The position numbers were made by a program, and so were the translations under genes. Shown here one piece after another: positions 1 to 64,000 of a DNA stretch of 64,000 bases. How positions within the stretch are numbered: the first letter of the stretch is position 1; each line of letters begins with the position of its first letter. This DNA is from Candidatus Woesebacteria bacterium (GTDB taxonomy: Bacteria > Patescibacteriota > Microgenomatia > UBA12405). The notes beneath the pieces were generated by a model, which worked only from the letters and a program-made list of their open reading frames with translations, ran no database searches and was not told where the DNA came from. Where the stretch lies: assembly GCA_035402805.1 (NCBI GenBank), contig DAONDY010000002.1, forward strand, positions 149,963-213,962. The letters run 5' to 3'.

Positions 1-1275
1 TGTTTATTTTTACCAGTGCTAGTGTAATTTGCAGTTCCGCTTAATGGAGCAATTGCGGTTGAACCAGTAGAAGTAGAATTAAAAAGTGAATTATCAAATT
101 TCCAATGAGAAAATAATGAGGAATTTAGATCGGGGGCGGTGGAGGATTGGATGCCTAAATTGGCACTGGAACCGGATAAAGTTCCGCGTGAATTATAGTC
201 TTGTTTGATTTGGTCGGCGGTGCGGGCATAAGGATAAATTTTAACTTCATCAAAAACACCTTTTACATTGTAAGTGTTGTTATTAGTGCCATTATAAGTA
301 TTAAAATATAGATCTGTAGTATTTGTTGCGATAGAGCTAGATATAACAGTACTATTGGCTAATTTCCCATCAATATAGCTTTTAGCAATATCATTTTCTT
401 TAAAAGTTATTGTAATTTGATGCCATTGATTTGGTGAAACAGTAACACTGGCTATTCCATTAGTTCTTGTCCCTGATGTATTCCAATAATTAAAACTTAT
501 TGTATTGCCAGTTATATTAACAGCATATGGACCACCACTACCTTTATAAAAAATATAATTATCTGAATTTGTACCGTCGTGTTTTATCCAAAAACTAATC
601 GTAAATTCTTTTAGATAATTAAAAGTTGGTGATTGGTTTATTTTTATGAAATTGGATGTACCGTTAAAGTCTAAACATTTTCCAGAAACACATTGTGATT
701 CATCACTCCAAGTAGCACCAGAAATTGTGCCGTTATTTTGATTATTAGCCGAGTCGTAGGCGGTGGTGCCGATGCCTTCGTCGAATTTCCAATAAGCAAT
801 TGGGCCGCCGCCGACTTCTTCACTAGATAAAGAACCAATGGTGTAATTACTGGCTTGAGTAGAAAAATCGGCACTAGAAAAACCATTTTCAATAGTAGAG
901 TTACCGTAATAAGCATAAATAGTAGAAGTACCAGCGGGGAAAGAGGGAATTAAAATATGGAAAGTAATAGAAGTAGTACCAACACCAGAAACAAGATAAT
1001 AATCAAGAAGATTACCATTATTATCTATAAATCTAAAATCACCATCATCAGTTTGAGCTTTAGCGGTACTACCGATGTTGATTGATGTGGTAATGTAGAC
1101 ATTAGATTCAGCCGTAGTATGAGAAGAAATATCTATGGCTTGTCGGTAATGCCAACTATCATTCCACCAAGCCGCAGAAACTTTTTGTTTTGGTAAAATA
1201 AATTTCCATAAAATTACAACACCAATTAAAAGAAGAGAGAAAATAATTAATAGAGATTTATAAGAAAATTTGGAC
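1..1275 (-). CDS. Large secreted surface protein, N-terminal part only (runs off window). N-terminal signal anchor, DUF2341-like segment (W-H-Y-R-Q-A-I-D-I), then LamG/concanavalin-like lectin domain (WKFDEG...NNGT..GATW...G.CLDFNG)
   Basis: Own translation of minus strand: GTG/TTG start near 1275 just after an in-frame stop at 1285-1287. Open frame continues to base 1 without a stop (so absent from the supplied ORF track). Motifs recognised by eye. Confidence 0.55.
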
Positions 1276-1337
1276 ACTAAGTTAGTTTAACAAGAACAGC
1301 TTAAAATTATTAAAATCAAATTAAAATTTATTTAAAT

Positions 1338-1452
1338 CCTTCCTCCCCGATATTTATCGGGGTATCCTCCCTTATCAAGGGAGGAAGTATTATCTTTTAA
1401 TTTCTCCCTTTGTTAAGGGGAGATGTTGAACGAAGTGAAACAGAGAGGATTA
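1338..1452 (+). repeat. Intergenic palindromic repeat unit, family B copy B1: successive GC-rich hairpins (ccccgatatttatcgggg; tcctcccttatcaagggagga; tctccctttgttaaggggaga) ending ...aacagagaggatt
   Basis: Near-identical core tttctccctttgttaaggggagatgt...gacagagaggatt also at ~37460-37530 and 40001-40047. Related to right terminal repeat of DUF559 element at 51650-51704. Confidence 0.7.
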
Positions 1453-1455
1453 AAT

Positions 1456-1869
1456 CTAGTAAAACACCACTTTGACTTGTTGAGGGATAGTGCCATTTTT
1501 AGTCTTGGCGGCAACACTAAACTGGCCAGGAATATTGGAAGATAAATCAAAAACTGCCTTACCTGAATCGTCAGTGATGTTTTGAATCTTAGTAATACTG
1601 ATTTTAGAAGAAGTAGAGAGACTAATGGTTTGATTAGAAACTCCAAGACCGCGACCATCAAGAATAAAAACAGTTAGACGAATTTTTTCTTTATTGTCGG
1701 CTTTGGCTTGAAGAGGAGAAGCAAAAAGATAAGAGTTTTCTAGTACAACTGAAGATTGATTTCCAGTTGAGGCTTTTTTAACGAAGATGGTGGTTCTGAG
1801 AACTAGAAAGACAGAGGCAATTAATGCAATTGATAAAAATAGAATGATAAATAAATATTTTTTGTTCAC
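1456..1869 (-). CDS. Hypothetical small membrane-anchored/secreted protein (N-terminal hydrophobic helix, beta-rich remainder)
   Basis: ORF track. Hydrophobic N-terminus MNKKYLFIILFLSIALIASVFLVL. Flanked by repeat B1 (3' side) and a degenerate family-A repeat (5' side). Confidence 0.45.
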   Translation of the reverse strand: MNKKYLFIILFLSIALIASVFLVLRTTIFVKKASTGNQSSVVLENSYLFASPLQAKADNKEKIRLTVFILDGRGLGVSNQTISLSTSSKISITKIQNITDDSGKAVFDLSSNIPGQFSVAAKTKNGTIPQQVKVVFY

Positions 1870-1892
1870 TAATTAATATTAGCATTTTATAT

Positions 1893-1990
1893 AAATTCTC
1901 GTTAAATTCTTGGCTCGATAACATTTTTGCCGTGCTCACGCCCTTCGGCATTACACCTCGGATGATTGCGCGCGGAAAAATATTATCTTC
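1893..1990 (+). repeat. Degenerate copy of intergenic repeat family A (starts aattctcgtta..., shares tgccgtgctcacg / cttcg blocks with copies at 12183, 37241, 58988)
   Basis: By-eye alignment to family A consensus. Much more diverged than the other three copies. Confidence 0.35.
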
Positions 1991-2002
1991 GCCAATTTAA
2001 AA

Positions 2003-2887
2003 TTATTTGGCGATTTTAAGGGTGCGATGGAGGACATCTGGATACACATGGGGAAAGTTTTGGGTTTTGATAGCAGGATAAGAAGTGCGTAGAGCTGGAA
2101 GAAATTTTAATTGAGAAACTCGACGATAAAAATTGGAGTTAAAGAATAGGAAGATAAAAAATAAAATAAGAGTAAAAATAAAGATAGGGAGTAAAACCAT
2201 CAGATAAGTATGTTGTTGAAGAAAAATCCAAAACAAGGAAGGCATTAAATAAAGTAGAGAATTAGATTTTGGAGAATTACTACCGTCATATTCGACTGAA
2301 GTGTAAAGGCGATAATTACTGGAATAAGCAGTTGGTAAATTAAGACTATAATTACCATTTTTATCAGTAGAAGCCTTTAATGGAGGTAAGGAATAGGCTA
2401 AAGCAGCCTTGGGAAATGATTTGGCAGTATCATCGACTTTATAAAAGAAGATATTAATAGGAGAATTGGGAATACTCTGACCAGAGGTGATAACAGTAGA
2501 ATTGGGATTTATTTTGTCTTGTTCTAGAGAAATAGTGGGAGGAAGAATAATTGGACCGATGTTAGTATGATAATTGGTGGTTGGAGGTGGAGGGACACAA
2601 ACTAAAGTACTATTTCGATCGTAGTTATCTTTTGATTGAAGACATAGTTCCGAAGAATTTTTTGGGAGAACATGTTTATTAAACTCAAAATAGCCATTAT
2701 CTTGACTGAAAGTAAGTGCGTAAATACCAACACCAGTTAACTCAACTCGAGAGGTGGGTGAGGTGTAACCAAAAATAGTAACTTCATTCTCACCAATAGA
2801 AGCAGAAATGGAAACATCACCAGATTTTTCTAAAGCCAAACTAGGAGAGGCTAATAATAAGAAAAGTAGCAAAAAAACACGGAACAT
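2003..2887 (-). CDS. Secreted protein with signal peptide, Pro/Thr-rich linker and C-terminal multi-helix hydrophobic anchor
   Basis: ORF track. N-terminal MFRVFLLLFLLLASPSLA signal peptide. C-terminal hydrophobic stretch LFWIFLQQHTYLMVLLPIFIFTLILFFIFLFF. Start overlaps stop of upstream gene by 1 nt. Confidence 0.5.
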   Translation of the reverse strand: MFRVFLLLFLLLASPSLALEKSGDVSISASIGENEVTIFGYTSPTSRVELTGVGIYALTFSQDNGYFEFNKHVLPKNSSELCLQSKDNYDRNSTLVCVPPPPTTNYHTNIGPIILPPTISLEQDKINPNSTVITSGQSIPNSPINIFFYKVDDTAKSFPKAALAYSLPPLKASTDKNGNYSLNLPTAYSSNYRLYTSVEYDGSNSPKSNSLLYLMPSLFWIFLQQHTYLMVLLPIFIFTLILFFIFLFFNSNFYRRVSQLKFLPALRTSYPAIKTQNFPHVYPDVLHRTLKIAK

Positions 2888-3879
2888 TATTGATCCTTAT
2901 ATTTTTTCTTTAAGGTTTCTAATTCTTTTTCAAGTTCGTCAACTTTTTCAGAAGTCTCTTTTTTACTACCAGTCTTTTTCTTAAGAGCCAGAATAATAAC
3001 GACAATGATAATTATGGCGGTAGTGACTAAAATGAGTAATCTCCAAGGAATAACCCAGAAGAAAAGTACAGCAGTAGCAACTCCACCAGCAGTCCCATAA
3101 GCAGCATTTAATTCAGCTTTATAACGACCAAAAAGCCATTTTTTGCTTAATTGATTTTGAAATTCTCTGACTTTTCCTGGGAAAATATTGACACCTTCGG
3201 CATTGAAAGCAATTTGATCGGTTCTTAAACCAAACATATTGGTAACAGTGATATTACCAGCTGCTTTGATGTGAATATCAGATAAATTTTGGATAACAGT
3301 TTTAAAGTCAATTGGTCCAAATTCAGAGAATTTAGGAGCAGTAAAGTCTTTTACGGTAGCATTTTGACGGATATTTCCAGGAATTGTGATGTAAACTAGA
3401 GTACCAACTTTGGTTTGAATAGAAGAACCAGTGGAATCAATAATAGAAACTTGATTATCTGGACTATGAAGAACCATAGCATAGTGACCACCAGGGAGAG
3501 CATTAGCTGGAGGCATAACTGTTAAAATTAAAGTTTTAGTTTCGCCACCTTTTAGTTTGACAGATGAAGGAGATACTTGGATCCAAGAACTAGCAGCCCA
3601 GCGGTTATCCTCTTTAGAGGAAGTAATAACAGTGGGAGTACCAATATCATCATTAACTACAAAATCTTCAACGGTTATAGTTATATTTTTTTCTTTACTA
3701 GATTCGTTTCGAACTTTAATAGTTTGACTAACAACACCATCTGGTTTAACAGTAACTTCAAGACGAGGAGGGATAGCTGATAATCCTTCAGTAGTTTGAG
3801 CGTGGATAGGGGCAGTTATAAGAGAATAGTTGGTGGCTAATAGAAGAAGTAGGGTTGTTATTTTTATATATTTTTTCAT
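2887..3879 (-). CDS. Cell-surface protein: signal peptide, beta-rich ectodomain, single C-terminal TM helix followed by Lys/Glu-rich cytoplasmic tail (architecture like DUF916-type wall/surface proteins)
   Basis: ORF track. N-terminal signal peptide. C-terminal VLFFWVIPWRLLILVTTAIIIIVVIILALKKK then KETSEKVDELEKELETLKKKYKDQ. Confidence 0.5.
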   Translation of the reverse strand: MKKYIKITTLLLLLATNYSLITAPIHAQTTEGLSAIPPRLEVTVKPDGVVSQTIKVRNESSKEKNITITVEDFVVNDDIGTPTVITSSKEDNRWAASSWIQVSPSSVKLKGGETKTLILTVMPPANALPGGHYAMVLHSPDNQVSIIDSTGSSIQTKVGTLVYITIPGNIRQNATVKDFTAPKFSEFGPIDFKTVIQNLSDIHIKAAGNITVTNMFGLRTDQIAFNAEGVNIFPGKVREFQNQLSKKWLFGRYKAELNAAYGTAGGVATAVLFFWVIPWRLLILVTTAIIIIVVIILALKKKTGSKKETSEKVDELEKELETLKKKYKDQ

Positions 3880-3881
3880 TT

Positions 3882-5372
3882 TTAGAAAGTGGCAGTAGCA
3901 ATATAACTAATTTGATTTTCATAAGTGCCAGCTTGTTGAGTGGTAGAAGCAACCGCTCGATAACAAACATAAATAGAATCAGTACCAGTTGGAGTATTGG
4001 TGCGGCTTAAGATTGGTTGAGCATTAGCAAAACCAATTCCGAATGGTTTATAGTGACCAACAGTAGTAATACCAATTGAAGCAGTAGTTCCTGTAGTAAC
4101 ACCAACTTCGAGAGAGTAACCAAAACCAGAATTAGTATAAGCAGTCCAGGCTCTTTGGGCTGTGGGAGTACAACCAGTCCCTTCACAAGTAGTATTAGGA
4201 ATAGTAAGACCAACACCACCAGCACCAGTGGTTCCAATGGTGGTCATAACTTGATTTTCGAAAGCTTGAATTACATAACCATTAGCTGAATTAGTTGTAC
4301 AAGAAATGCTTTGAGCAAGGTTGTTGTAAGTGCCCAAAACTAATGGTCCAAAATTTACAGAAGTAGCTGTTGTCTCTGGAGCTCCATTACTAATTGGGAG
4401 TCCGCAACGGCTGGTTCCGATTGAGGTAGTATTTGAAGATCCAATAGTGAAAGTAATGGTTGGATCGACAATAGCGGTAACTCTAACACTTTCGGTGACA
4501 GCTAATTTTCCGAAAGTAGTATCAATAACATTACCAAAAGTATCAATTTGTCTGATGGCATAATTATATGCATCAACTGTACCAGTAGCTTGTCCAGGGA
4601 CATGGTTAATGCCTGGAGCTGGATTGATTAATTTGCTGTAAGTATCTCGACCAATGACCATACTAATACCAACACCGACAGTGGAAGCATTACCACTACA
4701 CTGAATGACGTGATAGGTTCCAGTAGAACCAATATTAACTCCAGAGGAAATGAAAACAGTGGTTCCAACACTGGCAGTACCACTAAGAGGACAAGTAATA
4801 TCAGCTACTTTTAAAGCAGTTCCCGGTCCAGTGGTGGTAGAACCAACATCTTTACCTAAATCAAATCCGCCTTGATCTGGAATACCATCTGCTGGTAGTT
4901 CACCAGGGAGATTGGTAGCTTTAATTAAAAATTGCCAAGTTTCACCAACACCAGTAGAACTTTGGGGAACGAAAGAAACAGTGTGAACAGCAGAACGGGT
5001 GGCAATAACATAAGCGTTAGGAGTAGTAGTACCAATAGCGGTAGAAAGTTCTATGGAGGCGGTATCACCAATATTTCTAACAATGTAAGTGCTAACAGTG
5101 GTAACACCAGCGTTAGCAATAACGATAGTATCACCAGTAGCAAGATTGGCGGTAATGATTGAAGGAGCTGAACTACCGATAGTATTTATTTTAATAGTAG
5201 ATCCATTAGCACTACTTAGACGACCAAAAAAAGACAATTGAGCTGTAGAAAGTTGGTCTTTTAGACTATTGACAGGGGCTGATTTAATTTGACTACCATT
5301 AGCGAAAAAAGTTAAATAGACAGGCAATGCCAGAAAAAGAAATGTTACAACTCGAAATAAAGCTTTTTTCAT
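3882..5372 (-). CDS. Secreted Thr/Gly/Ser-rich surface protein (496 aa) with signal peptide; first gene of a three-gene surface-protein operon (3882-5372, 2887-3879, 2003-2887)
   Basis: ORF track. MKKALFRVVTFLFLALPVYLTFFANG signal peptide. Low-complexity T/G/S/V-rich beta-strand-like composition. 3-nt gap to next gene. Confidence 0.5.
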   Translation of the reverse strand: MKKALFRVVTFLFLALPVYLTFFANGSQIKSAPVNSLKDQLSTAQLSFFGRLSSANGSTIKINTIGSSAPSIITANLATGDTIVIANAGVTTVSTYIVRNIGDTASIELSTAIGTTTPNAYVIATRSAVHTVSFVPQSSTGVGETWQFLIKATNLPGELPADGIPDQGGFDLGKDVGSTTTGPGTALKVADITCPLSGTASVGTTVFISSGVNIGSTGTYHVIQCSGNASTVGVGISMVIGRDTYSKLINPAPGINHVPGQATGTVDAYNYAIRQIDTFGNVIDTTFGKLAVTESVRVTAIVDPTITFTIGSSNTTSIGTSRCGLPISNGAPETTATSVNFGPLVLGTYNNLAQSISCTTNSANGYVIQAFENQVMTTIGTTGAGGVGLTIPNTTCEGTGCTPTAQRAWTAYTNSGFGYSLEVGVTTGTTASIGITTVGHYKPFGIGFANAQPILSRTNTPTGTDSIYVCYRAVASTTQQAGTYENQISYIATATF

Positions 5373-5451
5373 TTTATTTGTGTAATTTAGTGATAAATAA
5401 AGATAGATTTTTTAAATATAGTTGTCAAGAAGTTAATTTATAAAATTGGTA

Positions 5452-5506
5452 ATTTGATTTAAAAAAAATGTCGGTATAATACAAGAGCATTAAAAGTTTA
5501 GGAGAA
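5452..5506 (+). promoter_or_regulatory. Putative sigma-70-like promoter and RBS for ppdK: TTGATT -N15- TATAAT (about 5452-5480), then AGGAG Shine-Dalgarno 8 nt before ATG
   Basis: Seen in sequence: ...ggtaatttgatttaaaaaaaatgtcggtataatacaagagcattaaaagtttaggagaaaaATG. Confidence 0.4.
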
Positions 5507-5508
5507 AA

Positions 5509-8163
5509 ATGACTAATACAAAAAAATACGTCTATTTTTTCGGTAATGGAAAAGCTGAAGGCGACAAGGATATGAAATATATTCTTGGCGGTAAAGGTGC
5601 TAATTTGGCAGAAATGACCAATTTGGGAATTCCAGTACCGGCAGGTTTTACTATTTCAACAGAGGTATGTCAATACTATTATAGTAATGGCAAAAAATAT
5701 CCAACTGAATTGAAAGGGGATGTAGAAAAAGAAATTGCTCGTTTAGAAGAAAGCACTGGTAAAAAATTTGGTGATGATAAAAATCCATTATTGGTTTCAG
5801 TTAGATCTGGAGCAGCGGCTTCAATGCCAGGAATGATGGATACTATTTTAAATTTAGGTTTAAATGAAAAAGTAGTCGAAGGAATGGTTGAGAAAACTGG
5901 CAATGCCCGATTTGTTTGGGATTCTTACCGACGTTTTATTCAAATGTACTGCAATGTAGTAGAAAATATGGAACATGAAAAATTGGAACATGTGATTAAT
6001 ACTGTCAAGGCAGAAAGAGGAATTAAGGAAGATACAGCCATGACAGCTGAAGATTGGCAAAAGGTGGTTAGAGGCTATAAAGAAATTTATAAAATTGAAA
6101 AAGGACACGATTTTCCAAGTGATGCCAATGTTCAACTTTGGGGAGCAATTGATGCTGTTTTTGGTTCTTGGAATAATCCAAGAGCAATTATTTATCGTCA
6201 ATTAAACAAAATTGATGAGAAAAAAATCTTTGGAACTGCAGTAAACATCCAATCAATGGTGTTTGGTAATATGGGTGATGATTGCGGAACTGGAGTAGCT
6301 TTTACTCGTAATCCTTCAACTGGAGAAAATGTAGCCTATGGAGAATATCTAATGAATGCCCAAGGTGAGGACGTAGTGGCAGGAATTAGAACTCCAAAAA
6401 AGCTCGATTCTCTAAAAGAAGATAATGAAACTGTTTATAAAGAATTAATTGCTATTTTTGATAAATTAGAAAAACATTATAAAGATATGCAGGATGTGGA
6501 ATTTACCATTGAAAATGGTAAATTGTTTGTTCTTCAAACCAGAAATGCTAAAAGAACCGCTCCAGCTATGGTCAAAGTAGCAGTTGATTTAGTTAGTGAG
6601 GGATTGATTGATGAAAAAACAGCATTAGTGAGAGTTGAAGCTGACAAACTTGATCAATTGCTTCATCCAACTTTGGATCCAAAGGAAAAATCTAAATTCC
6701 AATTAATCACTAAAGGTTTACCAGCATCTCCAGGTGCAGCTTCTGGACAAGTTGTTTTTAACGCTGAAACTGCAGTTGAATGGGTGGAGAATGGTAAAAA
6801 AGTAATTTTAGTTAGAGCCGAAACTTCTCCTGAAGATATTGCCGGAATGAACGTAGCGGCTGGTATTTTAACGGCTCGAGGCGGAATGACTTCTCATGCA
6901 GCTGTGGTGGCTCGAGGTATGGGCCGATGTTGTGTGGCTGGTTGTGAAGCTTTAACTGTAATGGAAAGTTCTAAAATATTCAAAGTAGGTGATATTGAAG
7001 TCAAGGAAGGTGATTTAATTACTTTGGATGGAAGTGCTGGTGAAGTCTTCTTAGGTAAAGTACCAACTATGGAAGCTCAATTAAATGATGATTTTGCTCA
7101 ATTGATGAAATGGGCAGATAAAACTCGAAAATTGGGAGTCAGAACTAATGCTGATACTCCAAAAGATGCTAAAACAGCTCGAGAATTTGGAGCTCAAGGT
7201 ATTGGTCTTTGTCGAACTGAACATATGTTCTTTGAAGAAGATAAAATCTTTGCTATTCGACAAGTGATTATTTCAGATACTCTTGAACAGAGAGAAACCG
7301 CTTTGGAAAAAATCTTCCCCATGCAAAAAAATGATTTCAAACAGATATTTGAAATTATGGAAGGTTTACCAGTCAAAATTCGTTTACTTGATCCACCTTT
7401 ACACGAATTTGTACCTCATGAAGACAAAGATATTGAGGCTTTAGCAAAAGAAATGGGAATTTCTTTTGAAAAATTGAAAGAAAAAGTAATATCTCTACAT
7501 GAAGCTAATCCAATGATGGGTCATCGTGGTTGTCGACTTGGTGTTACTTTCCCAGAAATTAATCAAATGCAAGTGAAAGCTATTATGAGTGCCGCTTGTG
7601 AATTGAAGAAAGAGAAAAATGCTGAGATTGTTCCAGAAATTATGATCCCATTAATTGCTGATGTAGAAGAATTAAAATGGCTTAAAGCTAAATTGATTCC
7701 AGTTATCGAAGAAACCATGAAATCTTATGGTGTTACTTTGAAATATGAAATTGGAACCATGATTGAAATTCCAAGAGCAGCAGTAACTGCTGATGAAATT
7801 GGGACTGAAGCTGATTTCTTCTCTTTTGGAACTAATGATTTGACTCAAATGACCTATGGGTTCTCTCGTGATGATGCGGGAAAATTCATTAAAGATTATA
7901 TGAGAGAAAAAATCTTAGTTGAAGATCCGTTTAAAAGTGTTGACCAAAAAGGTGTTGGTAGACTAATGGAAATGGCAGTGAAACTTGGTCGAGATGGTAA
8001 TAAAGATCTTAATATTGGTATCTGTGGAGAACAGGGTGGAGATCCAGATACAGTTAAATTCTGTCATAGAATTGGACTAAATTATGTGTCTTGCTCGCCT
8101 TACCGAGTACCAATTGCTAGATTGGCGGCAGCACAAGCGGTGGTTGAAGAAATGAAGAAATAA
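5509..8163 (+). CDS. ppdK: Pyruvate, phosphate dikinase (884 aa)
   Basis: PEP-utilising phosphohistidine motif GGMTSHAAVVARGMG, C-terminal TIM-barrel motifs (RTEHMF, GTNDLTQ), N-terminal ATP-grasp region. Length typical of PPDK. Confidence 0.92.
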   Translation: MTNTKKYVYFFGNGKAEGDKDMKYILGGKGANLAEMTNLGIPVPAGFTISTEVCQYYYSNGKKYPTELKGDVEKEIARLEESTGKKFGDDKNPLLVSVRSGAAASMPGMMDTILNLGLNEKVVEGMVEKTGNARFVWDSYRRFIQMYCNVVENMEHEKLEHVINTVKAERGIKEDTAMTAEDWQKVVRGYKEIYKIEKGHDFPSDANVQLWGAIDAVFGSWNNPRAIIYRQLNKIDEKKIFGTAVNIQSMVFGNMGDDCGTGVAFTRNPSTGENVAYGEYLMNAQGEDVVAGIRTPKKLDSLKEDNETVYKELIAIFDKLEKHYKDMQDVEFTIENGKLFVLQTRNAKRTAPAMVKVAVDLVSEGLIDEKTALVRVEADKLDQLLHPTLDPKEKSKFQLITKGLPASPGAASGQVVFNAETAVEWVENGKKVILVRAETSPEDIAGMNVAAGILTARGGMTSHAAVVARGMGRCCVAGCEALTVMESSKIFKVGDIEVKEGDLITLDGSAGEVFLGKVPTMEAQLNDDFAQLMKWADKTRKLGVRTNADTPKDAKTAREFGAQGIGLCRTEHMFFEEDKIFAIRQVIISDTLEQRETALEKIFPMQKNDFKQIFEIMEGLPVKIRLLDPPLHEFVPHEDKDIEALAKEMGISFEKLKEKVISLHEANPMMGHRGCRLGVTFPEINQMQVKAIMSAACELKKEKNAEIVPEIMIPLIADVEELKWLKAKLIPVIEETMKSYGVTLKYEIGTMIEIPRAAVTADEIGTEADFFSFGTNDLTQMTYGFSRDDAGKFIKDYMREKILVEDPFKSVDQKGVGRLMEMAVKLGRDGNKDLNIGICGEQGGDPDTVKFCHRIGLNYVSCSPYRVPIARLAAAQAVVEEMKK

Positions 8164-8179
8164 TATTTCTTTGAGATTA

Positions 8180-8205
8180 AAAAAGCCCCCGAAAGGGGGC
8201 TTTTT
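8180..8205 (+). terminator. Rho-independent terminator aaaaagcccccgaaagggggcttttt after ppdK
   Basis: Perfect 7-bp GC stem plus T-run, seen in sequence. Confidence 0.8.
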
Positions 8206-8210
8206 AAATA

Positions 8211-8231
8211 GGGCGACCACAAGAGTCGCCC
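8211..8231 (+). repeat. REP-like GC-rich hairpin gggcgac-cacaaga-gtcgccc immediately upstream of the RayT-like transposase gene
   Basis: Seen in sequence. Same gggcga...tcgccc stem type as the two hairpins inside the transposase ORF. Confidence 0.55.
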
Positions 8232-8253
8232 ATACACATGATAATATAATTGT

Positions 8254-8841
8254 ATGTATTATCACAGAAGATCGATTAGATTAAAGGGATATAATTATTC
8301 ACAAAATTGGTTTTATTTTGTAACCATATGTGCCAAAAATAGAGGTAATGTTTTTGGTGAAATTGTAGGGGCGAGGCGTGACTCGCCCTTAATTAATAAA
8401 AATAATATATTTGCAAACGATCTGAATAGTAATTTATTCGAAATGAAATTAAATCAAAATGGGGAAATTATTGATGAAATTTGGAAATCATTATCAATTC
8501 ATCATAATGTAATTTTGGATGAATTTATTATTATGCCAGACCATATACATTTTATTTTGGTAATTAAAAATGACTTAAATAAAAATCAAAATAAATTGGA
8601 AAATAATGAAAATTTGATATTAAAAAATAATAATAAGGGCGAGTCACGCCTCGCCCCTACATTAGGGTGGATTGTTGGAATTTTTAAAACAGAATCAACA
8701 AAACGAATTAATAAATTAAATGAGACGCCAAAAATTCAATTATGGCAACGCAATTATTATGAAAGAGTTATTCGTAATGAAAAAGAGTATTTGATGATTA
8801 AAAAATATATTAGAGATAATCCAAAAAATCTAGGTTTATAA
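8254..8841 (+). CDS. RayT-like (REP-associated) Y1 HUH transposase of the IS200/IS605 superfamily (195 aa)
   Basis: N-terminal YHRRSIRLKGYNYSQ..YFVTICAKNR signature of TnpA-REP proteins. HUH motif MPDHIHFIL. RAPTLG-like motif SRLAPTLGWIVGIFK. C-terminal catalytic Tyr region QRNYYERVIRNE. Confidence 0.8.
   Translation: MYYHRRSIRLKGYNYSQNWFYFVTICAKNRGNVFGEIVGARRDSPLINKNNIFANDLNSNLFEMKLNQNGEIIDEIWKSLSIHHNVILDEFIIMPDHIHFILVIKNDLNKNQNKLENNENLILKNNNKGESRLAPTLGWIVGIFKTESTKRINKLNETPKIQLWQRNYYERVIRNEKEYLMIKKYIRDNPKNLGL
8361..8675 (+). repeat. Perfect 28-bp inverted repeat pair (tgtaggggcgaggcgtgactcgccctta at ~8361-8388 and its reverse complement at ~8648-8675), each itself a gggcgag/ctcgccc hairpin, lying in-frame inside the transposase ORF and bracketing the HUH motif
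   Basis: Seen in sequence by reverse-complement comparison. Confidence 0.75.
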
Positions 8842-8848
8842 TTGTCTT

Positions 8849-9319
8849 ATGAATATACAAGATTTAAAAGAATTCATTTTAGAAGCGAATGGGAAGGGAT
8901 ATGGAAGTGGGGAACAAAAAACAAGAGAAAAACAAGAAGATGGGTCGACGACGATTAAATATCAAAACGGAGATTGGAAAATGGTTGACAATTATGTGGG
9001 TGGGGAGCCGTATGCAGGAATGACAAAAATATTTTTTCAAGACAAAGTGGTGTGGTCAATGGTTTATTATGGATTGGTCGATAAAAAAGTTGAGGGTTTT
9101 AAAGATGTTTATGGTTTTTTAATGAAATCACTTTTGCAAATGCCCTCCGATTACCCTTATCGAGGTCCTAGGGAATTTGTTGAAGAAGAGTGGAAATATA
9201 ATAATGATTGGAGTGGGGAAGTGGAAGAATTTAATGGGGAGGAAAAAATTTATTTTAAAAATGAAATGATTTTTTGGACAAAATATATTGGCGGGGTGGT
9301 GGATGTGAGAGAAGAATAA
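8849..9319 (+). CDS. Hypothetical protein (156 aa), acidic/aromatic-rich, no recognisable motif
   Basis: ORF track. Tight spacing (8 nt) after transposase gene. Confidence 0.4.
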   Translation: MNIQDLKEFILEANGKGYGSGEQKTREKQEDGSTTIKYQNGDWKMVDNYVGGEPYAGMTKIFFQDKVVWSMVYYGLVDKKVEGFKDVYGFLMKSLLQMPSDYPYRGPREFVEEEWKYNNDWSGEVEEFNGEEKIYFKNEMIFWTKYIGGVVDVREE

Positions 9320-9400
9320 ATTTTAGTTTAGAAAAAAATAGCCGGCAGATGTTTGTTGTTATACAAAAACCTGCCGGCGTGAATATAAAAAAAGAAAGGG

Positions 9401-9655
9401 TTATGATTCGTTTAATTTTTTTATTAATTCATCTTCCCAGACGCCGTTTTTTGAGTCTGCGATTATTATATACTCGGGATCTTCGGGCATACAAGGAAAA
9501 TATCCTTCTAGAGGAATGAAATCTCCAGATGAATGTTCAGCTATAAAAGTAGCTGCATGTTCGCGGGTTAAATGGTAAGAAAATTTTCTTGGTACATTGA
9601 TAGGAGATTTAGGTTTGGCTGATTCCCACAAAACACCAGTAATAAAGGTTTTCAT
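9401..9655 (-). CDS. Hypothetical small protein (84 aa), lone minus-strand gene among plus-strand genes
   Basis: ORF track only. Confidence 0.3.
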   Translation of the reverse strand: MKTFITGVLWESAKPKSPINVPRKFSYHLTREHAATFIAEHSSGDFIPLEGYFPCMPEDPEYIIIADSKNGVWEDELIKKLNES

Positions 9656-9793
9656 AGAATTTGATTCCTTTCTTGATTTAGATTTTTTATATAAAAGTGC
9701 GAAAGCACCAAAATTTTTTCAAAGCTTGAATTGAAAATTTGGGTTTGGGTCTATTTTATCACTAGAATAAATAAAATGTATTATAATTAGGTT

Positions 9794-10039
9794 ATGAAAA
9801 TAAAAAATAAAAAAACAGAATGCTGTGAAAAGATAGATTCTAAAAAATGTGATTGTGGTTGTAATTGTGGTAAAACTGGTTGGTCTAATAGCGCTATTTA
9901 TGGATTGAGTGTAGTTGGAGCTTTGTTTTATTTTTTGCAAAATGCACCAAATTTTGGAGCAGTAATGATTGGCATTGGAAAATCGATTTTTTGGCCAGCT
10001 TTCTTGATGTTTAAATTGCTGACTTATTTGGGAATGTAA
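9794..10039 (+). CDS. Small Cys-rich membrane protein (81 aa): N-terminal CC..C.C.C.C metal-binding-like cluster followed by two hydrophobic helices
   Basis: ORF track. [22 protein letters not shown] then [14 protein letters not shown]... and [15 protein letters not shown]. Confidence 0.4.
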
Positions 10040-10041
10040 TT

Positions 10042-11334
10042 TTGATAAAATGTCTCATGACTAAAATTTTAGACGATAGTAAAATAAAAAGTTTTATTAA
10101 AGATGAAGAAGTTTTGGAATGGCAAGAAAAAGTAAAAGAGGCGCATAAGAAAATTCATGAGAAAAGCGGAGAAGGAAGTGATTTTTTAGGATGGGTAGAT
10201 TTGCCGATTAATTATGACAAAGAAGAATTCTCAAGAATAAAATTGGCGGCAGAAAAAATTAGAAATGATTCAGATATCTTAATAGTAATTGGAATTGGGG
10301 GATCATATTTAGGATCTAAAGCAGTTATTGAGGCATTAAAAGGTGATTCAAAAATGGAAATTTATTTTGCTGGAAATGATTTAAGTTCTCGACATATAAG
10401 TGATTTACTTCAAAAAATTGAAGGTAAAAATGTTTCTTTAAATGTAATTTCAAAATCAGGAACGACTACTGAACCAGCTTTGGCTTTTAGAATTTTAAGG
10501 GAGTGGATGGAAGTGAAATATGGTGAGGAAGCCAATAAAAGAATTTATGCCACGACTGATAGAGAAAGAGGGGTTTTAAAAGAATTATCAATCAAAAAAG
10601 ACTATGAAACTTTTGTGGTTCCAGATGATATTGGAGGGAGATATTCAGTTTTAACAGCAGTAGGTTTATTACCAATTGCAGTGGCGGGAATTAATATTGA
10701 TGATTTAATGTGCGGTGCCCAAGCAGCGAGACAAAATTTTAATAATGAAGATTTATTGGAAAATGATTGCTATAAATATGCAGTTTATCGAAATATTTTA
10801 TATAAACAGGGAAGAGAAATTGAAATTTTGGCAAATTATGAACCATGTTTACACTTTATAAGTGAATGGTGGAAACAGCTATTTGGGGAAAGCGAAGGTA
10901 AAGATAAAAAAGGAATTTTTCCAGCAGCGGTAGATTTTACGACTGATTTACACTCGATGGGACAATTTATTCAAGATGGAAATCGAATTTTATTTGAAAC
11001 AGTTTTATCAATAGAAGAAGATGAAGAAAAATTAGTAATAAAAGAAGAAGAACAAAATTCAGATGGTTTAAATTTTTTGGTAGGCAAAACTCTTGATGAA
11101 GTAAATAAGAAGGCAATGGAAGGAACGATTTTAGCCCATACTGAGGGTGGAGTATTAAATCTAATTATTAGATTACCTAAATTAGATGCTTTTAATTTAG
11201 GATATTTGCTTTATTTTTGGGAAAAAGCTTGTGCTATGAGTGGATATTTATTGGGAGTAAATCCATTTAATCAACCGGGAGTGGAAGTGTATAAGAAAAA
11301 TATGTTTAAGCTACTTGGTAAACCAGGATTTTAA
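10042..11334 (+). CDS. pgi: Glucose-6-phosphate isomerase (SIS-domain, short 430-aa type)
   Basis: Motifs [47 protein letters not shown] characteristic of PGI. Confidence 0.85.
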
Positions 11335-12171
11335 TTTAAACTTTTTGATTCCAAAAATAATCAAGGTGACTAATAAGATAAATAAAAGAGGTGAAATAGG
11401 TAAAACATAGAAGGAAGTGTTATATGGTTGAGAATTCAGATCGGAATTTAAAATGACAGAGACTTTGTAGTGGCCCGGCCAAAGAGGGGGATTGATAGAA
11501 CAGGAACTTTCATTTAAACAACTAATATTGCGACTGTGGTGGTTTAAAACATTATCTGGACTTAGCTCAAATTCTTTAATAACTTTATCGTTTTTAGTGA
11601 TGGTAATTTTGCCATTAGTTTTGAAAAAGAAATCGGAATTATTTTTTATTTGGCCATTAAAAGTGATGGGGTTAAAAAAGATGTCTTTTATTTTTGGAGA
11701 AATGGAAAAATTTTGAATAGCTGATTCAACTTTGGGGTTTTCGATATTGGAAACTGTCAACAAAAGATGGGAACCAATTTTGCCGGTGGCGGCAGTAAAA
11801 TTATCATTTGATTGAATAGTATTTTGATTTTGAAAAATAAAAAAAGTGTAATAATTGTCGGCTAGACTAATATTAGAATTGGTTTTTATTTTTAAAACTA
11901 GTTGTTGTTTGGAGTTGGCAGCTAAAACAAAAGGTTGACCGAGTTTAATATCAGAGTTGGCAAGGGAAAATTCAATATTAGGATTACTGATGGCTTGATT
12001 ATAATTAACCGAGCCGTCGGTGCCACTAGGAATCCAAGGTAAAATTTCAGTGTTAAGAATAATTTCAGAATCGGAATTATTGGTGACGTCGTAGGCTTGG
12101 ACAAGATTAACGCCGGGTTTTAAAACGTATTCTGATTGAGCTGGTGATAAAGATAAATTAAATGTTGTCAT
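11311..12171 (-). CDS. Hypothetical surface protein with C-terminal TM anchor (286 aa); 3' end overlaps pgi by 24 nt (convergent)
   Basis: ORF track. C-terminal [20 protein letters not shown] hydrophobic anchor. Confidence 0.4.
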
Positions 12172-12182
12172 AAATCTTATTA

Positions 12183-12265
12183 AAAACTCTCGTTACAAAT
12201 TTTTTATAATCGGCGAATGTGCGTCGCACGTTCGATATTACAAAAAATTGCAACTTCGACTTTTT
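12183..12265 (+). repeat. Intergenic repeat family A, copy A1 (~85 bp; outer arms gttacaaattttttat / acaaaaaattgcaac, inner hairpin gaatgtgcg-tc-gcacgttcg)
   Basis: 80-90% identity by eye to copies at 37241-37330 and 58988-59075. Lies between two minus-strand genes. Confidence 0.7.
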
Positions 12266-12284
12266 AATTATTTTATAAATCATA

Positions 12285-13034
12285 TTAATATTTAGGGACC
12301 ATAATAAAATTTATAGAATTTTGATAAGTGCCAGCACTTTGATTTGGAGAAATATTAACTTTATAAGTAATATTGGCAAGGTGATCTTCAACTGGGGTAT
12401 TTTCAGACATAATTATTTTGGCAGTTTCGCCAGCCGAATTATCAGCAAATTGACGGAAATAAGTAGAATTAGTAAAAAAAGTGGAAGTACCGTCACCAGA
12501 AGCATTAAAACCAAAACCATAGGTATTACTACTGGTCCAAACATCGGATGTTGATTCCGAACAGGTACTAGAATCACATTTAGTATCGGAAATAGTAATG
12601 CCACCGCCAATAGTTTTTAGAGGGTGATTAGCAAAGGTAAGAATATCGTAACCATGAGCAGTAGGGGTGCTAACAGTTAATGTGTTGGTAACAGTAGAAC
12701 CAATATTAGGAATCAAATTGCCAAAATTTAGATCAAGATTACTAATTTGAAAAGATAAAGGAATAGCATTGTCGTAAATATATTGAAAACCAGCTTTGAC
12801 AATATAACCAGCGCCATCGTATTGACCAGGGGCATTTTGACCGACAGAGTCGGTTAAAGTATAAGTGCTAGAAGTTTTTTTACCACCAGTCATATTAAAA
12901 TTGCCAAATTCAATATGAAAATTATTGGAATCAAAGGTTTGACTAAGACAGATTTCAGATCTCAGATGACAGATTTCAGATAAGAATAAAAAGGCAATAA
13001 AAAAGATTTTAAGTTTCATCAGATTCTTGATCAA
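12285..13034 (-). CDS. Secreted hypothetical protein with signal peptide (249 aa)
   Basis: ORF track. N-terminal MIKNLMKLKIFFIAFLFLSEI signal-like region. Confidence 0.45.
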   Translation of the reverse strand: MIKNLMKLKIFFIAFLFLSEICHLRSEICLSQTFDSNNFHIEFGNFNMTGGKKTSSTYTLTDSVGQNAPGQYDGAGYIVKAGFQYIYDNAIPLSFQISNLDLNFGNLIPNIGSTVTNTLTVSTPTAHGYDILTFANHPLKTIGGGITISDTKCDSSTCSESTSDVWTSSNTYGFGFNASGDGTSTFFTNSTYFRQFADNSAGETAKIIMSENTPVEDHLANITYKVNISPNQSAGTYQNSINFIMVPKY

Positions 13035-13719
13035 TTTGGGTAATTAATTGTTCAGAAGAATTTAGAAGGGATTTGGCTGATGATTTAATTTTATTAATTT
13101 TTTCTTTTTGGGTTGCCGATAAAGGGGTAGATACAATTTCGGAACTGGTGTCGATAATTTGACAGAGACCAGTTTTAAGTTTAAGTGAATGCCAAAGCAG
13201 AACATCAGTTTCATCGGCGGCAATAATTTTATCATCTTTAATTTTGGCTAAGAATTGGCGACCAATAAACCAAGCTAAGGGGGTGATTAATAAAAGAGAA
13301 GAAAGAGAAATGACAGAAACGAAAGAATTGAGTGATTGTGATAGGATTAGAACTAGAAAAAGAGAATAGGAAAGAGTAGTGGTGGCCGGGTTTTGAAAAG
13401 CAATAAAAAATAAAAGGAAGTAAATAAGAAAGAAAAAGGGTGAATTAAGACTGCCAGTGGCAAAAACAATGATATTAATTAAAAAGGCGGTTAAATGGAT
13501 AGAAAAAGTCTTTTTGGTAAAATATAAAATTAAAATGGCAATAGAAATGATAGCGATTAATTGGGGAGTAAAATAAGTCAAACTAGAGATAGAAAAAAGG
13601 AAAGATAAAAGAGAAACTATAAAGAATAAAATTATACTAATAATCTGAGGCATTAATATAGTATTGACCATTTGAGGTTGACTATCAAGTTTTTGGTTAA
13701 AAATGATAATATTTATCAA
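13009..13719 (-). CDS. Polytopic membrane protein (about 5 TM) with soluble C-terminal domain, function unknown
   Basis: ORF track. Repeated hydrophobic segments. Confidence 0.4.
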   Translation of the reverse strand: MINIIIFNQKLDSQPQMVNTILMPQIISIILFFIVSLLSFLFSISSLTYFTPQLIAIISIAILILYFTKKTFSIHLTAFLINIIVFATGSLNSPFFFLIYFLLFFIAFQNPATTTLSYSLFLVLILSQSLNSFVSVISLSSLLLITPLAWFIGRQFLAKIKDDKIIAADETDVLLWHSLKLKTGLCQIIDTSSEIVSTPLSATQKEKINKIKSSAKSLLNSSEQLITQIDQESDET

Positions 13720-14330
13720 TGAGATTGTTGGAAAAAATACAAAAACTAAAAATAGTTGACGGATTATTAGTGATAGGTTTTTTGCTGGTAATTTTAGGTA
13801 TTGGAATGAATTTTAAAGATCAGTTTATGACGAAAGAAGAAGTAAAAATAGAGACAAAAAATATTAGTCCAACAGGTAAAAGTGATATACAAGTTGATAT
13901 TGAAGTAGTTATTGATATATCAGGAGAAGTGATGAAAGCTGGTGTTTATAAACTAAAAAATGGATCAAGAATTGATGATGTATTAATAATGGCCGGGGGA
14001 CTAAGCTTAAAGGCAGATAGGAATTGGGTGGATAAAAATTTAAATCGAGCGGAAAAAGTTTACGACGGACAAAAGATTTATATACCTAAAGTTGGGGAAA
14101 ATGTTGTTATTAATAGCACCCCGCTGGTGCGGGATGCTATTGTAGTCAGACTTAATTCGGCGAGTTTGGAGGAGTTGGATAAGTTGGATGGAGTGGGTCC
14201 GGCGATTGCTCAAAGAATTATTGATTATCGAACTGAAAATGGGGGATTTAAAAGTGTGGAAGAAATTAAATTAGTGCCAGGGATAGGAGATAAGATGTTT
14301 GAAAAGATAAAAAATGAAATTCAATTATAA
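13719..14330 (+). CDS. comEA: ComEA-type DNA receptor: N-terminal TM, SLBB-like domain, C-terminal tandem helix-hairpin-helix
   Basis: C-terminal LDKLDGVGPAIAQRIIDYRTENGGFKSVEEIKLVPGIGDKMFEKIKN (HhH). N-terminal membrane helix. Confidence 0.8.
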   Translation: MRLLEKIQKLKIVDGLLVIGFLLVILGIGMNFKDQFMTKEEVKIETKNISPTGKSDIQVDIEVVIDISGEVMKAGVYKLKNGSRIDDVLIMAGGLSLKADRNWVDKNLNRAEKVYDGQKIYIPKVGENVVINSTPLVRDAIVVRLNSASLEELDKLDGVGPAIAQRIIDYRTENGGFKSVEEIKLVPGIGDKMFEKIKNEIQL

Positions 14331-15228
14331 ATATTTAATTTGGTTGGGAATATTTTTAGTAGTTATTTTTATATACAAGTTTATAAATAAGGATAGTTTT
14401 ATTGAGGTTATTTTTCAAAATTTGCCGCCGAGGGAAGCGAGCTTAATGGCGGGGATGGTCTTTGGAGATAAAAATAATTTTGACAAAAATACTATCTTAA
14501 ATTTTCAATTTAGTGGGGTAATTCATATTATGGTGGTTTCGGGAACGAATATTGTTTTAGTGTTTAGAGGTTTAGTAGAAAGAATTGCAAGCTGGATTGG
14601 TAGGAAAAGAGCAATTATATTGGGATTTGGAGTGACTTTGGTTTATATAAATTGGGTAGGTTGGGAAATACCGGCGGTCAGAGCTTTTTTACTGATGAGT
14701 ATTTTTTATTGGGCACAATTGCTTGGTCGCAAATTTAACCTATTTAGAGCCATAATGTTGATTATTTTAATAATGGTTTTGGCCGATTATCGGGTATTTT
14801 TGAGTGGCAGTTTTTATTTAAGTTTTGTGGCATTTGGGGCAGTAGTAATTAATTTAAACAAGTCGCGAAAATGGTGGAGTGATTTATGGAATTCATTCTG
14901 GGTAAATTTATGGCTTTTACCAATTTTGGCTTTGTTTTTTGGAAAAATAAGCATAGTGGCACCGATTACTAATGCTTTAATTTTATTTTTAGTCGAAATA
15001 ATTACTATTTTAGGGGTGATAGGAAGTTTTTTTGGTTTATTGGTGCCTATTTTGGGTAAAATCGTATTATGGATAAGTTATCCGTTATTGAAATATATAC
15101 TATTAATAGTAGATTGGTTGGCGAGTTTTAAATGGTCGAGTATAGAGATTAAATTTAATTGGTTGTTTCTAATTGGTTGGTATTCATTATTAATAGCTTG
15201 GTGGTTGAAGAAAAAAAATGAAACATAG
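14314..15228 (+). CDS. comEC: ComEC/Rec2 competence-domain membrane channel protein (304 aa), lacking the N-terminal OB domain and with the beta-lactamase-like domain encoded separately
   Basis: Competence-domain motif SLMAGMVFGDK...SGVIHIMVVSGTNIVLV and multiple TM helices. Confidence 0.75.
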   Translation: MKFNYKYLIWLGIFLVVIFIYKFINKDSFIEVIFQNLPPREASLMAGMVFGDKNNFDKNTILNFQFSGVIHIMVVSGTNIVLVFRGLVERIASWIGRKRAIILGFGVTLVYINWVGWEIPAVRAFLLMSIFYWAQLLGRKFNLFRAIMLIILIMVLADYRVFLSGSFYLSFVAFGAVVINLNKSRKWWSDLWNSFWVNLWLLPILALFFGKISIVAPITNALILFLVEIITILGVIGSFFGLLVPILGKIVLWISYPLLKYILLIVDWLASFKWSSIEIKFNWLFLIGWYSLLIAWWLKKKNET

Positions 15229-15976
15229 AATTATTTTGTTTTTGTCATTAATAATGTTGGTGGTGTTGTTTTGGATAACTTTACCATCAAAAAAAGTGAA
15301 AGTAATTTTTTGTGATGTGGGCCAAGGGGATGCGACTTTGATAACTTATAAAAATTGGCAAATGTTAATTGATACTGGTCCAAATAATAAAAAAGTGTTG
15401 AATTGTTTAGAAAATAATTTACCATTTTGGGATAAAAAAATTGAGATGTTAATGATTACTCATGGAGATAATGATCATGATGGTGGTTTAACAGATATGT
15501 CGAAATATTATAAAGTTGAACAAGTTATTTACTCTAAAAATGTGAATCAATTTGATTTAATTAGAACTGATTGGATGACATTTGAGGTGGTCAATTCTGG
15601 GTTGAAAGATGATAATGAAAATTCAATAGCCGGTGTTTTAAGTTATGAAAAAACTAAAATTTTTTTTAGTGGAGACATAACGGCTGACACTGAAAAGAGA
15701 TTGGTATGGCAAAAAATATTAACCGATAAGGTTGATGTTTTAAAAGTCAGTCATCATGGTTCGAAAGATGGGACTAGTGAAGAATTATTAGAAGTATTAA
15801 AACCAAAATTGGCAATAATAAGTGTGGGAGTAAAAAATAAATTTGGGCATCCAACCAAAGAAGTATTAGATCGTCTAAAAGAAAAAGGAATAGAGATTAG
15901 AAGAACAGATGAGAATGGAGAAGTGCATGTAATAGATGTATTAGAAGAAATAGATAAAAAAGAAGTAATAGATTAA
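15218..15976 (+). CDS. Metallo-beta-lactamase-fold protein corresponding to the ComEC C-terminal domain (separate ORF, 11-nt overlap with comEC)
   Basis: VIFCDVGQGDATLI, HGDNDHDGG (HxHxDH zinc motif), SHHGS motifs. Confidence 0.75.
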   Translation: MKHRIILFLSLIMLVVLFWITLPSKKVKVIFCDVGQGDATLITYKNWQMLIDTGPNNKKVLNCLENNLPFWDKKIEMLMITHGDNDHDGGLTDMSKYYKVEQVIYSKNVNQFDLIRTDWMTFEVVNSGLKDDNENSIAGVLSYEKTKIFFSGDITADTEKRLVWQKILTDKVDVLKVSHHGSKDGTSEELLEVLKPKLAIISVGVKNKFGHPTKEVLDRLKEKGIEIRRTDENGEVHVIDVLEEIDKKEVID

Positions 15977-16020
15977 ATAGATTATTTAGATTAAATAGAT
16001 TATTTAGATTAAATAGATTT
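15971..16020. repeat. Short imperfect tandem repeat, 9-bp unit (a/t)(a/t)tagatta x5 (18-mer gattaaatagattattta x2.8) overlapping the stop codon of the MBL-domain gene
   Basis: Seen in sequence. Confidence 0.6.
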
Positions 16021-16060
16021 ACCACTTGATATGGATGTAATAGATGGGTTAGACTGAATC

Positions 16061-16363
16061 GTGGATAAGTGGTTTTATAAATTACACAGGATGAGTCTTA
16101 ACCAGCTTAAAGCGCTGGAGGTTTTGGCGTCTAGCACGGATGGAATAATTGAAGCTAATGAATCAGTAAAAGAAGTTGGTTTGGAAGGGAAGCATTTAGG
16201 AGGGATATTTTCATCTTTGTCTAGACAAAAAATAGGGAATGAAGGCCTAATTTTGGCTTGGGGAAGGGCAGAAAATGGTCGAGGTTTAAGATGGAAATTG
16301 AATACAAAATTAGTCGATCAAAAAGAGTTAAAAAAAGCAATAAAGGAGATTTTAGACCTATGA
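16061..16363 (+). CDS. Hypothetical 100-aa protein whose stop overlaps the start of the giant surface protein gene (ATGA)
   Basis: ORF track. ctATGAactgg junction at 16361-16364. Confidence 0.4.
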   Translation: MDKWFYKLHRMSLNQLKALEVLASSTDGIIEANESVKEVGLEGKHLGGIFSSLSRQKIGNEGLILAWGRAENGRGLRWKLNTKLVDQKELKKAIKEILDL

Positions 16364-19300
16364 ACTGGAAGAAAATCTTTTTATTAGCTTTGATCTTTTT
16401 TATTAGTAGTTTAGTTTCAGCCAGAGTCTTTTATGGCCGATTTAAAATAATTTTTGCAGCTCAAACAACAATAACATCAAGGTTAGATTTTGATGCAGGT
16501 ACTTTTGAAGGAACTGAAAGTCAAAGTAAGGAGGGAGATTTAAAATTAAAAGCCAGTGGAAATTGGAATCCGAGAGTATTTAAAACACCAAAAGTGACAC
16601 TAACTAATCAATCAGCTATTGCCAGTGATGGAACGGATGTTTATTTATTAGCAGGTCAAGATAGATATTTTACTAAATATATTTCCAGTGAAGATAGATG
16701 GGTAACTTTAGAGAATGCACCACATTTAGCTTATAACGGGGCAGATTTGGTCGTGTTAGGAGATTATGTTTATGCAATATATGGAAGTAATACTAAAAAT
16801 TTCAGTCGTTATTCAATAATGACTAATACATGGGAAGAGAGAGAAGATATGCCAGATTTAGTGGCAAATGGATCAACTATTGAAACTGATGGAACTTATA
16901 TTTATGCTTTAAGGGGGAATTCAACTTCTGATTTTTGGAAATATAATCCAACTACTGACAAGTGGTCTGATTTAAATACACCACCAGCAGCAATTGGCTC
17001 TGGAGCTAGTTTAGTCTATAAAGATGGTTACTTATATACACCGAGAGGAGCTTCTAACACAACTTTTTATCGATATAACATTAGTAATGGGATATGGTAC
17101 ACAATGCAAAATATCCCGGCGACTGTAGGAAGTAATCATAAATCTACAGTTTTAGGTGATTATATTTATGTAAATAGAGATACTAACACAAATAGTTTTT
17201 ATCGTTTTAATGTGGGGACTACAGCTTGGCAGACAATTGCCAATATTCCACAATTGACTCAATATGTAGGATCAGTGGCAGTGGGAGATACTGCGACTGG
17301 TTTTGTTTATGTGTTTAGAGGCAATGGTTATTATGACTTTTGGAAATATAATCCGAGAGATAATACTTTCTTGGGATTAACAGATTTACCTAATACCCCA
17401 AATACTGGCGCTGATTTACTTTATATGGATAATTACGTTTATTTTAGGAGGGGAAATAGCTCAAATTCTTTTTATAGATACAACACAGCAGTTGGTGGTA
17501 CTTGGGCAACAATGGCAAATGCTCCGGCAACTTTTGCTGATGATAATAGGGGAGTTAAAGCAGGAAATTATCTATATTATTTCAGAGGAAGTGGTGGAGC
17601 TAATACTTTTTATAGATATGATCCTAGTGTTGGAGTTGGTGGTACTTGGGCAACTATGTTGAGTACTCCGACAGCTTTGACGATTGGAGCTGGAGGAGCT
17701 TTGGCTTATCCAGGATCAGGGAATTATATTTATGCGACAAGAGGTGGAAATAATAGAACTTTTATGAGGTATACGATTGGAGTAGGAGAAACTTGGGATG
17801 ATGCAGTAGTAGCAGATTTACCTGATAATGCTGAACAGGGTTATGGATCAAGAATGACAAGTGATGGGACTAATATTTACTATATTTCAGGGAATGGAAT
17901 GGCTAATTTATATAAATATACAATAGCTGATAACATCTGGACAAGGTTGGGAACTTTACCTTTTTCACCTTATTACGGAACAGATATTAGTTATTATAAT
18001 AATAAAATTTATGTATTAGCAGGTAACTTAAAATCGGATTTTTGGGAATATTCTATTGATGATGAAAGTTGGAGATTATTACCACCAATACAAAGTTATG
18101 GGTTAACAGAGATCGGAGTTTGGAATGGTGGTTCGATTGTGGGTGATGGAAGTGGAACTTTTTATATTGAAGCGGGCAATAATAATACTAGATTTTTTAG
18201 TTATAGTGTAGGGAGTAGCAATTATCCAAGTAATGGAATATGGACAAGCGCTACAATTGATTTAAATTATGTAAAAAGTTGGTCGCCAATAGGGATAGAA
18301 TCGAGTACTTTGCCAGGGACATCTATAAATTGGGAGACAAGAACTAGTAATGATCGAATAAACTGGGAAATTTGGAAAGCAGGAGTAGGAACTAGTATAA
18401 CTTCAACTCCAAACAGATATATTCAATTGAGAATAACCTTAAATTCTGACGGGAGCCAAACTCCAACATTAAATTCGGTAGTAATAAATTATGTTGGTGA
18501 TTTAGAAAACCCAACTAATCCAAATAATATAATAGGCTTATCTCAACAGGTGTCAGGAATAGGATTGTCTAGTGGTGGTACTTATAATTATTTAGCACCT
18601 TATTTTAATTGGAGTGGAAGTACTGATGTAGATACTGGAGTGGCTGGTTATTATGTTTACTTTGGAATTGATTCAACCGCGGTTCCCGATATTAACGGGT
18701 CTTTTAGAACTAGTGCTGATTATTTAGTTAGTGATCCAATGGATCAAACAACTTATTATTTGAGATTAAAAACAGTGGATGAAGCCGGTAATAAAAGTGA
18801 AGCAATGACAGCTTTTATTTATACTTATAATGGAGTGTCTCCACCAACAATATTAAGTAAAAGTTTGACAACAGATTTTGAATTGGGGACAACTGATAGT
18901 GTAAATATTAGTGATAATCAGATTAAATTGGCATCGAAAGCTGGTTTTTGGCAACAAAATAGACTAGGACCATTGTCGGGAACTATTAGTTATGGATCGG
19001 GTTTTGCTTATTCAGCAACTAGGAACAAATTATATATCTTAAGAGGGACAAACAGTAATTCTTTTTATCAATATGACTTGACAACTAATATTGGATCAAC
19101 TTTGGCTAATGCACCAGGAACTGTATATTATGGAAGTGATTTAGTTGAAGGTCCAAGTGGTTATTTATATGCCTTGAGAGGTAATAATACTAATGGTTTT
19201 TGGAGATATGATTTGGCAGCTGGGACTTGGTCTGATGTATTGGCGGCAGATACTCCACAACCAGTTTATTATGGAGGATCTTTAGTTTTTGATGGAGATA

Positions 19301-22300
19301 GATATATTTATGCTTTAAAAGGGAATACAGATGATACTTTTATGAGATACGATACTATGACTGATAGTTGGGAAGTTTTAGATAATATTGATTTTGGAGC
19401 ACCGATACAACAACTTAATAATAATGTTTATGATGGAGCAGACTTGGCTTTTGATGGTAATCATGAAATTTATGCAATTCAAGGAGGAAGTAAAACTGGT
19501 TTCTCGGTTTATAATATTAGTAGTGAAAAGTGGAGTCAGTTAGGAAATTTACCAGTAATGGCTGGAGCTGGATCGCAAATAGAGTTTGATGCTGATAATA
19601 ATGCTATTTATTATTCACCGGGGTGGGGAAGAAATTTCTTCTATAAATATAGCATTGAAAGCCAAAGCTGGAGTGAACTAGCAGAGGTACCTTATGTGGT
19701 AGGGGCAGGATCAGCTTTAAAAAAAGTTGGTGATAATATATTTTTGGCAATAGGAGGAGGAAGTGCAAATATTTATAAATATTCCATAAGTAAAAATGCT
19801 TGGTCGGTACCGACAATGGGATTGTTTGGTGGTTTTTTTAGGGGTAGTGACAGTAGAAATTTTACTTATGGTGCAGATATAGTTAAAGGAGATGGGGATT
19901 ATTATTATTTGACTAGAGGTAATTACGATAATCTCTTTGTTAGATATAATCCTGAAACTGGAGTGGCAACAAAAATGGCTGATGCTCCAGGAGGTTTTTA
20001 TAGTGGTGGAGATTTAACTTATGATAGTGTGGCTAATAAAATTTATGCTATTACTAATCCTAATTATAGAAAATTATTTGTCTATGATATAGCGACTGAT
20101 GTTTGGAGTGAAGAAATTAATGACCCACCACCGGCTGACGCTGCTGATGGAGGAGCGATGTCTTTTGATGGATCTAAATATATTTATTGGATTAGAGGTA
20201 TTGGTCAAAGTTTTTATAGATTTGATACTCAAGGAGTGGGAACTAGTAAGTGGTCAAAACTTCCAAATGTGCCTTTGGCAATTGGGGCTGGTGGCGATTT
20301 AGTAGTTAAAGGTGATTATATCTATAGTTTAAGAGGAGCTGCTTCAACCAGCTTTTTAAGATTTGATATTGGAACAACAACTTGGTCTGATGTGGCAGTA
20401 GCTGATTTACCATCTGGGATGACAGTAACAACAGATGGATTTTTAGTTGATTTAGGTGGAAACAAATTAATGGCTTGTCGAGGAAATAATACTAATACTT
20501 GTTATGAATATTCTATTAGTGATAACAGTTGGCAATTAATAGATGGAACTTTTGGACCATATATTTATAGAGGAGCAGCGGGAGCTAGTAATGGGGAAAA
20601 TAGAGCTTTTATAATTCCAGGAAATGGAACAGTAAATACACCAAATAATGGAATATACAGTTATGTAAGTCAAGGAAGTGATTCTGCTTATGAAGAAGAT
20701 GGTAGTTATATTAGTCCAGTTTATGATCTAGATATGGTTTATCGTTTTGCTAATTTAAAAGTTGGTGTATCAATGCCAAATAATACCGATTTGAATGTTT
20801 ATACAAAAACTTCTAGTGATAATGTTGAATGGAGTGATTGGGCTTTGGTTAGTGATAAAAAGATTATTGGAAATGATTGGATTTATAAAATAAATTCAAT
20901 ACCTGGTCGATATTTAATGATCAAATTAAACTTGTCCTCTAGTGATGGAATAAAAACTGGTGTAGTTAATGATTACCAAATTAGTTATTACCAAGATTTA
21001 GATCCGCCAAATAATCCGACGGAATTAAGTGTTTATCAGAATATTAGTAAAGGAACAACTTTAACTTCGGGAGTTTGGAATAATAGTACAACTCCTTATT
21101 TTGAATGGAATACAGGTACAGATGGAGACAATGGTTCAGGAGTGGCGGGTTATTATACTTATTTTAATCTAGGATCAACTGCTGATCCGGCAGTTTTAGG
21201 AACTTATACAACAGCACCTAATTTTAGTGGAGTTGGCTTATCTAGCGGGCAAACATACTTTTTCCGAATGAAGACTAAAGATAGTGCCAATAATATAAGT
21301 AGTGAAGTTGGAACAACTTTTGTCTATAAATTAGATAATACGCCGCCAGTTAATCCAATAACTATTTCAGTTGATCCACCAGGGTATACAAACACTAATA
21401 ATTTTAATTTTACTTGGTCTTCAGGAAGTGATGTTGGTTCATCAGTATCGGCTTATTGTTATAAAGTAGGAATAGGTGGAACTGAGAGTTGTATTCAGGG
21501 AATAGGGATAACTGGTGTTAGTGGAGTGCAAGCTTATCAAACAGGAACTAATACTTTCTATTTGAGAGTAAAAGACACAGCTAATAACTATGCGACTGAT
21601 TATGCTACGGCAAGTTTTTATTACAGTTCAATAGCTCCTGGAGCACCAAAAAATTTAGCAGTAGGGCCAACTATTAATTCAGTTAATGAATTTGCCTTTT
21701 CTTGGCAAGCACCAGACTTGTTTTATGGTCAACAAGTTGGATTGAGATATTATTATTCAATTAATGAAGAGCCTTCATCTTCAAATGTCAATAAAATTGG
21801 TTTAGCTGAAACTTATTTATCGAGTGGTCCTTATGCCACCAGAAAAGACAGTAACACTTTTTATGTGGTAGCAAAAGATGAAGCAGGAAATATTGATTAT
21901 AATAATTTTACTTCGGTTCAATTTGAAGCCAAAACTTCAGCTCCTGGAATTCCTTTAAATACTGATATTTCTGATGTATCAGTTAAAGAAACTAATAATT
22001 GGAGGTTGGCTTTGGCTTGGGAAAGTCCGGAAGTAAGTGGTTCAGGAATTGCCAATTATAAAGTTTACAGGTCAGGGGTGACAGATGCTAATTGTAGTAC
22101 TGATATGGATGACTTTACTAATATCTCTTCAACTAGTAGTGAATCATTTGTGGATACAAATTTAAAACAAACAAAATATTATTATTGTGTAACAGCTTGT
22201 GATTCAACTAATGAATGTAGTGCACCATCTAGTACAGTATCTTTAACTCCCGATGGAAAATGGCGGGTAGCTCCAACTTTATTAGATGGTCCAAGTGCGG

Positions 22301-23499
22301 TGGTAAAAACTAAATCGGCGACTGTTACATGGACAACCAATAGAACAGCTAGTTCATTTGTAAAATACGGAAAAAGTTCTGGTGATTATGGTGATGAAGT
22401 GGGAACTTCTGATCAATTAACGGCTCATGAAATTGATTTATCAGGATTGGATCCGGGAACAACTTATTATTATAAAGTTTTATGGACCGACGAAGATGGA
22501 AATACTGGAGAATCAGCAGAACAAACTTTTTCAACTAATGCAGCGCCACTAGTATCGGCAGTAAAAGTAAGTGATGTAAGTTTATATTCGGCTTATGTCG
22601 ACTTTACTCTTAAAAATGCAGTTAAAGCGGTGGTTCAATATGGAAAAACGACAGCTTATGGAAATAATCAGGAAATTACAACTTCTAGAGCTGAGGGAAG
22701 TTATATGTTTAAGATAGAAGAGTTGGAAGAAGGAACTGTTTATCATTTAAAGATACAAGCTTTAGATGAAGAAGGAAATATTTTTACTAGCGATGATTAT
22801 ATTTTTGAAACTTTACCAGTACCAAAGCTTTCAGATGTTAAAACCCAACAAGTTAAAGGAATGGCGACGGCAACTTTAAGATTGTTGTGGAAATCAAATA
22901 CAGCAGTGAGTTCAATAGTTACTTATTATCCAGTTGGAAGAACAGAAATGGCCAAAGATAATATTAAATTAACTTTATCAAAAAATCATGAAGTTTTATT
23001 AAAAGATTTATATGACGATACAGAATATGTATTAGTTTTTAAAGGAAGAGATTCAATGGGAAATAGTGCGGAGGGTATAACTTTGAAATTTAAAACATCA
23101 GCTGATATGAGACCACCAGTAATTTCTGATTTAAGATTAGAATCAGTTGTTGATGGAATAGGGGCTGATGCTAAAGCTCAAGTAATTGTTTATTGGAACA
23201 CTGATGAACCAGCAAGTTCGCAAGTAGAATATGGCCAAGGAACTGGCAATGATTATCCGAATAAGAGTCAAAAAGATTCTAATTTAACATTGAATCATAG
23301 TTTGACAGTTCCAGAGTTGAAACCGTCAGAGGTTTACCATTTTAGAGTAGTAACTGAGGATAAAATTGGCAATGTAAGTATGTCTTATGATAATGTAGTA
23401 ATAACCTCGAAAGAAACTAAATCAGCTTTGGATTTGGTAATTGAAAACTTATCTAAAAGTTTTGGATTTGTCAGTAATTTATCAGGAGTGGCTAAATAA
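16362..23499 (+). CDS. Giant secreted surface protein (~2379 aa): signal peptide, several Kelch-like beta-propeller repeat arrays (recurring Y.Y..RG....F.RYN....W units), interspersed FN3-like domains, and C-terminal array of purple-acid-phosphatase-N/FN3-like domains
   Basis: ORF track frame 16258-23499. Preferred start ATG 16362 giving MNWKKIFLLALIFFISSLVSA signal peptide. Dozens of ~45-aa Kelch-like repeats. FN3-like segments (ATVTWTTNRTASSFVKYGK...TTYYYKV). Confidence 0.8.
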
Positions 23500-24302
23500 T
23501 GATTAATAAAGAAATAATTCTAAAAATAGACGATGTAAAAATGGATTTTAATGTTGGGGGTCAAACGGTGCAGGTATTAAAAGGAATTAGTATGGATATC
23601 AAACAAGGTGATTTTGCTGTGATATTTGGACCATCAGGATGTGGTAAATCAACCTTATTACATTGTATTTTGGGAATGGAAAAACCAACTTCAGGAAAAG
23701 TTGCAATTGAAGGGATAGAAATAGGAAATATGACAGAAGATGAAATGGTTAAGTTTAGAAAAACTAGAATTGGATTTGTTTTTCAGCAATCAATATGGAT
23801 TAAATCTTTAAATGTATTAGAAAATGTAAGTTTTCCTAATTTATTAAAAGGAATGACTAAAGAGGATGCTCAAAAACTGGCTCTGGAAACCCTTAAAGAG
23901 GTTAAATTAGATAATTGGGCTAGTTATAGTCCAAGTCAATTATCTGGAGGTCAACAGCAAAGAGTTAGTCTAGCGAGAGCTTTAACCTTGGATCCAGCCA
24001 TAATTGTGGCTGATGAACCAACTGGAAATTTGGATACGGTGGCTGGTGATGAATTAATAGGCTTATTGGTAAGCTTAAATAAAGATAAAGGTAAAACTAT
24101 TGTAATGGTTACTCATGATTTGGAATATTTAAAATTTGCAAACAAATTGTTTCATATAATTGATGGTGAATTAGTGGAACAATTTGATAATGCTGAGGCA
24201 ATAAAAATGTCAGGTTCATTAAGAACTAAAAAAGGTAAAAGAACGAAAGAAACTGTTTGTAATGATAATTATTTAGATTCTAGAAATAAAAAATGCAAAT
24301 AA
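23499..24302 (+). CDS. ABC transporter ATP-binding protein, FtsE/LolD/MacB family
   Basis: Walker A GPSGCGKST, signature LSGGQQQRVSLARAL, Walker B IVADEPTGNLD. TAATG overlap with giant gene. Confidence 0.88.
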   Translation: MINKEIILKIDDVKMDFNVGGQTVQVLKGISMDIKQGDFAVIFGPSGCGKSTLLHCILGMEKPTSGKVAIEGIEIGNMTEDEMVKFRKTRIGFVFQQSIWIKSLNVLENVSFPNLLKGMTKEDAQKLALETLKEVKLDNWASYSPSQLSGGQQQRVSLARALTLDPAIIVADEPTGNLDTVAGDELIGLLVSLNKDKGKTIVMVTHDLEYLKFANKLFHIIDGELVEQFDNAEAIKMSGSLRTKKGKRTKETVCNDNYLDSRNKKCK

Positions 24303-26386
24303 TTAATAAAATTAAATCATTCAGTTTAAAAACTTTTTTAGCCAAGATGAGGGCAGCGATTTTATTTATCTGGTCAAATATAGTTTTTTTAGTTGTGCTA
24401 TTGGTTTATGTAATTAGAGGATTATTAAAATTCTTAACAAGAAGGAAATGGATAGGAAAATTATTTTTGTTGATAAAAACCGAATTTTTAATAAATTTAT
24501 TAACTAAATTAATGTATAAAATTGATGTTAATAAAGATGGAGGAGTGACTAAAAGTTATCTAATAGAATTGGCTTTTAGAAACATGAAATCTAAAAGAAA
24601 TAGAGCAATAGTGACAGTTGGAGGAGTGGCGTTGGGAGTAGGGGCAATTGTGTTTTTAGTGTCCATTGGTTATGGATTAGAAAGTATGGTAATTGGCAGA
24701 GTGGCAAAATTAGATGAATTAAAAATGGCTGATATCAGCTTAGGTAAATCTTTGACAGTTAAATTAAATGATGAAACATTGGAAAAAATTAAAGCTTTGA
24801 AAGATGTTACAGAAGTGATCCCAGTAGTTTCGATGGTTTCTAAAATTAAATTTAATAACTCAGTCTTTGATGTAATGTCTTTTGGAGTTGATGAAAGATA
24901 TATAAAAGCAGTAAATCCAAATTTTATAAGCGGAGAAAAATTTGCCGATAAGGATAAAAATTTTGTTTACAATAATGAAAATAATCAAAATATTTTAGGA
25001 GTAGAACAAGAAGTAGAAATGGTTGATGATAGTATGAAAACAAATTCAGGAATTTTTGATTTTAATGTGAAAGATGACAAAAAAGTAATGGTTTATAGTG
25101 ATTGTAATATGATTAAAAGCGAAGCTTTGGGTTATGTAATCAGAAGTGAGGGTGGGTATATAGGTGAAGAAGTTTGGGGTGAATATTATTTAAATGAAGA
25201 AAATAATGTGGTTGGGAGAAAAGAAAAATCAGAAGAATTTTATTCAAAATGGATTAGGGCAAAAGTGCCTTTATGGATGATAGGTGAAGAAGGATTAGCG
25301 GTGCCAAAGTTGACAAAAAATGGAGAACAGGAATGGGTGATTGGTTGTTTTAAAAATGAAGAAATAATAACTGAGGAAGGAAATTACGAAAAATCTAATT
25401 TAGATGAATATCTTGAAGGTGATGTTTTAGGAATAGCAACAGAATCAGCGGAATTAGTAACAACAGAAGAGGCAACTCCTTCAGCTAATTTATTTGAAAC
25501 AGTGACAGCAACTGATTCGGCTGGAATTGAATGGGTGGAACTAAAAAAAGTAGAAGAAGATCCAAATGCTTTAAAAGAAGTTGCTTTTAATGGGAGCCCA
25601 GTAGCAGAGGCTTTTGTTAGTACGGGAATGTTAAAACTTTTAGGGATGACGGCTGATAAAGCTATTGGAACTAATTTTAAAATTTCTTATATTATTCCCG
25701 ATGGTAATATTAGTGGAGTTAGTGGGAGGTTACAATCAACCGAGATTGAATATAAGGTCAAAGGAGTAGTAGATGATGCAACTAGTAATTACTATTATTT
25801 TCAAATAGCTGATGCTAAAAGATTAGGAATTAGTATTTATTCTCAATTAAAAGTAGTAGCTAAAGATAAGATAGCTTTGGCTGATGTTAGAAAAAATATT
25901 GAAGAATTGGGTTTAAAAACTGATAGTACAGCGGATACGGTGGTAAGAATAGAAAGTTTATTTGGAACTTTAAGAATAATTTTAGGATTTTTGGGTACAA
26001 TTGCTTTAGCAGTGGCATCTTTGGGGATGTTTAATACAATGACGGTTTCACTTTTAGAAAGAACTAGAGAGGTTGGTGTTATGAAGACTATGGGGATGCT
26101 TTCCAATGAGGTAAGAGAACTATTTTTGGCTGAGTCAATGATTATGGGAGTAGGAGGTGGAGTATTAGGAATTTTATTTGGATTTTTTTTAGGAAAAATA
26201 TTGTCAATAATTTTAAGTTCGATTTCTCTTTTAAAGGGTCAAGGAATAATAAGTATTACGACTATTCCTTGGTTTTTCACAGTATTTATTTTAGCAGTGT
26301 CTTTTTTGGTGGGAATAATTACTGGTTGGTATCCATCAAAGAGAGCTAGACAGATATCAGCTTTAAATGCTTTAAGATACGAATAA
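24293..26386 (+). CDS. MacB/FtsX-type ABC permease (697 aa) with extra N-terminal TM helix, large extracytoplasmic domain and C-terminal FtsX 3-TM bundle
   Basis: LAFRNMKSKRNRAIVT...GVALGVGAIVFLVSIG (TM1), ~400-aa middle domain, C-terminal FtsX-like helices. 10-nt overlap with ATPase gene. Confidence 0.8.
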   Translation: MQIINKIKSFSLKTFLAKMRAAILFIWSNIVFLVVLLVYVIRGLLKFLTRRKWIGKLFLLIKTEFLINLLTKLMYKIDVNKDGGVTKSYLIELAFRNMKSKRNRAIVTVGGVALGVGAIVFLVSIGYGLESMVIGRVAKLDELKMADISLGKSLTVKLNDETLEKIKALKDVTEVIPVVSMVSKIKFNNSVFDVMSFGVDERYIKAVNPNFISGEKFADKDKNFVYNNENNQNILGVEQEVEMVDDSMKTNSGIFDFNVKDDKKVMVYSDCNMIKSEALGYVIRSEGGYIGEEVWGEYYLNEENNVVGRKEKSEEFYSKWIRAKVPLWMIGEEGLAVPKLTKNGEQEWVIGCFKNEEIITEEGNYEKSNLDEYLEGDVLGIATESAELVTTEEATPSANLFETVTATDSAGIEWVELKKVEEDPNALKEVAFNGSPVAEAFVSTGMLKLLGMTADKAIGTNFKISYIIPDGNISGVSGRLQSTEIEYKVKGVVDDATSNYYYFQIADAKRLGISIYSQLKVVAKDKIALADVRKNIEELGLKTDSTADTVVRIESLFGTLRIILGFLGTIALAVASLGMFNTMTVSLLERTREVGVMKTMGMLSNEVRELFLAESMIMGVGGGVLGILFGFFLGKILSIILSSISLLKGQGIISITTIPWFFTVFILAVSFLVGIITGWYPSKRARQISALNALRYE

Positions 26387-26388
26387 GT

Positions 26389-27387
26389 TTATTCAATTTC
26401 TGGCTTAGAGATCTCGTCGTAAACAACTTTAGAGACCTGTTTTATAAAATTGGCGGCATTGTCAAAGTCAGTACTACGACTCATAACACAGATCAAATAA
26501 GGTTTATTAGGTAGATAAACAATACCACAATCGTGAAGTTGTTTTTCTTTACTTGGTAAATATTGACGTTCGCCAAATTTATGAGAAACAGTAATGTTTT
26601 CTGGAACACCAGCGACTAAACCTTTGTAATATTGAGTTTTTGATAAAATGTTTAAAGCTTTTTCTGAGTTGTCTTGATCTAAAAAAGAAGCATTGAATAA
26701 AATTCTAAAAAATGAAGCATAATCTTTAACAGTAATAATATTACCATTAGGATCTTTCTGGGCTCTGGAAATATCAACGTCTAAATCTTTATAGACATTA
26801 AAAATTTTAGTATTATCGATATTGTCTAAAAGTAATTCATAGGCAGCGTTATCAGAGTAAATAATCATACGTTCAAGTAGATCACCAATAGTATATTCTT
26901 TATCTTTTTCGATGGTTTGAGTTGGAGTAATATTTTGTTGACTGTAATCAAAGTCTCTATTGTTGATAATTTTTTTATCTAAAAAATCATGATCCTTTTC
27001 GGTTTCTTTAAGGTAAGCCATTAAAACTGGAACCTTAATAAGACTAGCAGGCGAGAAGTATTCTTTTTCGTTAATACCAAGCCAAGGACCATTATTTAAA
27101 TCGCGATAATAAATCGAAGCAAAACTGATATTACCACTAGAAATTTGTTGATTAATAATAAATTGAATTTCTTTTTTTAATGAAGCTAAATTTTTATCTT
27201 GGCTAATAGTACTGGTTTCACATTCAAGTAGAGGGTTAATATATTTATAATTAAAATTATTACGAACTTCTTTAATAATATTTTGATTTGTTGTAGTAAA
27301 GATATAAGGTGAAAAAATAAGTCCACCAACAAAACTGACTAAAATTAAAGAAGAAGTAACGGCTATTTTTTTAATTGATAGATCCAT
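26389..27387 (-). CDS. Membrane-anchored class A beta-lactamase-like serine hydrolase
   Basis: SxxK motif SLIKVPVLMAYL, SDN motif IYSDNAAYELL, KTG-like HKFGE. N-terminal TM. Confidence 0.6.
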   Translation of the reverse strand: MDLSIKKIAVTSSLILVSFVGGLIFSPYIFTTTNQNIIKEVRNNFNYKYINPLLECETSTISQDKNLASLKKEIQFIINQQISSGNISFASIYYRDLNNGPWLGINEKEYFSPASLIKVPVLMAYLKETEKDHDFLDKKIINNRDFDYSQQNITPTQTIEKDKEYTIGDLLERMIIYSDNAAYELLLDNIDNTKIFNVYKDLDVDISRAQKDPNGNIITVKDYASFFRILFNASFLDQDNSEKALNILSKTQYYKGLVAGVPENITVSHKFGERQYLPSKEKQLHDCGIVYLPNKPYLICVMSRSTDFDNAANFIKQVSKVVYDEISKPEIE

Positions 27388-27438
27388 TATTATGAATATA
27401 ATAACATTAAAAAAATGTTTTTTGTAGTAAAATAACCT

Positions 27439-29808
27439 ATGGAAAATTTCAAGGAAATAGAAAATAAATGGAAAAAAATTTGGGAAGAAAACAAAGAATT
27501 GTATCGGGCTGATGATAATTCAAAAAAAACTAAAAAATATATTTTAGTTGAATTCCCATATCCAAGTGGCAGTGGTTTGCATGTTGGTCATGCTTTTAGT
27601 TTTACTGGTGGAGATGTTTATGCTCGATTTAAGAGAATGCAGGGAGAAAATGTTCTATTTCCGATGGGATGGGATGCTTTTGGTTTACCAACTGAAAACT
27701 ATGCCATTAAGATGAAGAAAAAACCTCAAGAAGTGACTAAAGAAAATACAGATATGTTTAGAAATCAGATGAAAGATTTGGCTTTTTCTTTTGATTGGAG
27801 TCGAGAAGTGAATACTACAGATCCTAGTTATTATAAATGGACTCAATGGATTTTTATTCAATTGTTTAAAAATAAGTTGGCTTACAAAAAAGAAATGCCA
27901 ATTAATTGGTGTTCATCTTGTAAAATCGGTTTAGCTAATGAAGAAGTAGTTGATGGAAAATGTGAGCGTTGTGGAGCGGAAGTAAGCCGAAGAAATATAT
28001 CCCAATGGGTAGTGAAAATAACAGATTACGCTGATAAATTAATTGAAGGATTAAAAGAAACTAATTTTATAGATAAAGTTAAACAGGCTCAAATTAATTG
28101 GATTGGAAAAAGTGAAGGAGCGAAGATTAAATTTCAAATAAAGGATAAAAATGAGAGTTTAGAGGTGTTTACGACTAGACCGGACACATTACCAGGAGTA
28201 ACTTTTATGGTAATTGCACCAGAACATGAATTAGTAAATAAATTGGACAACCAAGAAATTAAAGATTACGTTAAAAATTCCAGGAAAAAGAGTGATTTAG
28301 AAAGAACGGAACTTTCCAAAGATAAAACAGGAGTATTCTCAGGATTATATGCGATTAATCCAATTAATCAAAAACAGATTCCTATTTGGATTAGTGATTT
28401 TGTTTTGGCCAGTTATGGAACTGGAGCTATTATGGCAGTCCCAGCTCATGATGAGAGAGATAAAGAGTTTGCTAAAAAGTTTGGGCTAGAAATAATTAGT
28501 GTTTACGATGAAAATGATAAATCATATAGTATAGAGACAGAAAAAAAGAAAATGATTGAGTGGATAAAAGAAAAGGGAATTGGGGAAGGAACATCAAGTT
28601 ATCATTTGAGAGATTGGATATTTAGTAGACAGCATTATTGGGGTGAACCAATACCAATGGTTAATTGTCCAAAATGTGGAATGGTGCCAGTTTCCGAAAG
28701 TGATTTGCCAATTGTATTACCAGAAGTGGAAGCTTATGAACCAACCGATGATGGACAAAGTCCTTTATCACAAATGACAGATTGGGTTAAAACTATATGT
28801 CCTAAGTGTGGTGGACAAGCTATTAGGGAAACAGATACCATGCCAAACTGGGCAGGTAGTGATTGGTATTTTTTGAGATATATTGATCCACATAATGATA
28901 CAGAAATAGCTAGTCAAGAGTTAATGAAATATTGGAGTCCAGTTGATGTTTATATAGGTGGAGATGAACATAATGTATTGCATTTGCTTTATTCTCGGTT
29001 TATTTATAAATTTTTGTGTGATTTGGGAGTAGTACCAAAGGAATATCCAGAACCATATATTAAAAGGATGTCTCATGGGGTAATTTTAGGTCCAAATAAT
29101 CAAAGGATGAGTAAGTCTAAGGGTAATGTAATTGTGCCAGAGAGTGTGGCTGATAAGTATGGCGTGGATGTGGTGAGAATGTATTTAATGTTTATGGGAC
29201 CATTTGATTCAACTATGGCTTGGAATGAAAAGACTTTGATGGGAGTGAAGAGGTTTTTGGATAGATTTGAGAAATTTATCAATTATCAATTATCAATTAT
29301 CAATCAGAATCAAAAGGAGACTGATAGCAGTAGAGAAGTTAAGGTGATAATAAACAAGCTAATTGATGGGGTTACAGAAGATTTGAATGGTTTTAAATAC
29401 AACACGGCGATTGCTAAAATAATGGAAACTCTAAATAAAATTTCCAATGACAAATATCCAATTTCCAATGAAGATTTAGAAAAGTTAATTAAATTATTGT
29501 CACCATTTGCTCCTTATTTAGCAGAAGAATTGTGGAGTGAATTAGGAAATAATACGTCTGTTCATGCCTCTGAGTGGCCTGTGGTTGATAAAAAATATTT
29601 AGTTGAAGATGAAATAACAGTCATGGTGGCTATAAATGGCAAGGTTAGAGATCAGATGTCAGTTGACAGATCTCAGATATCAGATGAAAAAGAAATAATT
29701 AAAAAAGCAAAAGAATTAGAAAATATAAAAAAATGGATTGGAGACAAAAAGATAGTTAAAGAGATATATGTCCTAAGTAAAATGATTAATTTTGTTATAC
29801 TGGATTGA
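27439..29808 (+). CDS. leuS: Leucyl-tRNA synthetase
   Basis: HIGH motif HVGHAF, KMSKS motif RMSKSKGN, CP1 editing and Zn-knuckle CxxC regions. 789 aa. Confidence 0.92.
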   Translation: MENFKEIENKWKKIWEENKELYRADDNSKKTKKYILVEFPYPSGSGLHVGHAFSFTGGDVYARFKRMQGENVLFPMGWDAFGLPTENYAIKMKKKPQEVTKENTDMFRNQMKDLAFSFDWSREVNTTDPSYYKWTQWIFIQLFKNKLAYKKEMPINWCSSCKIGLANEEVVDGKCERCGAEVSRRNISQWVVKITDYADKLIEGLKETNFIDKVKQAQINWIGKSEGAKIKFQIKDKNESLEVFTTRPDTLPGVTFMVIAPEHELVNKLDNQEIKDYVKNSRKKSDLERTELSKDKTGVFSGLYAINPINQKQIPIWISDFVLASYGTGAIMAVPAHDERDKEFAKKFGLEIISVYDENDKSYSIETEKKKMIEWIKEKGIGEGTSSYHLRDWIFSRQHYWGEPIPMVNCPKCGMVPVSESDLPIVLPEVEAYEPTDDGQSPLSQMTDWVKTICPKCGGQAIRETDTMPNWAGSDWYFLRYIDPHNDTEIASQELMKYWSPVDVYIGGDEHNVLHLLYSRFIYKFLCDLGVVPKEYPEPYIKRMSHGVILGPNNQRMSKSKGNVIVPESVADKYGVDVVRMYLMFMGPFDSTMAWNEKTLMGVKRFLDRFEKFINYQLSIINQNQKETDSSREVKVIINKLIDGVTEDLNGFKYNTAIAKIMETLNKISNDKYPISNEDLEKLIKLLSPFAPYLAEELWSELGNNTSVHASEWPVVDKKYLVEDEITVMVAINGKVRDQMSVDRSQISDEKEIIKKAKELENIKKWIGDKKIVKEIYVLSKMINFVILD

Positions 29809-29898
29809 GTATTCTGATAGGGTACATAAAAATTACTCAATAAAAGATAACAGAATATATCAAGCAGAAGATTATTTCAACTGCTAATGTAATCAAAA

Positions 29899-31152
29899 TT
29901 GGTTAAAAGATGGGAAAATATGAATAAAATGAAAAGCTTTAAATTAAATAATGGAATTAGAGGGATAATTGTCCCAATGCCGGGTTTAAAGTCGGTAACT
30001 ATTGAGGTTTTTTTAAAAATTGGTTCTAAATATGAGAATAAAGGTGAATTTGGATTAAGTCATTTTTTGGAACATATGGCTTTTAAAGGGACTGAAAAAA
30101 GACCAACAGCGACAGATATAAATAGGGAAATTGATAGTAAAGGAGCTTCTTATAATGCAGGAACTGGACATGAAATGACTTCTTACTACATAACCACAGT
30201 TAAAGAGAATGCACCATGGGCAATTGAATTAATTTCAGATATTCTTTTTAACTCGTTTTATGACGAAAAAGAAACAATAAAGGAACGAGGAGTTATTATG
30301 GAAGAGATTAGAATGTATCAAGATAATCCAATGATGGGATTAAGTGGCGAATTTACCAAGTTTTTATATCAAGATAATTCAAATATTGGTTGTTGGAATA
30401 TTGCTGGTGAAGTGTCAGATATTAAAAATGTTGATCGAAAAATAATTATTGATTATAGAAATAAGTTTATTAACCCAAAAGAAATGGTGGTGGTGGTTTG
30501 TGGAGACGTGGATAATGAATTGGAAAAAGTAATTAAAGATAATTTTGGTGGTTTTTCTAAAGATGAATCGGCATTGCCAGAGGTGAAATTAATTTTGAAT
30601 AAAGAAAAAAATATGGTGATTAAAAAAGAATTAGAGCAAGGCCATTTTTGTATGGGGGTTCCAGCTTTGGGTTGGTCTGATAAGCGAAAATACTCTTTAA
30701 AATTATTAGATATAGTTTTAGATGGAAATAGTTCTTCTCGACTTTATACTAAAATTAGAGAGGAAAGAGCTTTGGCTTATTATGTATCGCCAGTTGGAGA
30801 GATGTTTAAAGAGGGTGGTTACTGGGCAATTCAATCGGGAGTTAATTTAGACAAGATAGATGAGGCTATGGAAGTAGTAACTGAAGAAATAGGGATAATA
30901 GCTGATTCTATTAAGGAAGACGAATTAAAGAGGGCTAAGGATTACCTTTTAGGTAAGATGAAGTTATCAATGGATAAAACGGGTTTTGTTTCAGGATATG
31001 TGGGTCAAAAATTACTTTTGGAAAATAGTGAAGAAACATTAGAAGAAGAATTAAAGAAATATAATGAAACTTCTTTAAAAGAAGTAAAGGATTTAGCTAA
31101 GGAAATATTTAAAAAGGAAGAAATTAGGACTTTGGTGTGTCATAACAGGTAA
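29899..31152 (+). CDS. M16-family (pitrilysin-like) zinc peptidase
   Basis: Inverted zincin motif HFLEHMAFKGT with downstream E. Start may be one of several Met within first 12 codons. Confidence 0.75.
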   Translation: MVKRWENMNKMKSFKLNNGIRGIIVPMPGLKSVTIEVFLKIGSKYENKGEFGLSHFLEHMAFKGTEKRPTATDINREIDSKGASYNAGTGHEMTSYYITTVKENAPWAIELISDILFNSFYDEKETIKERGVIMEEIRMYQDNPMMGLSGEFTKFLYQDNSNIGCWNIAGEVSDIKNVDRKIIIDYRNKFINPKEMVVVVCGDVDNELEKVIKDNFGGFSKDESALPEVKLILNKEKNMVIKKELEQGHFCMGVPALGWSDKRKYSLKLLDIVLDGNSSSRLYTKIREERALAYYVSPVGEMFKEGGYWAIQSGVNLDKIDEAMEVVTEEIGIIADSIKEDELKRAKDYLLGKMKLSMDKTGFVSGYVGQKLLLENSEETLEEELKKYNETSLKEVKDLAKEIFKKEEIRTLVCHNR

Positions 31153-31591
31153 ATGTTCTGATATTTAGCAATCGATTTTTTAACTGCTAAGATTATTTTC
31201 ATTTTATAATTAACGGTTTTTTTGGGATTAATTATACTCTTTAGAGTGTTTAAAAAGTTTTATTAAAAAGGATTAATATGATAATGGAAGATAATTTTTA
31301 GGCTTAAAAATGATTTTAATTGATATATTAACTAGTTAGCTTTGTAAGGTATTTTTGTTATTTTAAGTGATTTATAAAAAATAATAGTTTATTAAACTTA
31401 TAATGTACTTTAATGCGGTAAATAAGTTTCATTTAAGTAATAAAAGATATATTTAGGTAGGTGTTTTATTTTATAGTATGTGCGGAGAAAAAAATAATGA
31501 AAAATATCAAAAGAAAGTGCGGTAAATAGGAAAATATATGCGGAAAAACTTAATTCTTGAGATCAAAATATGCGGTTAATCAGTGTGGAAG

Positions 31592-31663
31592 TGTCCTCAG
31601 GGGGAATTGAACCTCCATTCCAGGTTTAGGAAACCTGTGTTCTATCCGTTAAACTATAAGGAC
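31592..31663 (-). tRNA. tRNA-Arg (anticodon CCT)
   Basis: Manual cloverleaf fold of reverse complement: acceptor GTCCTTA/TGAGGAC, anticodon stem CAGGT/ACCTG with loop TTCCTAA, TTCAATT T-loop. One A-C mismatch in T-stem. Confidence 0.7.
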
Positions 31664-31718
31664 TTATTAAAATTTCTAATTTCCAATGACAAATGTCAAA
31701 AGTTAATTAGAACGGGGT

Positions 31719-31791
31719 CGGGGATACTGGATTCGAACCAGCAACCTCAGCGTCCCGAACGCTGCACGCTAGCCAATTGCGCCAATCCCCG
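31719..31791 (-). tRNA. tRNA-Pro (anticodon CGG)
   Basis: Manual fold: acceptor CGGGGAT/ATCCCCG perfect, anticodon stem CAGCG/CGCTG with loop TTCGGGA (G37), T-loop TTCGAAT. No encoded CCA. Confidence 0.75.
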
Positions 31792-32009
31792 AAAATAAAG
31801 AATAAGTTTATTATAACTCATGATGTATAAAGTATATTTTTTACTTATTTTGATATTTTTTACAATTTTTTACTAATAGCAACTTAGCAGTCAAAGTCTA
31901 GATTGCTAATGATGATTTTGTTTTTATTTATTGAGTTTTATGGAGATAAATATAGTTTTAATAACTAAGTCTTGACACTTAGTTTGTTTTTTTCTAGACT
32001 GTTTAATAT

Positions 32010-32246
32010 ATGACAGATCATGATAGAAATATGAGAACCTTAGTTTTATGTTTTGTATTAGCAATAATGGCTTTAATACCTTTAAGAGTGATTGAATACA
32101 GTCAAGATGTATCAGAAGTATCTTCAACACAGGTTCTAGGTGAAACGGTTCAACAACAGCTTGAAATAGTGCTACCTAACGGAGAATTGAATGTCAATCA
32201 ACTTAACTACGGTGACGAGATAACGGAAAAAGATTTACTTTATTAA
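32010..32246 (+). CDS. Small secreted/membrane peptide (78 aa) with N-terminal signal-like helix, preceded by plausible TTGACA-N17-TAGACT promoter
   Basis: ORF track. MRTLVLCFVLAIMALIPLRV hydrophobic N-terminus. Confidence 0.35.
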   Translation: MTDHDRNMRTLVLCFVLAIMALIPLRVIEYSQDVSEVSSTQVLGETVQQQLEIVLPNGELNVNQLNYGDEITEKDLLY

Positions 32247-32255
32247 AAAGAATTT

Positions 32256-33455
32256 CTATCTAATAGAAATAGAATAGAGGTTTTCTTGAGCGTTGTTGTA
32301 AGGAGCGGTTAAGGTAATAATTTTACTGCCATCAAGCCAAGGATAAACTACATTTTTATCAAAATTACCAGCAAAAAGGGTAAGTTTATTAGTATTATCG
32401 TACTCAACAGTTTGAATTTTCTGATCTTCAGTATAAATAAGATTATAAGAATTAGCTAGCCAATTGAGATTTTGTAAACTAGAATCGCCGATCCAAAAAT
32501 TAGTGTCATCTTTAATATCATAAACGTAATAATTGTCTTTTTTAATGTCTCGTGATTGATTTTGAGTTGATTGAGCTGGAGGTGGGGAAATTAAATCTTT
32601 TTGAAGGTTAGCGTCGGTTTTAGCTAAATAAAGAACTTTGGTATCATCATCGCTAAAAAGGATGTTTTTAGCTGAAGTAGTAGAGGTAATAGCTTGGATT
32701 TCTTTGGGAATAAGAGTAATTTTAGCTTTAATAAGTTGTTCTTCTTGATTTTGCCATTCTTCTTTAATCAGGGTTAATTTTGCAGTAACATCGTATAAGT
32801 TTTTGTAATCAGTAGTGGAATCTAGATTGATAAGATAATTAGTATTGTTACTAATATTTTTAGCTAATATTTGGCGGGAGTTGGGAGAAAAAGTAAAAGT
32901 GAACTTGGACCAATCTAAATTTGATAAATTTGAACTTAATTGACGAGCTGTATTTTTGGCTAAAAAGTTGACATTATTACTTAATTCAAGTAAGTATAGA
33001 CCGTTATCTTTAGTGGCTGAAGCTGAAGCAACGGAAAAAACAACTAAGGAACCGTCTGGGCTGACAGCAGGATTAATGGCACCGGTTAAAGTTACAGGTT
33101 TAAGATCTGGAGCAGAACGGAAAAGTTGAGCATCGCTTTGATAGACAATCTCTTTTTTAATTTGAATGTTTTTTTGCCAAGGTAAATAACCATCTTTGAT
33201 AATTTTGATGGTGTATTCGTCTGGAACAAGATTAATAGTATCATCGGTGGCAGTAATTAGACGATCATTAATATAGACAGAAGCGGCTTTAGGGCGGGAA
33301 GTGGCAGAAATGATACCAGTAGCTAAAAAGCTAATCTTACCCTTAGTAGAAATTTGGTAACCTCTGGCAAAAAATGAAATAACATAAGTAGCGGTAATGA
33401 TTAAAATAATGACCAAAAGAATGACGGATAAGCTTTTTTTATCTAGTGTAGACAT
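32256..33455 (-). CDS. Membrane-anchored PEGA-domain plus TolB-like (PD40 beta-propeller) protein
   Basis: N-terminal TM. PEGA-like ASVYINDRLITATDDTINLVPDEYTIKIIKDGYLPWQKNI. Repeated SPDGS/beta-propeller-like units. Confidence 0.55.
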   Translation of the reverse strand: MSTLDKKSLSVILLVIILIITATYVISFFARGYQISTKGKISFLATGIISATSRPKAASVYINDRLITATDDTINLVPDEYTIKIIKDGYLPWQKNIQIKKEIVYQSDAQLFRSAPDLKPVTLTGAINPAVSPDGSLVVFSVASASATKDNGLYLLELSNNVNFLAKNTARQLSSNLSNLDWSKFTFTFSPNSRQILAKNISNNTNYLINLDSTTDYKNLYDVTAKLTLIKEEWQNQEEQLIKAKITLIPKEIQAITSTTSAKNILFSDDDTKVLYLAKTDANLQKDLISPPPAQSTQNQSRDIKKDNYYVYDIKDDTNFWIGDSSLQNLNWLANSYNLIYTEDQKIQTVEYDNTNKLTLFAGNFDKNVVYPWLDGSKIITLTAPYNNAQENLYSISIR

Positions 33456-33482
33456 AGATGTATTATAACTTATAATTGAGGT

Positions 33483-34484
33483 ATGAATTTGTTTAAAAAG
33501 CTAGCAATTGATTTGGGAACGGCCAATAGTGTGGTTTGGGAGGCAGGGAAGGGTATAGTCTTAAATGAACCAACAATTGTGGCGGTGGGAATTGAAGATA
33601 GAAAAGTATTAGCGGTAGGGAATGAAGCTAAAAAAATGTTGGGAAAAACACCAGAATATATAGAAGTGATTCAGCCGTTAGAAGATGGGGTGATCGCCGA
33701 TTATGAAGTAACTGAGGCAATGCTTCGTTATTTTATGAAGCAGGTAATGGGAAATAATTGGTTTATTGGGCCTGAAGTGATGGTTTGTGTTCCGGCAGGG
33801 GTGACTCAAGTAGAACAAAGGGCAGTAATAGACGCCAGTTTGTCGGCGGGAGCTAGAAAGGCCTATCTTATCGATGAACCTTTAGCAGCGGCGATTGGGG
33901 CTAAGATTCCGGTATCTGAGGCCTTTGGTAATATGATTGTAGATATCGGTGGTGGAGCGGCAGAAGCGGCGGTAATTGCTTTAGGAGGAGTGGTGACGCA
34001 CAAAAGTGTTCGGGTGGGAGGAAATAAACTAGATAAGATGATAATGGATTTTTTGAAGAAGAAGCATAGTTTAGTAATCGGTGATCAAACGGCAGAAACA
34101 ATAAAAATTCAATTGGGAAGTGCCATTAAACCAAAAAAGCTGGAAACGATGGAAATAAATGGTAGAGATTCCATTTATGGGTTGCCTAAAAATGTGACTG
34201 TTAGTTCGGATGAAATTTATGAAGCTTTAAGACCAACCTTGGAGTCGATTATTTTAGTTATAAAAGATACTTTAGAAATTACTCCTCCAGAGTTAGTGGC
34301 GGATATTGTTGACAGAGGAATAGTTTTGAGTGGCGGGTCGGCTCAATTAAGGGGTCTAAATACTTTGATAACTCGAGAAATTGGGGTGTCGGCTCATGTG
34401 GCAATTGAGCCACAATTTTGTGTGATTAAAGGGACAGGAATTGCCATAGAAAATTTGGACATATATCAGCGGGCGATTAGGTGA
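33483..34484 (+). CDS. mreB: Rod shape-determining actin homolog MreB
   Basis: IDLGTANS phosphate-1 motif, DGVIADYEVTE, actin-fold motifs. 333 aa. Confidence 0.9.
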   Translation: MNLFKKLAIDLGTANSVVWEAGKGIVLNEPTIVAVGIEDRKVLAVGNEAKKMLGKTPEYIEVIQPLEDGVIADYEVTEAMLRYFMKQVMGNNWFIGPEVMVCVPAGVTQVEQRAVIDASLSAGARKAYLIDEPLAAAIGAKIPVSEAFGNMIVDIGGGAAEAAVIALGGVVTHKSVRVGGNKLDKMIMDFLKKKHSLVIGDQTAETIKIQLGSAIKPKKLETMEINGRDSIYGLPKNVTVSSDEIYEALRPTLESIILVIKDTLEITPPELVADIVDRGIVLSGGSAQLRGLNTLITREIGVSAHVAIEPQFCVIKGTGIAIENLDIYQRAIR

Positions 34485-34758
34485 TATATTTAAAAAAAAT
34501 ATCCTGTAAAATATCAATTTTTATTTTTTGGTGTCTAACTATTATATATATTATGAGTTTTAATTTTAATTTTTATTTTTAAATTATTAATTTTTAATAT
34601 TTTTAAATAAATTTCCTAATTTATCATTAAAGTAATAGAGTATAATTTTTGTTCAATTAATTAAATTTGGCCATAAAATAATTTTGGCTAATGTAACTTA
34701 TAAGGGGAGAATCTTAAAAGAGTGATATATTTAAAAAAAATATCCTGTAAATTTTCAG
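34482..34758 (+). repeat. Pair of ~30-bp direct repeats (gtgatatatttaaaaaaaatatcctgtaaa at ~34482-34512 and ~34723-34753) bracketing a ~210-bp extremely AT-rich segment. First copy overlaps mreB stop codon.
   Basis: Seen in sequence. Confidence 0.65.
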
Positions 34759-34833
34759 TATAAGAGCAAAATTTAATCAAAAAAATGATTTTTTTGATGA
34801 TAAAATTAATTAATAAGACTTATAAAATAAAAA

Positions 34834-35649
34834 ATGGTGAAAAAAAATAGCTTTAGAGCTCAAAAAAGGGCGAATATCGATAAGGATTTTAGCCTAAGCT
34901 TTTGGAAAATATTCAATATTTCACTGTTTGGCAGAGGGATGACTGAAGTGCTAAAGATAGTGGAAAATTGGCTTGAGTCTGAAGCTAAAAGTAAGTGGAT
35001 AGCGACGGTTAATCCAGAATTTGTAATGGAGGCTTTAAAAAATGATCAGTTTCGACAGATTTTGAGTCAAACTGATTTAAATGTAGTTGATGGGGTGGGG
35101 TTGCTTTGGGCCAGGGAAGTAAAAAATGGTAAAAGCTGGTTTAGGGCGGGAATGGAAATAATTAAAGGAAAACACCGTGAAGGACTGGTATCAGGGTCAG
35201 ATTTAATCCCAGAATTGTGTAAATTAGCAATAAAGAAAAATTATAAGGTATTTTTCTTGGGAGGATTTAACGATAGAGCCGAGAGAACGGCAAAATACTT
35301 TAAACTTCAAATGCCAGGTTTAAAATGTCAGTTTAGTGAAGGTGAACCGAATATAAAAAATGAAGAAGTATTAAAAAAAATAAACGAATTTAAACCAGAC
35401 ATTTTATTTGTGGCTTATGGGATGAAAAAGCAGGAAGAATGGATTAAAAATAATCGAAACAAGGCTGATTTTGGGGTGGCGATTGGAGTGGGAAGGAGTT
35501 TTGATTATTATAGTGGAGACTTAAAAAGAGCCCCAAAAATGGTAAGAAAAATGGGAATGGAATGGCTATATTCTTTAGTGAAAGAGCCAAAAAGATTTAA
35601 AAGACAATTGGTTTTACCTAAGTTTATGTGGAAGGTTTTAAAGGGCTGA
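34834..35649 (+). CDS. WecB/TagA/CpsF-family glycosyltransferase (N-acetylmannosaminyl/glucosyl transferase type)
   Basis: TVNPEFVMEA...LNVVDGVGLLWA matches WecB/TagA core. 271 aa. Confidence 0.7.
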   Translation: MVKKNSFRAQKRANIDKDFSLSFWKIFNISLFGRGMTEVLKIVENWLESEAKSKWIATVNPEFVMEALKNDQFRQILSQTDLNVVDGVGLLWAREVKNGKSWFRAGMEIIKGKHREGLVSGSDLIPELCKLAIKKNYKVFFLGGFNDRAERTAKYFKLQMPGLKCQFSEGEPNIKNEEVLKKINEFKPDILFVAYGMKKQEEWIKNNRNKADFGVAIGVGRSFDYYSGDLKRAPKMVRKMGMEWLYSLVKEPKRFKRQLVLPKFMWKVLKG

Positions 35650-35713
35650 TTTCTATCCTATAATCTTGACTTCAATTTTTTTAGAGTTATAATGCTGTGG
35701 CTATTACCAAAAT

Positions 35714-36352
35714 ATGGTAATAAGTATCGCTCTTTTAAAAAAAGAAAGGAAAGTGGCTATGTTTACTAGAGAAGTGGATTTGGGAAAAATTAAAAACGTG
35801 AGTATTTGGGAGTATGAGGAACTAAGGGGAATTGTTAATACTTCCAGTGGGAATCTCTTCCTACTGATGGAGGAGGATGGTGGATTATCTCGGTTTAAAG
35901 GATCTTTTCTCAGAAGGGATATAAAAAGAGGATTCCCTCTGAAAAACGGAAACAAAATTCTGGTTAGGCATTTTTGCGACGTTATTGTTGCAAATAATTC
36001 TCTTCTATTGTTTCCGGAGACAAAAGACTTTGGGTTTTTCGCCGATGTTCTGGCAGACAGTACCCAAAAAAAATGTGATTACATGTCCTTTAGATCGGCA
36101 TCGGTTAGAAGTTTCACGGTTATTGACCTTGAAGAATTAACTCTGACTGATGTTAGGATTTTTCCCACCTCGATGCCGAATCCTGAAGATTTTGATTTTT
36201 TGAGAGATCCGAAGTCATTTTTGGTTGTTGACGGTAAAAGTCAGAAACTGGTTCGAAATGGGGAAACAATCGACTTGTCGCAAGTTCCGGCTAAAATTAA
36301 AATTTCTCCAATGGCGGAGAAACTTATTTTATCGGGGCTGTTAACGCACTAA
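35714..36352 (+). CDS. Hypothetical protein (likely true start ATG 35759, ~198 aa) with atypical codon usage and locally higher GC
   Basis: ORF track. Use of CTG/CCG/CGG codons rare elsewhere in window. No recognisable motif. Confidence 0.4.
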   Translation: MVISIALLKKERKVAMFTREVDLGKIKNVSIWEYEELRGIVNTSSGNLFLLMEEDGGLSRFKGSFLRRDIKRGFPLKNGNKILVRHFCDVIVANNSLLLFPETKDFGFFADVLADSTQKKCDYMSFRSASVRSFTVIDLEELTLTDVRIFPTSMPNPEDFDFLRDPKSFLVVDGKSQKLVRNGETIDLSQVPAKIKISPMAEKLILSGLLTH

Positions 36353-36363
36353 CTTTTTTTAAA

Positions 36364-36426
36364 GAAGGAGACTATATCTGAATTTGCTTTTTGAAGCAAA
36401 ATCATTTACTAGTCTCCCTTTTTTTG
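36364..36426. terminator. Bidirectional nested hairpin terminator (ggagact...agtctcc plus T-run; inner tttgctttttgaagcaaa) between convergent genes
   Basis: Seen in sequence. Confidence 0.6.
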
Positions 36427-36428
36427 GT

Positions 36429-37217
36429 CTAAAACTCTCCAAGTAATTTAATTTCAAGCTTAAGAGTGATGCCGAGTTTTTCTTTGGCTTGAGATTGAAT
36501 TAGTTGAATTAATTTAAAATAATCGGTAGCAGTGGCGTGGCCATTATTAACAATAAAATTAGCGTGGCTGGAGCTAATTTGAGCATCGCCAATACTAAAA
36601 CCTTTGAGATTTAATTGTTGATCGATAATTTGGCCGGTAGGTAATTGATTGGGAATATTTTTAAAAACACAACCGAGAGAATTCATGGGTTGAATTGCGG
36701 ATTTTTTTTGAATAATGTCTTGAACCTGTTTTTGGGCTAAAGATGGGTCACCTGGAGTTAATTTTAAAACTGCACAAACAATAAAGTCGCCGAATTTTTC
36801 AAGCGAATCGATAAATTGAGAAAAATGATTTTTGTTAATTCCATGAATGTCGCCAATAATGGCACCGCCGACAGTGGAGGGAATATAGGCAAATTCTTCC
36901 AAACCTAAAAGGTGATGATCAAGGCTGTAATTGATTAGAGATGATAGTTGAGTACCAGAAGAAACCCTAACTTTATCCTGATCCATAATCTCCATTTCTT
37001 CGGAATCGTTTTTAATAACTAAACCGCGAATGCCAGAATCAGAAATCAAGACATTAGAACCATTTCCTAATATAGTAATAGGTAAATTATTTTTTTGGCC
37101 ATATTGTAGAGCTTCAACAAATTCATCGGTAGTTTTGGTATGAATGAAAAAATCAGCTGGACCACCAATTTTAACGGTGGTGTAAGGGGCGAGGATGATG
37201 TTTTTTTGAATATCCAT
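36429..37217 (-). CDS. murB: UDP-N-acetylenolpyruvoylglucosamine reductase (short form, 262 aa)
   Basis: FAD-binding N-terminal domain (TTVKIGGPADFF) and MurB C-terminal motif GCVFKN. Confidence 0.75.
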   Translation of the reverse strand: MDIQKNIILAPYTTVKIGGPADFFIHTKTTDEFVEALQYGQKNNLPITILGNGSNVLISDSGIRGLVIKNDSEEMEIMDQDKVRVSSGTQLSSLINYSLDHHLLGLEEFAYIPSTVGGAIIGDIHGINKNHFSQFIDSLEKFGDFIVCAVLKLTPGDPSLAQKQVQDIIQKKSAIQPMNSLGCVFKNIPNQLPTGQIIDQQLNLKGFSIGDAQISSSHANFIVNNGHATATDYFKLIQLIQSQAKEKLGITLKLEIKLLGEF

Positions 37218-37240
37218 ACTTGTATTATCTCATTAAATTA

Positions 37241-37330
37241 AATTCTCGTCACAAATTTTTTATGTCTGGTGAATGTGGTCGCCCACGTTCAAGGACACAA
37301 AAAATTGTGTCTTCGAACTTAATTTATGTC
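37241..37330 (+). repeat. Intergenic repeat family A, copy A2 (inner hairpin gaatgtgg-tcgc-ccacgttc)
   Basis: Alignment by eye to A1/A3. Between divergent murB and ruvC. Confidence 0.7.
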
Positions 37331-37409
37331 TTATAAAATAATATTTTTGAGATAATAAAAAATTATGGGTTGTTGATGTGGAAAAGTGGAGAAAATTTGA
37401 TTTGTCCTA

Positions 37410-37530
37410 TAATTAAATCCCTCTTGTCCTGCGGACATCCTCCCTCAACGAGGGCGGAAGTCTTTTTATTTTTCTCCCTTTGTTAAGGGGAGATGTCTCC
37501 ACGCTAACGCGGGGAGACAGAGAGGATTTT
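37410..37530 (+). repeat. Family B repeat unit, copy B2 (…tcctccctcaacgagggcgga…ttttctccctttgttaaggggagatgtctcc…ggggagacagagaggatttt). Coordinates +/-10 bp.
   Basis: Same core as B1 and B3. Lies ~80 bp downstream of A2 and ends ~15 bp before ruvC start. Confidence 0.65.
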
Positions 37531-37543
37531 GATACAATGAATT

Positions 37544-38014
37544 ATGATATTAGGAATAGACCCAGGTTTAGCCAATACTGGATGGGCGATATTAAGCGAT
37601 GAAAAAACTTTGGTGGAGTGTGGATGCTTAAAAACTAAAATCAGCGACGGATCGGCCTTGAGATTAGATCAGATTTATTGTGAATTAGAAGGATTAATTA
37701 AAAAATACAAAATTGAAGCAATTGCTATTGAAACATTATTTTTTGCCAAAAATGCCAAGTCGGCATTAAAAGTAGCGGAAGCAATTGGAGTGATTAAAGT
37801 TTGTGGGCAGAGAAATAAAATTGAAGTGGTGGGTTTTACGCCGTTACAAGTTAAAATGGCTTTGGTTGGTTATGGGCGAGCCGAAAAAGAACAAGTGGAA
37901 ATAATGGTGAGAAATTTTTTGAATTTAGAGAAGAATATTAGTCCGAGTCATGCTTCGGATGCGGTGGCAGTAGCTTTGACTTATTTGTTTACTAATAAAA
38001 ATTTAGCTATTTGA
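37544..38014 (+). CDS. ruvC: Holliday junction resolvase RuvC
   Basis: MILGIDPGLANTGWAIL N-terminus with catalytic Asp, RNase H-fold conserved residues. Confidence 0.85.
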   Translation: MILGIDPGLANTGWAILSDEKTLVECGCLKTKISDGSALRLDQIYCELEGLIKKYKIEAIAIETLFFAKNAKSALKVAEAIGVIKVCGQRNKIEVVGFTPLQVKMALVGYGRAEKEQVEIMVRNFLNLEKNISPSHASDAVAVALTYLFTNKNLAI

Positions 38015-38076
38015 TATAGTTTGTAGATATTGGGATATAGGTTTGGTTTTTATTCGGTTTAGTGTAAAATGGAGCT

Positions 38077-38649
38077 ATGATTTCTAGTCTTAAAGGTGAA
38101 ATTTTAACTATAGGAAATAATTATTTGGAAATAGAAGTTAGTGGGGTAGGTTATTTGGTTTGGTGTGGATTAAATTTCTTAAAAAGAAAAACAGCGGGTG
38201 AAATTTGTCAGATTTATACTTATCAGTCGGTTTCGGAAAATGATATTTCTTTGTTTGGCTTTGAAAGTCGAGATGAGGTTAATCTATTTAAAATGTTGAT
38301 TTCGGTGTCGGGGGTGGGGCCGAAAACTGGAGCTCAAATAATGGGTCAGGTAAATAGCGAGGAGATAATTAAAGCGATTGGAAATGCTGATGTAGGATTT
38401 TTTGAAAAGGTAAAGGGAATTGGTAAAAAAACAGCTCAAAGAATTATTGTTGATTTGAAGTCAAAAATCGGCGGTTTAGGGGAATTGGATTTAACTAAAG
38501 ACGAAAATAAAAATATCGATGATGATTTGAGTTTAAGTTTAAAACAATTAGGTTTTGATAAAAAAGAAATTGAAAAAGTAGTGGCTAAATTACCAAAAGA
38601 ATTAATAACTATTGAAGAAAAATTAGAATGGTGTTTAAGTAAAATATGA
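38077..38649 (+). CDS. ruvA: Holliday junction branch-migration protein RuvA
   Basis: OB-fold N-terminus, HhH motifs ISVSGVGPKTGAQIM and KGIGKKTAQRII. Confidence 0.85.
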   Translation: MISSLKGEILTIGNNYLEIEVSGVGYLVWCGLNFLKRKTAGEICQIYTYQSVSENDISLFGFESRDEVNLFKMLISVSGVGPKTGAQIMGQVNSEEIIKAIGNADVGFFEKVKGIGKKTAQRIIVDLKSKIGGLGELDLTKDENKNIDDDLSLSLKQLGFDKKEIEKVVAKLPKELITIEEKLEWCLSKI

Positions 38650-39611
38650 CGGATAAAAATTTAAATCCTAAAGCAGAAGTGAACGAAAAAGTAGTGGAAA
38701 AAAGTTTGCGTCCTCAAAAATTAAATGAGTTTATTGGCCAGGAAAAATTAAAAGAACAATTAAAGATTTTTTTAGAGGCGGCCAAAACTCGAGGTGAGGC
38801 CTTGGATCATATTTTGTTTTATGGTCCTCCAGGTTTAGGAAAAACAACTTTAGCTTGTTTGATGGCTAAAGAAATGGGAAGTAATATTAAAATGACCTCA
38901 GGCCCGGCCTTAACAAGAGCTGGAGATTTAGCCTCGATTTTGACTGGTCTTAAAAAGGGCGATTTTTTGTTTATTGATGAAATTCATAGATTAAATAAAT
39001 TAGTAGAAGAAATGCTTTATAGTGCTATGGAGGATTTTGCTTTAGACATTGTTTTAGGAAAAGGACCATCGGCAAAAACTGTCAGACTTAATTTACAAAA
39101 ATTTACCTTAGTTGGGGCAACAACAAGAATTGGATTAATTAGCGGTCCTATGAGAGACCGATTTGGCTATGTCCAACAGTTGGATTTTTATGAAAATAGT
39201 GATTTATCAGAAATTATTGAAAGAACAGGGGAAGTTTTAAAAGTAAAAATTGATCCGATAGCAGCCAAGCAGATTGCAAAAAGATCGAGAGGGACTCCAA
39301 GAATTGCCAATCGATTATTACGTAGGGTTCGTGATTATGCTCAAATAAAAAATGATGGATTAATTACCTTAAAGGAAGTAGAAGAAGCTTTAAAAATGTT
39401 GGGAGTGGATGGGGAAGGGCTCTCTGATGCTGATAGAAAATATTTAGAAGTAATCGAAAAACAATATAATAGAGGACCAGTAGGAGTGGAGAACATTGCG
39501 GCGGCATTAACCGAAGATGTGGGAACAATAACAGAGGTTTACGAACCGTTTTTGATGAAAAAGGGACTAATTAAGAGAACACCTAAGGGCAGGGTGTTGA
39601 CAAAGAAATAA
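38646..39611 (+). CDS. ruvB: Holliday junction ATP-dependent helicase RuvB
   Basis: Walker A GPPGLGKTTLA, Walker B FIDEIHRL, sensor and winged-helix C-terminus. ATGA overlap with ruvA. Confidence 0.9.
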   Translation: MTDKNLNPKAEVNEKVVEKSLRPQKLNEFIGQEKLKEQLKIFLEAAKTRGEALDHILFYGPPGLGKTTLACLMAKEMGSNIKMTSGPALTRAGDLASILTGLKKGDFLFIDEIHRLNKLVEEMLYSAMEDFALDIVLGKGPSAKTVRLNLQKFTLVGATTRIGLISGPMRDRFGYVQQLDFYENSDLSEIIERTGEVLKVKIDPIAAKQIAKRSRGTPRIANRLLRRVRDYAQIKNDGLITLKEVEEALKMLGVDGEGLSDADRKYLEVIEKQYNRGPVGVENIAAALTEDVGTITEVYEPFLMKKGLIKRTPKGRVLTKK

Positions 39612-39612
39612 A

Positions 39613-39870
39613 TTATTCGGTTTGGATACCAAGTAACCAAAGAACAGCTTCTTTTCGATAACGGCGATCACCACGAGCATTAATGCGGATAGCGGGGAGT
39701 TTGCCTCGTTTACCCCATCTTTTGATGGTTAATTTACTAACGCGGAGTAGATCGGCGACTTCGGCGACGGTTAAAAGGTCGGGAAGATTGTCGATGGAGA
39801 CTCCATTAATTTTTTTGGGGGTGGATGGTTGTTTCACAAGTTTCTCTTGTGATTCGTTTTGATAGTCCAT
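39613..39870 (-). CDS. Excisionase-family helix-turn-helix DNA-binding protein (85 aa)
   Basis: LLTVAEVADLLRVSKLTIKRWGKRGKLPAIRI matches Xis/MerR-like HTH_17 pattern. Confidence 0.6.
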   Translation of the reverse strand: MDYQNESQEKLVKQPSTPKKINGVSIDNLPDLLTVAEVADLLRVSKLTIKRWGKRGKLPAIRINARGDRRYRKEAVLWLLGIQTE

Positions 39871-39956
39871 TGAGTGGCTCCTCTTATATCGGAATAATGA
39901 TTAATTAATATCAGTAAAACATATTAGATATTAGTGTGTCAATAATCAATTAAAAC

Positions 39957-40050
39957 CTACCCCTAACCCCTCCCTTAAAAAAGGAGGGGGAAATGTTTAT
40001 TTTTCTCCCTTTGTTAAGGGGAGATGTCACGAAGTGACAGAGAGGATTTT
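39957..40050 (+). repeat. Family B repeat unit, copy B3 (cccctcccttaaaaaaggagggg hairpin; tctccctttgttaaggggaga hairpin; gtcacgaagtgac hairpin; ...agagaggattttt)
   Basis: Seen in sequence. Overlaps the GTG-extended 5' end of the downstream ORF. Confidence 0.7.
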
Positions 40051-40066
40051 TAGTGTAGAATTGTTT

Positions 40067-41056
40067 ATGGACTATAAAATTGCATTTTTTGGAGTTAAAA
40101 GTTGGGAAAGAGAAATTATAGAAAAAAAGATTGCAGGGTTGGATGTTTTTGGGGTGGGGATTTTTGAGGGGGAAATTCAAGATAATTTAGAATTGGCGGC
40201 AAAATATGACATTATTTCGCCTTTTATTTATTCAAAAATGGATAAAGAGGTGTTGAATAAATTGCCGAATTTGAAAATGATTGCTACCAGATCGACGGGG
40301 ATGGATCATATAGATATTAGTGAGTGTGATAAGAGAAAAATAAAAGTAGTTAATGTACCGATTTATGGTTCAAACACAGTGGCGGAATATACTTTTGCTT
40401 TATTGTTGGCAATTGCTAAAAAAATAGTAGTGGCTCATCAATCAGTGGAGGATGGTGAATTCAATCCAGAGGGTTTAACTGGAGTGGATTTGTATGGAAA
40501 AACTTTAGGAGTAATAGGTTGTGGAAAAATAGGGCAAAACGTGATCAAGATTGCTAAAGGCTTTGGAATGAAGGTTTTAGGAGTTGATGGTAAACAAGAT
40601 CATCTTTTGGCTAAAAAAGTTGGTTTTAAATATGTAAGTTTAGAAGATTGTTTGCAGGAGTCGGATTTTATAACACTTCATGTGCCAGCTATACCAGAGA
40701 CATTTCATATGATTAATAAGAAAAATATTAAATTGATGAAAAAGGGAAGTTATCTGATTAATACTTCGCGGGGAGCGGTAATTGAAACTGAGGCAATTGT
40801 GTGGGCATTAAATAATAAAATTTTGACTGGGGCGGCTTTGGATGTAACCGAGGAAGAAAATCTTTTGGAAAGTATGAGTGTGGTGATGAGCAGAAAAATT
40901 ACTAAAGATGATTTACAGGAGGTTTTGAGTTTTCATATGCTTCGAGATCGGGATGATGTAATATTCACGCCGCATAATGCTTTTAATACTAAAGAAGCAA
41001 TTGAAAGAATTGTAGAAACGACGATTGAAAATATTAAGAACTTTTTAAAGAATTAA
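40067..41056 (+). CDS. D-isomer-specific 2-hydroxyacid dehydrogenase (D-lactate dehydrogenase-like)
   Basis: NAD-binding GVIGCGKIGQNV, catalytic R/E/H triad region (TSRGAVIETEA...FTPHNAF). ORF track frame from 40034, start moved to ATG 40067 (MDYKIAFFG). Confidence 0.75.
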   Translation: MDYKIAFFGVKSWEREIIEKKIAGLDVFGVGIFEGEIQDNLELAAKYDIISPFIYSKMDKEVLNKLPNLKMIATRSTGMDHIDISECDKRKIKVVNVPIYGSNTVAEYTFALLLAIAKKIVVAHQSVEDGEFNPEGLTGVDLYGKTLGVIGCGKIGQNVIKIAKGFGMKVLGVDGKQDHLLAKKVGFKYVSLEDCLQESDFITLHVPAIPETFHMINKKNIKLMKKGSYLINTSRGAVIETEAIVWALNNKILTGAALDVTEEENLLESMSVVMSRKITKDDLQEVLSFHMLRDRDDVIFTPHNAFNTKEAIERIVETTIENIKNFLKN

Positions 41057-41520
41057 TTTCTACTAAAATCATCATCAAGGCGAACGATATCGTCTTCAGT
41101 TGATGGGTTTGATGGATCTAGATGTTTCCAAATTTCGGCGATTATACCTGGTTTTTTAAAGCCACAAAGCCGATGATTTTCTTTATTTTTGAGGGTAATT
41201 GACTCTCCGGTATTTAAGATAAATTCCTGGCCGTTGGCAATAACTTTAACTGGTCCTTGAACTACGTACCATTCTTCGTCTCGTTTATTATGAATTTGAA
41301 GAGAAAGTTTTTTATCGGGTTCGACAATAAGGATTTTAGGACTGATAAATTGATTGTTAGATTGGAAATTAGGAAAGAAAAGCTTTAAAAAAGTGTCCAA
41401 ACAGTCAGCTGAAATATGCCAAAAAGCACCCCATGGCCTTTCTAAATCTTTAGAGGCAATGACCAGTTTATTATCAACTAACCATTTTTCTGTTTGTTCG
41501 ATTAGCTGGTTTTTTGTCAT
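41053..41520 (-). CDS. Stand-alone cupin corresponding to the mannose-6-phosphate isomerase (type II PMI) C-terminal domain of bifunctional ManC
   Basis: KLSLQIHNKRDEEWYVVQGPVKVIANGQEFILNTGESITL matches PMI cupin motifs. Confidence 0.65.
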   Translation of the reverse strand: MTKNQLIEQTEKWLVDNKLVIASKDLERPWGAFWHISADCLDTFLKLFFPNFQSNNQFISPKILIVEPDKKLSLQIHNKRDEEWYVVQGPVKVIANGQEFILNTGESITLKNKENHRLCGFKKPGIIAEIWKHLDPSNPSTEDDIVRLDDDFSRN

Positions 41521-41543
41521 GCTTATATTATATAATGATTTAT

Positions 41544-42599
41544 ATGAAACCAGTCATTATCTGCGGTGGTGTAGGTTCAAAAATGTGGCCAATGAGTCGC
41601 AGTACTATGCCAAAACATTTTTTACCGTTGATTAACGGTAAGTCTTTGTTTCAATTAAATTGGGAAGCCTTAAGAAGGAGATTTAGTCCAGAAGAAATTT
41701 TTTTACAGACTAATGAAGTTCAAGCTAAAATTGCCAAAAATTTAATTCCAGAAATTATTGAAGAAAATATTTTTATTGAACCAGAAATGAGAAATCAGGG
41801 TCCGGCAACTGGATTTGCGGCGGCTCAATTAATTAAAAGAGGCTTTGGAGACGAACCTTTTATATTGGTCCAAGCAGATGTTTTAAGAGAGCCAGATGAG
41901 GAATTTTTAAAAATGATTGGAGAAGTGGAAAAATTAGCTGGAGCTAACGATAAATATATTACTGGTGGTTTTGCTCCACAAACTATTGTTAGGGGGGTGG
42001 ATTATTTGGTTAAAGGAAATTTAATTAGTGAAGAAAATGGGGTCAAAATATTTGAAGTGGCTGATTATATAGATAGAACCGAGGAAGAAAAAATTAAGGA
42101 ATATTTGGGTGGTGATAAATTGCTTTTACATGCCAATCACACCACCATGACACCAAATAATTTATTAAAAATGTATCAAAAATATAAGCCGGAATGGTAT
42201 GAGCCATTGGTAGCTATTTCTACTAATGGTGATGTGGTGACTGAATATGGAAAAATGCCAAAAGCAGGAATTGAAGAAGTTACAAAATTGGTTTATAAAA
42301 GTGGAGAGGCTTTAGTGGTGGAATTACCTTTTAATTGGGTTGATTTTGGGACTTGGGAATCGGTGGCCAATTATATGAGAGAAAAGAGTATGTATAACCC
42401 AGAAGACGTTTTTGAAGTTGAAAGCCAAAATAATTTTGTTTATAGAAAAGACAAAAAATATGTGGCTTTAATTGGGGTAGAAAACTTGGTTGTGATAGAT
42501 ACGGCTGATGGTTTATTGATAACTAAAAAGGATCAAACAGGGAAAGTGGGGACGGTGGTTGATAAGTTAAAAGAAGAAAATAGAAGCGAATTGATTTAA
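41544..42599 (+). CDS. manC: Mannose-1-phosphate guanylyltransferase (nucleotidyltransferase domain of ManC, without fused cupin)
   Basis: PVIICGGVGSKMWPMSR...PKHFLPL N-terminal NTP-transferase signature. ORF track frame from 41514, start set to ATG 41544. Confidence 0.75.
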   Translation: MKPVIICGGVGSKMWPMSRSTMPKHFLPLINGKSLFQLNWEALRRRFSPEEIFLQTNEVQAKIAKNLIPEIIEENIFIEPEMRNQGPATGFAAAQLIKRGFGDEPFILVQADVLREPDEEFLKMIGEVEKLAGANDKYITGGFAPQTIVRGVDYLVKGNLISEENGVKIFEVADYIDRTEEEKIKEYLGGDKLLLHANHTTMTPNNLLKMYQKYKPEWYEPLVAISTNGDVVTEYGKMPKAGIEEVTKLVYKSGEALVVELPFNWVDFGTWESVANYMREKSMYNPEDVFEVESQNNFVYRKDKKYVALIGVENLVVIDTADGLLITKKDQTGKVGTVVDKLKEENRSELI

Positions 42600-42601
42600 A
42601 C

Positions 42602-42630
42602 TAAAAAACCCGCCAAATGGCGGGTTTTAA
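42602..42630. terminator. Bidirectional rho-independent terminator aaaaacccgccaaatggcgggtttt between manC and rplL
   Basis: Perfect 7-bp stem flanked by A-run and T-run. Confidence 0.8.
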
Positions 42631-42648
42631 AAAGTTAAAATAAAAGAA

Positions 42649-43059
42649 TTATTTTAATTCAACTTGAGCACCAGCAGCTTCTAATTTAGCTTTAGCATCA
42701 TTAGCAGCATCTTTTTTCATGGTACCTAAATCAGCTGGACAGGCATCGACCATATCTTTAGCTTCTTTTAAACCAAGTTCTGGTTTAAATTCTCGAACAG
42801 CTTTGATGACGGCAATTTTATTGGCGCCAGCAGAAGTGATGACGACATCAAATTCAGTCTTTTCTTCAGCAGCAGGAGCGGCAGCAGCACCACCAGCAAC
42901 GGCAGCACCAGCAGCAGCTACAGGAGCAGCAGCGACGGCCTTGACATCAAATTTTTCTTCAAGAGCCTTAACTAATTCGGAAAGCTCAAGAACTGAGAGT
43001 TCGGCTACAGAATCGAGTAATTTTTCGATTTTAGCACTTACTTTTTTATCTTCTGACAT
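42649..43059 (-). CDS. rplL: 50S ribosomal protein L7/L12
   Basis: N-terminal dimerisation helix, Ala-rich hinge, C-terminal KEAKDMVD...[12 protein letters not shown]. Confidence 0.92.
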
Positions 43060-43121
43060 AGATTTTTAATTTAATTAATAATTAATAGTTTATAAAGTTA
43101 AAAGTTTATCAAGTTTTAAAC

Positions 43122-43634
43122 TTATTTTTGTTTTTCAGAAATGGCTTTAAGAGTTAAAACCAATTGAGTTTGGTTAAAACGGAGAGCATAAGCCAATCTT
43201 TGGAGAGGATTTTTGAGTCCACCAATAAATTGAGCAATAAGAGTGCTTTTGGAAGGTAGAGTTAAAAAGGTTTTTAATTCATCTAGGGATAAAAGTTTTT
43301 TATCGTAGATACCATATTTGAAGGTAGTTTTTTCCTTAGCTTTATTAACTTTATCGATTTCTTTTAAAGGAGCAATTTCATCTTCGTTACAAAAAGTAAC
43401 AGCGGTGGGACCAGTTAAAACTTCTGGTAGGGTAATGCCTAATTTTTCTAAAGCTCTGGTTAAAAGAGAGTTTTTAACAACTTCGATTGAACCACCAGTA
43501 TTTTTAACATTGGCACGAAGATCAGTAGTGTCAGCGGCATTTAGACCTTGATATTGAATTAAGGCAACTGATTTAGCGGCACTAATTTTTTTAGCGACGT
43601 CTTCGACTTGATTGATTTTTAGTTGAGTAGTCAT
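43122..43634 (-). CDS. rplJ: 50S ribosomal protein L10
   Basis: L10 fold sequence. Position immediately upstream of rplL. Confidence 0.88.
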   Translation of the reverse strand: MTTQLKINQVEDVAKKISAAKSVALIQYQGLNAADTTDLRANVKNTGGSIEVVKNSLLTRALEKLGITLPEVLTGPTAVTFCNEDEIAPLKEIDKVNKAKEKTTFKYGIYDKKLLSLDELKTFLTLPSKSTLIAQFIGGLKNPLQRLAYALRFNQTQLVLTLKAISEKQK

Positions 43635-43836
43635 ATTTTTTTATAAAAAAACCTCGCCGAAGTGCGAGGGTAATGTAAAACAAGATAAATTGTTTTGCCT
43701 CGGCGGGATTTATTTTTGTACCTGCTGTCTTCGGTTGATGGGTTTATTGTACTAAGAAATAGTTTAAATGTAAAGAATTAAAAAAAGAAGGTCTGGGGAA
43801 GCAATGGTTTAAATTGTTTCCCGAGACCTCGGATGT
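43635..43836 (-). promoter_or_regulatory. rplJ leader region containing GC hairpin cctcgc-acttcg-gcgagg followed by U-run 9 nt before the start codon (possible L10-responsive attenuator, or terminator of upstream gene)
   Basis: Hairpin at 43651-43670 plus second GC segment gcctcggcggg at ~43697. Interpretation by analogy with rplJ leader autoregulation. Confidence 0.35.
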
Positions 43837-44250
43837 TTATAACGAAGATTGTTCTTTTTGTGGATTTGATAATCGACTTATTTTTGATTTGAGAGCGGCA
43901 ATAATTTCTGGAGGGAGATTTCTAGGTGATTGAAGAATTAATTCTAACAAAACAAGATTACGACATCTGTTGAGGATAAAATCTTTTATGTCGGGAATTC
44001 TATTATTTAGGGCAGAAATAGGTTTGGGTAGATAAATTCTGAAAGCACAGATCCAGTCTGGGATATTGAAGGTGTCGATGGGTCGATGAGAAATTTCGTG
44101 GCAGAGTTTTTCTTTCCTTCTTTTTAACAAATGGTTAAAACTTAATTCTCCCACAATGTTAGCGATGGTCATTTTTTCTGGATCTGGTTTTTCTCTCATA
44201 AATAATACCTCTCTTCGTATTTTTGGAGTTTTGGACAGACCTAAGGACAA
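43837..44250 (-). CDS. Hypothetical protein (137 aa)
   Basis: ORF track only. Confidence 0.35.
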   Translation of the reverse strand: MSLGLSKTPKIRREVLFMREKPDPEKMTIANIVGELSFNHLLKRRKEKLCHEISHRPIDTFNIPDWICAFRIYLPKPISALNNRIPDIKDFILNRCRNLVLLELILQSPRNLPPEIIAALKSKISRLSNPQKEQSSL

Positions 44251-44415
44251 TCTAGGGTATAAAGGTGCAAATAACTGGAAGCGCAGGGTTGCTTGGTTAT
44301 TTTTAGTAACTTTCGGAAGTATAATCTGGTTTAATTTTTTTTCAACTGTTTGTTTATAAAAGAGTAATTTTAAGATATACTACCCTATAGATAAAAATTA
44401 TAATTTTTCTAATTT

Positions 44416-44991
44416 ATGAAAATATACTTTATCGCATCTTCTCGATTAGTTGGAGCTAATCCAAAACTATATACAAAAATATATAATTATCTGTCCAAGG
44501 GTTATAAAATGGTTAGTGATAAGGTGATAAAATGGGTAAAAATGGGAATTAAAGATGTGAGTAACTCGCCGATTAAATTTACTAAAGAAAATTATATTCA
44601 GTCGTTGGAAGCAGTTAAAAAAGCAGATGTTGTAGTGATGGAAGTGACTGGTCATAGTATGTCGATGGGTTATTTGATTAGTAAAGCTTTGGAAATGAAT
44701 AAACCAGTGGTGGCTTTGCATAAAAAAGAATATATTCCGGTGTTTATTAAAGGAATTGGTGATCAAAAATTGATAATTTCGGAATATGGAGAAAATGATG
44801 TGGAAGAAGTAATTGAAAAGGCTTTAAAAAAGGCTAATAGTTTGATTGATGTTAGATTTAATTTTTTTGTGAGTCCAAAAATTTTGAATTATTTAGATTG
44901 GGTGGCTTCAAAAAAAATGTTGCCCCGATCAGTATTTTTGAGAAATTTGATCGATCGTGAGATGAAAAAGGATAAGGAATTTAAGAATTAA
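44416..44991 (+). CDS. Hypothetical two-domain protein: N-terminal nucleoside 2-deoxyribosyltransferase-like Rossmann domain, C-terminal ribbon-helix-helix-like segment
   Basis: ADVVVMEVTGHSMSMGYLISKALEMNKPVVAL resembles NDT-family core. C-terminal LPRSVFLRNLIDREMKK resembles RHH. 11-nt convergent overlap with murF-like gene. Confidence 0.4.
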   Translation: MKIYFIASSRLVGANPKLYTKIYNYLSKGYKMVSDKVIKWVKMGIKDVSNSPIKFTKENYIQSLEAVKKADVVVMEVTGHSMSMGYLISKALEMNKPVVALHKKEYIPVFIKGIGDQKLIISEYGENDVEEVIEKALKKANSLIDVRFNFFVSPKILNYLDWVASKKMLPRSVFLRNLIDREMKKDKEFKN

Positions 44992-46186
44992 TTTTTTGTC
45001 TAAATTTATTTTTAGTTTTTAGCCAATAGGGAGATTGACGGCAAATTTTTTTAGAATCAGATGGATTTTTAAGAATCGATTTGACTAATTCTTCAAGAAA
45101 AATGGTGTTTTGTGAACCTTTTACTAAAATAGTTTCTCCACCAGTAATTTTTTCTTTTAAAAATTCAGCCGCAGTCCACCAGTTATCGAATTTTTGAGAT
45201 TTATCACCAAAATATTTAGTAGTTTCTGAGCCAACACTAATAATTAGATCGGCTGATTTTAAAGCTTGTTGATATATTTTTTGATGTTCTTCTGAAGTGG
45301 TGTGGCCGATTTCTCTCATGTCGCCTAAAACAGCAATTTTTTTGCTTTTGAAATTGGATAAAAATTTAAGTAATTCGGAACAGGCAATAGGGGAGGAATT
45401 GTAAGAACTATCAATAATAGTTGTGTTTTTAATTCCTTCTAGAATAGAAGAACGTGATGGCGGTAAAGAAAAATTTTCTTGAATATTTTTAATAGCATCA
45501 CTAGCTTTGATATTAAAAACTTGAGCCAAGCTAAGGGCAGCTCCAAAGCTAATCTGATAAACGTCGGGAAGATAAAAATTAGTGAATTTAATTTTAGTTG
45601 GAGTAACGTTAATTATATTTTTATTTTTGGTATATTTTTGGACTAATTTATCTTGATTATTAATAATGGCAATTTTGGCCTGGTTAACTAATTTTGCTTT
45701 TTCTTGAGCAATTTGTTTGAGTGAATCAAAATTATTTAGATGAACTGAGCTAACATTGAGAAAGATACCAATATTTGGCTTGACTATTGATAATAAATAT
45801 TCCATATTTTTTGGCCAAGAAGCAGAATCAATACCCATTTCTAAAATTAAAACATCATAGGATTGCCAATTAGTAAGATATCTTATGGGTGAAAGAACGA
45901 TTATTGATAACCAATCAAAAAAATTATAATTATTAGGTTTGAGATTAAGTATGCTTAAGGGTAGTCCAGATTCAGAGTTGCAATTATTGTTAGTTTTTAT
46001 TTTATATCTTTTAGGAAAGATTGATTTACAGGCGATAAGAGTGGAACTTTTTCCAGCAGAGCCAGTAATACCAATAATATCTAATTGTTTCTTTTTGATT
46101 TTTTGAATAAATCTAACTTTAGAAAGTTGAAGTTTTGCAAAAAACTTGATGTAATTTAAAACCAGGAGTGAGATGTTTTTTTTCAT
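44981..46186 (-). CDS. murF: Mur ligase family protein, probably UDP-MurNAc-tripeptide D-Ala-D-Ala ligase (short 401 aa)
   Basis: P-loop GITGSAGKSST, Mur ligase middle and C-terminal domains. Adjacent to alr and ddl. Confidence 0.65.
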   Translation of the reverse strand: MKKNISLLVLNYIKFFAKLQLSKVRFIQKIKKKQLDIIGITGSAGKSSTLIACKSIFPKRYKIKTNNNCNSESGLPLSILNLKPNNYNFFDWLSIIVLSPIRYLTNWQSYDVLILEMGIDSASWPKNMEYLLSIVKPNIGIFLNVSSVHLNNFDSLKQIAQEKAKLVNQAKIAIINNQDKLVQKYTKNKNIINVTPTKIKFTNFYLPDVYQISFGAALSLAQVFNIKASDAIKNIQENFSLPPSRSSILEGIKNTTIIDSSYNSSPIACSELLKFLSNFKSKKIAVLGDMREIGHTTSEEHQKIYQQALKSADLIISVGSETTKYFGDKSQKFDNWWTAAEFLKEKITGGETILVKGSQNTIFLEELVKSILKNPSDSKKICRQSPYWLKTKNKFRQKINS

Positions 46187-47346
46187 ATAATTTTTCTTTT
46201 AATTGATGAGTGTAGTGAGCAAATAAGAACATGAATGGGAATACCTAAAGTGGCACATAATTTGTAAGCTGAACAGGGGTCTTTGATATTAGGTGAAATA
46301 ATAGTAACTTTGTCACCAATTTTAGCATCAATAGTTCTAGGGATTTTAACTATAGTCATATTCATATTAATATTCCCGACAATAGGGCATTTGGTATCTT
46401 GAATTAAAAAAGAAGCATTATTGCTTAGTCTATAAGGAATGCCTTCGTAATAACCGGCAGTAATAATGCCAATAAGTTCATCTTGCTTGGCAATATAACT
46501 ACCACCATAACTGACTTGAGAACCAGATTTGATTTGTTTGATTAAGGCTAAACGAGAAGTGAAATTTAAGGCTGGTTTTAAAAATAATTTTTGAGTGCGA
46601 GCTTCGGTGGTGTGATTTCCAAAAGGGGAATAGCCGTAAAAACCAAGACCAAGACGAACAAGATTGAAATAAGAATCATGAGTAATAGAAGCACCGGCAG
46701 TGGCAGATATATGTTTGTATTTAAATTTAAAACCAGACTTTTCAAAAAGAGAAACCATTTCTTTAAATAATTTAATTTGACGGTTAGTAAAGCTTATTTT
46801 TTGGGGATCACTGGCTTGAGAAAGATGAGAATAAATGCCTTCGACTTTGAGATGGGGATATTTTTTGAGAGTGGTAATAAATTGGGGAATATCTTTCTTT
46901 TGAAGACCAAGGCGACACATGCCAGTGTCCAATTTGATATGGACTTTGGCGTTAGATTGATGTTTATTTAAAGCTTCAAGAGATTCGATATCGTAAACGG
47001 TGAAGGTAAAAGGCAGTTTTTTCCAGACTTGATAGTTTTTGGGATCGGTATAACCCATGATCATAATAGGAGTTTTGATGTCCTGTTTGTAAAGTTCATA
47101 AGCCTCGTAAAGAGAATCAACCATAATATAAGGAATGTTTTTAAAATGTTTGTCAATGATTTGAGCTACTTGAGATAAGCCATGTCCATAGGCATTAGAT
47201 TTTAAAACGGGGCAGATATAGCAATTAGGATTGATTTTTTGGAAGTAATTATAATTATTAATTAGAGCAGAAGAATCGATAGTTATTTCATTTAAAGTTT
47301 GGTATTCAGACATGACTAATGATAACATATTGACTTTGTAAGTCAA
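46183..47346 (-). CDS. alr: Alanine racemase
   Basis: PLP-lysine motif VLKSNAYGHG, C-terminal beta domain. 4-nt overlap with murF start. Confidence 0.85.
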   Translation of the reverse strand: MTYKVNMLSLVMSEYQTLNEITIDSSALINNYNYFQKINPNCYICPVLKSNAYGHGLSQVAQIIDKHFKNIPYIMVDSLYEAYELYKQDIKTPIMIMGYTDPKNYQVWKKLPFTFTVYDIESLEALNKHQSNAKVHIKLDTGMCRLGLQKKDIPQFITTLKKYPHLKVEGIYSHLSQASDPQKISFTNRQIKLFKEMVSLFEKSGFKFKYKHISATAGASITHDSYFNLVRLGLGFYGYSPFGNHTTEARTQKLFLKPALNFTSRLALIKQIKSGSQVSYGGSYIAKQDELIGIITAGYYEGIPYRLSNNASFLIQDTKCPIVGNINMNMTIVKIPRTIDAKIGDKVTIISPNIKDPCSAYKLCATLGIPIHVLICSLHSSIKRKII

Positions 47347-47403
47347 TAATTAGGTATAATATTTGTGTTTGCAATTAAAAATAATTACTGCTATAATAGC
47401 GTT

Positions 47404-48324
47404 ATGAAAAAAATAAAGGTTTTACTTTTAATGGGTGGGGGAGGAACTGAACATGAAGTGTCGTTGTCTTCTGGAAGAGAAGTTTTTAAAAATATCGACT
47501 TGAATAAATATGAAGTAAAAACTTTGGTGGTGGAAAATAAACAAATAAATATTGAAGAAATTAAAAAAAATGATCCAGATGTAGTCTTTATTGTGATTCA
47601 TGGAAGTATTGGAGAAGATGGAACAATTCAAAAAATTTTGGAGGAAAATAAAATTAGATTTACTGGTTGCGGAAGCGAAGCTTCAGCCTTAGGAATGGAT
47701 AAAAGCAGATTTAAAGAATTAATGAAAAAAAGTGGATTACCAATTCCTGTGGGAATAGAAATAGTCAAAAATAAAAATATTGATTTGGAAGAAATAAAAA
47801 AAATAGCCAAGAAATTGGTAATTAAACCAGTAAGTCAGGGTTCGAGCGTAGGAATAAGTATAATTGATGATTTTAAAAAAATAAGTGAAGCAGTAAAAAT
47901 GGCTTTTAAATATGACGATAGAATTTTAATAGAAGAATTTATTGATGGAATAGAAGTTTCGTGTGGTGTTTTAGGTAACGAAACCCCCACATCTTTACCG
48001 GTGGTTGAGATTTGTCCAAAAAATATTTTTTTTGATTATGAAGCTAAATATACTGATGGAAAATGTGAAGAAATTGTTCCAGCTAGATTATCTAATGAAA
48101 TAACTAAAAAAATTCAAGAATATTCAATAAAGGTTTTTAAATTAATTAATGGCAGAGGTTTTGCTAGGGTTGATTTTATTATAAGAAATAACGAACCAGT
48201 AATTTTAGAGATAAACACAATTCCAGGGTTAACTCCAAATTCACTTTTACCAAAAGAGGCAAGAGCAGCTGGAATAAGTTATCCAGAATTGTTGGACAAG
48301 ATGATTGGACTGGCATTGAAATAA
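47404..48324 (+). CDS. ddl: D-alanine--D-alanine ligase
   Basis: KVLLLMGGGGTEHEVSLSSG N-terminus, ATP-grasp motifs. Start set to ATG 47404 within ORF-track frame 47365-48324. Confidence 0.85.
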   Translation: MKKIKVLLLMGGGGTEHEVSLSSGREVFKNIDLNKYEVKTLVVENKQINIEEIKKNDPDVVFIVIHGSIGEDGTIQKILEENKIRFTGCGSEASALGMDKSRFKELMKKSGLPIPVGIEIVKNKNIDLEEIKKIAKKLVIKPVSQGSSVGISIIDDFKKISEAVKMAFKYDDRILIEEFIDGIEVSCGVLGNETPTSLPVVEICPKNIFFDYEAKYTDGKCEEIVPARLSNEITKKIQEYSIKVFKLINGRGFARVDFIIRNNEPVILEINTIPGLTPNSLLPKEARAAGISYPELLDKMIGLALK

Positions 48325-48514
48325 TAGGAATCTTTTTTAGGCTGATTTTTGAATAATTGCTATATTTTATTATTATTGATACAATCACTCGCAATATTTT
48401 TTAATATTGTTTTATATATTAGTATATAAAAATGCTGGCAATTAATTTGCGCTAGCAGGGATTTGTACTTTTATAATTTGTTTGTGATGATAAGTCAAGA
48501 AAGGGTGGTTTGAA

Positions 48515-48928
48515 ATGGCAAATTTTAGTAAAAGTGATATTGAAAGGATAATCCAAGAGGCAAATACGGTTGAGAAAGTAAAACAACTTTGCAGAAAATA
48601 TAGTATTTCCAGTGAGGTTGGAAAAGCAGCACTGAAGAGATGGGAAGAACTTTCTTTAGAAGCGGTGGAAGAAGCAACCACACCTGAGGAAGCAAGGATA
48701 GCTTGTCGTAATTCTCCTTATGGTAGTGAGGCTGAAAAAAAAGGAAAGAAAAAATGGGAAAAACTTTCCTTAAAAGAGGTGAGAAAAGCAAATACGCTTG
48801 AGAAGGTAGAGAAAGCTTGTCATAGTTGTCCCTATCTCAGCGAGGCTGAAAAAAAAGGACTGAAAAAATTGGAAAAATTTTACTTGAAAGAGACAAAAAA
48901 GCAACTACGGTTAAAAAAGCGGCATTAG
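48515..48928 (+). CDS. Hypothetical protein built of three ~38-aa tandem repeats (…C..SPY.SEAEKKG.KK.EKL.LKE…), Lys/Glu-rich
   Basis: ORF track. Repeats visible in translation and in DNA (gaggctgaaaaaaaagga x2). Confidence 0.45.
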   Translation: MANFSKSDIERIIQEANTVEKVKQLCRKYSISSEVGKAALKRWEELSLEAVEEATTPEEARIACRNSPYGSEAEKKGKKKWEKLSLKEVRKANTLEKVEKACHSCPYLSEAEKKGLKKLEKFYLKETKKQLRLKKRH

Positions 48929-48972
48929 TCAAGATTCTATCCCTAATAGATTAAATAATCACAAAACAAACA

Positions 48973-49030
48973 AAAAGACTGCATAAAAATTGTGTATATT
49001 TTACACAGTAATTAGCAGTCTTTTTTATTT
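48973..49030. terminator. Bidirectional nested hairpin terminator (aagactgc…gcagtctt stem, inner tgtgta/tacaca hairpin, T-run) between repeat-protein gene and rplA
   Basis: Seen in sequence. Confidence 0.6.
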
Positions 49031-49034
49031 TTAT

Positions 49035-49787
49035 TTATAAGTTGACGATCTTTACTTTAACACAAGGGCCCATGGTGGCGCAGAGAGCCAATTTTCTGAT
49101 TTTATTAGCTTTGACAACTTTAATTAGTTCACTAATATTAGCAACAACTTCTTCGTCTTTTTGAGAAATTTTACCAACAACAACGTGAACAACAGGAGCT
49201 TTCTTTTCAGTTTTCAAAACAGTTTTTGCAGCTGAAAGTTTTTTAACTGAATCTTCTGGTTTGTCGGTTAAAGTACCATTCTTAGGATTTGGCATTAAAC
49301 CTTTTGGTCCTAAAATTTTAGCTAAAGGTAAAAGTTTGGGCATAGTAGCTGGAGTGGCAATCAAAATGTCAAAATTAATTTTGCCATCTTTAAGTTCAGC
49401 TAAGATAGTGTCATTTAAAATGACAACCTTTTTACTGGCAGTTTCTAAATGAGGGAAATTAATTTCACCAACATTACCGAGATCGAGAATAGTAACGTGA
49501 GCTTCAACTTTACCATCAAATTTAGATAAAGAAGTTTCTTTAACTAATTTAACAGCCTCATCGAGAGGGTAGTATTTATTAACATCGATTTTAGCTTTGG
49601 CAGCTAAATATTTTTTGGATCGCTTTTTAGCGACTTTAGTGGTGGCAGTAGTTTCTTCAACAGCAGTTTCTGCGGTTTCAGCAACAACTTCTTCGGCCTT
49701 TTGAGTATCGTCAGTTTTGACAATCTCTTCCACTTTGGTTTGTTCTTTGGCTTTTTTAGCCTTGTTTTCTTGAGTGGTTTTGCTCAT
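49035..49787 (-). CDS. rplA: 50S ribosomal protein L1
   Basis: L1 fold sequence (…GPKGLMPNPK…). Downstream of rplK. Confidence 0.9.
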   Translation of the reverse strand: MSKTTQENKAKKAKEQTKVEEIVKTDDTQKAEEVVAETAETAVEETTATTKVAKKRSKKYLAAKAKIDVNKYYPLDEAVKLVKETSLSKFDGKVEAHVTILDLGNVGEINFPHLETASKKVVILNDTILAELKDGKINFDILIATPATMPKLLPLAKILGPKGLMPNPKNGTLTDKPEDSVKKLSAAKTVLKTEKKAPVVHVVVGKISQKDEEVVANISELIKVVKANKIRKLALCATMGPCVKVKIVNL

Positions 49788-49854
49788 TTGTTTTTATTTA
49801 ATAAATAATTAAGGAATAAATCCCTCTAAATCTCCCTTTGACAAGGGAGACTTT
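49788..49854 (-). promoter_or_regulatory. rplK-rplA intergenic segment with hairpin tctccctttgacaagggaga (possible L1 autoregulatory mRNA site or a fragment of repeat family B)
   Basis: Hairpin seen in sequence. Close resemblance to family-B hairpin tctccctttgttaaggggaga. Confidence 0.3.
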
Positions 49855-50277
49855 TTAGATAATCTCAACACCCATAGATTTGGCAGTGCCCATGACTGAT
49901 CTTTTGGCTGCTTCTAAATCTTTAGTGTTTAAATCGACAATTTTAGCTTTTGCAATTTGCTCGACTTGAGCCATGGTTAACTTACCGACTTTTTCTTTGC
50001 CAGTAGTGCCAGCGCCTTTAGCGATGCCACTTATTTTTTTGATCATATCAGAAACTGGAGGCTGTTTTAAAATGAATTCGAAAGAACGATCTTCAAAAAT
50101 AGTGATAACTGCAGGGATAATGGATCCACGCATTTCTTTAGTTCGGTCATTAAATTCATTACAGAAATCCATGATCTTGATACCTTGAGGACCAAGAGCA
50201 GTACCGACTGGAGGAGCTGGATTAGCGCTACCTGCCGGAATAGTTAATTTAACAATTGTTTTTATTTTTTTAGCCAT
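49855..50277 (-). CDS. rplK: 50S ribosomal protein L11
   Basis: N-terminal PAGSANPAPPVGTALGPQGI motif, typical L11. Confidence 0.92.
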   Translation of the reverse strand: MAKKIKTIVKLTIPAGSANPAPPVGTALGPQGIKIMDFCNEFNDRTKEMRGSIIPAVITIFEDRSFEFILKQPPVSDMIKKISGIAKGAGTTGKEKVGKLTMAQVEQIAKAKIVDLNTKDLEAAKRSVMGTAKSMGVEII

Positions 50278-50318
50278 TTTTTTAGTTTTAAAGTTATAAA
50301 GTTTATCAAGTTATAAAG

Positions 50319-50915
50319 TTAGAGTTCTTTAGAAACCTGTAAGAAGTCGAGTTCGACTGGAGTTTCTCGTTCGAAAATGGAAATCAAAACTCTAATTTTA
50401 CCTTTTTCTTGGTCAATAGATTCGATAGTACCAATAAAATCGGCAAATGGACCGTTGATAATTTTAACGACATCACCAATAGCAAAAGGAGTTTGAAATT
50501 TTGGTTTGTCTTCTTCTGTAGTTTGAAGAATTTGATCAACTTCCTTTTGGGAAATAGGGGATGGAGTGTTTTCAATACCAATGAAACCAGTGACTCCTTG
50601 AGTGGTACGAACAGTAACCCAAGCATCATCATCCATAACCATTTGAACTAAGACATAACCTGGAAAGGTTTTTTCTTGAGATTTAACTTTTTGACCACGA
50701 CGAATGATCATTTTACTTTGAATAGGAACGATGGCTTGGAAGATTTTATCTTCAATTCCCATAGTTTTGATTCTGGTTTTTAAAGCCTCAATAGCTTTGT
50801 ATTCATGACCGGAATAGGTATTAATGACATACCAAGCGGCATCGATACTAGGTTCAAAAGGAGAGAGTTTAAATAAAAACTCTTTTTTGTTAGTTTTTGT
50901 AGATGTTTTTGGCAT
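50319..50915 (-). CDS. nusG: Transcription antitermination factor NusG
   Basis: NGN domain (WYVINTYSGHE) and C-terminal KOW (FAIGDVVKIINGPFADFIGTI). Confidence 0.88.
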   Translation of the reverse strand: MPKTSTKTNKKEFLFKLSPFEPSIDAAWYVINTYSGHEYKAIEALKTRIKTMGIEDKIFQAIVPIQSKMIIRRGQKVKSQEKTFPGYVLVQMVMDDDAWVTVRTTQGVTGFIGIENTPSPISQKEVDQILQTTEEDKPKFQTPFAIGDVVKIINGPFADFIGTIESIDQEKGKIRVLISIFERETPVELDFLQVSKEL

Positions 50916-50917
50916 AA

Positions 50918-51196
50918 TTATTTTTTAATTGTTCCAGTGGTAGAAGCGACCGTTGGAAGAGGAATAATTGAAGGTTCGGCGGCTTGTTCAACAGTGGCCG
51001 GAGTCTGATTTTTAAAGTTACCAATTAGGGCGAAAGACTTGGTAAACAGATAATCAAAACCTCCCAAAATTAGGGAGATTACAATCGAGATTGATATTAC
51101 CACAATTGTAAGCTGAATTAAAGTATCTTTTTTAGGCCATGAGATGCTTTGAAAAACTTCTCGCACTTCTTTAAAGAATTTAATGATTTTTTGCAT
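50918..51196 (-). CDS. secE: Preprotein translocase subunit SecE
   Basis: 92 aa, single TM (IVVISISIVISLILGGFDYLF). Position upstream of nusG. Confidence 0.75.
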   Translation of the reverse strand: MQKIIKFFKEVREVFQSISWPKKDTLIQLTIVVISISIVISLILGGFDYLFTKSFALIGNFKNQTPATVEQAAEPSIIPLPTVASTTGTIKK

Positions 51197-51210
51197 GAAA
51201 GTATTATAAC

Positions 51211-51704
51211 AAAACCCCTTTGTTTCGCTTCGCTCAACATCTCCCCTTGATAAAGGGGAGAAACATAATAAGATTAAAATGTGAAATATATTACTGATAT
51301 TAAAGCTAAAACTAATAAATTAAACATAAGATATTTAGAATCTTTAAAAAAGGTGGCAAGGAATAATAGAAGTAAGCCAACTCAAGCAGAATTTATAATG
51401 TGGCAACATTTAAGAAAAAATAAATTTGGTTGTAAATTTACGAGACAAAAACCGATTAATAGATTTGTTTTGGATTTTTATTGTTCTAAATTATTGTTAT
51501 GTATAGAAATAGATGGAGAATCTCATTTAAATAGACAAAATTATGATCTAGAAAGAGATAAATTCTTAGAAAATTGTTTAGGTATTAAAACAATTAGATT
51601 TAGTAATGATGAGGTTTTGAATGATTTTTTGAAAGTAAAAGAAAAACTTCTCCCCTTTATCAAGGGGAGATGTCACAAAATGAAATGAGTGACAGAAGGG
51701 TTTT
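51211..51704 (+). mobile_element. Putative compact mobile element: DUF559 endonuclease ORF bounded by ~55-bp imperfect terminal inverted repeats (left aaaacccctttgtttcgcttcgctcaacatctccccttgataaaggggag; right ctcccctttatcaaggggagatgtcac…gtgacagaagggtttt), each containing palindromic hairpins
   Basis: Reverse-complement comparison of both ends: identical 24-nt inner block, matching aaaaccc/gggtttt tips. Right repeat supplies the last 13 codons of the ORF. Confidence 0.6.
51281..51688 (+). CDS. DUF559 (Vsr/MutH-like restriction endonuclease fold) protein, 135 aa
   Basis: …EFIMWQHLRKNKFGCKFTRQKPINRFVLDFYCSKLLLCIEIDGESH… matches DUF559 core (D…E.DG..H). GTG start. Confidence 0.65.
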   Translation: MKYITDIKAKTNKLNIRYLESLKKVARNNRSKPTQAEFIMWQHLRKNKFGCKFTRQKPINRFVLDFYCSKLLLCIEIDGESHLNRQNYDLERDKFLENCLGIKTIRFSNDEVLNDFLKVKEKLLPFIKGRCHKMK

Positions 51705-51835
51705 AAACACCGCGGAATTGTTGCAAAATTCAATTTTGATACATTTTAGTCTATTGACTCGTACTAGTGGTGGTGGATATGATGATTAACATACACTATA
51801 AATAGTGTTTTATTAATTATAATAAAAATTACAAA

Positions 51836-52336
51836 ATGCTGTGTCCATATTGTGGTTTTGATGAATCAAATGTTTTGGAAAGTCGTGAGGCAGAAGATGG
51901 AAAAGTGACGAGAAGACGAAGGGAATGTTTAAAGTGCAAAAAGAGATTTACAACTTATGAAAGAATCGGGAGCGTGGAGCTAAAAGTTATTAAAAAATCA
52001 GGGAGAGTTGAAGATTATTCTCGAGAAAAATTAGAAAAATGTATAGATAAGGCTTGTTGGAAACTGACGGATGAGGAAAAAAATAAATTAATTGATGAAA
52101 TTGAAATGAAACTTTTAAACTGGCCAAGTGTGGAAATTCCCTCGAAAGAAATTGGAATGATGGTGTTAGAAAAATTAAAAAATATTGATCCTATGGCATA
52201 TATTAGGTTTGCTACTGTTTATTTGGATATAAATGAAATAAATGACTTTAAGGATTTATTAGTTAGTTTTGAAAAATTTCGGCCAAAGGCCGATCAGCCT
52301 ATGGCTGAAATTAGCAGTTTTAAAAATAAAAAATGA
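51836..52336 (+). CDS. nrdR: Transcriptional repressor NrdR (Zn-ribbon + ATP-cone)
   Basis: MLCPYCGFDESNVLESRE…RRRRECLKCKKRFTTYERI signature. Confidence 0.9.
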   Translation: MLCPYCGFDESNVLESREAEDGKVTRRRRECLKCKKRFTTYERIGSVELKVIKKSGRVEDYSREKLEKCIDKACWKLTDEEKNKLIDEIEMKLLNWPSVEIPSKEIGMMVLEKLKNIDPMAYIRFATVYLDINEINDFKDLLVSFEKFRPKADQPMAEISSFKNKK

Positions 52337-54801
52337 CAGATATAAGCAGGCAAAACATAAATGAAAATGAATTATTAGAACCAAGTCTTTCACTTAATGC
52401 TAAATATATTGCCGAAACTAGGTATTCTAGAAAAGATGAAGATGGAAAATCTATAGAAACAGTTAAAGATATTTTTTGGCGTGTAGCAAGTAATGTGGCC
52501 AAAGGAGATGCAGTTTTTGGAGCTAATGAAGAACAGATTGATAGACAGGCCAAGTCTTTTTACCAATTAATGGCAGAACAAAAATTTCTACCAAATACTC
52601 CGTGTTTGGTTAATGCAGGAAAGACCCATCAGCAATTATCGGCTTGTTTTGTACTGCCAATAGATGATTCGATGGAATCAATTTTGGAAACCATGTCAAA
52701 TATGGCTTTGATTCATAAAAGTGGCGGTGGAACTGGTTTTTCATTTTCAAGACTTAGACCAAGCGGGGATTATATTAAAAGTAGCGGTGGAACAACTGTT
52801 GGCCCGGTAAGTTTTATGCAGGCCTACAACGATGTAACGGCTCAAATTAAACAAGGTGGAGTACGACGGGGAGCTAATATGGGAATGTTGTCAATTGATC
52901 ATCCAGATGTACTTCGATTTGCAGTGGCAAAGCTTGATGAATGGAGTTTGACTAACTTTAATATATCGTTGGCAGTGACTAATTCTTTTATGGAAAGAAT
53001 TGAAATCGATAAAAAATTTGCAGATGACGATTCTATTCCTGAAGAAGCGGTTGAAGAAATTAGAATTGCCGAGCAAAACAGAAGTGCCGACGAAAGATTA
53101 AGAGAGGTAGAGGCTGGAATTAAAAAAGTCTATGATTGGGCTAAAGCCACTAAAGAAGGTGAGGGTTATGATCTAATTAACCCAAGGACAGGTCAGTCGA
53201 CAATGAAATTAAATGCTTATAAAGTATTTAATTTGATTACCAGATTAGCTTGGCAATTTGGTGATCCGGGATTGGTTTTTATTGACAGAATGAATGAATC
53301 TAGTTCAAATCCAATACCGAGCGTAGGAAAAATTGAAGCAACTAATCCTTGTGGAGAACAGCCGCTTTTGCCTTACGATGCTTGTAATTTAGGAAGTGTT
53401 AATTTAAGTAAATTTGTCGAAGGATCGGACATAAATTGGAATGGATTGAAGGAAACAATTAAAATAGGGGTTCACTTTTTGGATAATGTGGTAGAAATTA
53501 ATGATTTTCCGGTTCAAAAAATTAAAGAAATGGTAAATAGCACTCGAAGAATTGGAGTGGGAGTGATGGGTTTTGCTGATGCTCTTTTTAAATTGGGAAT
53601 TAAATATGATTCAGAAGAAGGAATTGCTTGGGCTGAGAAAATAATGAAATTTGTAACCGAATCAGCTAAAGAGGCAACCCAAGAATTAGGAGTAACCCGA
53701 GGAGCTTTCCCATTATGGGAAAAGAGTGTTTATTTCAACACTGGTTATAGACCAAGGAATATGGCTTTAACTACCATTGCTCCAACTGGAACCATCAGCA
53801 TGTTGGCTGATACTAGTTCAGGAATCGAGCCAGTGTTTTCTTTGGGTTATCAAAAAAATACGGTTGAAGGTAAAACATTGTATATAGTCAGTCCAATTTT
53901 GGTTGAAGAGCTTAAAAAGAGAAATATTTACAGTGAAGAATTAATTGAAAAGATTGTTAAAAATGGGGGAATTTTGAAAGGAATAGAGGAAATACCAGAA
54001 GACTTAAAATCATTATTTATCACCGCTTTGGAAATTGATCCGGAATGGCATATTAGGGTTCAAGCAGCTTTCCAAAAATATACCGACAATGCGGTGTCTA
54101 AAACAATTAATTTACCAGAAGAAGCCACAGTTGATGATGTACGAAAAGCTTATTTAAAATCTTATTCATTAGGAACAAAAGGAATTACTATTTACAGGAG
54201 CGGTTCAAGATCTTTTGAGCCAATGCAAAAAGTTAAAGCTAAAGAAGGAAAAGTTGAAGAAAAAATAATTAATGTTCAACCCAAGAAAAAAGCCACTCCA
54301 ATAATGGCCAGAGGGGTTAGATTAAAGAAAAAATGTGATTTGGGAAGTGTTTATACTTCTATTTTTTATGAAGCCGGTGATGGTCCAGTGGAAGTCTTTG
54401 TTAATTTAGGTAAAAGTGGTGGTTTTATGTCAGGAGCGGCTGAAGCGACCGGTAGACTAGCCTCTTTAGCCTTAAAATATGGGGCTAGTTTAGATGAAAT
54501 TGCAGATGAAATGGTGGGAATAGCCTGCGGCCAAAAAGTGGGTTTAGGATCGGGGACAGTTCTAAGTATGTTTGACGCAGTTGGTAAATCACTTTTAGAA
54601 GTATCAAGAGGTGAACAATTAGATATTTTTGCTTGCGAAAAAGGTTCTATTGATACGAAAGCAATTGAAAGTATTAGAGTCAAACAAGCCGATTTGGAAA
54701 GCAAGGCTATTTCTTGTCCAGATTGCGGTAGTCCTTTAAGAGCTGAAGAAGGATGTTTTAAATGTACTAATGAATTTTGTGGTTATAGTAAATGTTCATA
54801 A
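52333..54801 (+). CDS. nrdJ: Class II (adenosylcobalamin-dependent) ribonucleotide reductase, monomeric NrdJ type with C-terminal Cys-rich tail
   Basis: RNR barrel motifs (NPCGEQPL, catalytic Cys/Asn/Glu context), B12-type length and C-terminal CPDCG…CFKC. Confidence 0.85.
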   Translation: MTDISRQNINENELLEPSLSLNAKYIAETRYSRKDEDGKSIETVKDIFWRVASNVAKGDAVFGANEEQIDRQAKSFYQLMAEQKFLPNTPCLVNAGKTHQQLSACFVLPIDDSMESILETMSNMALIHKSGGGTGFSFSRLRPSGDYIKSSGGTTVGPVSFMQAYNDVTAQIKQGGVRRGANMGMLSIDHPDVLRFAVAKLDEWSLTNFNISLAVTNSFMERIEIDKKFADDDSIPEEAVEEIRIAEQNRSADERLREVEAGIKKVYDWAKATKEGEGYDLINPRTGQSTMKLNAYKVFNLITRLAWQFGDPGLVFIDRMNESSSNPIPSVGKIEATNPCGEQPLLPYDACNLGSVNLSKFVEGSDINWNGLKETIKIGVHFLDNVVEINDFPVQKIKEMVNSTRRIGVGVMGFADALFKLGIKYDSEEGIAWAEKIMKFVTESAKEATQELGVTRGAFPLWEKSVYFNTGYRPRNMALTTIAPTGTISMLADTSSGIEPVFSLGYQKNTVEGKTLYIVSPILVEELKKRNIYSEELIEKIVKNGGILKGIEEIPEDLKSLFITALEIDPEWHIRVQAAFQKYTDNAVSKTINLPEEATVDDVRKAYLKSYSLGTKGITIYRSGSRSFEPMQKVKAKEGKVEEKIINVQPKKKATPIMARGVRLKKKCDLGSVYTSIFYEAGDGPVEVFVNLGKSGGFMSGAAEATGRLASLALKYGASLDEIADEMVGIACGQKVGLGSGTVLSMFDAVGKSLLEVSRGEQLDIFACEKGSIDTKAIESIRVKQADLESKAISCPDCGSPLRAEEGCFKCTNEFCGYSKCS

Positions 54802-54807
54802 ATAAAT

Positions 54808-55305
54808 ATGAGTGAAGAAAGTGACAGAGGAAGAACACAAGGAGAATGTCTTCTTGATGTTAGTAAAAATTCGCCTTTTGTTGAGGCAGTTGGTTCGATT
54901 GATAGATTTCAAGCCAGTCTAGGATTAGCTAAGGTAAAAATGACAAACACTGACGAAAAAAAGAGATTTTCTCAAATGGAGAAAGATTTATATGAAATTA
55001 TGGGTAGTCTATACATGGGTCAAAGTTGGGCTAATGGGGATAAAAAAATAGAGCAAATAGACAAAGAGATTGAATCGACAAAAAAAAGGATTAGTAACCT
55101 TGAGGGATTTTTGATTCCAGGCGAAAATGAAATTGAAGCTAGAATAAATTTATGTAGAACGGATTGCCGAGAAGCAGAAAGACGATTAGTTAGTTTAAAA
55201 ATTGATAGGGAAGAAAAAGAAAACCTGAAATTTGATCTAAATGTACTTAAATATTTTAACCGATTATCATCCTTATTAAATTTAATGTGGAGGTCGAAAT
55301 TTTAG
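54808..55305 (+). CDS. PduO-type ATP:cob(I)alamin adenosyltransferase
   Basis: DRGRTQGECLLDVSKNSPFVEAVGSIDRFQASLGLAKV and FLIPGENEIEARINLCRTDCREAERRLV match PduO-type ATR motifs. Context next to B12-dependent RNR. Confidence 0.7.
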   Translation: MSEESDRGRTQGECLLDVSKNSPFVEAVGSIDRFQASLGLAKVKMTNTDEKKRFSQMEKDLYEIMGSLYMGQSWANGDKKIEQIDKEIESTKKRISNLEGFLIPGENEIEARINLCRTDCREAERRLVSLKIDREEKENLKFDLNVLKYFNRLSSLLNLMWRSKF

Positions 55306-55401
55306 TGATAGAATAGATTTATCAAGAGGGAATCAGGTTAAAATCCTGAGCTGTGCCGCAACCGTATAGCCGGATAACTAAAACTTTCGAGCAAGAGTAA
55401 T

Positions 55402-56247
55402 ATGAATAATTTAGAAAATAAAAAGTTTTACGACATAAATAAAAATGATTTAAGTGAAGTGGCGGGGGCTTTTTTAGAAGAGGGAACAAGTGATGATTTA
55501 AGAAAAAGAATAAATATTTCTGATCTTTATCCAGAAAGTAAAATTGAAAAGGATAATTGGGAATATAACGAACACTCTGAAGAAGAAAGAGAGGCGACAA
55601 TTAATATTTTTGAACTAGGGAAAAAGGGTTATAATTTGGTTATTTGGATAAGTCCTGATGATGGGGGAAAAGTTTATAAAGAGGGAAGATTGAATATGGA
55701 ATTTCCTATTTTTGGGGAAAGAGAATGGGCAATTTATGGAAGACATATGCCATTACTTTGTGATGAAAAGGAGTCTTTTGAATTGGCAAAAAGATTATTA
55801 GACAACAATGGTTTTTCACTTAGAGAAATTAACTGCAAAGAAGATGTTAGAACTCAACCAATAGCTTTTAAAATAGAGGAAGTTGATGATTGGATAAAAA
55901 AATGCAGGGAATTAATGCCGGAGTTTTCAGAAATTTGGGATTTTGTTGAACAGGGGAAAGATGTAGAAAATAAAATAAAAATGGAAAAAGATGTGAGAAT
56001 GGCAATGAAAATGGCAGAAGGTGATAACTATTTATTTGAAAGTATTATGGCTAGAATGGGAAATGAAATTAATGCTGAGGGTGGCCATGGTAGTTCTTGG
56101 GGTGGAGTAGATAGTGATAGGGGTATGATTATTTCGGTTAATTCTAGTGGAGAAATCTCTTATCAAATGGGAAGCACAGAAGGATTAACTTTTTGTAAAA
56201 AATGTGGTTGCTGGTATTCTGGTGACAAATGTCCATTGTGTGGTTGA
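55402..56247 (+). CDS. Hypothetical 281-aa protein ending in a CxxC…CxxC zinc ribbon, embedded in the dNTP-synthesis gene block
   Basis: ORF track. C-terminal CKKCGCWYSGDKCPLCG. No recognisable enzymatic motif. Confidence 0.45.
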   Translation: MNNLENKKFYDINKNDLSEVAGAFLEEGTSDDLRKRINISDLYPESKIEKDNWEYNEHSEEEREATINIFELGKKGYNLVIWISPDDGGKVYKEGRLNMEFPIFGEREWAIYGRHMPLLCDEKESFELAKRLLDNNGFSLREINCKEDVRTQPIAFKIEEVDDWIKKCRELMPEFSEIWDFVEQGKDVENKIKMEKDVRMAMKMAEGDNYLFESIMARMGNEINAEGGHGSSWGGVDSDRGMIISVNSSGEISYQMGSTEGLTFCKKCGCWYSGDKCPLCG

Positions 56248-56361
56248 TATATTTTGATATACAAAAAGATGTCTTTTGATCTATTTATTTGACCCAGTTT
56301 GTTTAATTGATTAAAAGTTAGGAGTAGTTTAACCTGTCTTAGATTATAAATTCTATGCAAA

Positions 56362-57093
56362 ATGGCAAAGCAGGAAAAATTAAAAGTTAAATTATTGAGT
56401 TATACGGTAAATCCAGAGCAAAATATTGTGGCGGCTATTAGACAATGTTATGCGGCAATAGGAGCAAAAGAATTAAAAGAAAAAACAAATAAAGAAACGA
56501 GAGAAAGATTAATAAAACAAGTGATAGCATCTGGTCACACATCTACTTTGGAGCATGCCAGTTTTACTTTTGCTGTTGAAGGAATTAGTAGAGTGACGGA
56601 AATTCAATTAATTAGACATAGAATTGGTTGTTCTTATTCGATTCAGTCAGGTAGATATGTTAAAAGAAATGAAGCTTCTTATGTGATTCCACCGGCAATA
56701 TTAAATAGTGATAAGAATGTTTTGAAAAAAGTAAAAAAACATTTTGAAAATGCTCAAAAACTTTACAGTGAATTAATTGATTTAGGAATTAAGGCGGAAG
56801 ATGCTAGATATTGTCAACCGCAGGCATTAAAAACTAAGATGGTGGTGACAATGGATGCCAGAGCTTTACTTCATTTTCTTACTTTAAGATGTTGTCGAAG
56901 AGCTCAATGGGAAATTCAGTTATTGGCTAACGAAATGTTGAAATTGGTAAAGAAAAAGGCACCAATTTTATTTGAAAATACAGGTCCGAGCTGTGTGTCA
57001 CAAGGAATATGTTTTGAAGGAGATATGAGCTGCGGACTTTGGAAAACGATTAAAGGAGCAGAATTAAAAAAGAGGATAAAAGAAAATGAATAA
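56362..57093 (+). CDS. thyX: Flavin-dependent thymidylate synthase ThyX
   Basis: ThyX motif RHRIGCSYSIQSGRY (RHRxxxxxxS). Confidence 0.88.
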   Translation: MAKQEKLKVKLLSYTVNPEQNIVAAIRQCYAAIGAKELKEKTNKETRERLIKQVIASGHTSTLEHASFTFAVEGISRVTEIQLIRHRIGCSYSIQSGRYVKRNEASYVIPPAILNSDKNVLKKVKKHFENAQKLYSELIDLGIKAEDARYCQPQALKTKMVVTMDARALLHFLTLRCCRRAQWEIQLLANEMLKLVKKKAPILFENTGPSCVSQGICFEGDMSCGLWKTIKGAELKKRIKENE

Positions 57094-57787
57094 TAAAGGT
57101 AAATTTATTGTAATTGATGGAATTGATGGAGCTGGAAAAGGAACGCAGACAGAATTGTTAGTTGAAAGACTCAAAAAAGAAAATAGGGAAGTGGTAGTGG
57201 ATGATTATCCCCATTATGAAACTAGCTTTTGGGGAAAACATGTCGGTAGGATGTTAACTGGGGAGTTTGGAGAGCTTTTTAGTATTAATCCATATTTAGC
57301 CGTATTACCTTATATGTTAGACGAGGAAGATGGAAGTCGAAAAATAATTAGGCCGGCTTTAGAAAGTGGAAAAATAGTAATATCAAATCGATATTTTACT
57401 TCTAATGTTCATCAAATTGCTAAAAGGCCGGAGGGTGAAAGAGAAATTTATGCTAATTGGTTGTGGGAGGCTGGATATAACCAAATGGGAATTATAAAAC
57501 CAGATTTAATTATAGTTTTATTAGTGGATCCTTTGATTTGTAAAGAAAATATTTTAAAAAAGGCAGAAAGAAATTATACAAAAGGAAAGGGAATGGACCA
57601 GGCGGAAGAAAATTTTAATCACCAAATGGAATCAGCAAAAGAGTATCAAAAAATGGCAGAAAAAGAGCCAGAAAGATGGGTATTAATAGACTGTTGTAGA
57701 GATGGTAAATTATTATCAAGGGAAGAAATAAATAATATTCTTTTTGAAGAAATTAAAAAAAGGAATTTATTAGGAGAAGATCTTTAA
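57086..57787 (+). CDS. tmk: Thymidylate kinase
   Basis: P-loop FIVIDGIDGAGKGTQ, DRY-like motif. 8-nt overlap with thyX. Confidence 0.85.
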   Translation: MNNKGKFIVIDGIDGAGKGTQTELLVERLKKENREVVVDDYPHYETSFWGKHVGRMLTGEFGELFSINPYLAVLPYMLDEEDGSRKIIRPALESGKIVISNRYFTSNVHQIAKRPEGEREIYANWLWEAGYNQMGIIKPDLIIVLLVDPLICKENILKKAERNYTKGKGMDQAEENFNHQMESAKEYQKMAEKEPERWVLIDCCRDGKLLSREEINNILFEEIKKRNLLGEDL

Positions 57788-57824
57788 ATGAGAGGAACAA
57801 GGTAATTTGTTGTAAAATCACTTT

Positions 57825-58982
57825 ATGATAGATGAACAAGTTAGAGACTTAATTAAAAAAGAAGAAGAAAGACAAGAGAAATTAGTTCACTTAATTCCCA
57901 GTGAAAACTTTGCCTCTGATGAAGTTAGAATGGCGTTGGGAAGCTGTTTAACTAATAAATATGCCGAGGGTTATCCTGGCAGAAGATATTATCAGGGCAA
58001 CGAATTTATAGATCAAATCGAAAATTTGGCTATTGAGAGGGGTAAAAAGGTGTTGGGAGTGGAACATTTAAATGTTCAGCCATATTCTGGAAGTCCAGCT
58101 AATAGTGCTGTTCAAATGGCATTATTGGAACAAGGGGATAAAATTTGTGGATTGAAATTATCGGCTGGCGGACATTTAACTCATGGTCATCCAAAAATTA
58201 CTTTTTCAGGAAAATTTTTTGAAAGTGTGCAGTATGATGTGGAAGAAGATGGACGAATTGATTATGATAAGTTGGAAAAATTGGTTTTAGAAGAAAAACC
58301 GAAAATGATTATAGCCGGGACTACGGCTTATCCTTATATTTTAGATTTCAAAAGATTTGGGGAAATTGCTGATAAAGTTGGAGCTTGGTTGGTGGCGGAT
58401 ATTTCTCATATTGCTGGGCTAGTGGTTGGCGGAGTTCATCCGAGTCCAAATGAATATGTTCATGTTATTACTTCTACAACTCATAAAAGTTTAAGAGGTC
58501 CACGGGGGGCAGTGATTGGAATTACTAAAAAAGGAATGGAAAAAGATGTTGATTTGGCTAAAAAAATTGATCGAGCCGTTTTTCCAGGTTTACAAGGCGG
58601 TCCACACGAAAATCAAATAGCTGCTTTGGCGGTAGCTTTTAAAGAATGTGATACGCCAGAATTTAAGGATTATGCGGCTCAGATTGTTAAAAATGCTAAA
58701 GTTTTAGCTGAAACTTTACGAAAAAATGGGTTAAAAGTTTTTGGGACGGAAAATCATTTAATGGTGGTGGAGGTGGGTTTTGAAAAAGGCAAAGATGCGG
58801 CAGTAAAATTGGAAGAAAATGGGATTGTGGTTAATGCTAATACAATTCCTCATGATACAGCTGGTCCCTTTAGACCATCTGGAATTAGAATTGGAACTCC
58901 AGCCATGACAACCAGAGGGTGGAAAGAAAAAGAATTCGAGGAATTAGGAAATAAAATTGCAGGGATAATAAAGAATTTATAA
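57825..58982 (+). CDS. glyA: Serine hydroxymethyltransferase
   Basis: PLP-lysine motif TTHKSLRGPRGA, GGHLTHG. Confidence 0.9.
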   Translation: MIDEQVRDLIKKEEERQEKLVHLIPSENFASDEVRMALGSCLTNKYAEGYPGRRYYQGNEFIDQIENLAIERGKKVLGVEHLNVQPYSGSPANSAVQMALLEQGDKICGLKLSAGGHLTHGHPKITFSGKFFESVQYDVEEDGRIDYDKLEKLVLEEKPKMIIAGTTAYPYILDFKRFGEIADKVGAWLVADISHIAGLVVGGVHPSPNEYVHVITSTTHKSLRGPRGAVIGITKKGMEKDVDLAKKIDRAVFPGLQGGPHENQIAALAVAFKECDTPEFKDYAAQIVKNAKVLAETLRKNGLKVFGTENHLMVVEVGFEKGKDAAVKLEENGIVVNANTIPHDTAGPFRPSGIRIGTPAMTTRGWKEKEFEELGNKIAGIIKNL

Positions 58983-58987
58983 ATTTT

Positions 58988-59075
58988 AAATTCTCGTTAC
59001 AAATTTTTTATGTCTGGTGAATGTGCGGTGCACGTTCAAGGCCATAAAAAATTGCAACTTCGGATTTAAAATTAC
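58988..59075 (+). repeat. Intergenic repeat family A, copy A3 (inner hairpin gaatgtgc-ggt-gcacgttc) between convergent glyA and a small membrane-protein gene
   Basis: Alignment by eye to A1/A2. Confidence 0.7.
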
Positions 59076-59092
59076 GTCTGTGAACTCTAAGT

Positions 59093-59347
59093 TTATTTCT
59101 TATCTTTCTTGAATTTTTTGTTTAGGAAAGCAAGAATCTTGCCATTGTCGATGTCCCAGCGATTAAGGAAGAAAATGTAGATTATTTCGAAGATACCTAT
59201 GGTGTTGACGTTTAGTAAGAGGATAAACCAAATGAGCTGTCTTTTATTGGCAGATTTCCAAAGAGCAAGACCTTTCCAGACTAGAGTCCAGATTAAAAGA
59301 GGAAGATAAAACTGAGGTTGGCTTAGAAAGGAAAGAATATTATTCAT
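59093..59347 (-). CDS. Small two-TM membrane protein (84 aa)
   Basis: ORF track. Two hydrophobic helices. Confidence 0.4.
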   Translation of the reverse strand: MNNILSFLSQPQFYLPLLIWTLVWKGLALWKSANKRQLIWFILLLNVNTIGIFEIIYIFFLNRWDIDNGKILAFLNKKFKKDKK

Positions 59348-59368
59348 AATTAATTGATTATAGCAGAA

Positions 59369-61981
59369 TTATTTTTTGTTTGATCTAAATATAAAAATAA
59401 ATGCAGGAATTAAAAGGATGAAACCGAGAAATTCAAAGATTTGTGGCCAGAAGAAAAGATAAACAGTAGTTGGGTTGTTGGAGGGGATTTGCCAACCATT
59501 GGCCCAGTTATTGACTAAGGTATGGTTTTTTAAAAAGACTGGTTTAAAACCTTGAAAATAAAAGGCAATCCAACCTTTATGAAAAGATTGAGGGAGAACT
59601 AAATATTTATTGTTAGTTTGATTGAATTTTACTTTATAATAAAAAATATTTGATTTTGCAGACAAATAATTGTTATTGGGTGACTGATAATCATTAATTA
59701 GAGAAATATTATTTTGATAAGGATAAATTTCTGGATTTTTAATATCATTTATTGATAGATTTTGATTAAAACTGGGATTATCAAAAAGAACAGTTAACCC
59801 GGTGTCAAATGAGAAGTTTTCCATTTTAGGAATTAAGAACCAACTGGTTTGCCATTCGTCAGATTTTTTTAATTGGTTTTTGAAAAAATAATAGCGGTTA
59901 AGATTATCAAAAGCAGAAATGATGGGAGTTTGACCTTTAGTATTTCTAGATTCTATTTTTAATAAATAATCTTGATCAAATTTTATGTCAGGGAAGTTAA
60001 ATCCTAAAAGGTTGTGGGAAAATTTATTTTCGAAATGGAAATATAGTTGATTAGAGGTAATAACTTTGGTAGTTTTGTTTTCGGTCAGTGCTCCATGTTC
60101 TAAAGAATATATAACAGAAGATGAATCTGGTAGTTGTTTTGGATAAAAATTTGGATCGAAACTACTGATAGGATATTCTTCTTCGATATTGTTAGTGGTA
60201 TAAACTTGGCTAGGTCTAATATTTTGATAAATATAGATGGAACCAATATTTTTAACTAGTTTAAGATTGTCGATTTGATTTAATAGTTCGAATTGAGTAG
60301 AACTAAGTTTTGCATAGGTTAGTTCGTCGGTAAAATAAATATTTCGATCAAAAATTACATATTCAATTGAGTATTTATCAATAATTTTATTTAAAGCCTG
60401 AGGATTTTTTTGTTGAATAGCGGTGTTTAATTCCCAATAATATTTTTCATTTTTGAGACTCCAAACATCAAAGGCTCTATCTAAAATTGGTTGTTTTAAT
60501 CCATACCAGAGAAAACCAGAGCCTTTAACCCCCCAACGATAAGTGGTCCAACCCCAAAAAGAACCTTGGGGAAGATTCATAATTCGGGCGGTTGGAGAAA
60601 TTTGGTTAAAATATTTAATCAACTCTAAATAATCATTGGGAATATTTTGTTTAATTAGAGGAGAAAAAAATTGACCTTGGAAAACAGGAAAAATAAATTT
60701 GAATAAAGAAAAAATAAAAAATAGACTTAATATAGCTTTAGAAAAGCTAGGGGAGTATTTTATTTTTTTGAAAAAATTAAAAGAACTCTCTAATCCAAAA
60801 GCAATAAAAACAGAAAAAACAAAAGCAGTGGGGACAAAAAATTTAGTCCAAGGAGATCGAAATATTTGATTTAAAACAGGAATTTGACGAATAAAATAAT
60901 TTATTTGAGAAAAAACAGGAGTAGCGGAAAGTAAAGCAATTGAAGATAATAAGAAAATTAAAACGAGAGAAATTTTTATGGGTGATTTTTTAAGTTTAGA
61001 AATGAAATAAATTAGACCAATAATGACAAAAATGGAAACTAAATAGCCACAAATAAGGTTGTATTTATTGGAAAAGTAAACATTCCATGATGGGAAAAGA
61101 GTATCGTAATTGTTAGGGAAATCAACATAATAGTTTCTTAATATTAAGAAGTCGCCGATAGTACCACGATTTTGGTTACGGTCAAAGGTTTCTTGATTGG
61201 CCATGTAGTTGCCAAAACTTTGAATGGTGTTATTAAGATCATTTTTGAAATAATAGGCCAGTGGTAATAACCAAAAAGAATTAATAAGGATTAGATTTAT
61301 AAGAAAAACAAAATGAACTTTGAGAGTAGTTTTATTAAAATTAGAAATTAAATTGGAAATTAAAATAATTAAACAACAGATAAAATAAACTATAAAAATT
61401 GTTTGGACATAGAAACTAGGAATGGCCAGAAGATTTATTAAAATTAAATATACTAGATTTTTACGGTTTGGAGTTTTTAAATAATTCCAGAGAAGAAAAA
61501 AGAGAGCTGGAAAAAATCCCCAAAAAGTAGCAAATGGTTCAAAAGTTACCCAAAAATATTGAACGGTGCCAAAGTTAAGGAGATAAAAAAGAGAAGCAAG
61601 AAGGCTGGAATTTTTGGAAAGGTTAAAAATTTTTTTAAGGCCGATATTAAGGCTAAAAGTACCTAAAGTTAGCATTAAAAATTGCCAAAGATAACGAATT
61701 AGATTGGTTGGTAAAATAAGAGTGAAAGGCAAGATAATCAATTGTCTAATTAGTTCAGTGGCGTGTCCCATACCGCCAACCAATCCGAGACCTTGATATT
61801 CCTGCCAAACAGCCAAAAGGGATCTTTTTAGATTAAGCCAAATGTTTAATTCTGGTAAAAGATTATCCCAACCAACGAGCCAGGTGTGAGGAGAAAAATT
61901 TTGACAGAATAAAATTAAAAGCACTGAAGCTAAAATAATTTTATCGAAGTGGCTTTTAAACTTTGATATTAAAACCATCAA
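59369..61981 (-). CDS. YfhO-like polytopic membrane protein (GT-C-fold glycosyltransferase candidate): ~12 N-terminal TM helices, large extracytoplasmic domain, C-terminal TM
   Basis: 870 aa. Topology and size match YfhO family. Immediately downstream of a GT2 gene as in csbB-yfhO pairs. Confidence 0.55.
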   Translation of the reverse strand: MMVLISKFKSHFDKIILASVLLILFCQNFSPHTWLVGWDNLLPELNIWLNLKRSLLAVWQEYQGLGLVGGMGHATELIRQLIILPFTLILPTNLIRYLWQFLMLTLGTFSLNIGLKKIFNLSKNSSLLASLFYLLNFGTVQYFWVTFEPFATFWGFFPALFFLLWNYLKTPNRKNLVYLILINLLAIPSFYVQTIFIVYFICCLIILISNLISNFNKTTLKVHFVFLINLILINSFWLLPLAYYFKNDLNNTIQSFGNYMANQETFDRNQNRGTIGDFLILRNYYVDFPNNYDTLFPSWNVYFSNKYNLICGYLVSIFVIIGLIYFISKLKKSPIKISLVLIFLLSSIALLSATPVFSQINYFIRQIPVLNQIFRSPWTKFFVPTAFVFSVFIAFGLESSFNFFKKIKYSPSFSKAILSLFFIFSLFKFIFPVFQGQFFSPLIKQNIPNDYLELIKYFNQISPTARIMNLPQGSFWGWTTYRWGVKGSGFLWYGLKQPILDRAFDVWSLKNEKYYWELNTAIQQKNPQALNKIIDKYSIEYVIFDRNIYFTDELTYAKLSSTQFELLNQIDNLKLVKNIGSIYIYQNIRPSQVYTTNNIEEEYPISSFDPNFYPKQLPDSSSVIYSLEHGALTENKTTKVITSNQLYFHFENKFSHNLLGFNFPDIKFDQDYLLKIESRNTKGQTPIISAFDNLNRYYFFKNQLKKSDEWQTSWFLIPKMENFSFDTGLTVLFDNPSFNQNLSINDIKNPEIYPYQNNISLINDYQSPNNNYLSAKSNIFYYKVKFNQTNNKYLVLPQSFHKGWIAFYFQGFKPVFLKNHTLVNNWANGWQIPSNNPTTVYLFFWPQIFEFLGFILLIPAFIFIFRSNKK

Positions 61982-61986
61982 TTAAA

Positions 61987-62856
61987 TTATACTTGAGCTT
62001 GAGCAAAAGTCCCAACAGTAAGACCGTTAGGTTTTTTGATGCCACGAATACGATACCAGATTTCGTTAATAAGATGGTTAGGGATTAAACTAACAACAGT
62101 AATTTGCATTAAATTTAAAGCGATAGCTTTTAAACTTGGTCTAAAACCAAGATTTAATGCAGCAAAACGGCTTTTGATGGTTAATTTAAAAGTAGCTTTG
62201 GGATTTTTATGAGAAAGGCTGCCATTTAAATGACGATAGAAAAGTAAATTGTCTTCAAGGTTGGCAATTTGACCGTGAAGCATAAATCTAAACATTAAAT
62301 TAATTTCTTCAGCCGATGATTGAATTGGTTTGTACCAGATAAAATTTTTAGGTAATTTAGAAAGATTGACCATCATTGATGGTTGTTGCATAGGAATAGC
62401 CCAAAAAATCATATCTTTAAGTTTTTCGGCTTGAGTAGGAAAATTTTTATTACCGATAATATTATTAAATTCATCAATAACAACACATTGACCACCAACA
62501 GCGACAACTTGATAATTTTTCTTTAAAAACTGAATTTGTTTTTCAAGACGATTGGCAAAAGAAATGTCATCAGCATCCATACGGGCTAAAAATTTACCAC
62601 GAGCTTTGGAAATAGCAATATTGGAAGTTAAGCTAACTCCTAAATTAATTTGATTTTTAATAGCAATAATACGAGAATCTTTTTTGGCAAATGATTTGAT
62701 TATTTTCCAAGAATCGTCGGTAGAAGCGTCGTCAACAATGATAAATTCGAAATTAGAAAAAGTCTGATTTAAAATACTTTCAATGGCTTGATCAAGATAA
62801 GGGGAAGCGTTGAAAACAGGCATGTAGATGGTGATAAGTGGTTTAATATTTTTCAT
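61987..62856 (-). CDS. Family 2 glycosyltransferase (soluble, GT-A fold)
   Basis: IYMPVFNASPYLDQAIESILNQT, DDASTDDS and DADD motifs. Confidence 0.8.
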   Translation of the reverse strand: MKNIKPLITIYMPVFNASPYLDQAIESILNQTFSNFEFIIVDDASTDDSWKIIKSFAKKDSRIIAIKNQINLGVSLTSNIAISKARGKFLARMDADDISFANRLEKQIQFLKKNYQVVAVGGQCVVIDEFNNIIGNKNFPTQAEKLKDMIFWAIPMQQPSMMVNLSKLPKNFIWYKPIQSSAEEINLMFRFMLHGQIANLEDNLLFYRHLNGSLSHKNPKATFKLTIKSRFAALNLGFRPSLKAIALNLMQITVVSLIPNHLINEIWYRIRGIKKPNGLTVGTFAQAQV

Positions 62857-63002
62857 TAGTTTTGTTTTTTCCAGTTTCGTCCTTTTGGACTCATCAGTAT
62901 CGACAATATCGATAGACTGGAGTGAGCTGAAAAAATAGAGAAGTAATTTAAAAGCAAAAGTGCTTCAAACTATTCATATTCTTTCAGCTCATCAGCCGTG
63001 AT

Positions 63003-63854
63003 TTATTTGGATTGGGTGGGTGGGGTCAGGGGACCGTAGTCAACTGTGCCATAGGCCCAGTTGTATTGAATTGCTTGACCAAGTCTGAATTCGAACTCGT
63101 TTTGAGCCCATTCGGCTTTTGTTGTTAAGGCAAAGCCATTTTGGATTTGAACAGTATAGATCCCAGGAGCATATGCTCTATAGACACCGCCATTTTTTCC
63201 ATCAACGACTAAGCCGCCAACGATACCAACTTCACCAGTTTTTACTTCAAATGTCCACTTGTATTCGTCATTAGTGCCGGTTTCAGTGTACCAATTTGGG
63301 TGGCCGATTTGTTCTTGCGGAAGATTACCATGCTCGAGAGCAGGATCAACGACAGCAAGAGTTGCGGTGGTTGTGGCTGCGGTGATTGAGACAGTGGTTG
63401 GAGCGGCTTGGGTGGTTTGTGAGGAAAGAGCGATTGTTCCCCAGATGGCAAATGCCAAGACGATAATTCCTAGGCCAGTAAAAAATGTCGCTATTTTAGT
63501 GGGTTTCATCCATGCGTAGTGACCGTTTGTGGCAGCTGCGACAATGAAAAAACCCAGACCAATGATGGCGATGATGGCACCGACCAGGACAACGATTGTC
63601 CAGGCGCCCATGATGAGCGGAAGGACGGTGAGGCTGATGATGCCGACGATGATAGCCAACAGGATTCCGAATGACGGCAACACGAATTTCTTAAACATAA
63701 CGATACCTCCTAGTATCTTTTCTTTTAGATAGATGATTAGATCTCTTAGGTTTTGTCGGTCATATGGTCTCCCACAGTTCCAACAAAACCGGGCCTTTGT
63801 GTTTCTGGTTTCAGAATGACAATAAAGGCATTCTTTAGCTGGTTTCGTAGCCAT
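63003..63854 (-). CDS. Hypothetical membrane protein with N-terminal Zn-ribbon (CxxC…CxxC), 3-4 TM helices and extracytoplasmic C-terminal domain; GC content clearly above window average
   Basis: ORF track. CLYCHSETRNTKARFCWNCG. Hydrophobic segments. Many GC-rich codons. Confidence 0.45.
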   Translation of the reverse strand: MATKPAKECLYCHSETRNTKARFCWNCGRPYDRQNLRDLIIYLKEKILGGIVMFKKFVLPSFGILLAIIVGIISLTVLPLIMGAWTIVVLVGAIIAIIGLGFFIVAAATNGHYAWMKPTKIATFFTGLGIIVLAFAIWGTIALSSQTTQAAPTTVSITAATTTATLAVVDPALEHGNLPQEQIGHPNWYTETGTNDEYKWTFEVKTGEVGIVGGLVVDGKNGGVYRAYAPGIYTVQIQNGFALTTKAEWAQNEFEFRLGQAIQYNWAYGTVDYGPLTPPTQSK

Positions 63855-64000
63855 CCATGTTATCCTCCTTTCCGAAGCGGGCCTACCTTATGGTTTCCCA
63901 TGCTTCTATACAAATCCAAAAATACCTTACGGCAAATCTGGTATCTGAAAACTAAAAATTAGTTTACACATAGCAGACTTGCTTTAGGGTAATAAATCAC

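Follow-up and report, generated by a model that had tools for sequence, protein, structure and literature searches.

The spacer in front of the D-2-hydroxyacid dehydrogenase gene holds a palindromic unit, B3, and the question it raises is whether this unit serves that gene or is one copy of a dispersed repeat family. The window, which is the whole stretch of DNA analysed, comprised 64,000 nt. Three hairpins had been described at 39957-40050 in the initial annotation and were found at this place in the MFE folds, both with RNA and with DNA parameters. The first pairs CCCCTCC (39967-39973) with GGAGGGG (39983-39989). The second pairs TCTCCCTTT (40004-40012) with AAGGGGAGA (40016-40024), including one T.G wobble and the loop GTT, and the third pairs TGTCAC (40025-40030) with GTGACA (40034-40039) around the loop GAA. 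The z-scores of -2.0 to -2.9 were modest for a single copy. The reading frame that extends through the unit from GTG 40034 had been suspected to be an artefact, and this was supported. The database protein P0101, identical to the product read from ATG 40067, has 329 aa and most of the best-matching homologues have 329-332 aa. Nucleotide conservation among relatives also resumes just before ATG 40067. Judged by these comparisons, ATG 40067 is the true start of the dehydrogenase and the GTG extension is an artefact, which fixes the start codon in the annotation of the window. The distance from the end of B3 to this ATG, given before as 17 bp, was measured as 16-17 nt. A -10-like hexamer, TAGAAT, is located 5 nt before the ATG, and CATAAT or TAAAAT is found there in relatives with or without the unit. 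Because of this hexamer, B3 may sit upstream of the transcription start of the dehydrogenase gene.

Further copies were identified with the covariance model (CM) R1, which was run unfiltered over the window and returned five strong copies with 42.7-55.1 bits as well as degenerate matches (Table 1). The inventory consisted of three doublets, one solo and two cassette ends, and shuffles gave an expectation of 0 chance matches to the core motif. The four copies known from the initial annotation, at 1338, about 37410, 39957 and 51650, were recovered at 1338-1452, 37412-37530, 39957-40050 and 51648-51704 with 44.7-55.1 bits. The claim that all units lie on the plus strand was incorrect, as 51211-51262 (42.7 bits) and 49817-49852 (13.2 bits) have minus-strand orientation. 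The plus-strand uniformity that had been taken as non-random fails on these two copies, and a split of four to two among six modules is not significant.

Table 1. Positions of repeat units and associated genes in the window
Feature	Position	Strand	Description
B1 doublet	1338..1452	+	intact module 1401-1452; CM 44.7 bits
B2 doublet	37412..37530	+	upstream of ruvC (ATG 37544); intact module 37471-37529, CM 49.8 bits
B3	39952..40051	+	gene-less doublet: degenerate inverted module, 14-nt spacer, intact module
B3 left half	39952..39989	-	terminus AAAACCTACCCCTAA and hairpin CCCCTCC/GGAGGGG; inverted degenerate 'CCCTAACCC'-variant module
B3 right module	40002..40049	+	big hairpin 40004-40024; small hairpin 40025-40039 (GAA loop); terminus GAGAGGATTT
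D-2-hydroxyacid dehydrogenase gene	40067..41056	+	Pfam 2-Hacid_dh/2-Hacid_dh_C; start ATG 40067
Degenerate solo module	49817..49852	-	between rplK and rplA, sense to operon; without small hairpin; 13.2 bits, E about 0.02
B5, left module of DUF559 cassette	51211..51262	-	CM 42.7 bits; terminus toward secE start (51196)
DUF559 (Vsr-like, EDxHD-type) endonuclease gene	51281..51688	+	Pfam PF04480 E=4.9e-28; PDB 3hrl E=2e-14
B4, right module of DUF559 cassette	51648..51704	+	CM 45.1 bits

B1, B2 and B3 share an identical 27-nt core and an identical 12-nt terminus, with only about 50-60% similarity in the remainder of each unit. They diverge strongly in their left halves and in their small hairpins, which measure 9, 13 and 20 nt. 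The right module of B3, with the same core as B1 and B2, held the highest score of the window (55.1 bits), and the modules flanking the DUF559 gene differ from this core at a few positions. The left part of B1-B3 is an inverted degenerate module, composed of the terminus AAATCCCTCT.., a small hairpin and a CCTCCC..GGGAGG hairpin, and is followed by a spacer of 14-18 nt and the intact right module. This inverted module scored 19.2 bits in B2 (37416-37460), and the left half of B3 corresponded to a minus-strand match at 39963-40026 with 14.9 bits. The terminal inverted repeats of B2 read AAATCCCTCT.. and ..AGAGAGGATTT. The 3' termini of B2, B3, B4, B5 and the copy at 49817 each face the start of the adjacent gene. 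The 3' terminus of B1 and the stop of a convergent minus-strand ORF (1456-1869) are 4 nt apart.

The module shared by these units is about 45-55 nt long. It consists of a big hairpin, TCTCCC(C)-loop-GGGGAGA, followed by TGT, a small hairpin, ACAGAG(A/G)GG and T-rich sequence, with the consensus TCTCCCC..GGGGAGATGT-hp-ACAGAGGGG. TGT and ACA lengthen the stem of the small hairpin. The small hairpin occurred with 20 distinct stems in 118 unique copies; these comprised 667 Watson-Crick and three G.T pairs and were free of mismatches up to the loop. The loop was GGCA in 46 and GAA in 24 copies, with GCA, GGA, GACA and GAAA also present, and was mostly of the type GNA or GNNA closed by C-G. C-GNA-G loops are a class of unusually stable DNA mini-hairpins, e.g. 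d(GCGAAGC). Copies with identical cores carried unrelated small hairpins. CM scores reached 70 bits across phyla. The conserved, covarying structure that the initial annotation had proposed to look for was confirmed with 139 CM-aligned modules, in which 96% of cells pair and double changes occur at 8 of 13 pairs. None of 500 shuffles reached the observed values, and slid controls gave 53-81%. Departures of the T.G type were more frequent than C.A (83:33), with 44 of the 83 T.G pairs at one position that was fixed by the search pattern. No match to Rfam 15 at gathering score was obtained at any B copy or in 12 loci from other phyla, and permissive Rfam scans of the module returned only generic hairpin and miRNA noise. 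An intrinsic terminator was rejected, since the conserved big and small hairpins precede TGT.. and ACAGAG.., respectively, and not a T-run. Terminator-like scan calls at 39970-39990 and 39983-40008 covered only the non-conserved left hairpin of B3 and the spacer.

Modules B5 and B4 flank a DUF559 gene and form a perfect 26-nt inverted repeat, in which B5 matches 51648-51673. Neither the doublet of inverted modules nor the DUF559 gene bracketed at both ends had been recognised in the initial annotation. The gene start follows the left module, and the last approximately 13 codons (LLPFIKGRCHKMK; LLPFIKGRC...) are the right module itself. Residues E76, D78, H82 and D89 were invariant in 25 homologues from other Microgenomates/Shapirobacteria (40-83% identity), most of which had module-encoded C-terminal tails as well (PFIKGR.., PLIKGR..). 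DUF559 has been grouped with Vsr and with the homing endonuclease family of I-Bth0305I, which carry the EDxHD signature (PMC3424549, PMC9403480). A DUF559 protein of Caulobacter leads to DNA damage in vivo (PMC12907096), and genes overlapped by inverted repeats are enriched for DUF559 genes (PMC9881135). Three further cassettes, in L121, L124 and L133, had the order terminus, small hairpin, big hairpin, ATG, gene, big hairpin, small hairpin, terminus. The L121 cassette is syntenic with that of the window and also located at secE|nrdR. Its big hairpins were kept save for one C→T in the 5' arm of the right hairpin (G·T wobble), and the small hairpin of its right module had changed from the GTCAC..GTGAC of B4 to GTCCC..GGGAC, a compensatory change. 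The L124 cassette is located between secY and adk, with its right end abutting the adk ATG, and the L133 cassette between frr and rseP. The left end of the latter is the variant of the B3 left half ('ACCCTAACCCTCC..GGAGGG'), which is also present in L004. Since the three cassettes share the module-gene-module layout, B1-B3 show the cassette architecture minus the gene. Polarity differed between lineages. Module termini point outward in CPR cassettes, whereas those of Rhizobiales point toward the DUF559 gene, with full outward doublets alongside, so that no single fixed element architecture exists.

Wherever inverted modules were separated by about 380-445 nt, the gap was occupied by a DUF559 gene alone (window, L121-123, L175, L056/L095, L069 and L283); this survey comprised two independent samples and one later confirming locus. 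A DUF559 gene was absent from the three other inverted pairs in the range of 200-2000 nt, whose gaps measured 254, 1182 and 1493 nt. Other loci held short inverted pairs, 51 of the -+ and 19 of the +- type, plus many solos. In a tblastn search, a DUF559 gene was found within about 150 nt of the module in 7 of 120 loci that had been chosen by the DNA motif alone. Between the Mesorhizobium loci L056 and L069, homology was limited to a 543-bp module-gene-module stretch from outer edge to outer edge, and the flanks were unrelated. At secE|nrdR, the cassette was present in the window, L121 and L382, and L384 and L385 held other inserts. It was vertically stable there across about 15% protein divergence. 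L383, with an NrdR that is 84% identical, had 44 unrelated nt in place of window positions 51211 to about 51708, retained the flanks ..gtattataac and CCGCGGAAT.. and contained no module. By these alignments, the cassette including its modules is the unit of presence and absence between close relatives, in different genomic contexts. The empty allele of L383 indicates that the modules travelled with the DUF559 gene and did not pre-exist at the site. Among 80 phage-borne DUF559 homologues, none had the module and only 2-3 had related flanking repeats. No defined insertion signature and no consistent direct repeat (target-site duplication) was detected at B1-B3 or the cassette boundaries, where AT-rich palindromic TTTAAA flanks obscure the junctions. 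The H9 plasmid match was considered as a gene-deleted cassette and rejected; it is an ordinary outward doublet.

The B3 site itself varied in a similar way. The neighbourhood of ruvAB, a MerR-like gene, spacer and dehydrogenase gene was kept across relatives, and the content of the spacer differed. L143 and L144 (85% relatives) carry a unit at the position of B3 that is far more diverged than its flanks, with the right module GTCTCCCTTTagtcAAAGGGAGA-AAC-GGCgaaGCC-GAGAGAGATTT. The spacer of L147 (77% relative) is without the unit, and L146 (84% relative) has a 205-aa ORF in its place. In this set of relatives, the B3 site is polymorphic. The core is common to paralogues within the genome and different between orthologues across genomes, which points to concerted evolution or turnover.

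The distribution of the module was assessed with the pattern TCTCCCN{6,11}GGGGAGATGT in one genome per species, and its breadth rests on the matches listed. Among these, the core was present in Hyphomicrobiales, Clostridia, Bacteroidota, Chloroflexota, Planctomycetota-like and CPR contigs. Most of the matches listed were from Mesorhizobium, Rhizobium and other Hyphomicrobiales, with others from Clostridia, Bacteroidota, Dehalococcoidia, Anaerolineales and further MAGs. The sequence GGGGAGATGTCACGAAGTGACAGAGGGG is common to rhizobia, rumen Clostridia and Bacteroidota, and B3 has the one-base variant GGGGAGATGTCACGAAGTGACAGAGAGG. Rhizobial plasmid and chromid records (n=164) held the module at 859 places, and it was abundant in IMG/VR contigs. 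A metagenome scan with the 25-mer core yielded 33 distinct CPR copies, in which the identical core of 25-27 nt was embedded in unrelated contexts. They were mostly solo right modules after ..agac, and nearly each had a different small hairpin. Literature searches for sequence strings, for DUF559 with repeats, and for RIME and Bru-RS retrieved nothing that describes the module. The pairing of a palindromic module that spans phyla with a DUF559 endonuclease as its specific partner appears to be undescribed.

Orientation had been called non-random in the initial annotation, which was true relative to the neighbouring genes and untrue relative to the plus strand. Among solo copies of low-GC genomes, 17 were in sense, at most 45 nt upstream of a start codon, and 4 were antisense (nominal p about 0.007, some copies being orthologous). 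Most copies in high-GC genomes were doublets at gene 3' ends. The suggestion of a replication-strand-biased insertion was rejected. GC skew was +0.18 to +0.37 along the whole window, which represents one replichore, so that strand bias is not assessable from the window copies, and of 23 metagenomic loci, 6 carried the module on the G-rich strand and 14 on the C-rich one.

The reading we favour, at a little under even confidence, is that B3 is a polymorphic non-autonomous copy of a REPIN/MITE-like family, whose autonomous form would be the DUF559 cassette of about 0.5 kb, mobilised by DUF559. The conserved hairpin, either extruded or in single-stranded DNA, would be recognised by the nuclease and nicked or cut. 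Spread would then proceed via repair and recombination in a homing-like manner, or by transposition. Doublets and solos would be derivatives on which the nuclease acts in trans, as RAYT does on REPINs. Surviving copies would be found mainly in short gene-boundary spacers of the compact genome, oriented with the G-rich terminus, often with a GAGG Shine-Dalgarno-like box, facing the downstream start codon. To our knowledge, DUF559 is not a known transposase. As a non-autonomous copy of a dispersed family, B3 is therefore, under the DUF559 mobile-element reading, no dedicated regulator of the dehydrogenase gene, and its hairpins are not gene-specific. Identical cores together with unrelated small hairpins and divergent unit remainders look like long-term selection or gene conversion that affects part of the module and not like recent copying from a master. 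The hypervariable small hairpin, the reversed polarity in Rhizobiales and the module-less phage DUF559 genes likewise argue against simple copying from a master, and keep alive a purifying selection for a function at the RNA level or in protein binding.

Such an RNA-level role is unlikely overall, yet several observations point to it. The module would be a gene-boundary element read in sense, acting as 5' leader, mRNA-stabilising hairpin or Shine-Dalgarno donor and possibly bound or processed by DUF559 in the role of a Vsr/RAP-like protein that binds or cleaves RNA; solos would persist through the dependence of downstream genes on them. The 17:4 excess of sense solo copies in CPR, a GAGAGG box, found at 5-8 nt upstream of the ATG in about 7 of the 33 CPR copies, and cassette right ends abutting the next ATG, as at adk in L124, are in line with this, as are the strong structural covariation and the surplus of G.U-compatible T.G departures. 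RNA is the target of Vsr-like RAP/FASTK domains (PMC11879112), and REP elements of Sinorhizobium meliloti are transcribed (PMC2873474). However, Rhizobiales copies are mostly inverted doublets at gene 3' ends with termini abutting convergent stops (A_down 35 vs S_up 11), and the GAGG box of B2 and B3 is 18-21 nt from the ATG, a spacing for which a Shine-Dalgarno-donor role of these two copies was rejected. The -10-like hexamer before the dehydrogenase ATG would put B3 upstream of the transcript, 44 of the 83 T.G pairs come from one ascertained position, GNA triloops speak for DNA rather than RNA, and no Rfam family matched. The orientation bias is equally explicable by purifying selection against antisense insertions. 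Another reading, which we consider improbable, holds the palindromic units to be independent host repeats, used or tolerated as landing sites by DUF559, which would be a free-standing homing endonuclease gene; B3 would be an 'empty target'. It would fit the EDxHD motif and the membership of I-Bth0305I, a proven homing enzyme, in the family, and the cassettes are inserted between conserved housekeeping genes, like free-standing homing genes of phages, with presence and absence at a conserved locus. Gene-less doublets of both polarities exist, too. Against pre-existing landing sites are the module-free empty allele of L383, the cassette homology between contexts, which includes both modules, and the phage DUF559 genes that do without them.

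Mobilisation of the units as ordinary REP/REPIN by the RAYT-like Y1 transposase of the window (8254-8841) is highly improbable and was rejected. This ORF resembles REP-associated tyrosine transposases (Pfam Y1_Tnp; NCBIfam REP_Tyr_transpos with 48.7 bits, below the cutoff of 80), and REPs are hairpins used as single-stranded DNA. But it has a perfect inverted repeat of its own, GTAG + GGGGCGAG..CTCGCCC (8364-8391 / 8634-8661), that is unrelated to family B, which carries neither a GTAG nor a CGTC tag. Distant inverted modules enclose DUF559 as their sole cargo, and a replication-strand bias was absent. That the units have no common origin or function, and that GC-rich hairpins near genes recur as terminators or by chance, is effectively refuted and has next to no probability. 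The terminator-like calls and the modest fold z-scores of the single unit would fit; the recurrence of an identical 25-27 nt core in unrelated contexts, the cross-phylum CM scores, the lack of T-runs after the conserved module hairpins and the specific link to DUF559 do not. Beyond the favoured mobile-element reading of B3, module and DUF559 could form a two-component system, from CPR to Alphaproteobacteria, in which the Vsr-like nuclease recognises the invariant hairpin beside a hairpin that is free to vary. We regard this broader proposal as possible, though rather doubtful. If true, it would represent either a new, HUH-independent, REP-like propagation of DNA or a gene-boundary device for RNA processing and insulation comparable to eukaryotic RAP/FASTK, and would provide DUF559 with a defined substrate.

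The main interest is the module family more than B3 itself. REP-like repeats count among the non-coding features that are most abundant in bacterial genomes, and as far as we know, the RAYT tyrosine transposase is the only enzyme linked with them to date. The present data connect another repeat module, whose primary sequence is conserved in at least five phyla, with another nuclease family. DUF559 is among the commonest bacterial domains of unknown function, and we know of no substrate assigned to it. Should the link prove functional, a testable nucleic-acid target for DUF559 would emerge, and spurious ORF tails as well as genes overlapped by inverted repeats would be explained (LLPFIKGRC.., MSGRTEGG.. 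peptides). It would also provide a tractable case of a selfish cassette entering the operon spacers of minimal CPR genomes with expression intact.

Several known systems are comparable. The rhizobial doublets may be RIME1/2 or Bru-RS1/2, to which we liken them by size (about 100-bp palindromic intergenic units) and by taxa, including the Brucella locus L040. We know of no link of RIME or Bru-RS to DUF559 or to other phyla. EDxHD homing endonucleases, whether free-standing or borne by introns or inteins, e.g. I-Bth0305I, share the superfamily, the E..D..H..D motif, the insertion between conserved genes and the presence and absence among close relatives. They differ in having no reported flanking palindromic modules or gene-less repeat copies. 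The sampled phage homologues lack the module (0/80). Bacterial MITEs (Correia, RPEs, Nezha, PATEs) are likewise intergenic units of about 100 nt near gene starts and stops with imperfect terminal inverted repeats, are polymorphic between strains and sometimes donate promoter or translation signals. A longer element with the doublet ends exists in the DUF559 cassette. Differences from MITEs lie in the parent element, which is without a recognised transposase, DUF559 not being a demonstrated one, and in the module, of which solo half-units are the commonest form in CPR. No target-site duplication was found at the units, with the junctions obscured by AT-rich flanks. Close parallels are found in REP/BIME/REPIN-RAYT systems. 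These are also short imperfect palindromes in extragenic spacers, occurring singly and in inverted doublets joined by short linkers, with a core that is homogeneous within a genome and loops suited to single-stranded DNA. REPtrons, too, have a low-copy nuclease gene bracketed by two inverted repeat copies. The bracketed gene, however, is an HUH tyrosine transposase in REPtrons and a DUF559/Vsr-like PD-(D/E)XK (EDxHD) nuclease here. The module lacks the GTAG/CGTC tag, and the GTAG palindrome of the window (8364-8391) is a different sequence. In further contrast to REPs, the module is bipartite, with an invariant hairpin, a hypervariable hairpin and a G-rich tail, and showed no strand bias. REPs are lineage-specific, whereas the primary sequence of this module is conserved across phyla.

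The spacer upstream of the D-2-hydroxyacid dehydrogenase gene, which holds the gene-less family B doublet B3, and the secE/nrdR spacer with the DUF559 endonuclease cassette are hot spots for variable inserts. In relatives, these spacers were occupied by unrelated small ORFs (L146 at the B3 site; L384 and L385 at the cassette site). The left part of the divergent spacer between the MerR-like and dehydrogenase genes was highly conserved (window 39870-39950; relatives L143, L144, L146 and L147), and a −10-like hexamer was located 5 nt upstream of the dehydrogenase ATG in all of these relatives. The same arrangement was present at ruvC, with TACAAT 5 nt upstream of the ATG. The hexamer positions at both genes suggest that this lineage has leaderless mRNAs. 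A ribosomal protein L10 leader (RF00557, 52.2 bits) was detected at 43637-43752 (−), in the expected place upstream of rplJ.

Table. Coordinates of repeats and ORFs in the window and in comparison loci
Feature	Sequence	Position	Strand	Remarks
RAYT/IS200-like Y1 transposase ORF	window	8254-8841	+	HUH motif PDHIHFIL; Pfam Y1_Tnp
Perfect 28-nt inverted repeat TGTAGGGGCGAGGCGTGACTCGCCCTTA	window	8364-8391 / 8634-8661		within coding sequence of ORF 8254-8841
Repeat family A, ~90 nt	window	12179-12270, 37238-37322, 58983-59074		
205-aa ORF	L146	1869-2486		function unknown; spacer matching B3 site
68-aa ORF	L384	1128-1334		function unknown; spacer matching DUF559 cassette site
171-aa ORF	L385	811-1326		function unknown; spacer matching DUF559 cassette site
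Variant modules	L004 (uncultured bacterium)	7294-7400, 7556-7600		

A second repeat, family A, comprised a long hairpin, CTCGTYACAAATTTTTTAT .. ATAAAAAATTGYRACTTCGA, with the GC-rich centre GGTGAATGTGGTCGCCCACGTTCAAGG. It was located directly upstream of a family B module in L178, L172 and L165, and several independent CPR loci showed the order family A, immediately 3′ a B module, then a gene start. No Rfam family matched family A at its gathering score. At 62869-62922 (−), a match to the type III hammerhead ribozyme scored 49.2 bits (E=8e-8), just above the Rfam gathering score of 48.5 bits.

Some variant modules, GGGGGAGATGT-A-AGAGGGGG, had no small hairpin, and others were of the form CCCCTAACCCCCCTCC..GGAGGGGG. 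Related in style were the inverted repeats of 30-62 nt, CCCCAACCCCTCTCCC..GGGAGAGGGG, that enclosed two phage DUF559 genes (L304 and L306; IMG/VR).

At 16896-20541, several internal direct-repeat families (D1, D6, D10, D11 and D19) were located within a long coding region, whose product resembles a surface protein built of repeat domains (Kelch/beta-propeller-like). The RAYT-like ORF scored 48.7 bits against NCBIfam REP_Tyr_transpos, below the cutoff. Inside it, the 28-nt repeat arms flanked the HUH motif on either side. This repeat, TGTAGGGGCGAGGCGTGACTCGCCCTTA, consists of GTAG plus a palindrome, the same classic form as in REP.

Follow-up and report, generated by a model that had tools for sequence, protein, structure and literature searches.

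Between secE and nrdR in the window, as the whole 64-kb stretch of DNA analysed here is called, lies a small gene for a DUF559 protein that is bounded on both sides by hairpin-rich repeats in inverted orientation. The locus raises the question of whether gene and repeats form one insertion unit and, if so, what kind of element this unit is and how it would spread. The question is of wider interest as DUF559 belongs to the large nuclease families of bacterial genomes that still lack an explanation. In an earlier note on this DNA, the locus was regarded as an autonomous element inserted at the secE promoter, with solo repeats elsewhere in the window as its MITE-like derivatives.

The cassette between secE and nrdR

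The nuclease ORF (51281-51688, + strand) starts with GTG, encodes 135 aa and is located between two inverted arms of about 55 nt. Each arm consists of the tip AAAACCYCTCTG, a variable hairpin, the linker ACAT, a conserved hairpin (CTCCCC-loop-GGGGAG) and the sequence AAGTCTT, in that order. The features are as follows:

51211-51264, + strand: left arm (nhmmer E=4e-11; DNA fold z=-5.5)
51211-51222, + strand: left arm tip, AAAACCCCTTTG
51222-51238, + strand: left arm variable hairpin, GTTTCGCTTCGCTCAAC, imperfect, followed by the linker AT
51241-51260, + strand: left arm conserved hairpin, CTCCCC-TTGATAAA-GGGGAG, with the inner flank AAAC
51646-51704, - strand: right arm, the inverted copy (nhmmer E=1.6e-11; DNA fold z=-3.7/-4.8)
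51650-51669, - strand: right arm conserved hairpin, CTCCCC-TTTATCAA-GGGGAG
51672-51693, - strand: right arm variable hairpin, GTCAC...GTGAC; the final T of the right arm linker, ATGT, doubles as the T of the opening GT of this hairpin
51694-51704, - strand: right arm tip, AGAAGGGTTTT
51705-51720, no strand assigned: right flank, aaacaCCGCGGAATTG

The arms share a perfect 26-nt inverted repeat (51237-51262 and 51648-51673), and their 13-nt tips (51211-51223 and 51692-51704) are 85 % complementary, in agreement with the earlier description of the flanks as imperfect inverted repeats of about 55 bp. Since the right-arm repeat begins at 51648 and the ORF extends through its stop codon to 51688, inside the arm, the last 13 codons of the ORF (LLPFIKGRCHKMK) are encoded by the right arm, as had been claimed. 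The palindrome and the second hairpin that had been assigned to each repeat are both present; the second, variable hairpins differ in sequence and have position and pairing in common. The right flank is kept on the nrdR side in relatives in which the site is occupied, contains a remnant or is empty, and thus delimits the insertion on its outer side. Scanning of positions 50500-52500 with Rfam covariance models at E values up to 10 yielded no relevant match to the arms.

With up to three mismatches, the 20-mer CTCCCCTTGATAAAGGGGAG occurs at two sites in the 64 kb, one in each arm, while 0.00 sites were expected from 100 shuffles. The identical locus is present in at least 10 independent assemblies. 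Together with the shared architecture of 11 diverged relatives, these results refute chance similarity or an assembly artefact, an explanation that is virtually untenable.

Two sets of expression signals adjoin or overlap the left arm:

51247-51274, + strand: putative promoter of the DUF559 gene; the left conserved hairpin holds the -35 box (TTGATA) in its loop, and the -10 box (TAAGAT) follows after 16 nt
51203-51211, - strand: extended -10 box of secE, TGTTATAAT, followed by 6 nt and the ATG, of which the first base is at 51196

The DUF559 gene seems to be transcribed from a leaderless promoter, the -10 box being located 6 nt ahead of the GTG and the -35 box being provided by the left hairpin loop. 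In the relatives L061, L117 and L083, the signals are arranged likewise (TTGATA, then 16-18 nt, TAAnnT, another 6 nt and the start codon). The GGGAGG sequence of the left-type arm was rejected as a Shine-Dalgarno sequence of the nuclease gene, as its distance from the start codon exceeds 20 nt. The extended -10 box of secE is located outside the cassette and touches the left tip; it is kept in relatives with and without the cassette. The core promoter is not interrupted, and the proposed insertion at the secE promoter comes down to a tip that adjoins it. Arm tips also adjoin extended -10 boxes at ruvC and at the gene starting at 40067.

The hairpins might be mere expression signals of a small gene that is spread by ordinary horizontal transfer and recombination, the dispersed units being remnants or look-alikes and the nuclease functioning in repair or defence. 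The -35-like TTGATA in the left loop with the -10 box 6 nt before the start, a terminator-like hairpin with a T-run on the minus strand of the right arm and the end of the ORF inside an arm are all compatible with this reading. However, inverted arms with the same conserved tips are not needed for expression, local hairpins are preserved while arm-arm complementarity is not, and gene-less doublets and solo units at many loci are conserved as units between genomes. A Dcm-type partner for Vsr-type repair is absent from the locus, where the neighbours are secE and nrdR, and PADLOC returned weak matches only. This reading is considered distinctly improbable.

In the intervening sequences of 23S rRNA, small ORFs (S23p/four-helix-bundle ORFs) are also found within inverted repeats at conserved sites, and these repeats pair into an RNase III stem in the rRNA. 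A comparable RNA-processing stem is disfavoured for the cassette, which occupies intergenic sites and in which the variable hairpins differ between the two arms. Each arm keeps its own pairing (CCTCCC/GGGAGG versus CTCCCC/GGGGAG) and arm-arm complementarity is lost, which argues against a processing stem formed by the two arms.

Occupied, empty and decayed sites

The same arms in the same geometry were found in all 11 DUF559 copies that are at least 57 % identical to the window copy: the upstream arm is located 15-53 nt before the start codon and the inverted arm overlaps the final 22-37 nt of the ORF. Every convergent arm pair with a spacing of 373-416 bp encloses DUF559, and none carries other cargo, so that ORF and repeats behave as one physical unit, as the earlier note had it. 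At least four contexts are represented among the 11 copies, namely secE-nrdR, the junction of ComEC-N and lactamase_B, positions after surface proteins (two copies) and another context in L110. Homologs of 50-60 % identity were found at secY-adk, dnaJ-HTH and Fic-ligA.

A search for empty sites and target duplications, and a comparison of orthologous secE upstream regions, had been suggested earlier. One empty site is located in the window itself:

15200-15235, + strand: empty ComEC site, where the ORFs 14314-15228 (ComEC N-part) and 15218-15976 (lactamase_B part) overlap by 11 nt

At exactly this position, a full DUF559 cassette is present in five relatives (L118-L122) and a solo unit in L018. 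The second empty site is that of L201, in which the secE and nrdR flanks are conserved and the unit is absent. Intermediate states were also observed. L083 represents an internal deletion that has spared both arms together with 38 codons at the start and ~10 codons at the end of the ORF, L014 retains the left arm and the right tip, and L074 has the left arm only. In L117, the cassette is inverted between the same flanks. Comparison of these sequences shows that the cassette is an insertion unit at several gene junctions in Shapirobacteria-like CPR genomes, that it can invert between its arms and that it decays by internal deletion to ORF-less doublets and solo arms, which account for the majority of copies in this family of repeats.

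The cassette at secE-nrdR was in place before at least five related genomes diverged, and two of these now show it in decay, an outcome that had been named beforehand as a refutation and that speaks against a recent insertion. A single locus, the same on all 10 contigs that were read, was found for the exact window protein. Identities at the locus are 84 % for DUF559, 82 % for NusG and 76 % for NrdR, a divergence like that of the neighbouring housekeeping genes. Values of dS between copies range from 0.4 to 2, and the two copies of L108 differ by a dS of 0.51 (from genome fragments). The window copy upstream of secE is thereby characterized as an old, vertically inherited resident. More than one diverged cassette can be present per genome, as in JAEWUV01, which has L061 and L110, and in L108 with its two copies. 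Neither near-identical copies (in genome fragments) nor signs of recent movement were seen among the copies compared.

These data bear directly on the idea of a classical autonomous TIR transposon, in which DUF559 would be a transposase that cuts at the TIRs and the doublets would be MITEs mobilised in trans. The inverted arms are terminal and have conserved tips, sites are filled and empty, an internal-deletion derivative exists (L083) and doublets are conserved whole in other genomes in different contexts. On the other hand, no direct repeat indicative of a target-site duplication was found around the 11 cassettes and derivatives and the three doublets, in a test with a resolution of 1-3 nt because A/T-run ends blur the cassette boundaries. 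Near-identical copies were not found in the genome fragments compared, the locus is the same in all 10 assemblies read, and the divergence of the copies parallels that of housekeeping genes. The sole ORF in the cassette is DUF559; no DDE, HUH, serine or tyrosine transposase is encoded there. A TTAA-type target was also considered; the cassette ends show no consistent pattern of this kind. To our knowledge, no strand-transfer or covalent-intermediate chemistry has been described for Vsr-fold or PD-(D/E)XK nucleases. As the unit is old at secE and no target duplication, transposase or, in the genome fragments compared, near-identical copies were found for it, the earlier proposal of an autonomous element with MITE-like derivatives is only partly supported: the multiple contexts, the empty sites and the ORF-less L083 agree with it, and a TIR transposon as such is very unlikely.

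The cassette resembles IS elements and MITEs (Correia/NEMIS, ERIC, Nezha; PMC3184786) in its TIRs, its intergenic and promoter-adjacent location and its non-coding derivatives of ~100-120 bp, which go back to internal deletions and form long hairpins. It differs from them in that no recognised transposase, target duplication or family of near-identical copies was found.

Gene-less units and constraint on the hairpins

The three further intergenic sites in the window at which solo units had been reported are real, but each of them is an inverted pair rather than a single unit, made up of a diverged left arm (CCTCCC-loop-GGGAGG) and, at a distance of 12-18 nt, a canonical right arm:

1334-1452, + strand: doublet A, a CCTCCC/GGGAGG left arm separated by 18 nt from a canonical right arm (E=2.7e-11; fold z=-3.8)
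37415-37530, + strand: doublet B, between murB and ruvC (E=1.3e-11; fold z=-5.0)
39952-40050, + strand: doublet C, upstream of a dehydrogenase-like gene with its start at 40067 (E=1.3e-12)

The doublets have favourable folds, with z values of -2.4 to -5.0, and show the same asymmetry of left-type and right-type arms as the cassettes. Full-length matches were found in other contexts, to doublet A in L020 and L039 and to doublet C in L105. The extended -10 box TGATACAAT, 5 nt ahead of the ATG of ruvC, takes its TG from the right tip of doublet B.

The arm subtype at the DUF559 gene, with the loop TTGATAAA and a 6-bp stem, differs from that of the window doublets, which have the loop TTAACAAA. 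The loop subtypes of cassette and dispersed units agree within each of two MAGs, an agreement that is uninformative because TTAAAAAA accounts for 47 % of all units. The repeat units far outnumber the nuclease genes, DUF559 being present at about 7 of 116 loci, and in Bacteroidota they also occur as tandem arrays with no DUF559 nearby. The subtype difference, this excess of units and the arrays were counted against the reading of the locus as a selfish cassette. Only six exact matches to the unit core were obtained in viral contigs. The consensus of the repeat tip is AAACCYCTCTG. An Rfam scan of a second repeat matched no family.

Pairing in the variable hairpin is maintained despite extensive sequence change. 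Among 90 units, 62 distinct variable hairpins were found, and 57 of these 62 have a stem of at least 3 bp, a length reached by 10 of 62 when the sequences were shuffled. Pairing amounts to 94.7 % over the four outer pairs, with double changes in 27 cells versus 5.4 expected. Such covariation could stem from quasipalindrome correction instead of selection. Strand bias of the variable hairpin is weak: with DNA parameters, the core-to-tip strand is the more stable one in 24 cases versus 4, with 34 equal, and with RNA parameters the numbers are 21 versus 15, so that a function in RNA and one in DNA are not separated by them.

The nuclease, its proposed action and related systems

The 135-aa protein matches Pfam DUF559 (PF04480) with E=4.9e-28 and 97.6 bits (cutoff 20.6) over profile positions 3-107 of 109. 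PF04480 is the sole Pfam family found, the Vsr family profile giving no match, and in NCBIfam a sub-threshold DUF559 model was the only hit. A sequence match to PDB entry 3HRL was obtained with E=2e-14. The structure model of the protein has a single domain (pLDDT 84, pTM 0.75), and in Foldseek its best match was again 3HRL (E=5.8e-7), followed by 3R3P, the catalytic domain of I-Bth0305I (E=4e-4), with TM values for the model matches of 0.78-0.82; Vsr itself (1VSR) was matched with E=0.2 only. Profile and predicted fold together identify the gene product as a putative Vsr-fold PD-(D/E)XK nuclease. Residues that are invariant in an alignment of 41 sequences include E76, D78, G79, H82, D89 and R92, and the E-x-D-G-x-x-H motif with the downstream D and R probably represents catalytic-type residues, by likeness to Vsr and EDxHD enzymes (PMC3239194). 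All compared DUF559 ORFs are intact and their median dN/dS is 0.16, which points to purifying selection on the protein.

We consider it somewhat probable that the locus is a discrete selfish cassette, composed of a Vsr-fold nuclease gene and two inverted two-hairpin repeats, which is spread by the nuclease together with host recombination or replication. A nuclease-driven, recombination-dependent element, of a homing or REPIN/RAYT-like type, fits the data better than an autonomous transposon with MITEs. Once at a locus, the cassette persists through vertical inheritance and under purifying selection. The nuclease would recognise the arm, most likely by its conserved tip, linker, first hairpin and the shape of the variable hairpin, and would nick or cut there. 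Host recombination or replication would then copy the cassette or a doublet, in a homing-like or REPIN/RAYT-like manner and not by transposase chemistry. A PD-(D/E)XK nuclease alone cannot rejoin DNA, which counts against a selfish cassette of this kind.

The EDxHD homing endonucleases (I-Bth0305I; PMC3239194) share with the cassette the Vsr-like catalytic fold, the character of a nuclease-only selfish gene and a pattern of presence, absence and decay at conserved loci between housekeeping genes. Unlike these two-domain enzymes, which are encoded in a group I intron or intein, the DUF559 protein has one 135-aa domain and is encoded by an intergenic, free-standing gene, which is bounded by inverted hairpin repeats and has ORF-less derivatives. 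As the cassette is found at unrelated sites, a single target sequence read by the protein cannot explain its distribution.

The REP/REPIN-RAYT systems (PMC3116915, PMC5581495) likewise combine a short dispersed intergenic hairpin repeat, with frequent inverted doublets, and a low-copy gene between two inverted repeats that is largely vertically inherited under purifying selection. The RAYT protein is an HUH Y1 (IS200-like) transposase, whereas a PD-(D/E)XK Vsr-fold nuclease is encoded here; REP carries a GTAG/CGTC tag, whereas the present unit has two hairpins and the AAACCYCTCTG tip. In addition, the cassettes are insertion-polymorphic and decaying, sometimes occur more than once per genome and have an ORF that overlaps the repeat. 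The same likeness underlies the alternative of a domesticated REP/RAYT-like system, in which the units would be tolerated or useful intergenic repeats (insulators, terminators or promoter-proximal elements) that a low-copy, vertically inherited DUF559 maintains or disperses. The position of the gene between inverted units, the common, well-folding doublets, the excess of units over genes, vertical inheritance, purifying selection and the tips adjoining extended -10 boxes are in line with it. It is nevertheless regarded as unlikely: the enzyme does not belong to the HUH Y1 transposases, two or more diverged cassettes are present in some genomes, and in the window the subtypes of the dispersed units match those of the cassette arms weakly or not at all. 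Loss and decay of the cassette in close relatives also argue against a function that the host cannot do without.

In a screen for genes with inverted repeats and inversion signals, Milman et al. (2023; PMC9881135) found an enrichment of DUF559 domain-containing proteins (odds ratio 14.3), and the cassette of L117 is inverted relative to that of the window. The whole gene flips here and its coding sequence is unchanged, unlike in programmed inversion. No hairpin-bounded cassette, ORF-less derivatives or empty sites were described in their work. Nor was a description of a hairpin-bounded DUF559 cassette found in the literature on DUF559, on REPIN/RAYT in Patescibacteria, on Vsr-like proteins with inverted repeats or on MITE/REP sequences of CPR, in keeping with the earlier impression that such a TIR-bounded unit had not been described.

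Inverted hairpins flank 29 of 45 DUF559 ORFs and fall into at least nine sequence classes, as compared with ~2 of 487 control window pairs (~0.4 %). It is tentatively proposed, with rather limited confidence, that small DUF559 proteins may be the enzymes of an unrecognised, cross-phylum selfish class of hairpin-ended, nuclease-only cassettes that seed REPIN- or MITE-like repeats, a non-HUH counterpart of RAYT/REPIN in which protein subfamilies co-diversify with the hairpin ends. If small DUF559 proteins do drive hairpin-bounded cassettes, the family would gain a testable function, the widespread intergenic repeats of CPR and Bacteroidota would gain an origin, and the HUH transposases would be joined by a second enzyme type that sustains REP-like repeat populations. 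The location of cassettes at junctions of highly conserved genes (secE, secY-adk, ligA and ComEC) matters for expression in these very compact genomes and for their annotation, the latter because peptide tails encoded by the units, as well as false ORF starts, occur at cassette junctions. The C-terminal tails of homologs (LLPFIKGRC, FSPFQGEM and SLVKGR) represent the unit read in different frames, which indicates a constraint at the level of the DNA and not of the protein.

The cassette between secE and nrdR

As the earlier note had proposed, a DUF559 nuclease ORF in the window is bracketed by inverted repeats. Together with these two inverted copies (the left and right arms) of a two-hairpin repeat unit, it forms a cassette with the following features:

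50918-51196, - strand: secE, left neighbour of the DUF559 ORF
51211-51223 and 51692-51704: 13-nt tips at the outer ends of the arms, 85% complementary
51237-51262 and 51648-51673: perfect 26-nt inverted repeat bracketing the ORF
51281-51688, + strand: DUF559 ORF, 135 aa, GTG start, Pfam PF04480 match (E=4.9e-28)
51836-52336, + strand: nrdR, right neighbour of the ORF

Because the right arm starts at 51648, it encodes the last 13 codons of the ORF, which was also foreseen. The hairpin 20-mer of the arms has no further site within the 64 kb (shuffle expectation 0.00). The locus is the same in at least 10 independent assemblies and is therefore no artefact.

Just beyond the cassette tip is the extended -10 box of secE, TGTTATAAT, separated from the ATG by 6 nt; this arrangement is kept in relatives with and without the cassette. 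Of the claimed insertion at the secE promoter, the adjacency holds, but the predicted core promoter is left unbroken. Extended -10 boxes (TGnTAnAAT) merely 5-6 nt upstream of the start codon were seen in several window genes (51203-51211, secE; 37531-37539, ruvC; ~40051-40061, a gene starting at 40067), which suggests that these may have leaderless mRNAs. At secE and ruvC, the bases lying outermost beside the repeat tip supply the TG of the box.

The repeat unit and its ORF-less copies

When one genome per species was scanned with the core CATCTCCCCTTNNNAAAGGG, more than 116 loci were found, mostly in Shapirobacteria, Microgenomates and other CPR MAGs, with some in Bacteroidota. The aligned unit has the order AAAACCYCTCTG, variable hairpin, ACATCTCCCC-TTNNNAAA-GGG(G)AGAAGTCTT. 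Position and pairing of this second, variable hairpin are kept while its sequence is not: of the 62 distinct versions in 90 units, 57 form a stem of 3 bp or more, against 10/62 after shuffling. Pairing reaches 94.7% at its four outer pairs and falls to 24-57% on sliding the partner column; double changes in these pairs fill 27 cells versus 5.4±2.0 in shuffles. The first hairpin occurs as CTCCCC…GGGGAG and as the compensated variant CCTCCC…GGGAGG. No family in Rfam matched the unit.

The unit was also observed inside non-coding tandem arrays of Bacteroidota (Labilibaculum and others) with periods of ~385 bp and ~185 bp and no DUF559 gene nearby (L038 3981-5180, L092 7283-7937 and L073; L-numbers denote compared loci from other genomes or metagenomes). 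Mechanical ORFs start within units (MLNEVKQRGL..., from GGGGAGATGTTGAACGAAGTGAAACAGAGAGG) or end there (L119 3014, L122 3002, L108 5875; window 40034); the units may give proteins extra peptide tails, or lead annotations to place gene starts or ends wrongly.

Three further sites in the window, earlier taken for solo units, do carry related units, but each is an inverted pair without ORF (a doublet):

~1334-1452, 37415-37530 and 39952-40050: variant-type left arm and canonical right arm, 12-18 nt apart

As single strands the doublets fold well (z -2.4 to -5.0). They mirror the left-type/right-type arm asymmetry of cassettes L118, L121, L122 and L108a, and whole doublets recur in other genomes and contexts at 78-83% identity. 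With loop TTAACAAA, they represent a different subtype from the arms of the window cassette, which have loop TTGATAAA and a 6-bp stem.

A second conserved intergenic repeat of ~85 nt, AAATTCTCGTCACAAATTTTTTATGTCTGGTGAATGTGGTCGCCCACGTTCAAGGCCATAAAAAATTGCGACTTCGG..., was found at window 37240-37324 and 58975-59069 and in a Shapirobacteria MAG (L018 4928-5025), with 86-92% identity among the copies. An Rfam search with it gave no match. The L018 copy lies beside the solo hairpin unit that this MAG has at its ComEC junction.

Insertion sites, inheritance and decay

A metagenome scan with the window DUF559 protein yielded 53 loci. In all 11 copies at least 57% identical to it (window, L061, L117-L122, two in L108, L110), an arm precedes the start by 15-53 nt, and the final 22-37 nt of the ORF overlap an inverted arm; further repeat-ORF-repeat copies, for which the earlier note had suggested a search, do exist in relatives. 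Every convergent arm pair at 373-416 bp spacing contains DUF559, and no other cargo was seen. The gene is present at only ~7/116 repeat-bearing loci; close copies are thus always armed, and the arms are mostly geneless.

In L119 (~3927-4000) and L122 (~3899-4000) an extra partial arm of opposite orientation lies between left arm and DUF559 start. The resulting layout of doublet, ORF and right arm indicates nested or adjacent unit insertions. Units of this family also flank a Flavobacteriaceae DUF559 gene of 40% identity (L028 6368-7020), there with polarity opposite to that of CPR cassettes, the tips being directed at the gene.

The contexts of the 11 cassettes are of at least four kinds, unrelated to one another:

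secE|nrdR: window, L061, L117
ComEC, at the junction of N-part and lactamase_B part, with leuS downstream: L118-L122
downstream of genes for large surface proteins: both copies in L108
another site: L110

Homologs at 50-60% identity have arm variants of like design at further gene junctions, namely secY|adk (left tip overlapping the secY stop, right tip 2 nt from the adk ATG), dnaJ|HTH and Fic|ligA.

Empty sites, which the earlier note had suggested looking for, were found at two places. Two separate ORFs make up ComEC in the window, one for its N-terminal membrane part (14314-15228) and one for its lactamase_B part (15218-15976); they share 11 nt, and their junction bears no trace of a unit. 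A full cassette lies exactly there in L118-L122, and a solo unit in L018; the window thus represents the empty allele. At secE|nrdR, relatives were compared by the conserved flanks CAT…GTATTATAACA and CCGCGGAAT…TTGC:

window, L061: full cassette
L117 3937-4415: full cassette, inverted relative to these two
L014: left arm and right tip
L074: left arm only
L201: no unit
L202: no unit, apart from a possible tip remnant

Recombination of one inverted arm with the other could account for the inversion. An internal deletion in the L083 cassette has spared the first 38 and last ~10 codons and both arms. In another relative, L200 (1456-2000), secE|nrdR holds an unrelated 545-bp insert that has an ORF of 68 aa but lacks a hairpin unit; the site looks like an intergenic insertion hotspot. 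Several TPA MAGs titled 'uncultured Gammaproteobacteria' (L014, L020, L074, L083, L108 and others) have SecE, NusG and NrdR 68-85% identical to those of the window, whose NrdR best matches named Candidatus Shapirobacteria. The label looks wrong, judging by these proteins.

The copies are old (dS between cassettes 0.4-2), DUF559 is as similar between window and L061 (84%) as its neighbours NusG (82%) and NrdR (76%), and the exact window protein was found at one and the same locus every time. The cassette at secE is therefore an ancestral resident of the clade, a possibility raised earlier against mobility. The earlier note's autonomous element with MITE-like derivatives holds as regards discrete insertion, empty sites and ORF-less derivatives, but not as regards target duplications (none visible at the cassettes examined), the age of the copies, the single locus and the mismatched doublet subtype. 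The cassette, a discrete nuclease gene with hairpin ends, enters junctions between genes and is passed on by vertical descent under selection; it also inverts, and its decay leaves doublets and solos that lack the ORF.

The DUF559 protein and its possible mode of action

None of the ten full-length cassette ORFs is disrupted (median dN/dS 0.16), and E76, D78, G79, H82, D89 and R92 are invariant in a 41-sequence alignment. The AlphaFold model (pLDDT 84) matched best the DUF559 structure 3HRL, followed by the catalytic domain of the homing endonuclease I-Bth0305I (3R3P; TM 0.78-0.82), prototype of the Vsr-like EDxHD homing family (PMC3239194); Vsr itself matched weakly. The tail LLP[FL][IL][KR]G[RD][CV] derives from the DNA of the right arm's first hairpin, which distant homologs read in other frames (FSPFQGEM, SLVKGR, PPCQGRG). 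This points to a constraint acting on the DNA rather than the peptide.

The left hairpin loop plausibly provides the -35 (TTGATA) of a predicted leaderless DUF559 promoter, the layout TTGATA, 16-18 nt, TAAnnT, 6 nt and start codon being common to window, L061, L117 and L083. Less likely readings are that DUF559 is a true transposase, that it is a domesticated REP-maintenance enzyme, or that the arms are expression signals and nothing more. In looks the cassette resembles an IS element with MITEs, but differs in lacking a transposase and target duplication. It works most like REPIN/RAYT or a free-standing homing-endonuclease gene, although it has neither the HUH transposase and GTAG tag of the former nor the intron/intein and second protein domain of the latter. 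It is a candidate selfish nuclease gene with REP/MITE-like repeats. The nuclease would recognise the arm, likely through tip, linker and first hairpin, which are conserved in sequence, and through the shape of the variable hairpin, and then nick or cut it. A PD-(D/E)XK nuclease alone cannot rejoin DNA; copying would be completed by host recombination or replication, in a homing-like or REPIN/RAYT-like manner. No account of a hairpin-bounded DUF559 cassette was found in the literature outside subscription journals. That it marks a new, widespread nuclease-only class of mobile elements and gives DUF559 a function is a tentative proposal, somewhat on the doubtful side.

Of the 45 DUF559 ORFs whose flanks were long enough, 29 lie within an inverted repeat with a score of 30 or more, as compared to 10/495 random window pairs of equal geometry, 8 of which are the cassettes themselves. 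The downstream arm usually starts within the ORF, and the 29 represent at least 9 unrelated GC-rich hairpin classes (e.g. GCCCCCTAAnnTAGGGGGTTGGGGG, CCTCCCCAAGC…GCTTGGGGAGG). Hairpin bracketing thus looks like a trait of the DUF559 family, with repeats that appear to vary with protein subfamily. Among the inversion targets predicted by an independent screen, 'DUF559 domain-containing protein' was over-represented (odds ratio 14.3; PMC9881135), which fits the inverted arms of the cassette.

Follow-up and report, generated by a model that had tools for sequence, protein, structure and literature searches.

An NrdR operator and a predicted cobalamin riboswitch probably control a deoxynucleotide-supply cluster in Candidatus Woesebacteria

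A gene cluster for deoxynucleotide supply in a Candidatus Woesebacteria MAG probably carries two controls: an NrdR operator in front of its first gene and, in mid-cluster, a cobalamin riboswitch before the gene of an orphan protein, here called X. This degree of confidence applies to the two-sensor architecture and not to the function of X. The cluster lies in a 64-kb stretch of DNA, referred to as the window. A preliminary description had attributed its control to NrdR alone, and had overlooked the second, independent element in front of the Zn-ribbon protein gene.

Gene content and conservation of the locus

Seven + strand ORFs were confirmed at the coordinates first proposed for them, and HMM searches upheld their earlier assignment to NrdR, NrdJ, PduO, an unknown Zn-ribbon protein, ThyX, Tmk and GlyA. 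NrdR (51836–52336, 166 aa), a Zn-ribbon and ATP-cone repressor, scores 151 bits against TIGR00244 (cut-off 124.65) and also matches the Zn_ribbon_NrdR and ATP-cone families (PF22811, PF03477). NrdJ (52333–54801, 822 aa), a class II adenosylcobalamin-dependent ribonucleotide reductase (RNR) whose gene overlaps nrdR by 4 nt (ATGA), scores 670.8 bits against TIGR02504 (cut-off 399.95) and 953.8 bits against NF006417, and matches PF02867, PF00317 and PF12637; it includes a TSCPD domain and a C-terminal Cys-rich Zn finger, and the motifs NPCGE and SACFV are seen in its translation. The divergent PduO-type ATP:cob(I)alamin adenosyltransferase (54808–55305, 165 aa), the assignment on which the preliminary description had chosen to stand or fall, held on both Pfam and PDB homology. 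It scores 106.4 bits against PF01923 (cut-off 24) and 95 bits against TIGR00636, under the cut-off of 108.45; its PDB relatives are PH0671, ST2180 and TA0546 (E ~1e-13), as well as human MMAB and L. reuteri PduO (LrPduO), and its alignment contains the SDRGRT, FLIPG, CRxAERR and YFNRLS motifs. Its identity to most orthologues is only 29–38%, compared with 65–84% for NrdJ.

Downstream of X (55402–56247, 281 aa, with a C-terminal zinc ribbon) follow genes for the flavin-dependent thymidylate synthase ThyX (56362–57093; 199 bits against TIGR02170, cut-off 87.9, with a match to PF02511), the dTMP kinase Tmk (57086–57787, overlapping thyX by 8 nt; 74.9 bits against PF02223, cut-off 27, and 73.8 bits against TIGR00041, under the cut-off of 83.25) and the serine hydroxymethyltransferase GlyA (57825–58982; 512.4 bits against NF000586, cut-off 335, and 487.7 bits against PF00464). 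The island had been called complete, which is too strong: neither the island itself nor a Pfam search of the window's other ORFs of 120 aa or more yielded ndk, dcd/dut, a thioredoxin system or a cobalamin transporter.

From nrdR to glyA, the genes are separated in order by a 4-nt overlap, 6, 96 and 114 nt, an 8-nt overlap and 37 nt. A scan of 50900–59500 found no terminator-like site on the + strand of the cluster and, in this genome, no strong internal promoter. The shared strand, the short gaps throughout and these null results, together with a genuine NrdR operator upstream, would suit a single seven-gene operon under NrdR alone, with the 96-nt gap as an ordinary spacer, as first proposed. 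We regard that arrangement as improbable, and comparison with relatives is one reason. The gene arrangement recurs in ~45 related loci and is thus not due to chance. What is conserved, however, is the order nrdR–nrdJ–pduO–riboswitch–X, which remains invariant even where X identity falls to ~25%; linkage of the thymidylate genes is loose, since variable genes, some of them opposite in strand (SIMPL, Band_7), come between them and X, or thyA and folA, or tk, take their place. NrdR-coordinated control of all seven genes is therefore not a conserved design, and thyX–tmk–glyA is a loosely linked, dTTP-supplying neighbour rather than a fixed part of an operon. Nucleotide-salvage and pyrimidine genes (tk, dcd, prs, pyrF, tmk) also lie near the locus in relatives; their presence varies, whereas the adjacency of X to pduO is tight. 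Judged by gene content and order, the locus is a conserved, predicted deoxynucleotide-supply neighbourhood of Microgenomates-type CPR bacteria (Woesebacteria, Shapirobacteria).

A tandem NrdR operator overlaps the nrdR promoter

The sigma-70-type promoter of nrdR (51754–51783, + strand) consists of a −35 hexamer TTGACT (51754–51759), an 18-nt spacer and a −10 hexamer TATGAT (51778–51783), and is the top-scoring promoter-like site in 50900–59500 (10/12). Its TTGAC...TATGAT frame aligns without gaps across 18 distinct related loci, all in the order −35, box 1, −10, box 2. Box 1 (GTACTAGTGGTGGTGG, 51761–51776) sits between the two hexamers, at the same position in the 18 loci (family consensus ACACTAAGGGTAGTAG), and box 2 (ACACTATAAATAGTGT, 51793–51808), likewise kept in the 18 loci, lies immediately 3' of the −10 hexamer. 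Box 2 differs by one mismatch from ACACWATATATWGTGT and is the single such site in 64 kb; none of 100 shuffles gave a match of this type. The box starts are 32 bp apart, leaving a 16-bp linker between two 16-bp boxes.

NrdR operators have been defined as two 16-bp boxes with a 15–16 bp linker and conserved C4, A6, A8, T9, T11 and G13, in work whose assays used the S. coelicolor nrdRJ promoter (PMC13584703); nrdR is itself often transcribed under NrdR control (PMC9110341). Box 1 retains four of the six conserved positions (C4, A6, T11, G13) and lacks the central AT, with TG in the window and GG in the family consensus. As a sequence prediction, the tandem operator overlapping the nrdR promoter is canonical and fits the published definition. 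NrdR boxes had been anticipated upstream of both nrdR (51836) and nrdJ (52333); the former are these two boxes, but nrdJ, because it overlaps nrdR, lacks a separate upstream region, leaving only one operator. The site search found no NrdR box elsewhere in the island, which further weakens the case for one operon governed by NrdR throughout.

The layout resembles that of S. coelicolor nrdRJ, where nrdR also lies directly upstream of a class II nrdJ, with which it is presumably co-transcribed, and where the promoter also holds two 16-bp partially palindromic boxes with a 15–16 bp linker; box 2 of the window even shares the middle AA of S. coelicolor box 2 (PMC13584703). The window differs in that box 1 is without the central AT, in that the cluster extends to a gene for a PduO-type adenosyltransferase and, beyond it, a gene predicted to be gated by a riboswitch, and in that the host has a reduced CPR genome.

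A covarying cobalamin riboswitch precedes X

The 96-nt gap between pduO and X contains a predicted cobalamin riboswitch (55315–55401, + strand), whose aptamer (55315–55385) is of the AdoCbl-II, or class II, type; it was matched by RF01689 and by a family-specific model, R1. The aptamer comprises P3 (55327–28/55378–79), P4 (55333–37/55345–49), P5 (55352–54/55358–60) with the L5 sequence GCC (55355–57), and P6 (55362–64/55371–73). Against RF01689 it scores 33.3 bits, below the gathering score of 36.5 (E = 2.6e-6 in 301 nt and 7.2e-5 in 8.4 kb), whereas orthologous aptamers exceed the threshold (L004, 44.5; L048, 52.4; L050, 43.3), as does another (L019, 33.3) on RF00174. Of 42 related sequences, 39 gave a match to model R1, always one per locus and immediately 5' of X, including loci left out of model building (L048, L050 and L051). 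In the alignment, 90.7% of cells are paired, compared with 32–46% in slid controls, and the covariation score is 0.369 versus 0.147 (0/500 shuffles). With 35 distinct sequences, 88.8% are paired, compensatory changes occur in 12 of 18 pairs and the score is 0.414 versus 0.160.

The low RF01689 score, a P3 of just 2 bp and one mismatch in P1 could point to a decayed, non-functional relic in this genome. That is very unlikely: the element keeps every invariant core nucleotide, P4–P6, the L5 sequence and the P13 hairpin, its R1 score of 87.7 bits falls in the middle of the orthologue range, and P3 reads AG/CU in place of GG/CC, a compensatory change. Single-sequence MFE folding of the window element did not recover the riboswitch fold (z = −1.12). 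On comparative grounds, the gap is a conserved, covarying class-II riboswitch predicted to bind cobalamin, and not the ordinary spacer that control by NrdR alone would have it be. A −10-like TAAAAT (in the window TGATAGAAT, 55306–55314) adjoins the pduO stop codon; through it X may have a promoter of its own, which would place X outside NrdR control.

The regulatory hairpin P13, with a 3-nt spacer to the AUG, occupies 55383–55401; its stem (ACUUU and AGAGU) encloses the loop CGAGCA (55383–55398). Stem pairs covary (CG/UA, UA/CG, UA/AU), and in relatives P13 either ends 3 nt ahead of the AUG or includes it, the AUG lying inside the 3' arm in loci of the L001/L039 type. The loop sequence G(A)GC is complementary to the L5 GCC with one L13 base unpaired, a kissing loop predicted by RNAalifold itself; its bases are invariant, and thus covariation lends L5:L13 no support. 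Cobalamin kissing loops require an unpaired L13 base, and the L5–L13 translational OFF architecture is known (PMC5028336); the layout here matches it, suggesting by analogy an OFF switch.

Class-II riboswitches (RF01689 AdoCbl-II or 'AdoCbl-variant', env8HyCbl) share with the window element a P3–P6 four-way junction without a large P6 peripheral extension, an L5–L13 kissing loop that leaves an L13 purine unpaired, and a stem-loop adjoining the start codon, joined through a short linker, in a translational OFF design (PMC5028336). They differ in lying in 5' leaders of transport or biosynthesis genes, whereas this element lies inside a cluster, after pduO, and would regulate a protein family without annotation. 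In this locus family, moreover, the 3' arm of P13, or else the AUG, would be occluded, rather than an RBS within L13, and sister-genome orthologues with P6 or P13 insertions score as RF00174.

In the two-sensor model, nrdR–nrdJ–pduO would form an autoregulated, presumably co-transcribed unit expressed from the TTGACT/TATGAT promoter, which NrdR would shut, via its ATP-cone, at high dATP. Cobalamin would bind the four-way-junction aptamer, upon which L5 (GCC) would kiss the P13 loop (CG-A-GC-A) and stabilize P13; as the 3' arm abuts or contains the X start codon, translation of X would be blocked. X would hence be made only when dNTPs are wanted and cobalamin is low.

Protein X and its possible role

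X combines a novel-looking body, alpha/beta and helical, with a C-terminal CxxC-x8-CPxC zinc ribbon. It has no match in Pfam, NCBIfam or PHROG, and Foldseek found nothing in PDB or BFVD that resembles its AF2 model (pLDDT 86.8). All 48 close homologues are from CPR bacteria, and the family set comprises 159 representatives. Conserved residues are E26, E62, W82, S84, P85, Y92, R96, R150, W179, E213, G230 and the four Cys. Of 179 members, 92 have His and 67 have Cys at position 229, an alternation suggestive of a ligand for a metal or for cobalt. The translation displays no signal peptide or TM segment, and we detected no similarity to any cobalamin-binding protein.

X most likely acts under B12 scarcity. 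Our leading, if tentative, guess is that it is a cytoplasmic cobalamin-handling factor and partner of PduO and NrdJ, which might capture or process scarce imported cobalamin and hand it on to them; binding would involve an axial His/Cys ligand at 229 together with aromatic and Arg residues, the zinc ribbon being structural. Against this role, a cobalamin-repressed handling enzyme is less intuitive than a repressed transporter or B12-independent isozyme. The Pfam scan of the window ORFs turned up no cobalamin transporter, which also counts against the model. CblC/MMACHC, CblD/MMADHC and BtuM, which act upstream of the PduO-type ATR (MMAB), offer a functional analogy only: X is small and soluble, its gene is coupled to those for a PduO-type adenosyltransferase and an AdoCbl enzyme, and the candidate Cys/His axial ligand of X recalls the Cys-ligation in BtuM and CblD. 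X has no sequence or fold similarity to CblC, CblD or BtuM and carries an extra zinc ribbon, and we do not claim membership.

Alternatively, but with lower probability, X could provide a B12-independent dNTP bypass, for example as a new type of enzyme that salvages deoxynucleosides or deoxynucleotides, switched off when cobalamin makes NrdJ functional. The predicted OFF-type architecture, the salvage and pyrimidine genes in relatives' neighbourhoods and the invariant Glu, Ser, Tyr and Arg, which resemble an active site, all fit such a role, as does the logic by which B12 represses metE or nrdAB/nrdDG alongside a B12-dependent isozyme, reportedly established for B12 riboswitches. None of our tests, however, identifies X as an RNR or a methionine synthase, and it is encoded beside the B12-dependent enzyme, not elsewhere. 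Profile and structure comparisons revealed neither a P-loop or other nucleotide-binding signature nor similarity to a kinase, transferase or RNR; X is tightly linked to pduO and not to the salvage genes, and the His/Cys alternation favours a metal or cobalt ligand over a catalytic base.

Less probable still is a redox or maturation accessory, in which CxxC...CPxC would be an iron site resembling a short rubredoxin or a rubrerythrin-type centre, X would supply electrons for cob(II)alamin reduction on PduO or for re-reduction of the C-terminal cysteines of NrdJ, and the adenosylated end product would feed back on its expression. PduO-type enzymes depend on an external reductant, pduO and X are closely adjacent, and the CPxCG knuckle is accompanied by weak matches of a few family members to rubredoxin-like Pfam models (RUBY_RBDX, 3 members; HypA, 10). 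The best ribbon matches, however, are to Zn_ribbon families and L32/Nop10, structural zinc ribbons have this 8-residue spacing, and X has no flavin or NAD(P)H motif. Moreover, the need for a reductase would arise in the presence of B12 and not in its absence, and pduO itself precedes the riboswitch.

Gene content of the island

The preliminary description had placed seven plus-strand genes at 51836-58982 and read them as one NrdR-controlled cluster for dNTP synthesis. All seven open reading frames are present at exactly the coordinates it gave, and the observation itself is confirmed; the interpretation is partly supported. Profile searches back the assignment of six of the seven, all but X, a 281-aa orphan protein encoded at 55402-56247 (+). 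NrdR scores 151 bits with TIGR00244 (cut-off 124.65) and contains both the Zn ribbon (PF22811) and the ATP-cone (PF03477). NrdJ, at 670.8 bits with TIGR02504 (cut-off 399.95), has a TSCPD domain and a Cys-rich C-terminus; its translation includes the NPCGE and SACFV motifs and the C-terminal pattern CPDC...CFKC...CGYSKCS. NrdJ is a class II ribonucleotide reductase (RNR) and, from these sequence features, probably depends on adenosylcobalamin (AdoCbl). ThyX, Tmk and SHMT (GlyA) were also matched by profile searches.

The identification of 54808-55305 as a PduO-type adenosyltransferase (ATR) holds with PF01923 (106.4 bits, cut-off 24) and stays under the cut-off with TIGR00636 (95 bits, cut-off 108.45), and the PDB homologues agree with it: PH0671, ST2180 and TA0546 at E ~1e-13, together with human MMAB and L. 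reuteri PduO. The family motifs, which we take from LrPduO and MMAB to be the N-terminal ATP loop GDxGxT, F-x-hPGG, RxxxRRAER and YLNRLSD, appear in the PH0671 and ST2180 alignments as SDRGRT (G to S), FLIPGEN (GG to EN), CRTDCREAERR and YFNRLSS. PduO diverges much faster than the neighbouring genes, with 29-38% identity to most orthologues in the related loci L001-L051, compared with 65-84% for NrdJ and 40-75% for X; the exceptions, L010 and L033, encode a PduO 60-64% identical to that of the window. Such rapid divergence suggests relaxed constraint or a swap for a different PduO lineage.

Other genes of the window (secE-nusG-rplKA, peptidoglycan genes, comEA/comEC and PPDK) are consistent with a genome of the CPR (Patescibacteria), which are tiny, largely uncultured symbionts and, to our knowledge, cannot make nucleotides or B12. 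The closest public match to X is a 100% identical hypothetical protein from a Candidatus Woesebacteria MAG. A Pfam scan of the remaining window ORFs of at least 120 aa, excluding three in the ribosomal-protein region and covering the first 1000 aa of a 2413-aa ORF, found no cobalamin transporter. The gene content suggests that the only visible deoxynucleotide route here is an AdoCbl-dependent RNR with its own ATR.

A predicted tandem NrdR operator at the nrdR promoter

NrdR boxes had been predicted upstream of nrdR, and candidate tandem boxes do occur there, at 51761-51776 (box 1) and 51793-51808 (box 2), conserved in 18 loci. The top promoter-like site of the region is TTGACT-18-TATGAT (51754-51783). 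The nrdR upstream regions of related loci comprise 18 distinct sequences that align without gaps in the order -35, box 1, -10, box 2, which places the boxes over the -35/-10 interval and over the stretch just 3' of the -10 of the nrdR-nrdJ promoter. Box 2 begins 32 bp after box 1, which leaves a 16-bp linker whose register is identical in the 18 loci. By definition, an NrdR site consists of two 16-bp partially palindromic boxes with a linker of 15-16 bp; the conserved box positions are C4, A6, A8, T9, T11 and G13, of which C4 and G13 are reported to be critical (PMC13584703). Box 2 (ACACTATAAATAGTGT) has one mismatch to the NrdR-box consensus, is unique in 64 kb and was matched in 0 of 100 shuffles; it retains five of the six conserved positions and is a middle-AA variant, as is box 2 of S. 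coelicolor nrdRJ (PMC13584703). Box 1 reads GTACTAGTGGTGGTGG in the window and ACACTAAGGGTAGTAG in the family consensus; it has TG at its centre and retains four of the six positions (C4, A6, T11 and G13), all of which are kept in both boxes.

NrdR frequently regulates its own gene (PMC9110341), and here it would gate transcription of nrdR-nrdJ-pduO by dATP/ATP. A separate NrdR site upstream of nrdJ (52333), as also envisaged in the preliminary description, is impossible, because the nrdJ start lies inside the nrdR stop with a 4-nt overlap (ATGA).

A predicted cobalamin riboswitch between pduO and X

A candidate operator for NrdR is present; the proposed control of the whole island by NrdR overlooked a second predicted control, a B12 riboswitch in the pduO-X spacer. 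This spacer of 96 nt resembles a B12 aptamer core, GGGAA...GGTTAAAATCC...GCCGCAACCGTA...AGCCGG, and the Rfam model AdoCbl-II (RF01689; clan CL00101) matches 55315-55385 at 33.3 bits, with E values of 2.6e-6 in the local search and 7.2e-5 over the whole 8.4-kb island. Because this score lies just under the gathering threshold of 36.5 bits, the riboswitch was absent from the whole-window Rfam scan at that threshold and was found on reading the spacer and re-scanning. Orthologous spacers exceed the RF01689 gathering score at the related loci L004 (44.5 bits), L048 (52.4) and L050 (43.3), and variants whose P6 contains an insertion score above the threshold of the classical Cobalamin model RF00174, as for L019 (33.3 versus 31.5).

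A covariance model of our own, built from 18 sequences and searched in 42 sources, gave exactly one match in 39 of them; every match is on the same strand as X and ends at the X start codon, and distant loci outside the seed are among the matches. Of the other three sources, two are contigs that break off at X, and L052 has the core motif within a longer leader. The helices P3-P6 of the four-way junction are backed by covariation. In the 18-sequence alignment 90.7% of cells are paired, compared with 32-46% for slid partners, and the covariation score of 0.369 (versus 0.147±0.018) is reached by 0 of 500 shuffles. For 35 distinct sequences, 88.8% of cells are paired, 12 of 18 pairs have double changes and the score is 0.414 (versus 0.160). 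For P4, P5 and P6 the paired fraction is 90-100%, and compensatory changes occur (AU/UA/CG/GC; AU to UA and back; GC to CG and back); P3, with 71-73%, is weaker. When the spacer was folded by MFE as a single sequence, the result (z = -1.12) was a wrong fold and uninformative.

The hairpin P13 follows 3-5 nt before the AUG of X (ACUUU-CGAGCA-AGAGU in the window, 55383-55398). Its stem covaries (ACUUU/AAAGU, CUUA/UAAG, UUCA/UGAA), and in the UUCA/UGAA variants the AUG itself is inside the stem. The nearly invariant P13 loop G(A)GC is complementary to the GCC of L5, with one base unpaired. Pairing of L5 with L13 is possible in all 18 sequences (one G-U), and since the bases are invariant this is complementarity without covariation; RNAalifold returned the long-range pairing unprompted. 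In cobalamin riboswitches, ligand-dependent L5-L13 docking represses translation, and L13, presented in a stem-loop, always has at least one unpaired nucleotide (PMC5028336). L5 and the P13 loop of the window match this kissing-loop design, from which we infer an OFF switch acting on X translation. The riboswitch would then permit X translation only at low cobalamin. Two sensors at one locus form the best-supported picture, in which the cell would monitor dATP/ATP by NrdR and cobalamin by the predicted riboswitch.

Riboswitch architecture varies among the related loci, as seen in L014 (586-709), L019 (4000-4126), L007 (6818-6967) and L052 (~500-740) compared with 55315-55401 in the window. Some orthologues contain a P6 insertion of ~34-100 nt and are then scored as RF00174; others have extra hairpins within P13, or a hairpin between aptamer and P13. 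Corrinoid selectivity of the predicted riboswitches may differ between close relatives, and a family that toggles between short class-II and P6-extended forms would be useful for the evolution of ligand selectivity. We found no paper in the literature that connects cobalamin riboswitches with Patescibacteria, and no report of an nrdJ-pduO-riboswitch arrangement.

Conserved and variable parts of the locus

Across ~45 loci, with X identity ranging from 75% down to ~25%, every contig of sufficient length has the order nrdR-nrdJ-pduO-riboswitch-X without exception. This block usually adjoins secE-nusG-rplKA, and glyA is nearly always within a few kb downstream of X. The other genes downstream of X vary (thyX or thyA+folA, tmk, tk, dcd, prs, pyrF), and many loci have insertions of SIMPL genes and of Band_7 genes on the opposite strand. 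It follows that the conserved unit comprises the first four genes: conservation of the cluster in relatives holds for nrdR-nrdJ-pduO-X, but the contiguous thyX-tmk-glyA is one arrangement among several. No plus-strand terminator or strong internal promoter was seen in the island of the window, where transcriptional read-through into thyX is possible. A -10-like element, TGATAGAAT in the window, lies at the pduO stop; many relatives have TAAAAT there, overlapping the pduO stop codon, and no conserved -35 for this candidate promoter of X was found in the related loci.

Protein X and its possible roles

X has no match in Pfam, NCBIfam or PHROG. Its 48 close homologues all come from CPR metagenomes or MAGs, and an exhaustive profile search yielded 159 representatives at 50% clustering, all of ~270-400 aa. 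A pattern scan across 185,579 species genomes recovered no more than 4 X loci, a lower bound since it detects only relatives that keep GxN[LFM][VI][IV]WISP; tblastn against phage and plasmid collections gave no match. X has no signal peptide and no transmembrane segment, and its AF2 model is confident (pLDDT 86.8, pTM 0.79). The only part matching known domains is the C-terminal CxxC-x8-CPxC ribbon: PDB sequence profiles matched it and nothing else, Pfam searches with 44 distant members returned zinc-ribbon families only, and the long family members have no fused domain. A redox-partner role, which is quite improbable, would agree with the CPxCG knuckles but less well with the regulation and with the spacing of the zinc ribbon. 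A weak match resembling the cathepsin-B active site (GSCGSSW, E 0.35) was discarded, being neither significant nor compatible with the fold.

Residues invariant across the family are E26, E62, W82, S84, P85, Y92, R96, R150, W179, E213, G230 and four Cys. Of 179 members, 92 have His and 67 have Cys at position 229, which falls within a Gly-rich loop modelled with low confidence; such an alternation is typical of a metal, or cobalt, ligand; the aromatic and Arg invariants would suit a corrinoid pocket. Because of these features, the obligate adjacency to pduO and the B12 riboswitch, we tentatively favour X as a cobalamin capture, processing or hand-off factor for PduO/NrdJ. No sequence or fold similarity to cobalamin-binding or trafficking families (B12-binding Rossmann domain, CblC, CblD, BtuF, BtuM) was detected. 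The main rival, in which X is a B12-independent dNTP-salvage bypass repressed by B12, agrees with the riboswitch logic at least as well; it draws no support from the X sequence and seems unlikely.

The cobalamin-handling role can be cast in a more specific, rather doubtful form: X as a new class of trafficking protein, a riboswitch-gated, low-B12-induced cytoplasmic chaperone or processor of unprecedented fold that would use a His/Cys axial cobalt ligand and channel scavenged corrinoid to the PduO-type ATR and then to class II RNR. If so, DNA synthesis of ultra-small, B12-auxotrophic CPR would depend directly on host- or community-derived vitamin B12. The riboswitch serves as a signpost that links an orphan family of 159 representatives to B12 metabolism, making X a candidate, open to direct testing, for a step that is missing from bacterial cobalamin handling, and the locus offers a view of how DNA synthesis in minimal symbionts may be tied to a vitamin from outside. 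Each component (NrdR operator, class II RNR, PduO ATR and class-II cobalamin riboswitch) is of a known kind; the combination, a riboswitch after pduO predicted to control an orphan family whose coupling to nrdJ-pduO is strict in CPR, is new as far as the searchable literature shows.

Other features of the window

Between secE and the nrdR promoter lies a DUF559 (Vsr-like endonuclease domain) ORF (51281-51688, +), bracketed by two copies of a palindromic hairpin, TCTCCCCTT-n-AAGGGGAGA (~51236-51262 and 51649-51670). The genes at this position differ in relatives, which suggests a small insertion of a mobile or selfish kind. An intergenic element of ~85 nt occurs in two plus-strand copies that are 83% identical, one between murB and ruvC (37240-37325) and one right after the glyA stop codon (58983-59070). 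The copies have the exact 22-mer TTTTTTATGTCTGGTGAATGTG in common and contain a hairpin of 9 bp in which a G-C pair of one is replaced by C-G in the other, a compensatory change; the element has no Rfam match and may represent a small RNA, a repeat or something similar to a terminator. An NrdR-like match at 37295 (two mismatches) was rejected, as it lies inside this repeat.

A textbook type III hammerhead ribozyme (62869-62922, -; RF00008, 49.2 bits versus gathering 48.5) comprises CCAGUC, helix I UAUCGA-UAUU-GUCGAUA and CUGAUGAG-UCC-AAAA-GGA-CGAAAC-UGG. It is located between two same-strand genes, one of which, for a family-2 glycosyltransferase (61987-62856, -), starts 12 nt downstream of it, and could process a polycistronic mRNA. 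A ribosomal protein L10 leader (43637-43752, -; RF00557, 52.2 bits versus gathering 44) precedes rplJ-rplL, and two tRNAs lie at 31592-31791 (-). The first 1000 aa of the 2413-aa ORF (16258-23499, +) contain beta-propeller repeats of Kelch/NanM-like type, and genes for an ABC ATPase and a MacB/FtsX-type permease come after it; its product may be one of the giant surface proteins that are typical of CPR episymbionts. The GC content of the window is ~30-39%, and each 2-kb bin has a strongly positive GC skew (0.09-0.48), whatever the gene strand.

Follow-up and report, generated by a model that had tools for sequence, protein, structure and literature searches.

The 281-aa open reading frame at positions 55402-56247 of the window (the whole 64,000-nucleotide stretch analysed here) is best explained as coding for a soluble protein of the cytosol from a family not described before, with its translation controlled by a repressing cobalamin riboswitch that lies between pduO and the family gene. 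The aptamer, its L5-L13 kissing loop, the weak P13 hairpin carrying the Shine-Dalgarno (SD)-like sequence and the pairing of RNA and gene across the family are shown or strongly supported by comparison of loci. For the protein itself we favour, with a probability of about 0.4, a riboswitch-gated role as a cytosolic factor that captures or processes corrinoids and feeds the adenosyltransferase and the ribonucleotide reductase (RNR) NrdJ; this role is the least certain part of the proposal. To our knowledge, CPR bacteria are unable to make B12. Many of them depend on a B12-dependent RNR for all their DNA precursors. A search of the full-text literature on B12 riboswitches or B12 use in CPR, Microgenomates or Patescibacteria found nothing relevant. 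The family is a concrete, clonable candidate for the missing B12-handling step in these ultra-small bacteria, a status that it owes to the cobalamin-riboswitch sequence ahead of its gene in every locus examined, its adjacency to adenosyltransferase and RNR genes and the lack of any detectable homologue of known function.

A cobalamin riboswitch between pduO and the family gene

The family gene belongs to a co-directional cluster that starts with nrdR; of the promoter-like sites in the region, the one at 51754-51783 scores best (10/12). The nrdJ product scores 670.8 bits against TIGR02504 (NrdJ_Z; cut-off 399.95). The adenosyltransferase matches PF01923 with an E-value of 2.2e-30 and 106.4 bits (cut-off 24) and reaches 95 bits against TIGR00636, under the equivalog cut-off of 108.45; we take the PduO assignment to hold for the family without certifying an equivalog. 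The genes and RNA elements are as follows.

51836-52336, + strand: nrdR, repressor with zinc ribbon and ATP-cone (Pfam PF22811, PF03477)
52333-54801, + strand: nrdJ, adenosylcobalamin-dependent class II ribonucleotide reductase, 822 aa (NCBIfam TIGR02504)
54808-55305, + strand: PduO-type ATP:cob(I)alamin adenosyltransferase, 165 aa (PF01923)
55315-55385, + strand: cobalamin riboswitch aptamer, short Cbl-II-like form, starting 10 nt past the pduO stop codon (RF01689, AdoCbl-II)
55354-55358, + strand: L5 loop 5'-UGCCG-3', kissing-loop strand on the aptamer side (complementarity to L13)
55383-55398, + strand: P13 regulatory hairpin ACUUU-CGAGCA-AGAGU (hairpin and compensatory stem changes in 18 loci)
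55402-56247, + strand: family gene, 281 aa, ATG start (open reading frame list, AF2 model, family alignments)
56362-57093: ThyX (PF02511, E 7e-68)

The gap between the pduO stop and the 281-aa frame is 96 nt long (55306-55401) and holds the riboswitch, which the preliminary description had missed; on the + strand between the two genes we found neither a promoter-like nor a terminator-like site. In the window the aptamer scores 33.3 bits against RF01689 (gathering threshold 36.5; E 8.5e-05 in a 10-kb search), P1 and P3 pair weakly, and the P1 assigned by Rfam shares 3 nt with the 5' arm of P13. Same-position orthologous elements pass the RF01689 threshold at 38.6-46.9 bits (loci L001, 44.5; L009, 46.9; L010, 43.9; L020, 42.9; L021, 38.6), and further RF01689 scores are 32.1 (L003), 34.4 (L005), 36.1 (L007), 32.8 (L017) and 27.7 bits (L018). 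RF00174 scores the orthologous elements of L014 (64.4 bits), L019 (33.5) and L022 (35.6), all three listed as passing gathering, and those of L008 (28.4) and L024 (29.5).

Altogether, all 19 distinct loci have riboswitch sequence immediately ahead of the family gene, about 10-40 nt from the start codon, but in some of them it is not an intact aptamer scored by Rfam. Rfam scores 16 of the 19, seven or eight of them at or above gathering. The other three were recognised mainly by eye: L006 carries hairpin insertions and L013 is a degenerate aptamer without P4, neither with an Rfam match, while L016 is broken off by the contig end (17.8 bits, E 0.89). Among the riboswitch-bearing loci, protein identity ranges from 76% to as low as about 20%. 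Family genes are preceded either by the short aptamer or by a long-P6 form scored by RF00174 (L008, L014, L019, L024), an alternation among orthologues that is useful for studying the evolution of effector selectivity.

The expression platform was compared over 18 loci, and a kissing loop between L5 (UGCCG) and L13 (CGAGCA; 55388-55393 in the window) is common to all of them. It takes the form UGCCG x CG(A)GCA, with five pairs and one bulged A, in 16 loci; L021 shows a compensatory change (GGCCG x CGAGCC), and in L018 the bulge alone is altered. The L5-L13 pairs were also recovered by RNAalifold. An extended kissing loop suggested by the same program (alignment columns 55-85 and 56-84) was rejected, being broken in L007 and L018 when read by eye, and the same nucleotides are accounted for by the P5 and P13 stems. 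The P13 hairpin is likewise present in 18 of 18 loci, with compensatory stems (ACUUU/AGAGU, CUUA/UAAG, CCUU/AAGG, UUCC/GGAA, GCUUCC/GGAGGU and AUUCA/UGAAU). Its 3' strand forms an SD-like sequence that precedes the ATG by 0-7 nt. The exceptions are L014, with about 36 nt between the two, and L003, in which P13 runs into the start codon. In the window this strand is a purine run (55394-55398) that stops 3 nt short of the ATG. On its own P13 is weak, at -0.5 kcal/mol in the window and 0 to -1.8 kcal/mol in 15 of 17 loci. L014 has, in addition, an antiterminator and a terminator (CCUUCC-loop-GGAAGG-U7) whose 5' arm is able to pair with the P13 3' strand, a layout that corresponds to the repressing design dissected in PMC10653944. 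These features point to the kissing loop of a cobalamin riboswitch and to an expression platform in which P13 is coupled to the ribosome-binding site or to a terminator.

The RNA can be described as a compact intra-operon Cbl-II-like switch. It shares with Cbl-II (RF01689) switches such as env8HyCbl a short aptamer without the long P6 extension, the L5-L13 kissing loop, a bulged nucleotide in L13, a regulatory hairpin beside the start codon and, as a predicted outcome, repression by corrinoid. It differs in having an L5 of UGCCG where the published consensus is UCCCG (PMC10653944), in the essential absence of a J1/13 linker and in its position inside an operon, immediately behind pduO. Kissing-loop-dependent repression has been established for env8HyCbl and btuB (PMC5028336, PMC10653944). 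Since the architecture matches that of repressing switches, the protein should be made at low corrinoid; by this analogy the direction of regulation would be OFF, and synthesis of the 281-aa protein is probably limited to times of B12 scarcity. Following the established riboswitch mechanism, bound corrinoid would let the kissing loop lock P13 and hide the ribosome-binding site, so that production of the protein would require both transcription of the nrdR-nrdJ-pduO message and a low level of corrinoid in the cell. Through the riboswitch link the B12 regulon gains a new member.

It is highly improbable that this link is incidental, the RNA regulating something else or being a chance or decayed match beside an unrelated, lineage-specific frame. 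The window score below gathering, the P1 overlap and the degenerate aptamer of L013 would fit such an explanation, but the comparative data effectively refute it: riboswitch sequence stands about 10-40 nt from the start codon in 19 of 19 loci, including subfamilies of about 20% identity and the non-syntenic L022; P13 incorporates the SD-like sequence of the family gene itself; and the genes downstream of the family gene vary between loci.

The protein family and its conserved residues

The frame was found exactly where the preliminary description had placed it, between the adenosyltransferase and ThyX. It is real beyond chance, given 48 homologues in a word-indexed search (46 of them at 42-100% identity), 154 family clusters in a profile search (clustered at 50% identity) and the conserved motifs listed below. 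Genomic loci of the family were sought by profile scans (4 genome loci and 4 metagenome loci), and residue conservation was counted as column statistics over 51 diverse members. For the distant members the cluster names carry almost no taxonomy; one reads Nevskiaceae, a suspected binning error.

55645-55656, + strand: 'WISP' motif, W82-I83-S84-P85 (S84 invariant in 51 diverse members)
56077-56100, + strand: Gly-rich loop EGGHGSSW, residues 226-233 (family alignment)
56194-56241, + strand: C-terminal Cys4 ribbon CKKCG-x6-K-CPLC, with C265, C268, C277 and C280 (motif and family conservation)

The AF2 model of the 281-aa protein has a pLDDT of 89.1 and a pTM of 0.82, and the fold prediction is confident and reproducible between two independent AF2 models. 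From the N-terminus the protein runs through an alpha/beta domain, a segment of four helices, the G-x-[H/C]-G loop and beta hairpins to the Cys4 ribbon at the C-terminus. The N-terminal half is acidic as first described (pI 4.70 for residues 1-140), but the acidity is not confined to it (pI 4.75 for residues 141-281). The Gly/Ser-rich segment EGGHGSSWGGVDSDRG is present and begins at residue 226, whereas the ribbon spacer, previously given as 11 residues, is in fact eight (C265-x2-C268-x8-C277-x2-C280). No transmembrane or signal-like region was seen in the 51 members; with a maximal 19-residue hydropathy of at most 1.28, the idea of a membrane-spanning or secreted protein was rejected.

The residue at position 229 (codon 56086-56088) is a His in 36 of the 51 members and a Cys in 14, and thus one or the other in 50, which suggests a ligand for a metal or for cobalt. 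Conserved polar residues elsewhere (E26, R36, E62, S84, Y92, R96, R150 and E213) are compatible with a ligand-binding or active site. Each of the ribbon cysteines is kept in 49-51 of the 51 members. Pfam Zn_Ribbon_1 (PF13240) and Zn_ribbon_3 (PF13248) match 13-20 of the 51, and the best Pfam ribbon score of the 281-aa protein itself is only E 0.28 (RecR_ZnF); the two CxxC knuckles and the profile matches within the family place this segment among the Cys4 ribbons. As in generic Cys4 zinc ribbons (PF13240, PF13248, L32, Nop10), two CxxC knuckles 8-12 residues apart stand at the extreme C-terminus. In contrast to these, the ribbon accounts for only about 20 of 281 residues, the other 260 or so being without relatives of known function.

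In Pfam, NCBIfam, PHROGs and PADLOC the window protein has no match, and diverse members match zinc-ribbon models only. When the 51 members were compared with Pfam at E-values up to 10, no consistent non-ribbon match appeared among the 25 most often matched of 93 families. Family profiles compared with PDB sequences retrieved only zinc ribbons and a spurious match of GSCGSSW to cathepsin B chains. Foldseek comparison of two AF2 models with the PDB and of one with BFVD gave nothing at E <0.02, and a PAS/Cache-like resemblance, considered for the N-terminal domain, is weak (probability at most 0.35). The initial observation that the protein carries no recognisable catalytic motif is borne out by these searches. 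Nor did they reveal a known unrelated family, an outcome that had been named as counting against a place in deoxynucleotide or cobalamin metabolism.

Two partial resemblances were examined and rejected. For a papain-like cysteine protease there is only a short match at E 0.25-10 (best, the procathepsin B chain 1mir_A), with neither a profile nor a fold match; the family has Ser rather than Cys before W/N, and the His/Cys position does not correspond to the nucleophile. For kinship with the HypA metallochaperone there are matches in 10 of 51 members, with a best E-value of 0.01, and in the ribbon region only.

The ribbon also bears on the idea of a B12-starvation regulator or checkpoint that signals low corrinoid to the nrd operon, replication or translation by contacting nucleic acid or a partner. 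It resembles the ribbons of L32, Nop10, L40e and RNA polymerase subunit E'' (E 0.003-0.15 against PDB sequences); NrdR of the same operon is itself a zinc-ribbon regulator; and optional N-terminal motifs of some homologues (GNNALxL; FLVxxGLVG..KLLPAP) look like docking tails. B12 riboswitches that control regulators are known, for example in the pocR and eut systems of Listeria and Enterococcus. We nevertheless consider a regulator distinctly unlikely: the ribbon matches are generic, Pfam comparison of the 51 members found no helix-turn-helix or other DNA-binding domain, and the body of about 230 aa, with its invariant polar residues and weak PAS/Cache-like resemblance, is more like a ligand-binding or catalytic module.

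Genomic neighbourhood across loci

An RNR operon (NrdJ with PduO, or NrdD with NrdG) adjoins the family gene in 11 of the 13 loci with readable flanks. The gene directly follows an NrdR-NrdJ-PduO operon in nine loci (the window, L001, L003, L005, L006, L007, L008, L010 and L024). In L014 it stands with NrdR-NrdD-NrdG-Maf-CobA and heads the cluster, riboswitch and terminator preceding the family gene and nrdR-nrdD-nrdG. In L021 it follows NrdR-NrdD-NrdG; no adenosyltransferase was found within 5 kb, and the RNR is the B12-independent NrdD. In L022, the case of one subfamily, the gene lies among glycolysis genes, and neither RNR nor adenosyltransferase is nearby. Homologues mostly outside nucleotide-metabolism neighbourhoods, the other outcome held to speak against the initial placement, were thus not what the readable loci showed. 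A single lineage (Microgenomates-like CPR) supplies much of the synteny, for which shared ancestry could partly account.

The preliminary description had assigned the protein to deoxynucleotide or cobalamin metabolism from its neighbours. The cobalamin part is strongly supported, by the riboswitch in 19 of 19 loci and by the adenosyltransferase and RNR adjacency. Nucleotide salvage, in contrast, gained no specific support and is weakened by the occurrence of the gene beside the B12-independent NrdD and NrdG (L014, L021) and beside glycolysis genes (L022). A partnership with ThyX was not upheld either, as the adjacency is not conserved: SIMPL or Band_7 genes interrupt it in L001, L003, L005 and L007, ThyA and DHFR take the place of ThyX in L008, and no ThyX gene was called in the 12.7-kb locus of L006.

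An alternative is a B12-independent back-up enzyme, with the riboswitch repressing a bypass of a B12-dependent step, for example in dNTP salvage or interconversion. The repressing logic suits B12-independent isozymes as well as uptake genes and is established for metE and nrdAB/nrdDG (PMC10653944). Genes of dNTP metabolism abound around the family loci (NrdJ or NrdD, ThyX, Tmk, TK, Dcd, PyrF, GlyA), the conserved polar E, R, S, Y and H/C residues could build an active site, and in L014 the family gene, heading the riboswitch-controlled nrdD-nrdG cluster, may be co-repressed with the B12-independent RNR. However, the protein is not homologous to MetE, to NrdAB/NrdDG or to any known nucleotide enzyme, and no nucleotide-binding motif was seen in it. 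It co-occurs with B12-dependent NrdJ and with B12-independent NrdD, and so is no simple substitute for NrdJ, and its gene lies among glycolysis genes in L022. We regard such an enzyme as unlikely.

A possible role in B12 handling

The reading that we favour, corrinoid capture or processing, would operate as follows. With the His/Cys of the G-x-[H/C]-G loop, next to the Cys4 ribbon, the protein would take up either incoming cobalamin itself or a metal required for cobalamin processing. The cobalamin would then be made available to the PduO or CobA adenosyltransferase and hence to NrdJ, and the whole would amount to low-B12 scavenging under classic negative feedback.

Several observations stand against this role. 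The DxHxxG motif of the canonical, Rossmann-like B12-binding domain (PF02310) is absent and there is no consistent Pfam match to that domain; the His/Cys position sits in a G-x-[H/C]-G-x-S-[NW] loop after the helical segment, outside any DxHxxG context. Neither MMACHC nor another B12-binding structure is among the top 50 Foldseek PDB matches listed for either model. A soluble protein without an export signal is unusual for an uptake gene, and an exchange of His for Cys is just as usual at a zinc site with a purely structural role. L021 and L022 lack a nearby adenosyltransferase, L021 having NrdD and L022 no RNR at all nearby. The sub-gathering score and weak P1 and P3 of the window aptamer, and synteny largely from one lineage, also count against it.

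In one sub-variant of B12 handling, the protein would be an electron donor, its CxxCG...CPxC(G) segment forming a rubredoxin-like Fe(Cys)4 site that reduces cob(III)alamin or cob(II)alamin for the adenosyltransferase. The knuckles CKKCG and CPLCG resemble those of rubredoxin and rubrerythrin, with weak Pfam RUBY_RBDX matches in 7 of 51 members and rubrerythrin chains at E 0.31, and the gene adjoins PduO or CobA adenosyltransferases, enzymes that need a reductant. On the other hand, Zn and Fe in a Cys4 site are not distinguishable by sequence, no flavin- or NAD(P)H-binding motif was found, and repression of a reductase by B12 is not obviously needed, and we judge this sub-variant very unlikely.

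A more specific form of the favoured role, a new CPR-specific cytosolic corrinoid chaperone or processing enzyme of unseen fold, with a cobalt-ligating His/Cys, under riboswitch feedback and serving as the bacterial counterpart of CblC/CblD, seems somewhat unlikely. If it is true, scavenged B12 is handed to the adenosyltransferase and the class II RNR by the family protein. CblC (MMACHC) and CblD (MMADHC) are eukaryotic chaperones that process and traffic B12 in the cytosol; they are similar to the family protein in size (about 280 aa) and in gross layout, an alpha/beta domain plus a helical segment, and their pathway provides a precedent for thiolate-cobalt chemistry. The likeness to CblC/MMACHC and CblD/MMADHC is hypothetical and would be a functional analogy only, that of a soluble protein that receives cobalamin and readies it for the adenosyltransferase. 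By homology the family is not a CblC/MMACHC-type chaperone: the Pfam matches listed and the top 50 Foldseek PDB matches listed for either model show no similarity in sequence or fold, and nothing in these chaperones corresponds to the Cys4 ribbon or to the G-x-[H/C]-G loop. BtuM is a small membrane B12 transporter and decyanase with a cysteine cobalt ligand. Although BtuM is an integral membrane protein, whereas the family has no hydrophobic segment of transmembrane length and no detected homology to it, the two would be alike in acquiring B12 outside the canonical BtuCDF and ECF systems and in ligating cobalt through a protein Cys or, as proposed here, His/Cys.

Genomic setting of the gene

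The 281-aa ORF of the preliminary description is present in the window, begins with ATG and lies in the following co-directional block.

51836-52336, same strand as target: nrdR (PF22811 plus ATP-cone)
52333-54801, same strand as target: nrdJ (TIGR02504, 670.8 bits; cut-off 399.95)
54808-55305, same strand as target: PduO-type adenosyltransferase (PF01923, E 2e-30)
55402..56247, +: target ORF, 281 aa
56362-57093, same strand as target: thyX (PF02511, E 7e-68)
57086-57787, same strand as target: 233-aa ORF, positional counterpart of the Tmk gene in homologue locus L001
57825-58982, same strand as target: 385-aa ORF, positional counterpart of the SHMT gene in L001

The order NrdR-NrdJ-PduO-riboswitch-target recurs in nine distinct loci (window, L001, L003, L005, L006, L007, L008, L010 and L024). 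L021 reads NrdR-NrdD-NrdG-riboswitch-target-PyrF...Dcd-ThyX, and L014 reads riboswitch-target-NrdR-NrdD-NrdG-Maf followed by a CobA-type adenosyltransferase. One syntenic slot thus holds either the B12-dependent class II ribonucleotide reductase (RNR) NrdJ with the PduO adenosyltransferase (window 51836-55305) or the B12-independent NrdD with NrdG (L021 1371-4909; L014 4081-8511); this alternation, with riboswitch and target fixed, looks like an RNR-class cassette swap. The family gene stands away from RNR genes in L016 and L022, in the latter within a wholly different neighbourhood containing TIM, PGK, GAPDH and glutaredoxin. The suggested partnership with ThyX did not hold up across loci: adjacency is broken by SIMPL or Band_7 genes in L001, L003, L005 and L007, ThyA and DHFR are found instead in L008, and no ThyX gene was called in the 12.7-kb L006.

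Several smaller features accompany these loci. Shortly 3' of the target, many loci have a SIMPL/DUF541 gene, frequently together with a Band_7/SPFH gene (L001 6960-7670; L008 6981-7718; L010 6471-7199; L003 8038-8739; L005 7803-8507; L007 3952-4671); the window has none at this position. ThyX (Thy1) genes of roughly double the usual length (478-549 aa) occur in L005 (8799-10262, -) and L024 (4921-6357, -), where they run opposite to the target, and in L007 (6517-7967, +), where the gene shares the target's strand. L006 carries an extra 137-aa ORF without a Pfam match between adenosyltransferase and riboswitch. In the window, a DUF559 (endonuclease-like) ORF at 51281-51688 (+) interrupts secE-nrdR, where other loci have unrelated small ORFs.

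The protein family

A word-indexed search retrieved 48 homologues, 46 of them with 42-100% identity; the organism names were only Woesebacteria and Shapirobacteria, and none carried a precomputed Pfam domain. The database record identical to the target is a hypothetical protein from a Candidatus Woesebacteria MAG. When 1.84 billion cluster representatives were searched exhaustively with a profile, 154 clusters reached E <=1e-3 and 72 reached <=1e-10; nearly all full-length members have 280-360 aa. In scans of Pfam, NCBIfam, PHROGs and PADLOC the protein body had no match and the C-terminus matched only generic zinc-ribbon models, while a PDB sequence search with two profiles returned just ribbons (L32, Nop10, L40e), apart from a short stretch matched spuriously to cathepsin B chains. 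Tested for membership, the protein does not qualify as CblC/MMACHC, as a canonical B12-binding domain, as a papain-like protease or as HypA; its similarity to PAS-like folds is weak and equivocal. The protein stands outside every described family that could be tested, and its fold is possibly new. Hydrophobic stretches of transmembrane length are absent from 51 diverse members, so this is a soluble, presumably cytosolic protein.

Residue conservation was counted over the same 51 members. S84, in the 'WISP' motif, is invariant, and 44 or more members share E26, R36, E62, W82, P85, Y92, R96, R150, W179, E213, G227 and G230. The four ribbon cysteines (C265, C268, C277, C280) are kept in 49-51 and are spaced CxxC-x8-CxxC, not with the x11 first read. 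The Gly/Ser-rich segment noticed at the outset is present from residue 226; the N-terminal half is acidic as described, but so is the other half (pI 4.70 and 4.75). Position 229 (GGHGSSW) is His in 36/51 and Cys in 14/51, and such alternation at one position is commonly seen where a residue ligates a metal or cofactor. An additional Cys in 'ECRGIP' (reference position 113) occurs in 26/51.

Some homologues (P0025, P0028, P0029, P0033, P0035, P0075; P0046, P0050, P0055, P0087, P0093) have optional N-terminal extensions of 25-60 aa with recurring short motifs, 'GNNALxL' or 'FLVxxGLVG...KLLPAP', which the window protein lacks and which could be docking peptides. The homologue P0040 (L006 6001-6880), at 239 aa, overlaps a 65-aa ORF that comes after it; its ribbon was probably split off by a frameshift or assembly error.

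A cobalamin riboswitch 5' of the gene

The 96-nt gap between adenosyltransferase and target matches the AdoCbl-II riboswitch model at 55315-55385 with 33.3 bits (E 8.5e-05), slightly below the gathering score of 36.5. Riboswitch sequence lies immediately 5' of the family gene in 19/19 distinct loci, an intact Rfam-scored aptamer not being present in all. RF01689 scored, besides the window (33.3 bits), L001 (44.5), L003 (32.1), L005 (34.4), L007 (36.1), L009 (46.9), L010 (43.9), L017 (32.8), L018 (27.7), L020 (42.9) and L021 (38.6); RF00174 scored L014 (64.4), L019 (33.5), L022 (35.6), L008 (28.4) and L024 (29.5). Seven of these 16 Rfam-matched loci attain the gathering score. The element is also visible in L006, with hairpin insertions and no Rfam match, in L016, where the contig end cuts it (17.8 bits, E 0.89), and in L013, as a degenerate aptamer without P4 or an Rfam match. 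These loci reach subfamilies about 20% identical to the window protein (P0154, P0180, P0145, P0061, P0075, P0072-like). Retention of the riboswitch at this divergence, and in the unrelated neighbourhood of L022, identifies the RNA-gene pair as the conserved unit.

The leaders alternate among orthologues between a Cbl-II-like aptamer of about 70 nt, as at window 55315-55385, and a 155-185-nt long-P6 form scored by RF00174 (L008 5777-5961; L024 3616-3791; L019 667-821; L014 2611-2778), so effector selectivity may change within one gene family. The L006 insertions sit in L4 and 3' of the B12 box, and L013, missing P4, looks decayed.

The expression platform was analysed in 18 loci, all of which have a small hairpin (P13) with the loop (C)GAGCA 5' of the start codon. 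A purine-rich, Shine-Dalgarno-like run forms its 3' strand, and the hairpin's strands co-vary (ACUUU/AGAGU, ACUUU/AAAGU, CUUA/UAAG, CCUU/AAGG, UUCC/GGAA, GCUUCC/GGAGGU, AUUCA/UGAAU). In 16/18 loci, L5 (UGCCG; window 55354-55358) complements the hairpin loop CGAGCA (55388-55393), leaving a single A bulged; L021 compensates with GGCCG x CGAGCC, and in L018 the bulged base alone is altered. RNAalifold recovered the L5-L13 pairs unaided. This kissing loop is common to Cbl-I and Cbl-II riboswitches (PMC7367189), with the L5 consensus UCCCG (PMC10653944); in env8HyCbl and btuB the bound corrinoid represses expression by stabilising the kissing loop together with P13 and masking the RBS (PMC10653944; PMC5028336). 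P13 alone is marginally stable (0 to -1.8 kcal/mol in 15/17; window -0.5), which is what a ligand-dependent clamp requires. In L014 there is also a canonical terminator with a 5' arm able to pair with the 3' strand of P13, as in the repressing architecture worked out for P. megaterium metE (PMC10653944). From this architecture of kissing loop, weak P13 with its SD-like strand and L014 terminator, we infer an OFF switch. The RNA belongs to a known class as a Cbl-II-like translational switch. Unusual in it are L5 = UGCCG, a nearly absent J1/13 linker, an intra-operon site and the switching of its orthologues between short and long-P6 forms.

The Rfam-aligned P1 3' strand (AAAACU, 55380-55385) shares 3 nt with the P13 5' strand (ACUUU, 55383-55387), reflecting either imprecise P1 assignment in an AT-rich leader or partial P1-P13 competition.

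On the plus strand from pduO to the target ORF we found no promoter-like or terminator-like site, and the best promoter-like site of the region is 5' of nrdR, which suggests that the riboswitch gates translation of this gene alone within the nrd transcript.

Possible functions of the protein

Membership of the corrinoid regulon is well supported, as is the gene's positional link, in Microgenomates-like CPR bacteria, with genes for RNR and adenosyltransferase, and the gene is probably repressed by corrinoid. B12 biosynthesis is implausible for small CPR genomes. We favour, with a probability of about 0.4, a cytosolic factor that captures or processes corrinoid and feeds the adenosyltransferase, because the target closely follows PduO or accompanies CobA, because the gene persists beside class II or class III RNR alike, and because the universally conserved His/Cys could ligate cobalt or a catalytic metal. 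Against this reading, the protein lacks both a B12-binding motif and homology to known B12 proteins, acquisition genes do not usually encode proteins devoid of an export signal, neither L021 nor L022 has an adenosyltransferase gene nearby, and an ordinary zinc site is equally compatible with the His/Cys swap. B12-riboswitch-repressed genes are classically of three kinds, for biosynthesis, for uptake and salvage, and for B12-independent substitutes (PMC10653944); a back-up enzyme of the last kind, serving nucleotide supply, is an unlikely identity for the target. We consider a low-B12 regulator or checkpoint improbable, and a rubredoxin-like protein donating electrons to reduce cobalamin slightly more so. 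Taken as a whole, we read the locus as a B12-riboswitch homeostasis module centred on an uncharacterised protein; literature searches on B12 use or B12 riboswitches in members of these lineages turned up no description of such a riboswitch and target-protein module.

Two further RNA elements were seen in the window. A ribosomal protein L10 leader lies at 43637-43752 (-; RF00557, 52.2 bits, gathering score 44), and a type III hammerhead ribozyme match at 62869-62922 (-; RF00008, 49.2 bits, gathering score 48.5, E 8e-08) sits between the minus-strand ORFs 61987-62856 and 63003-63854.
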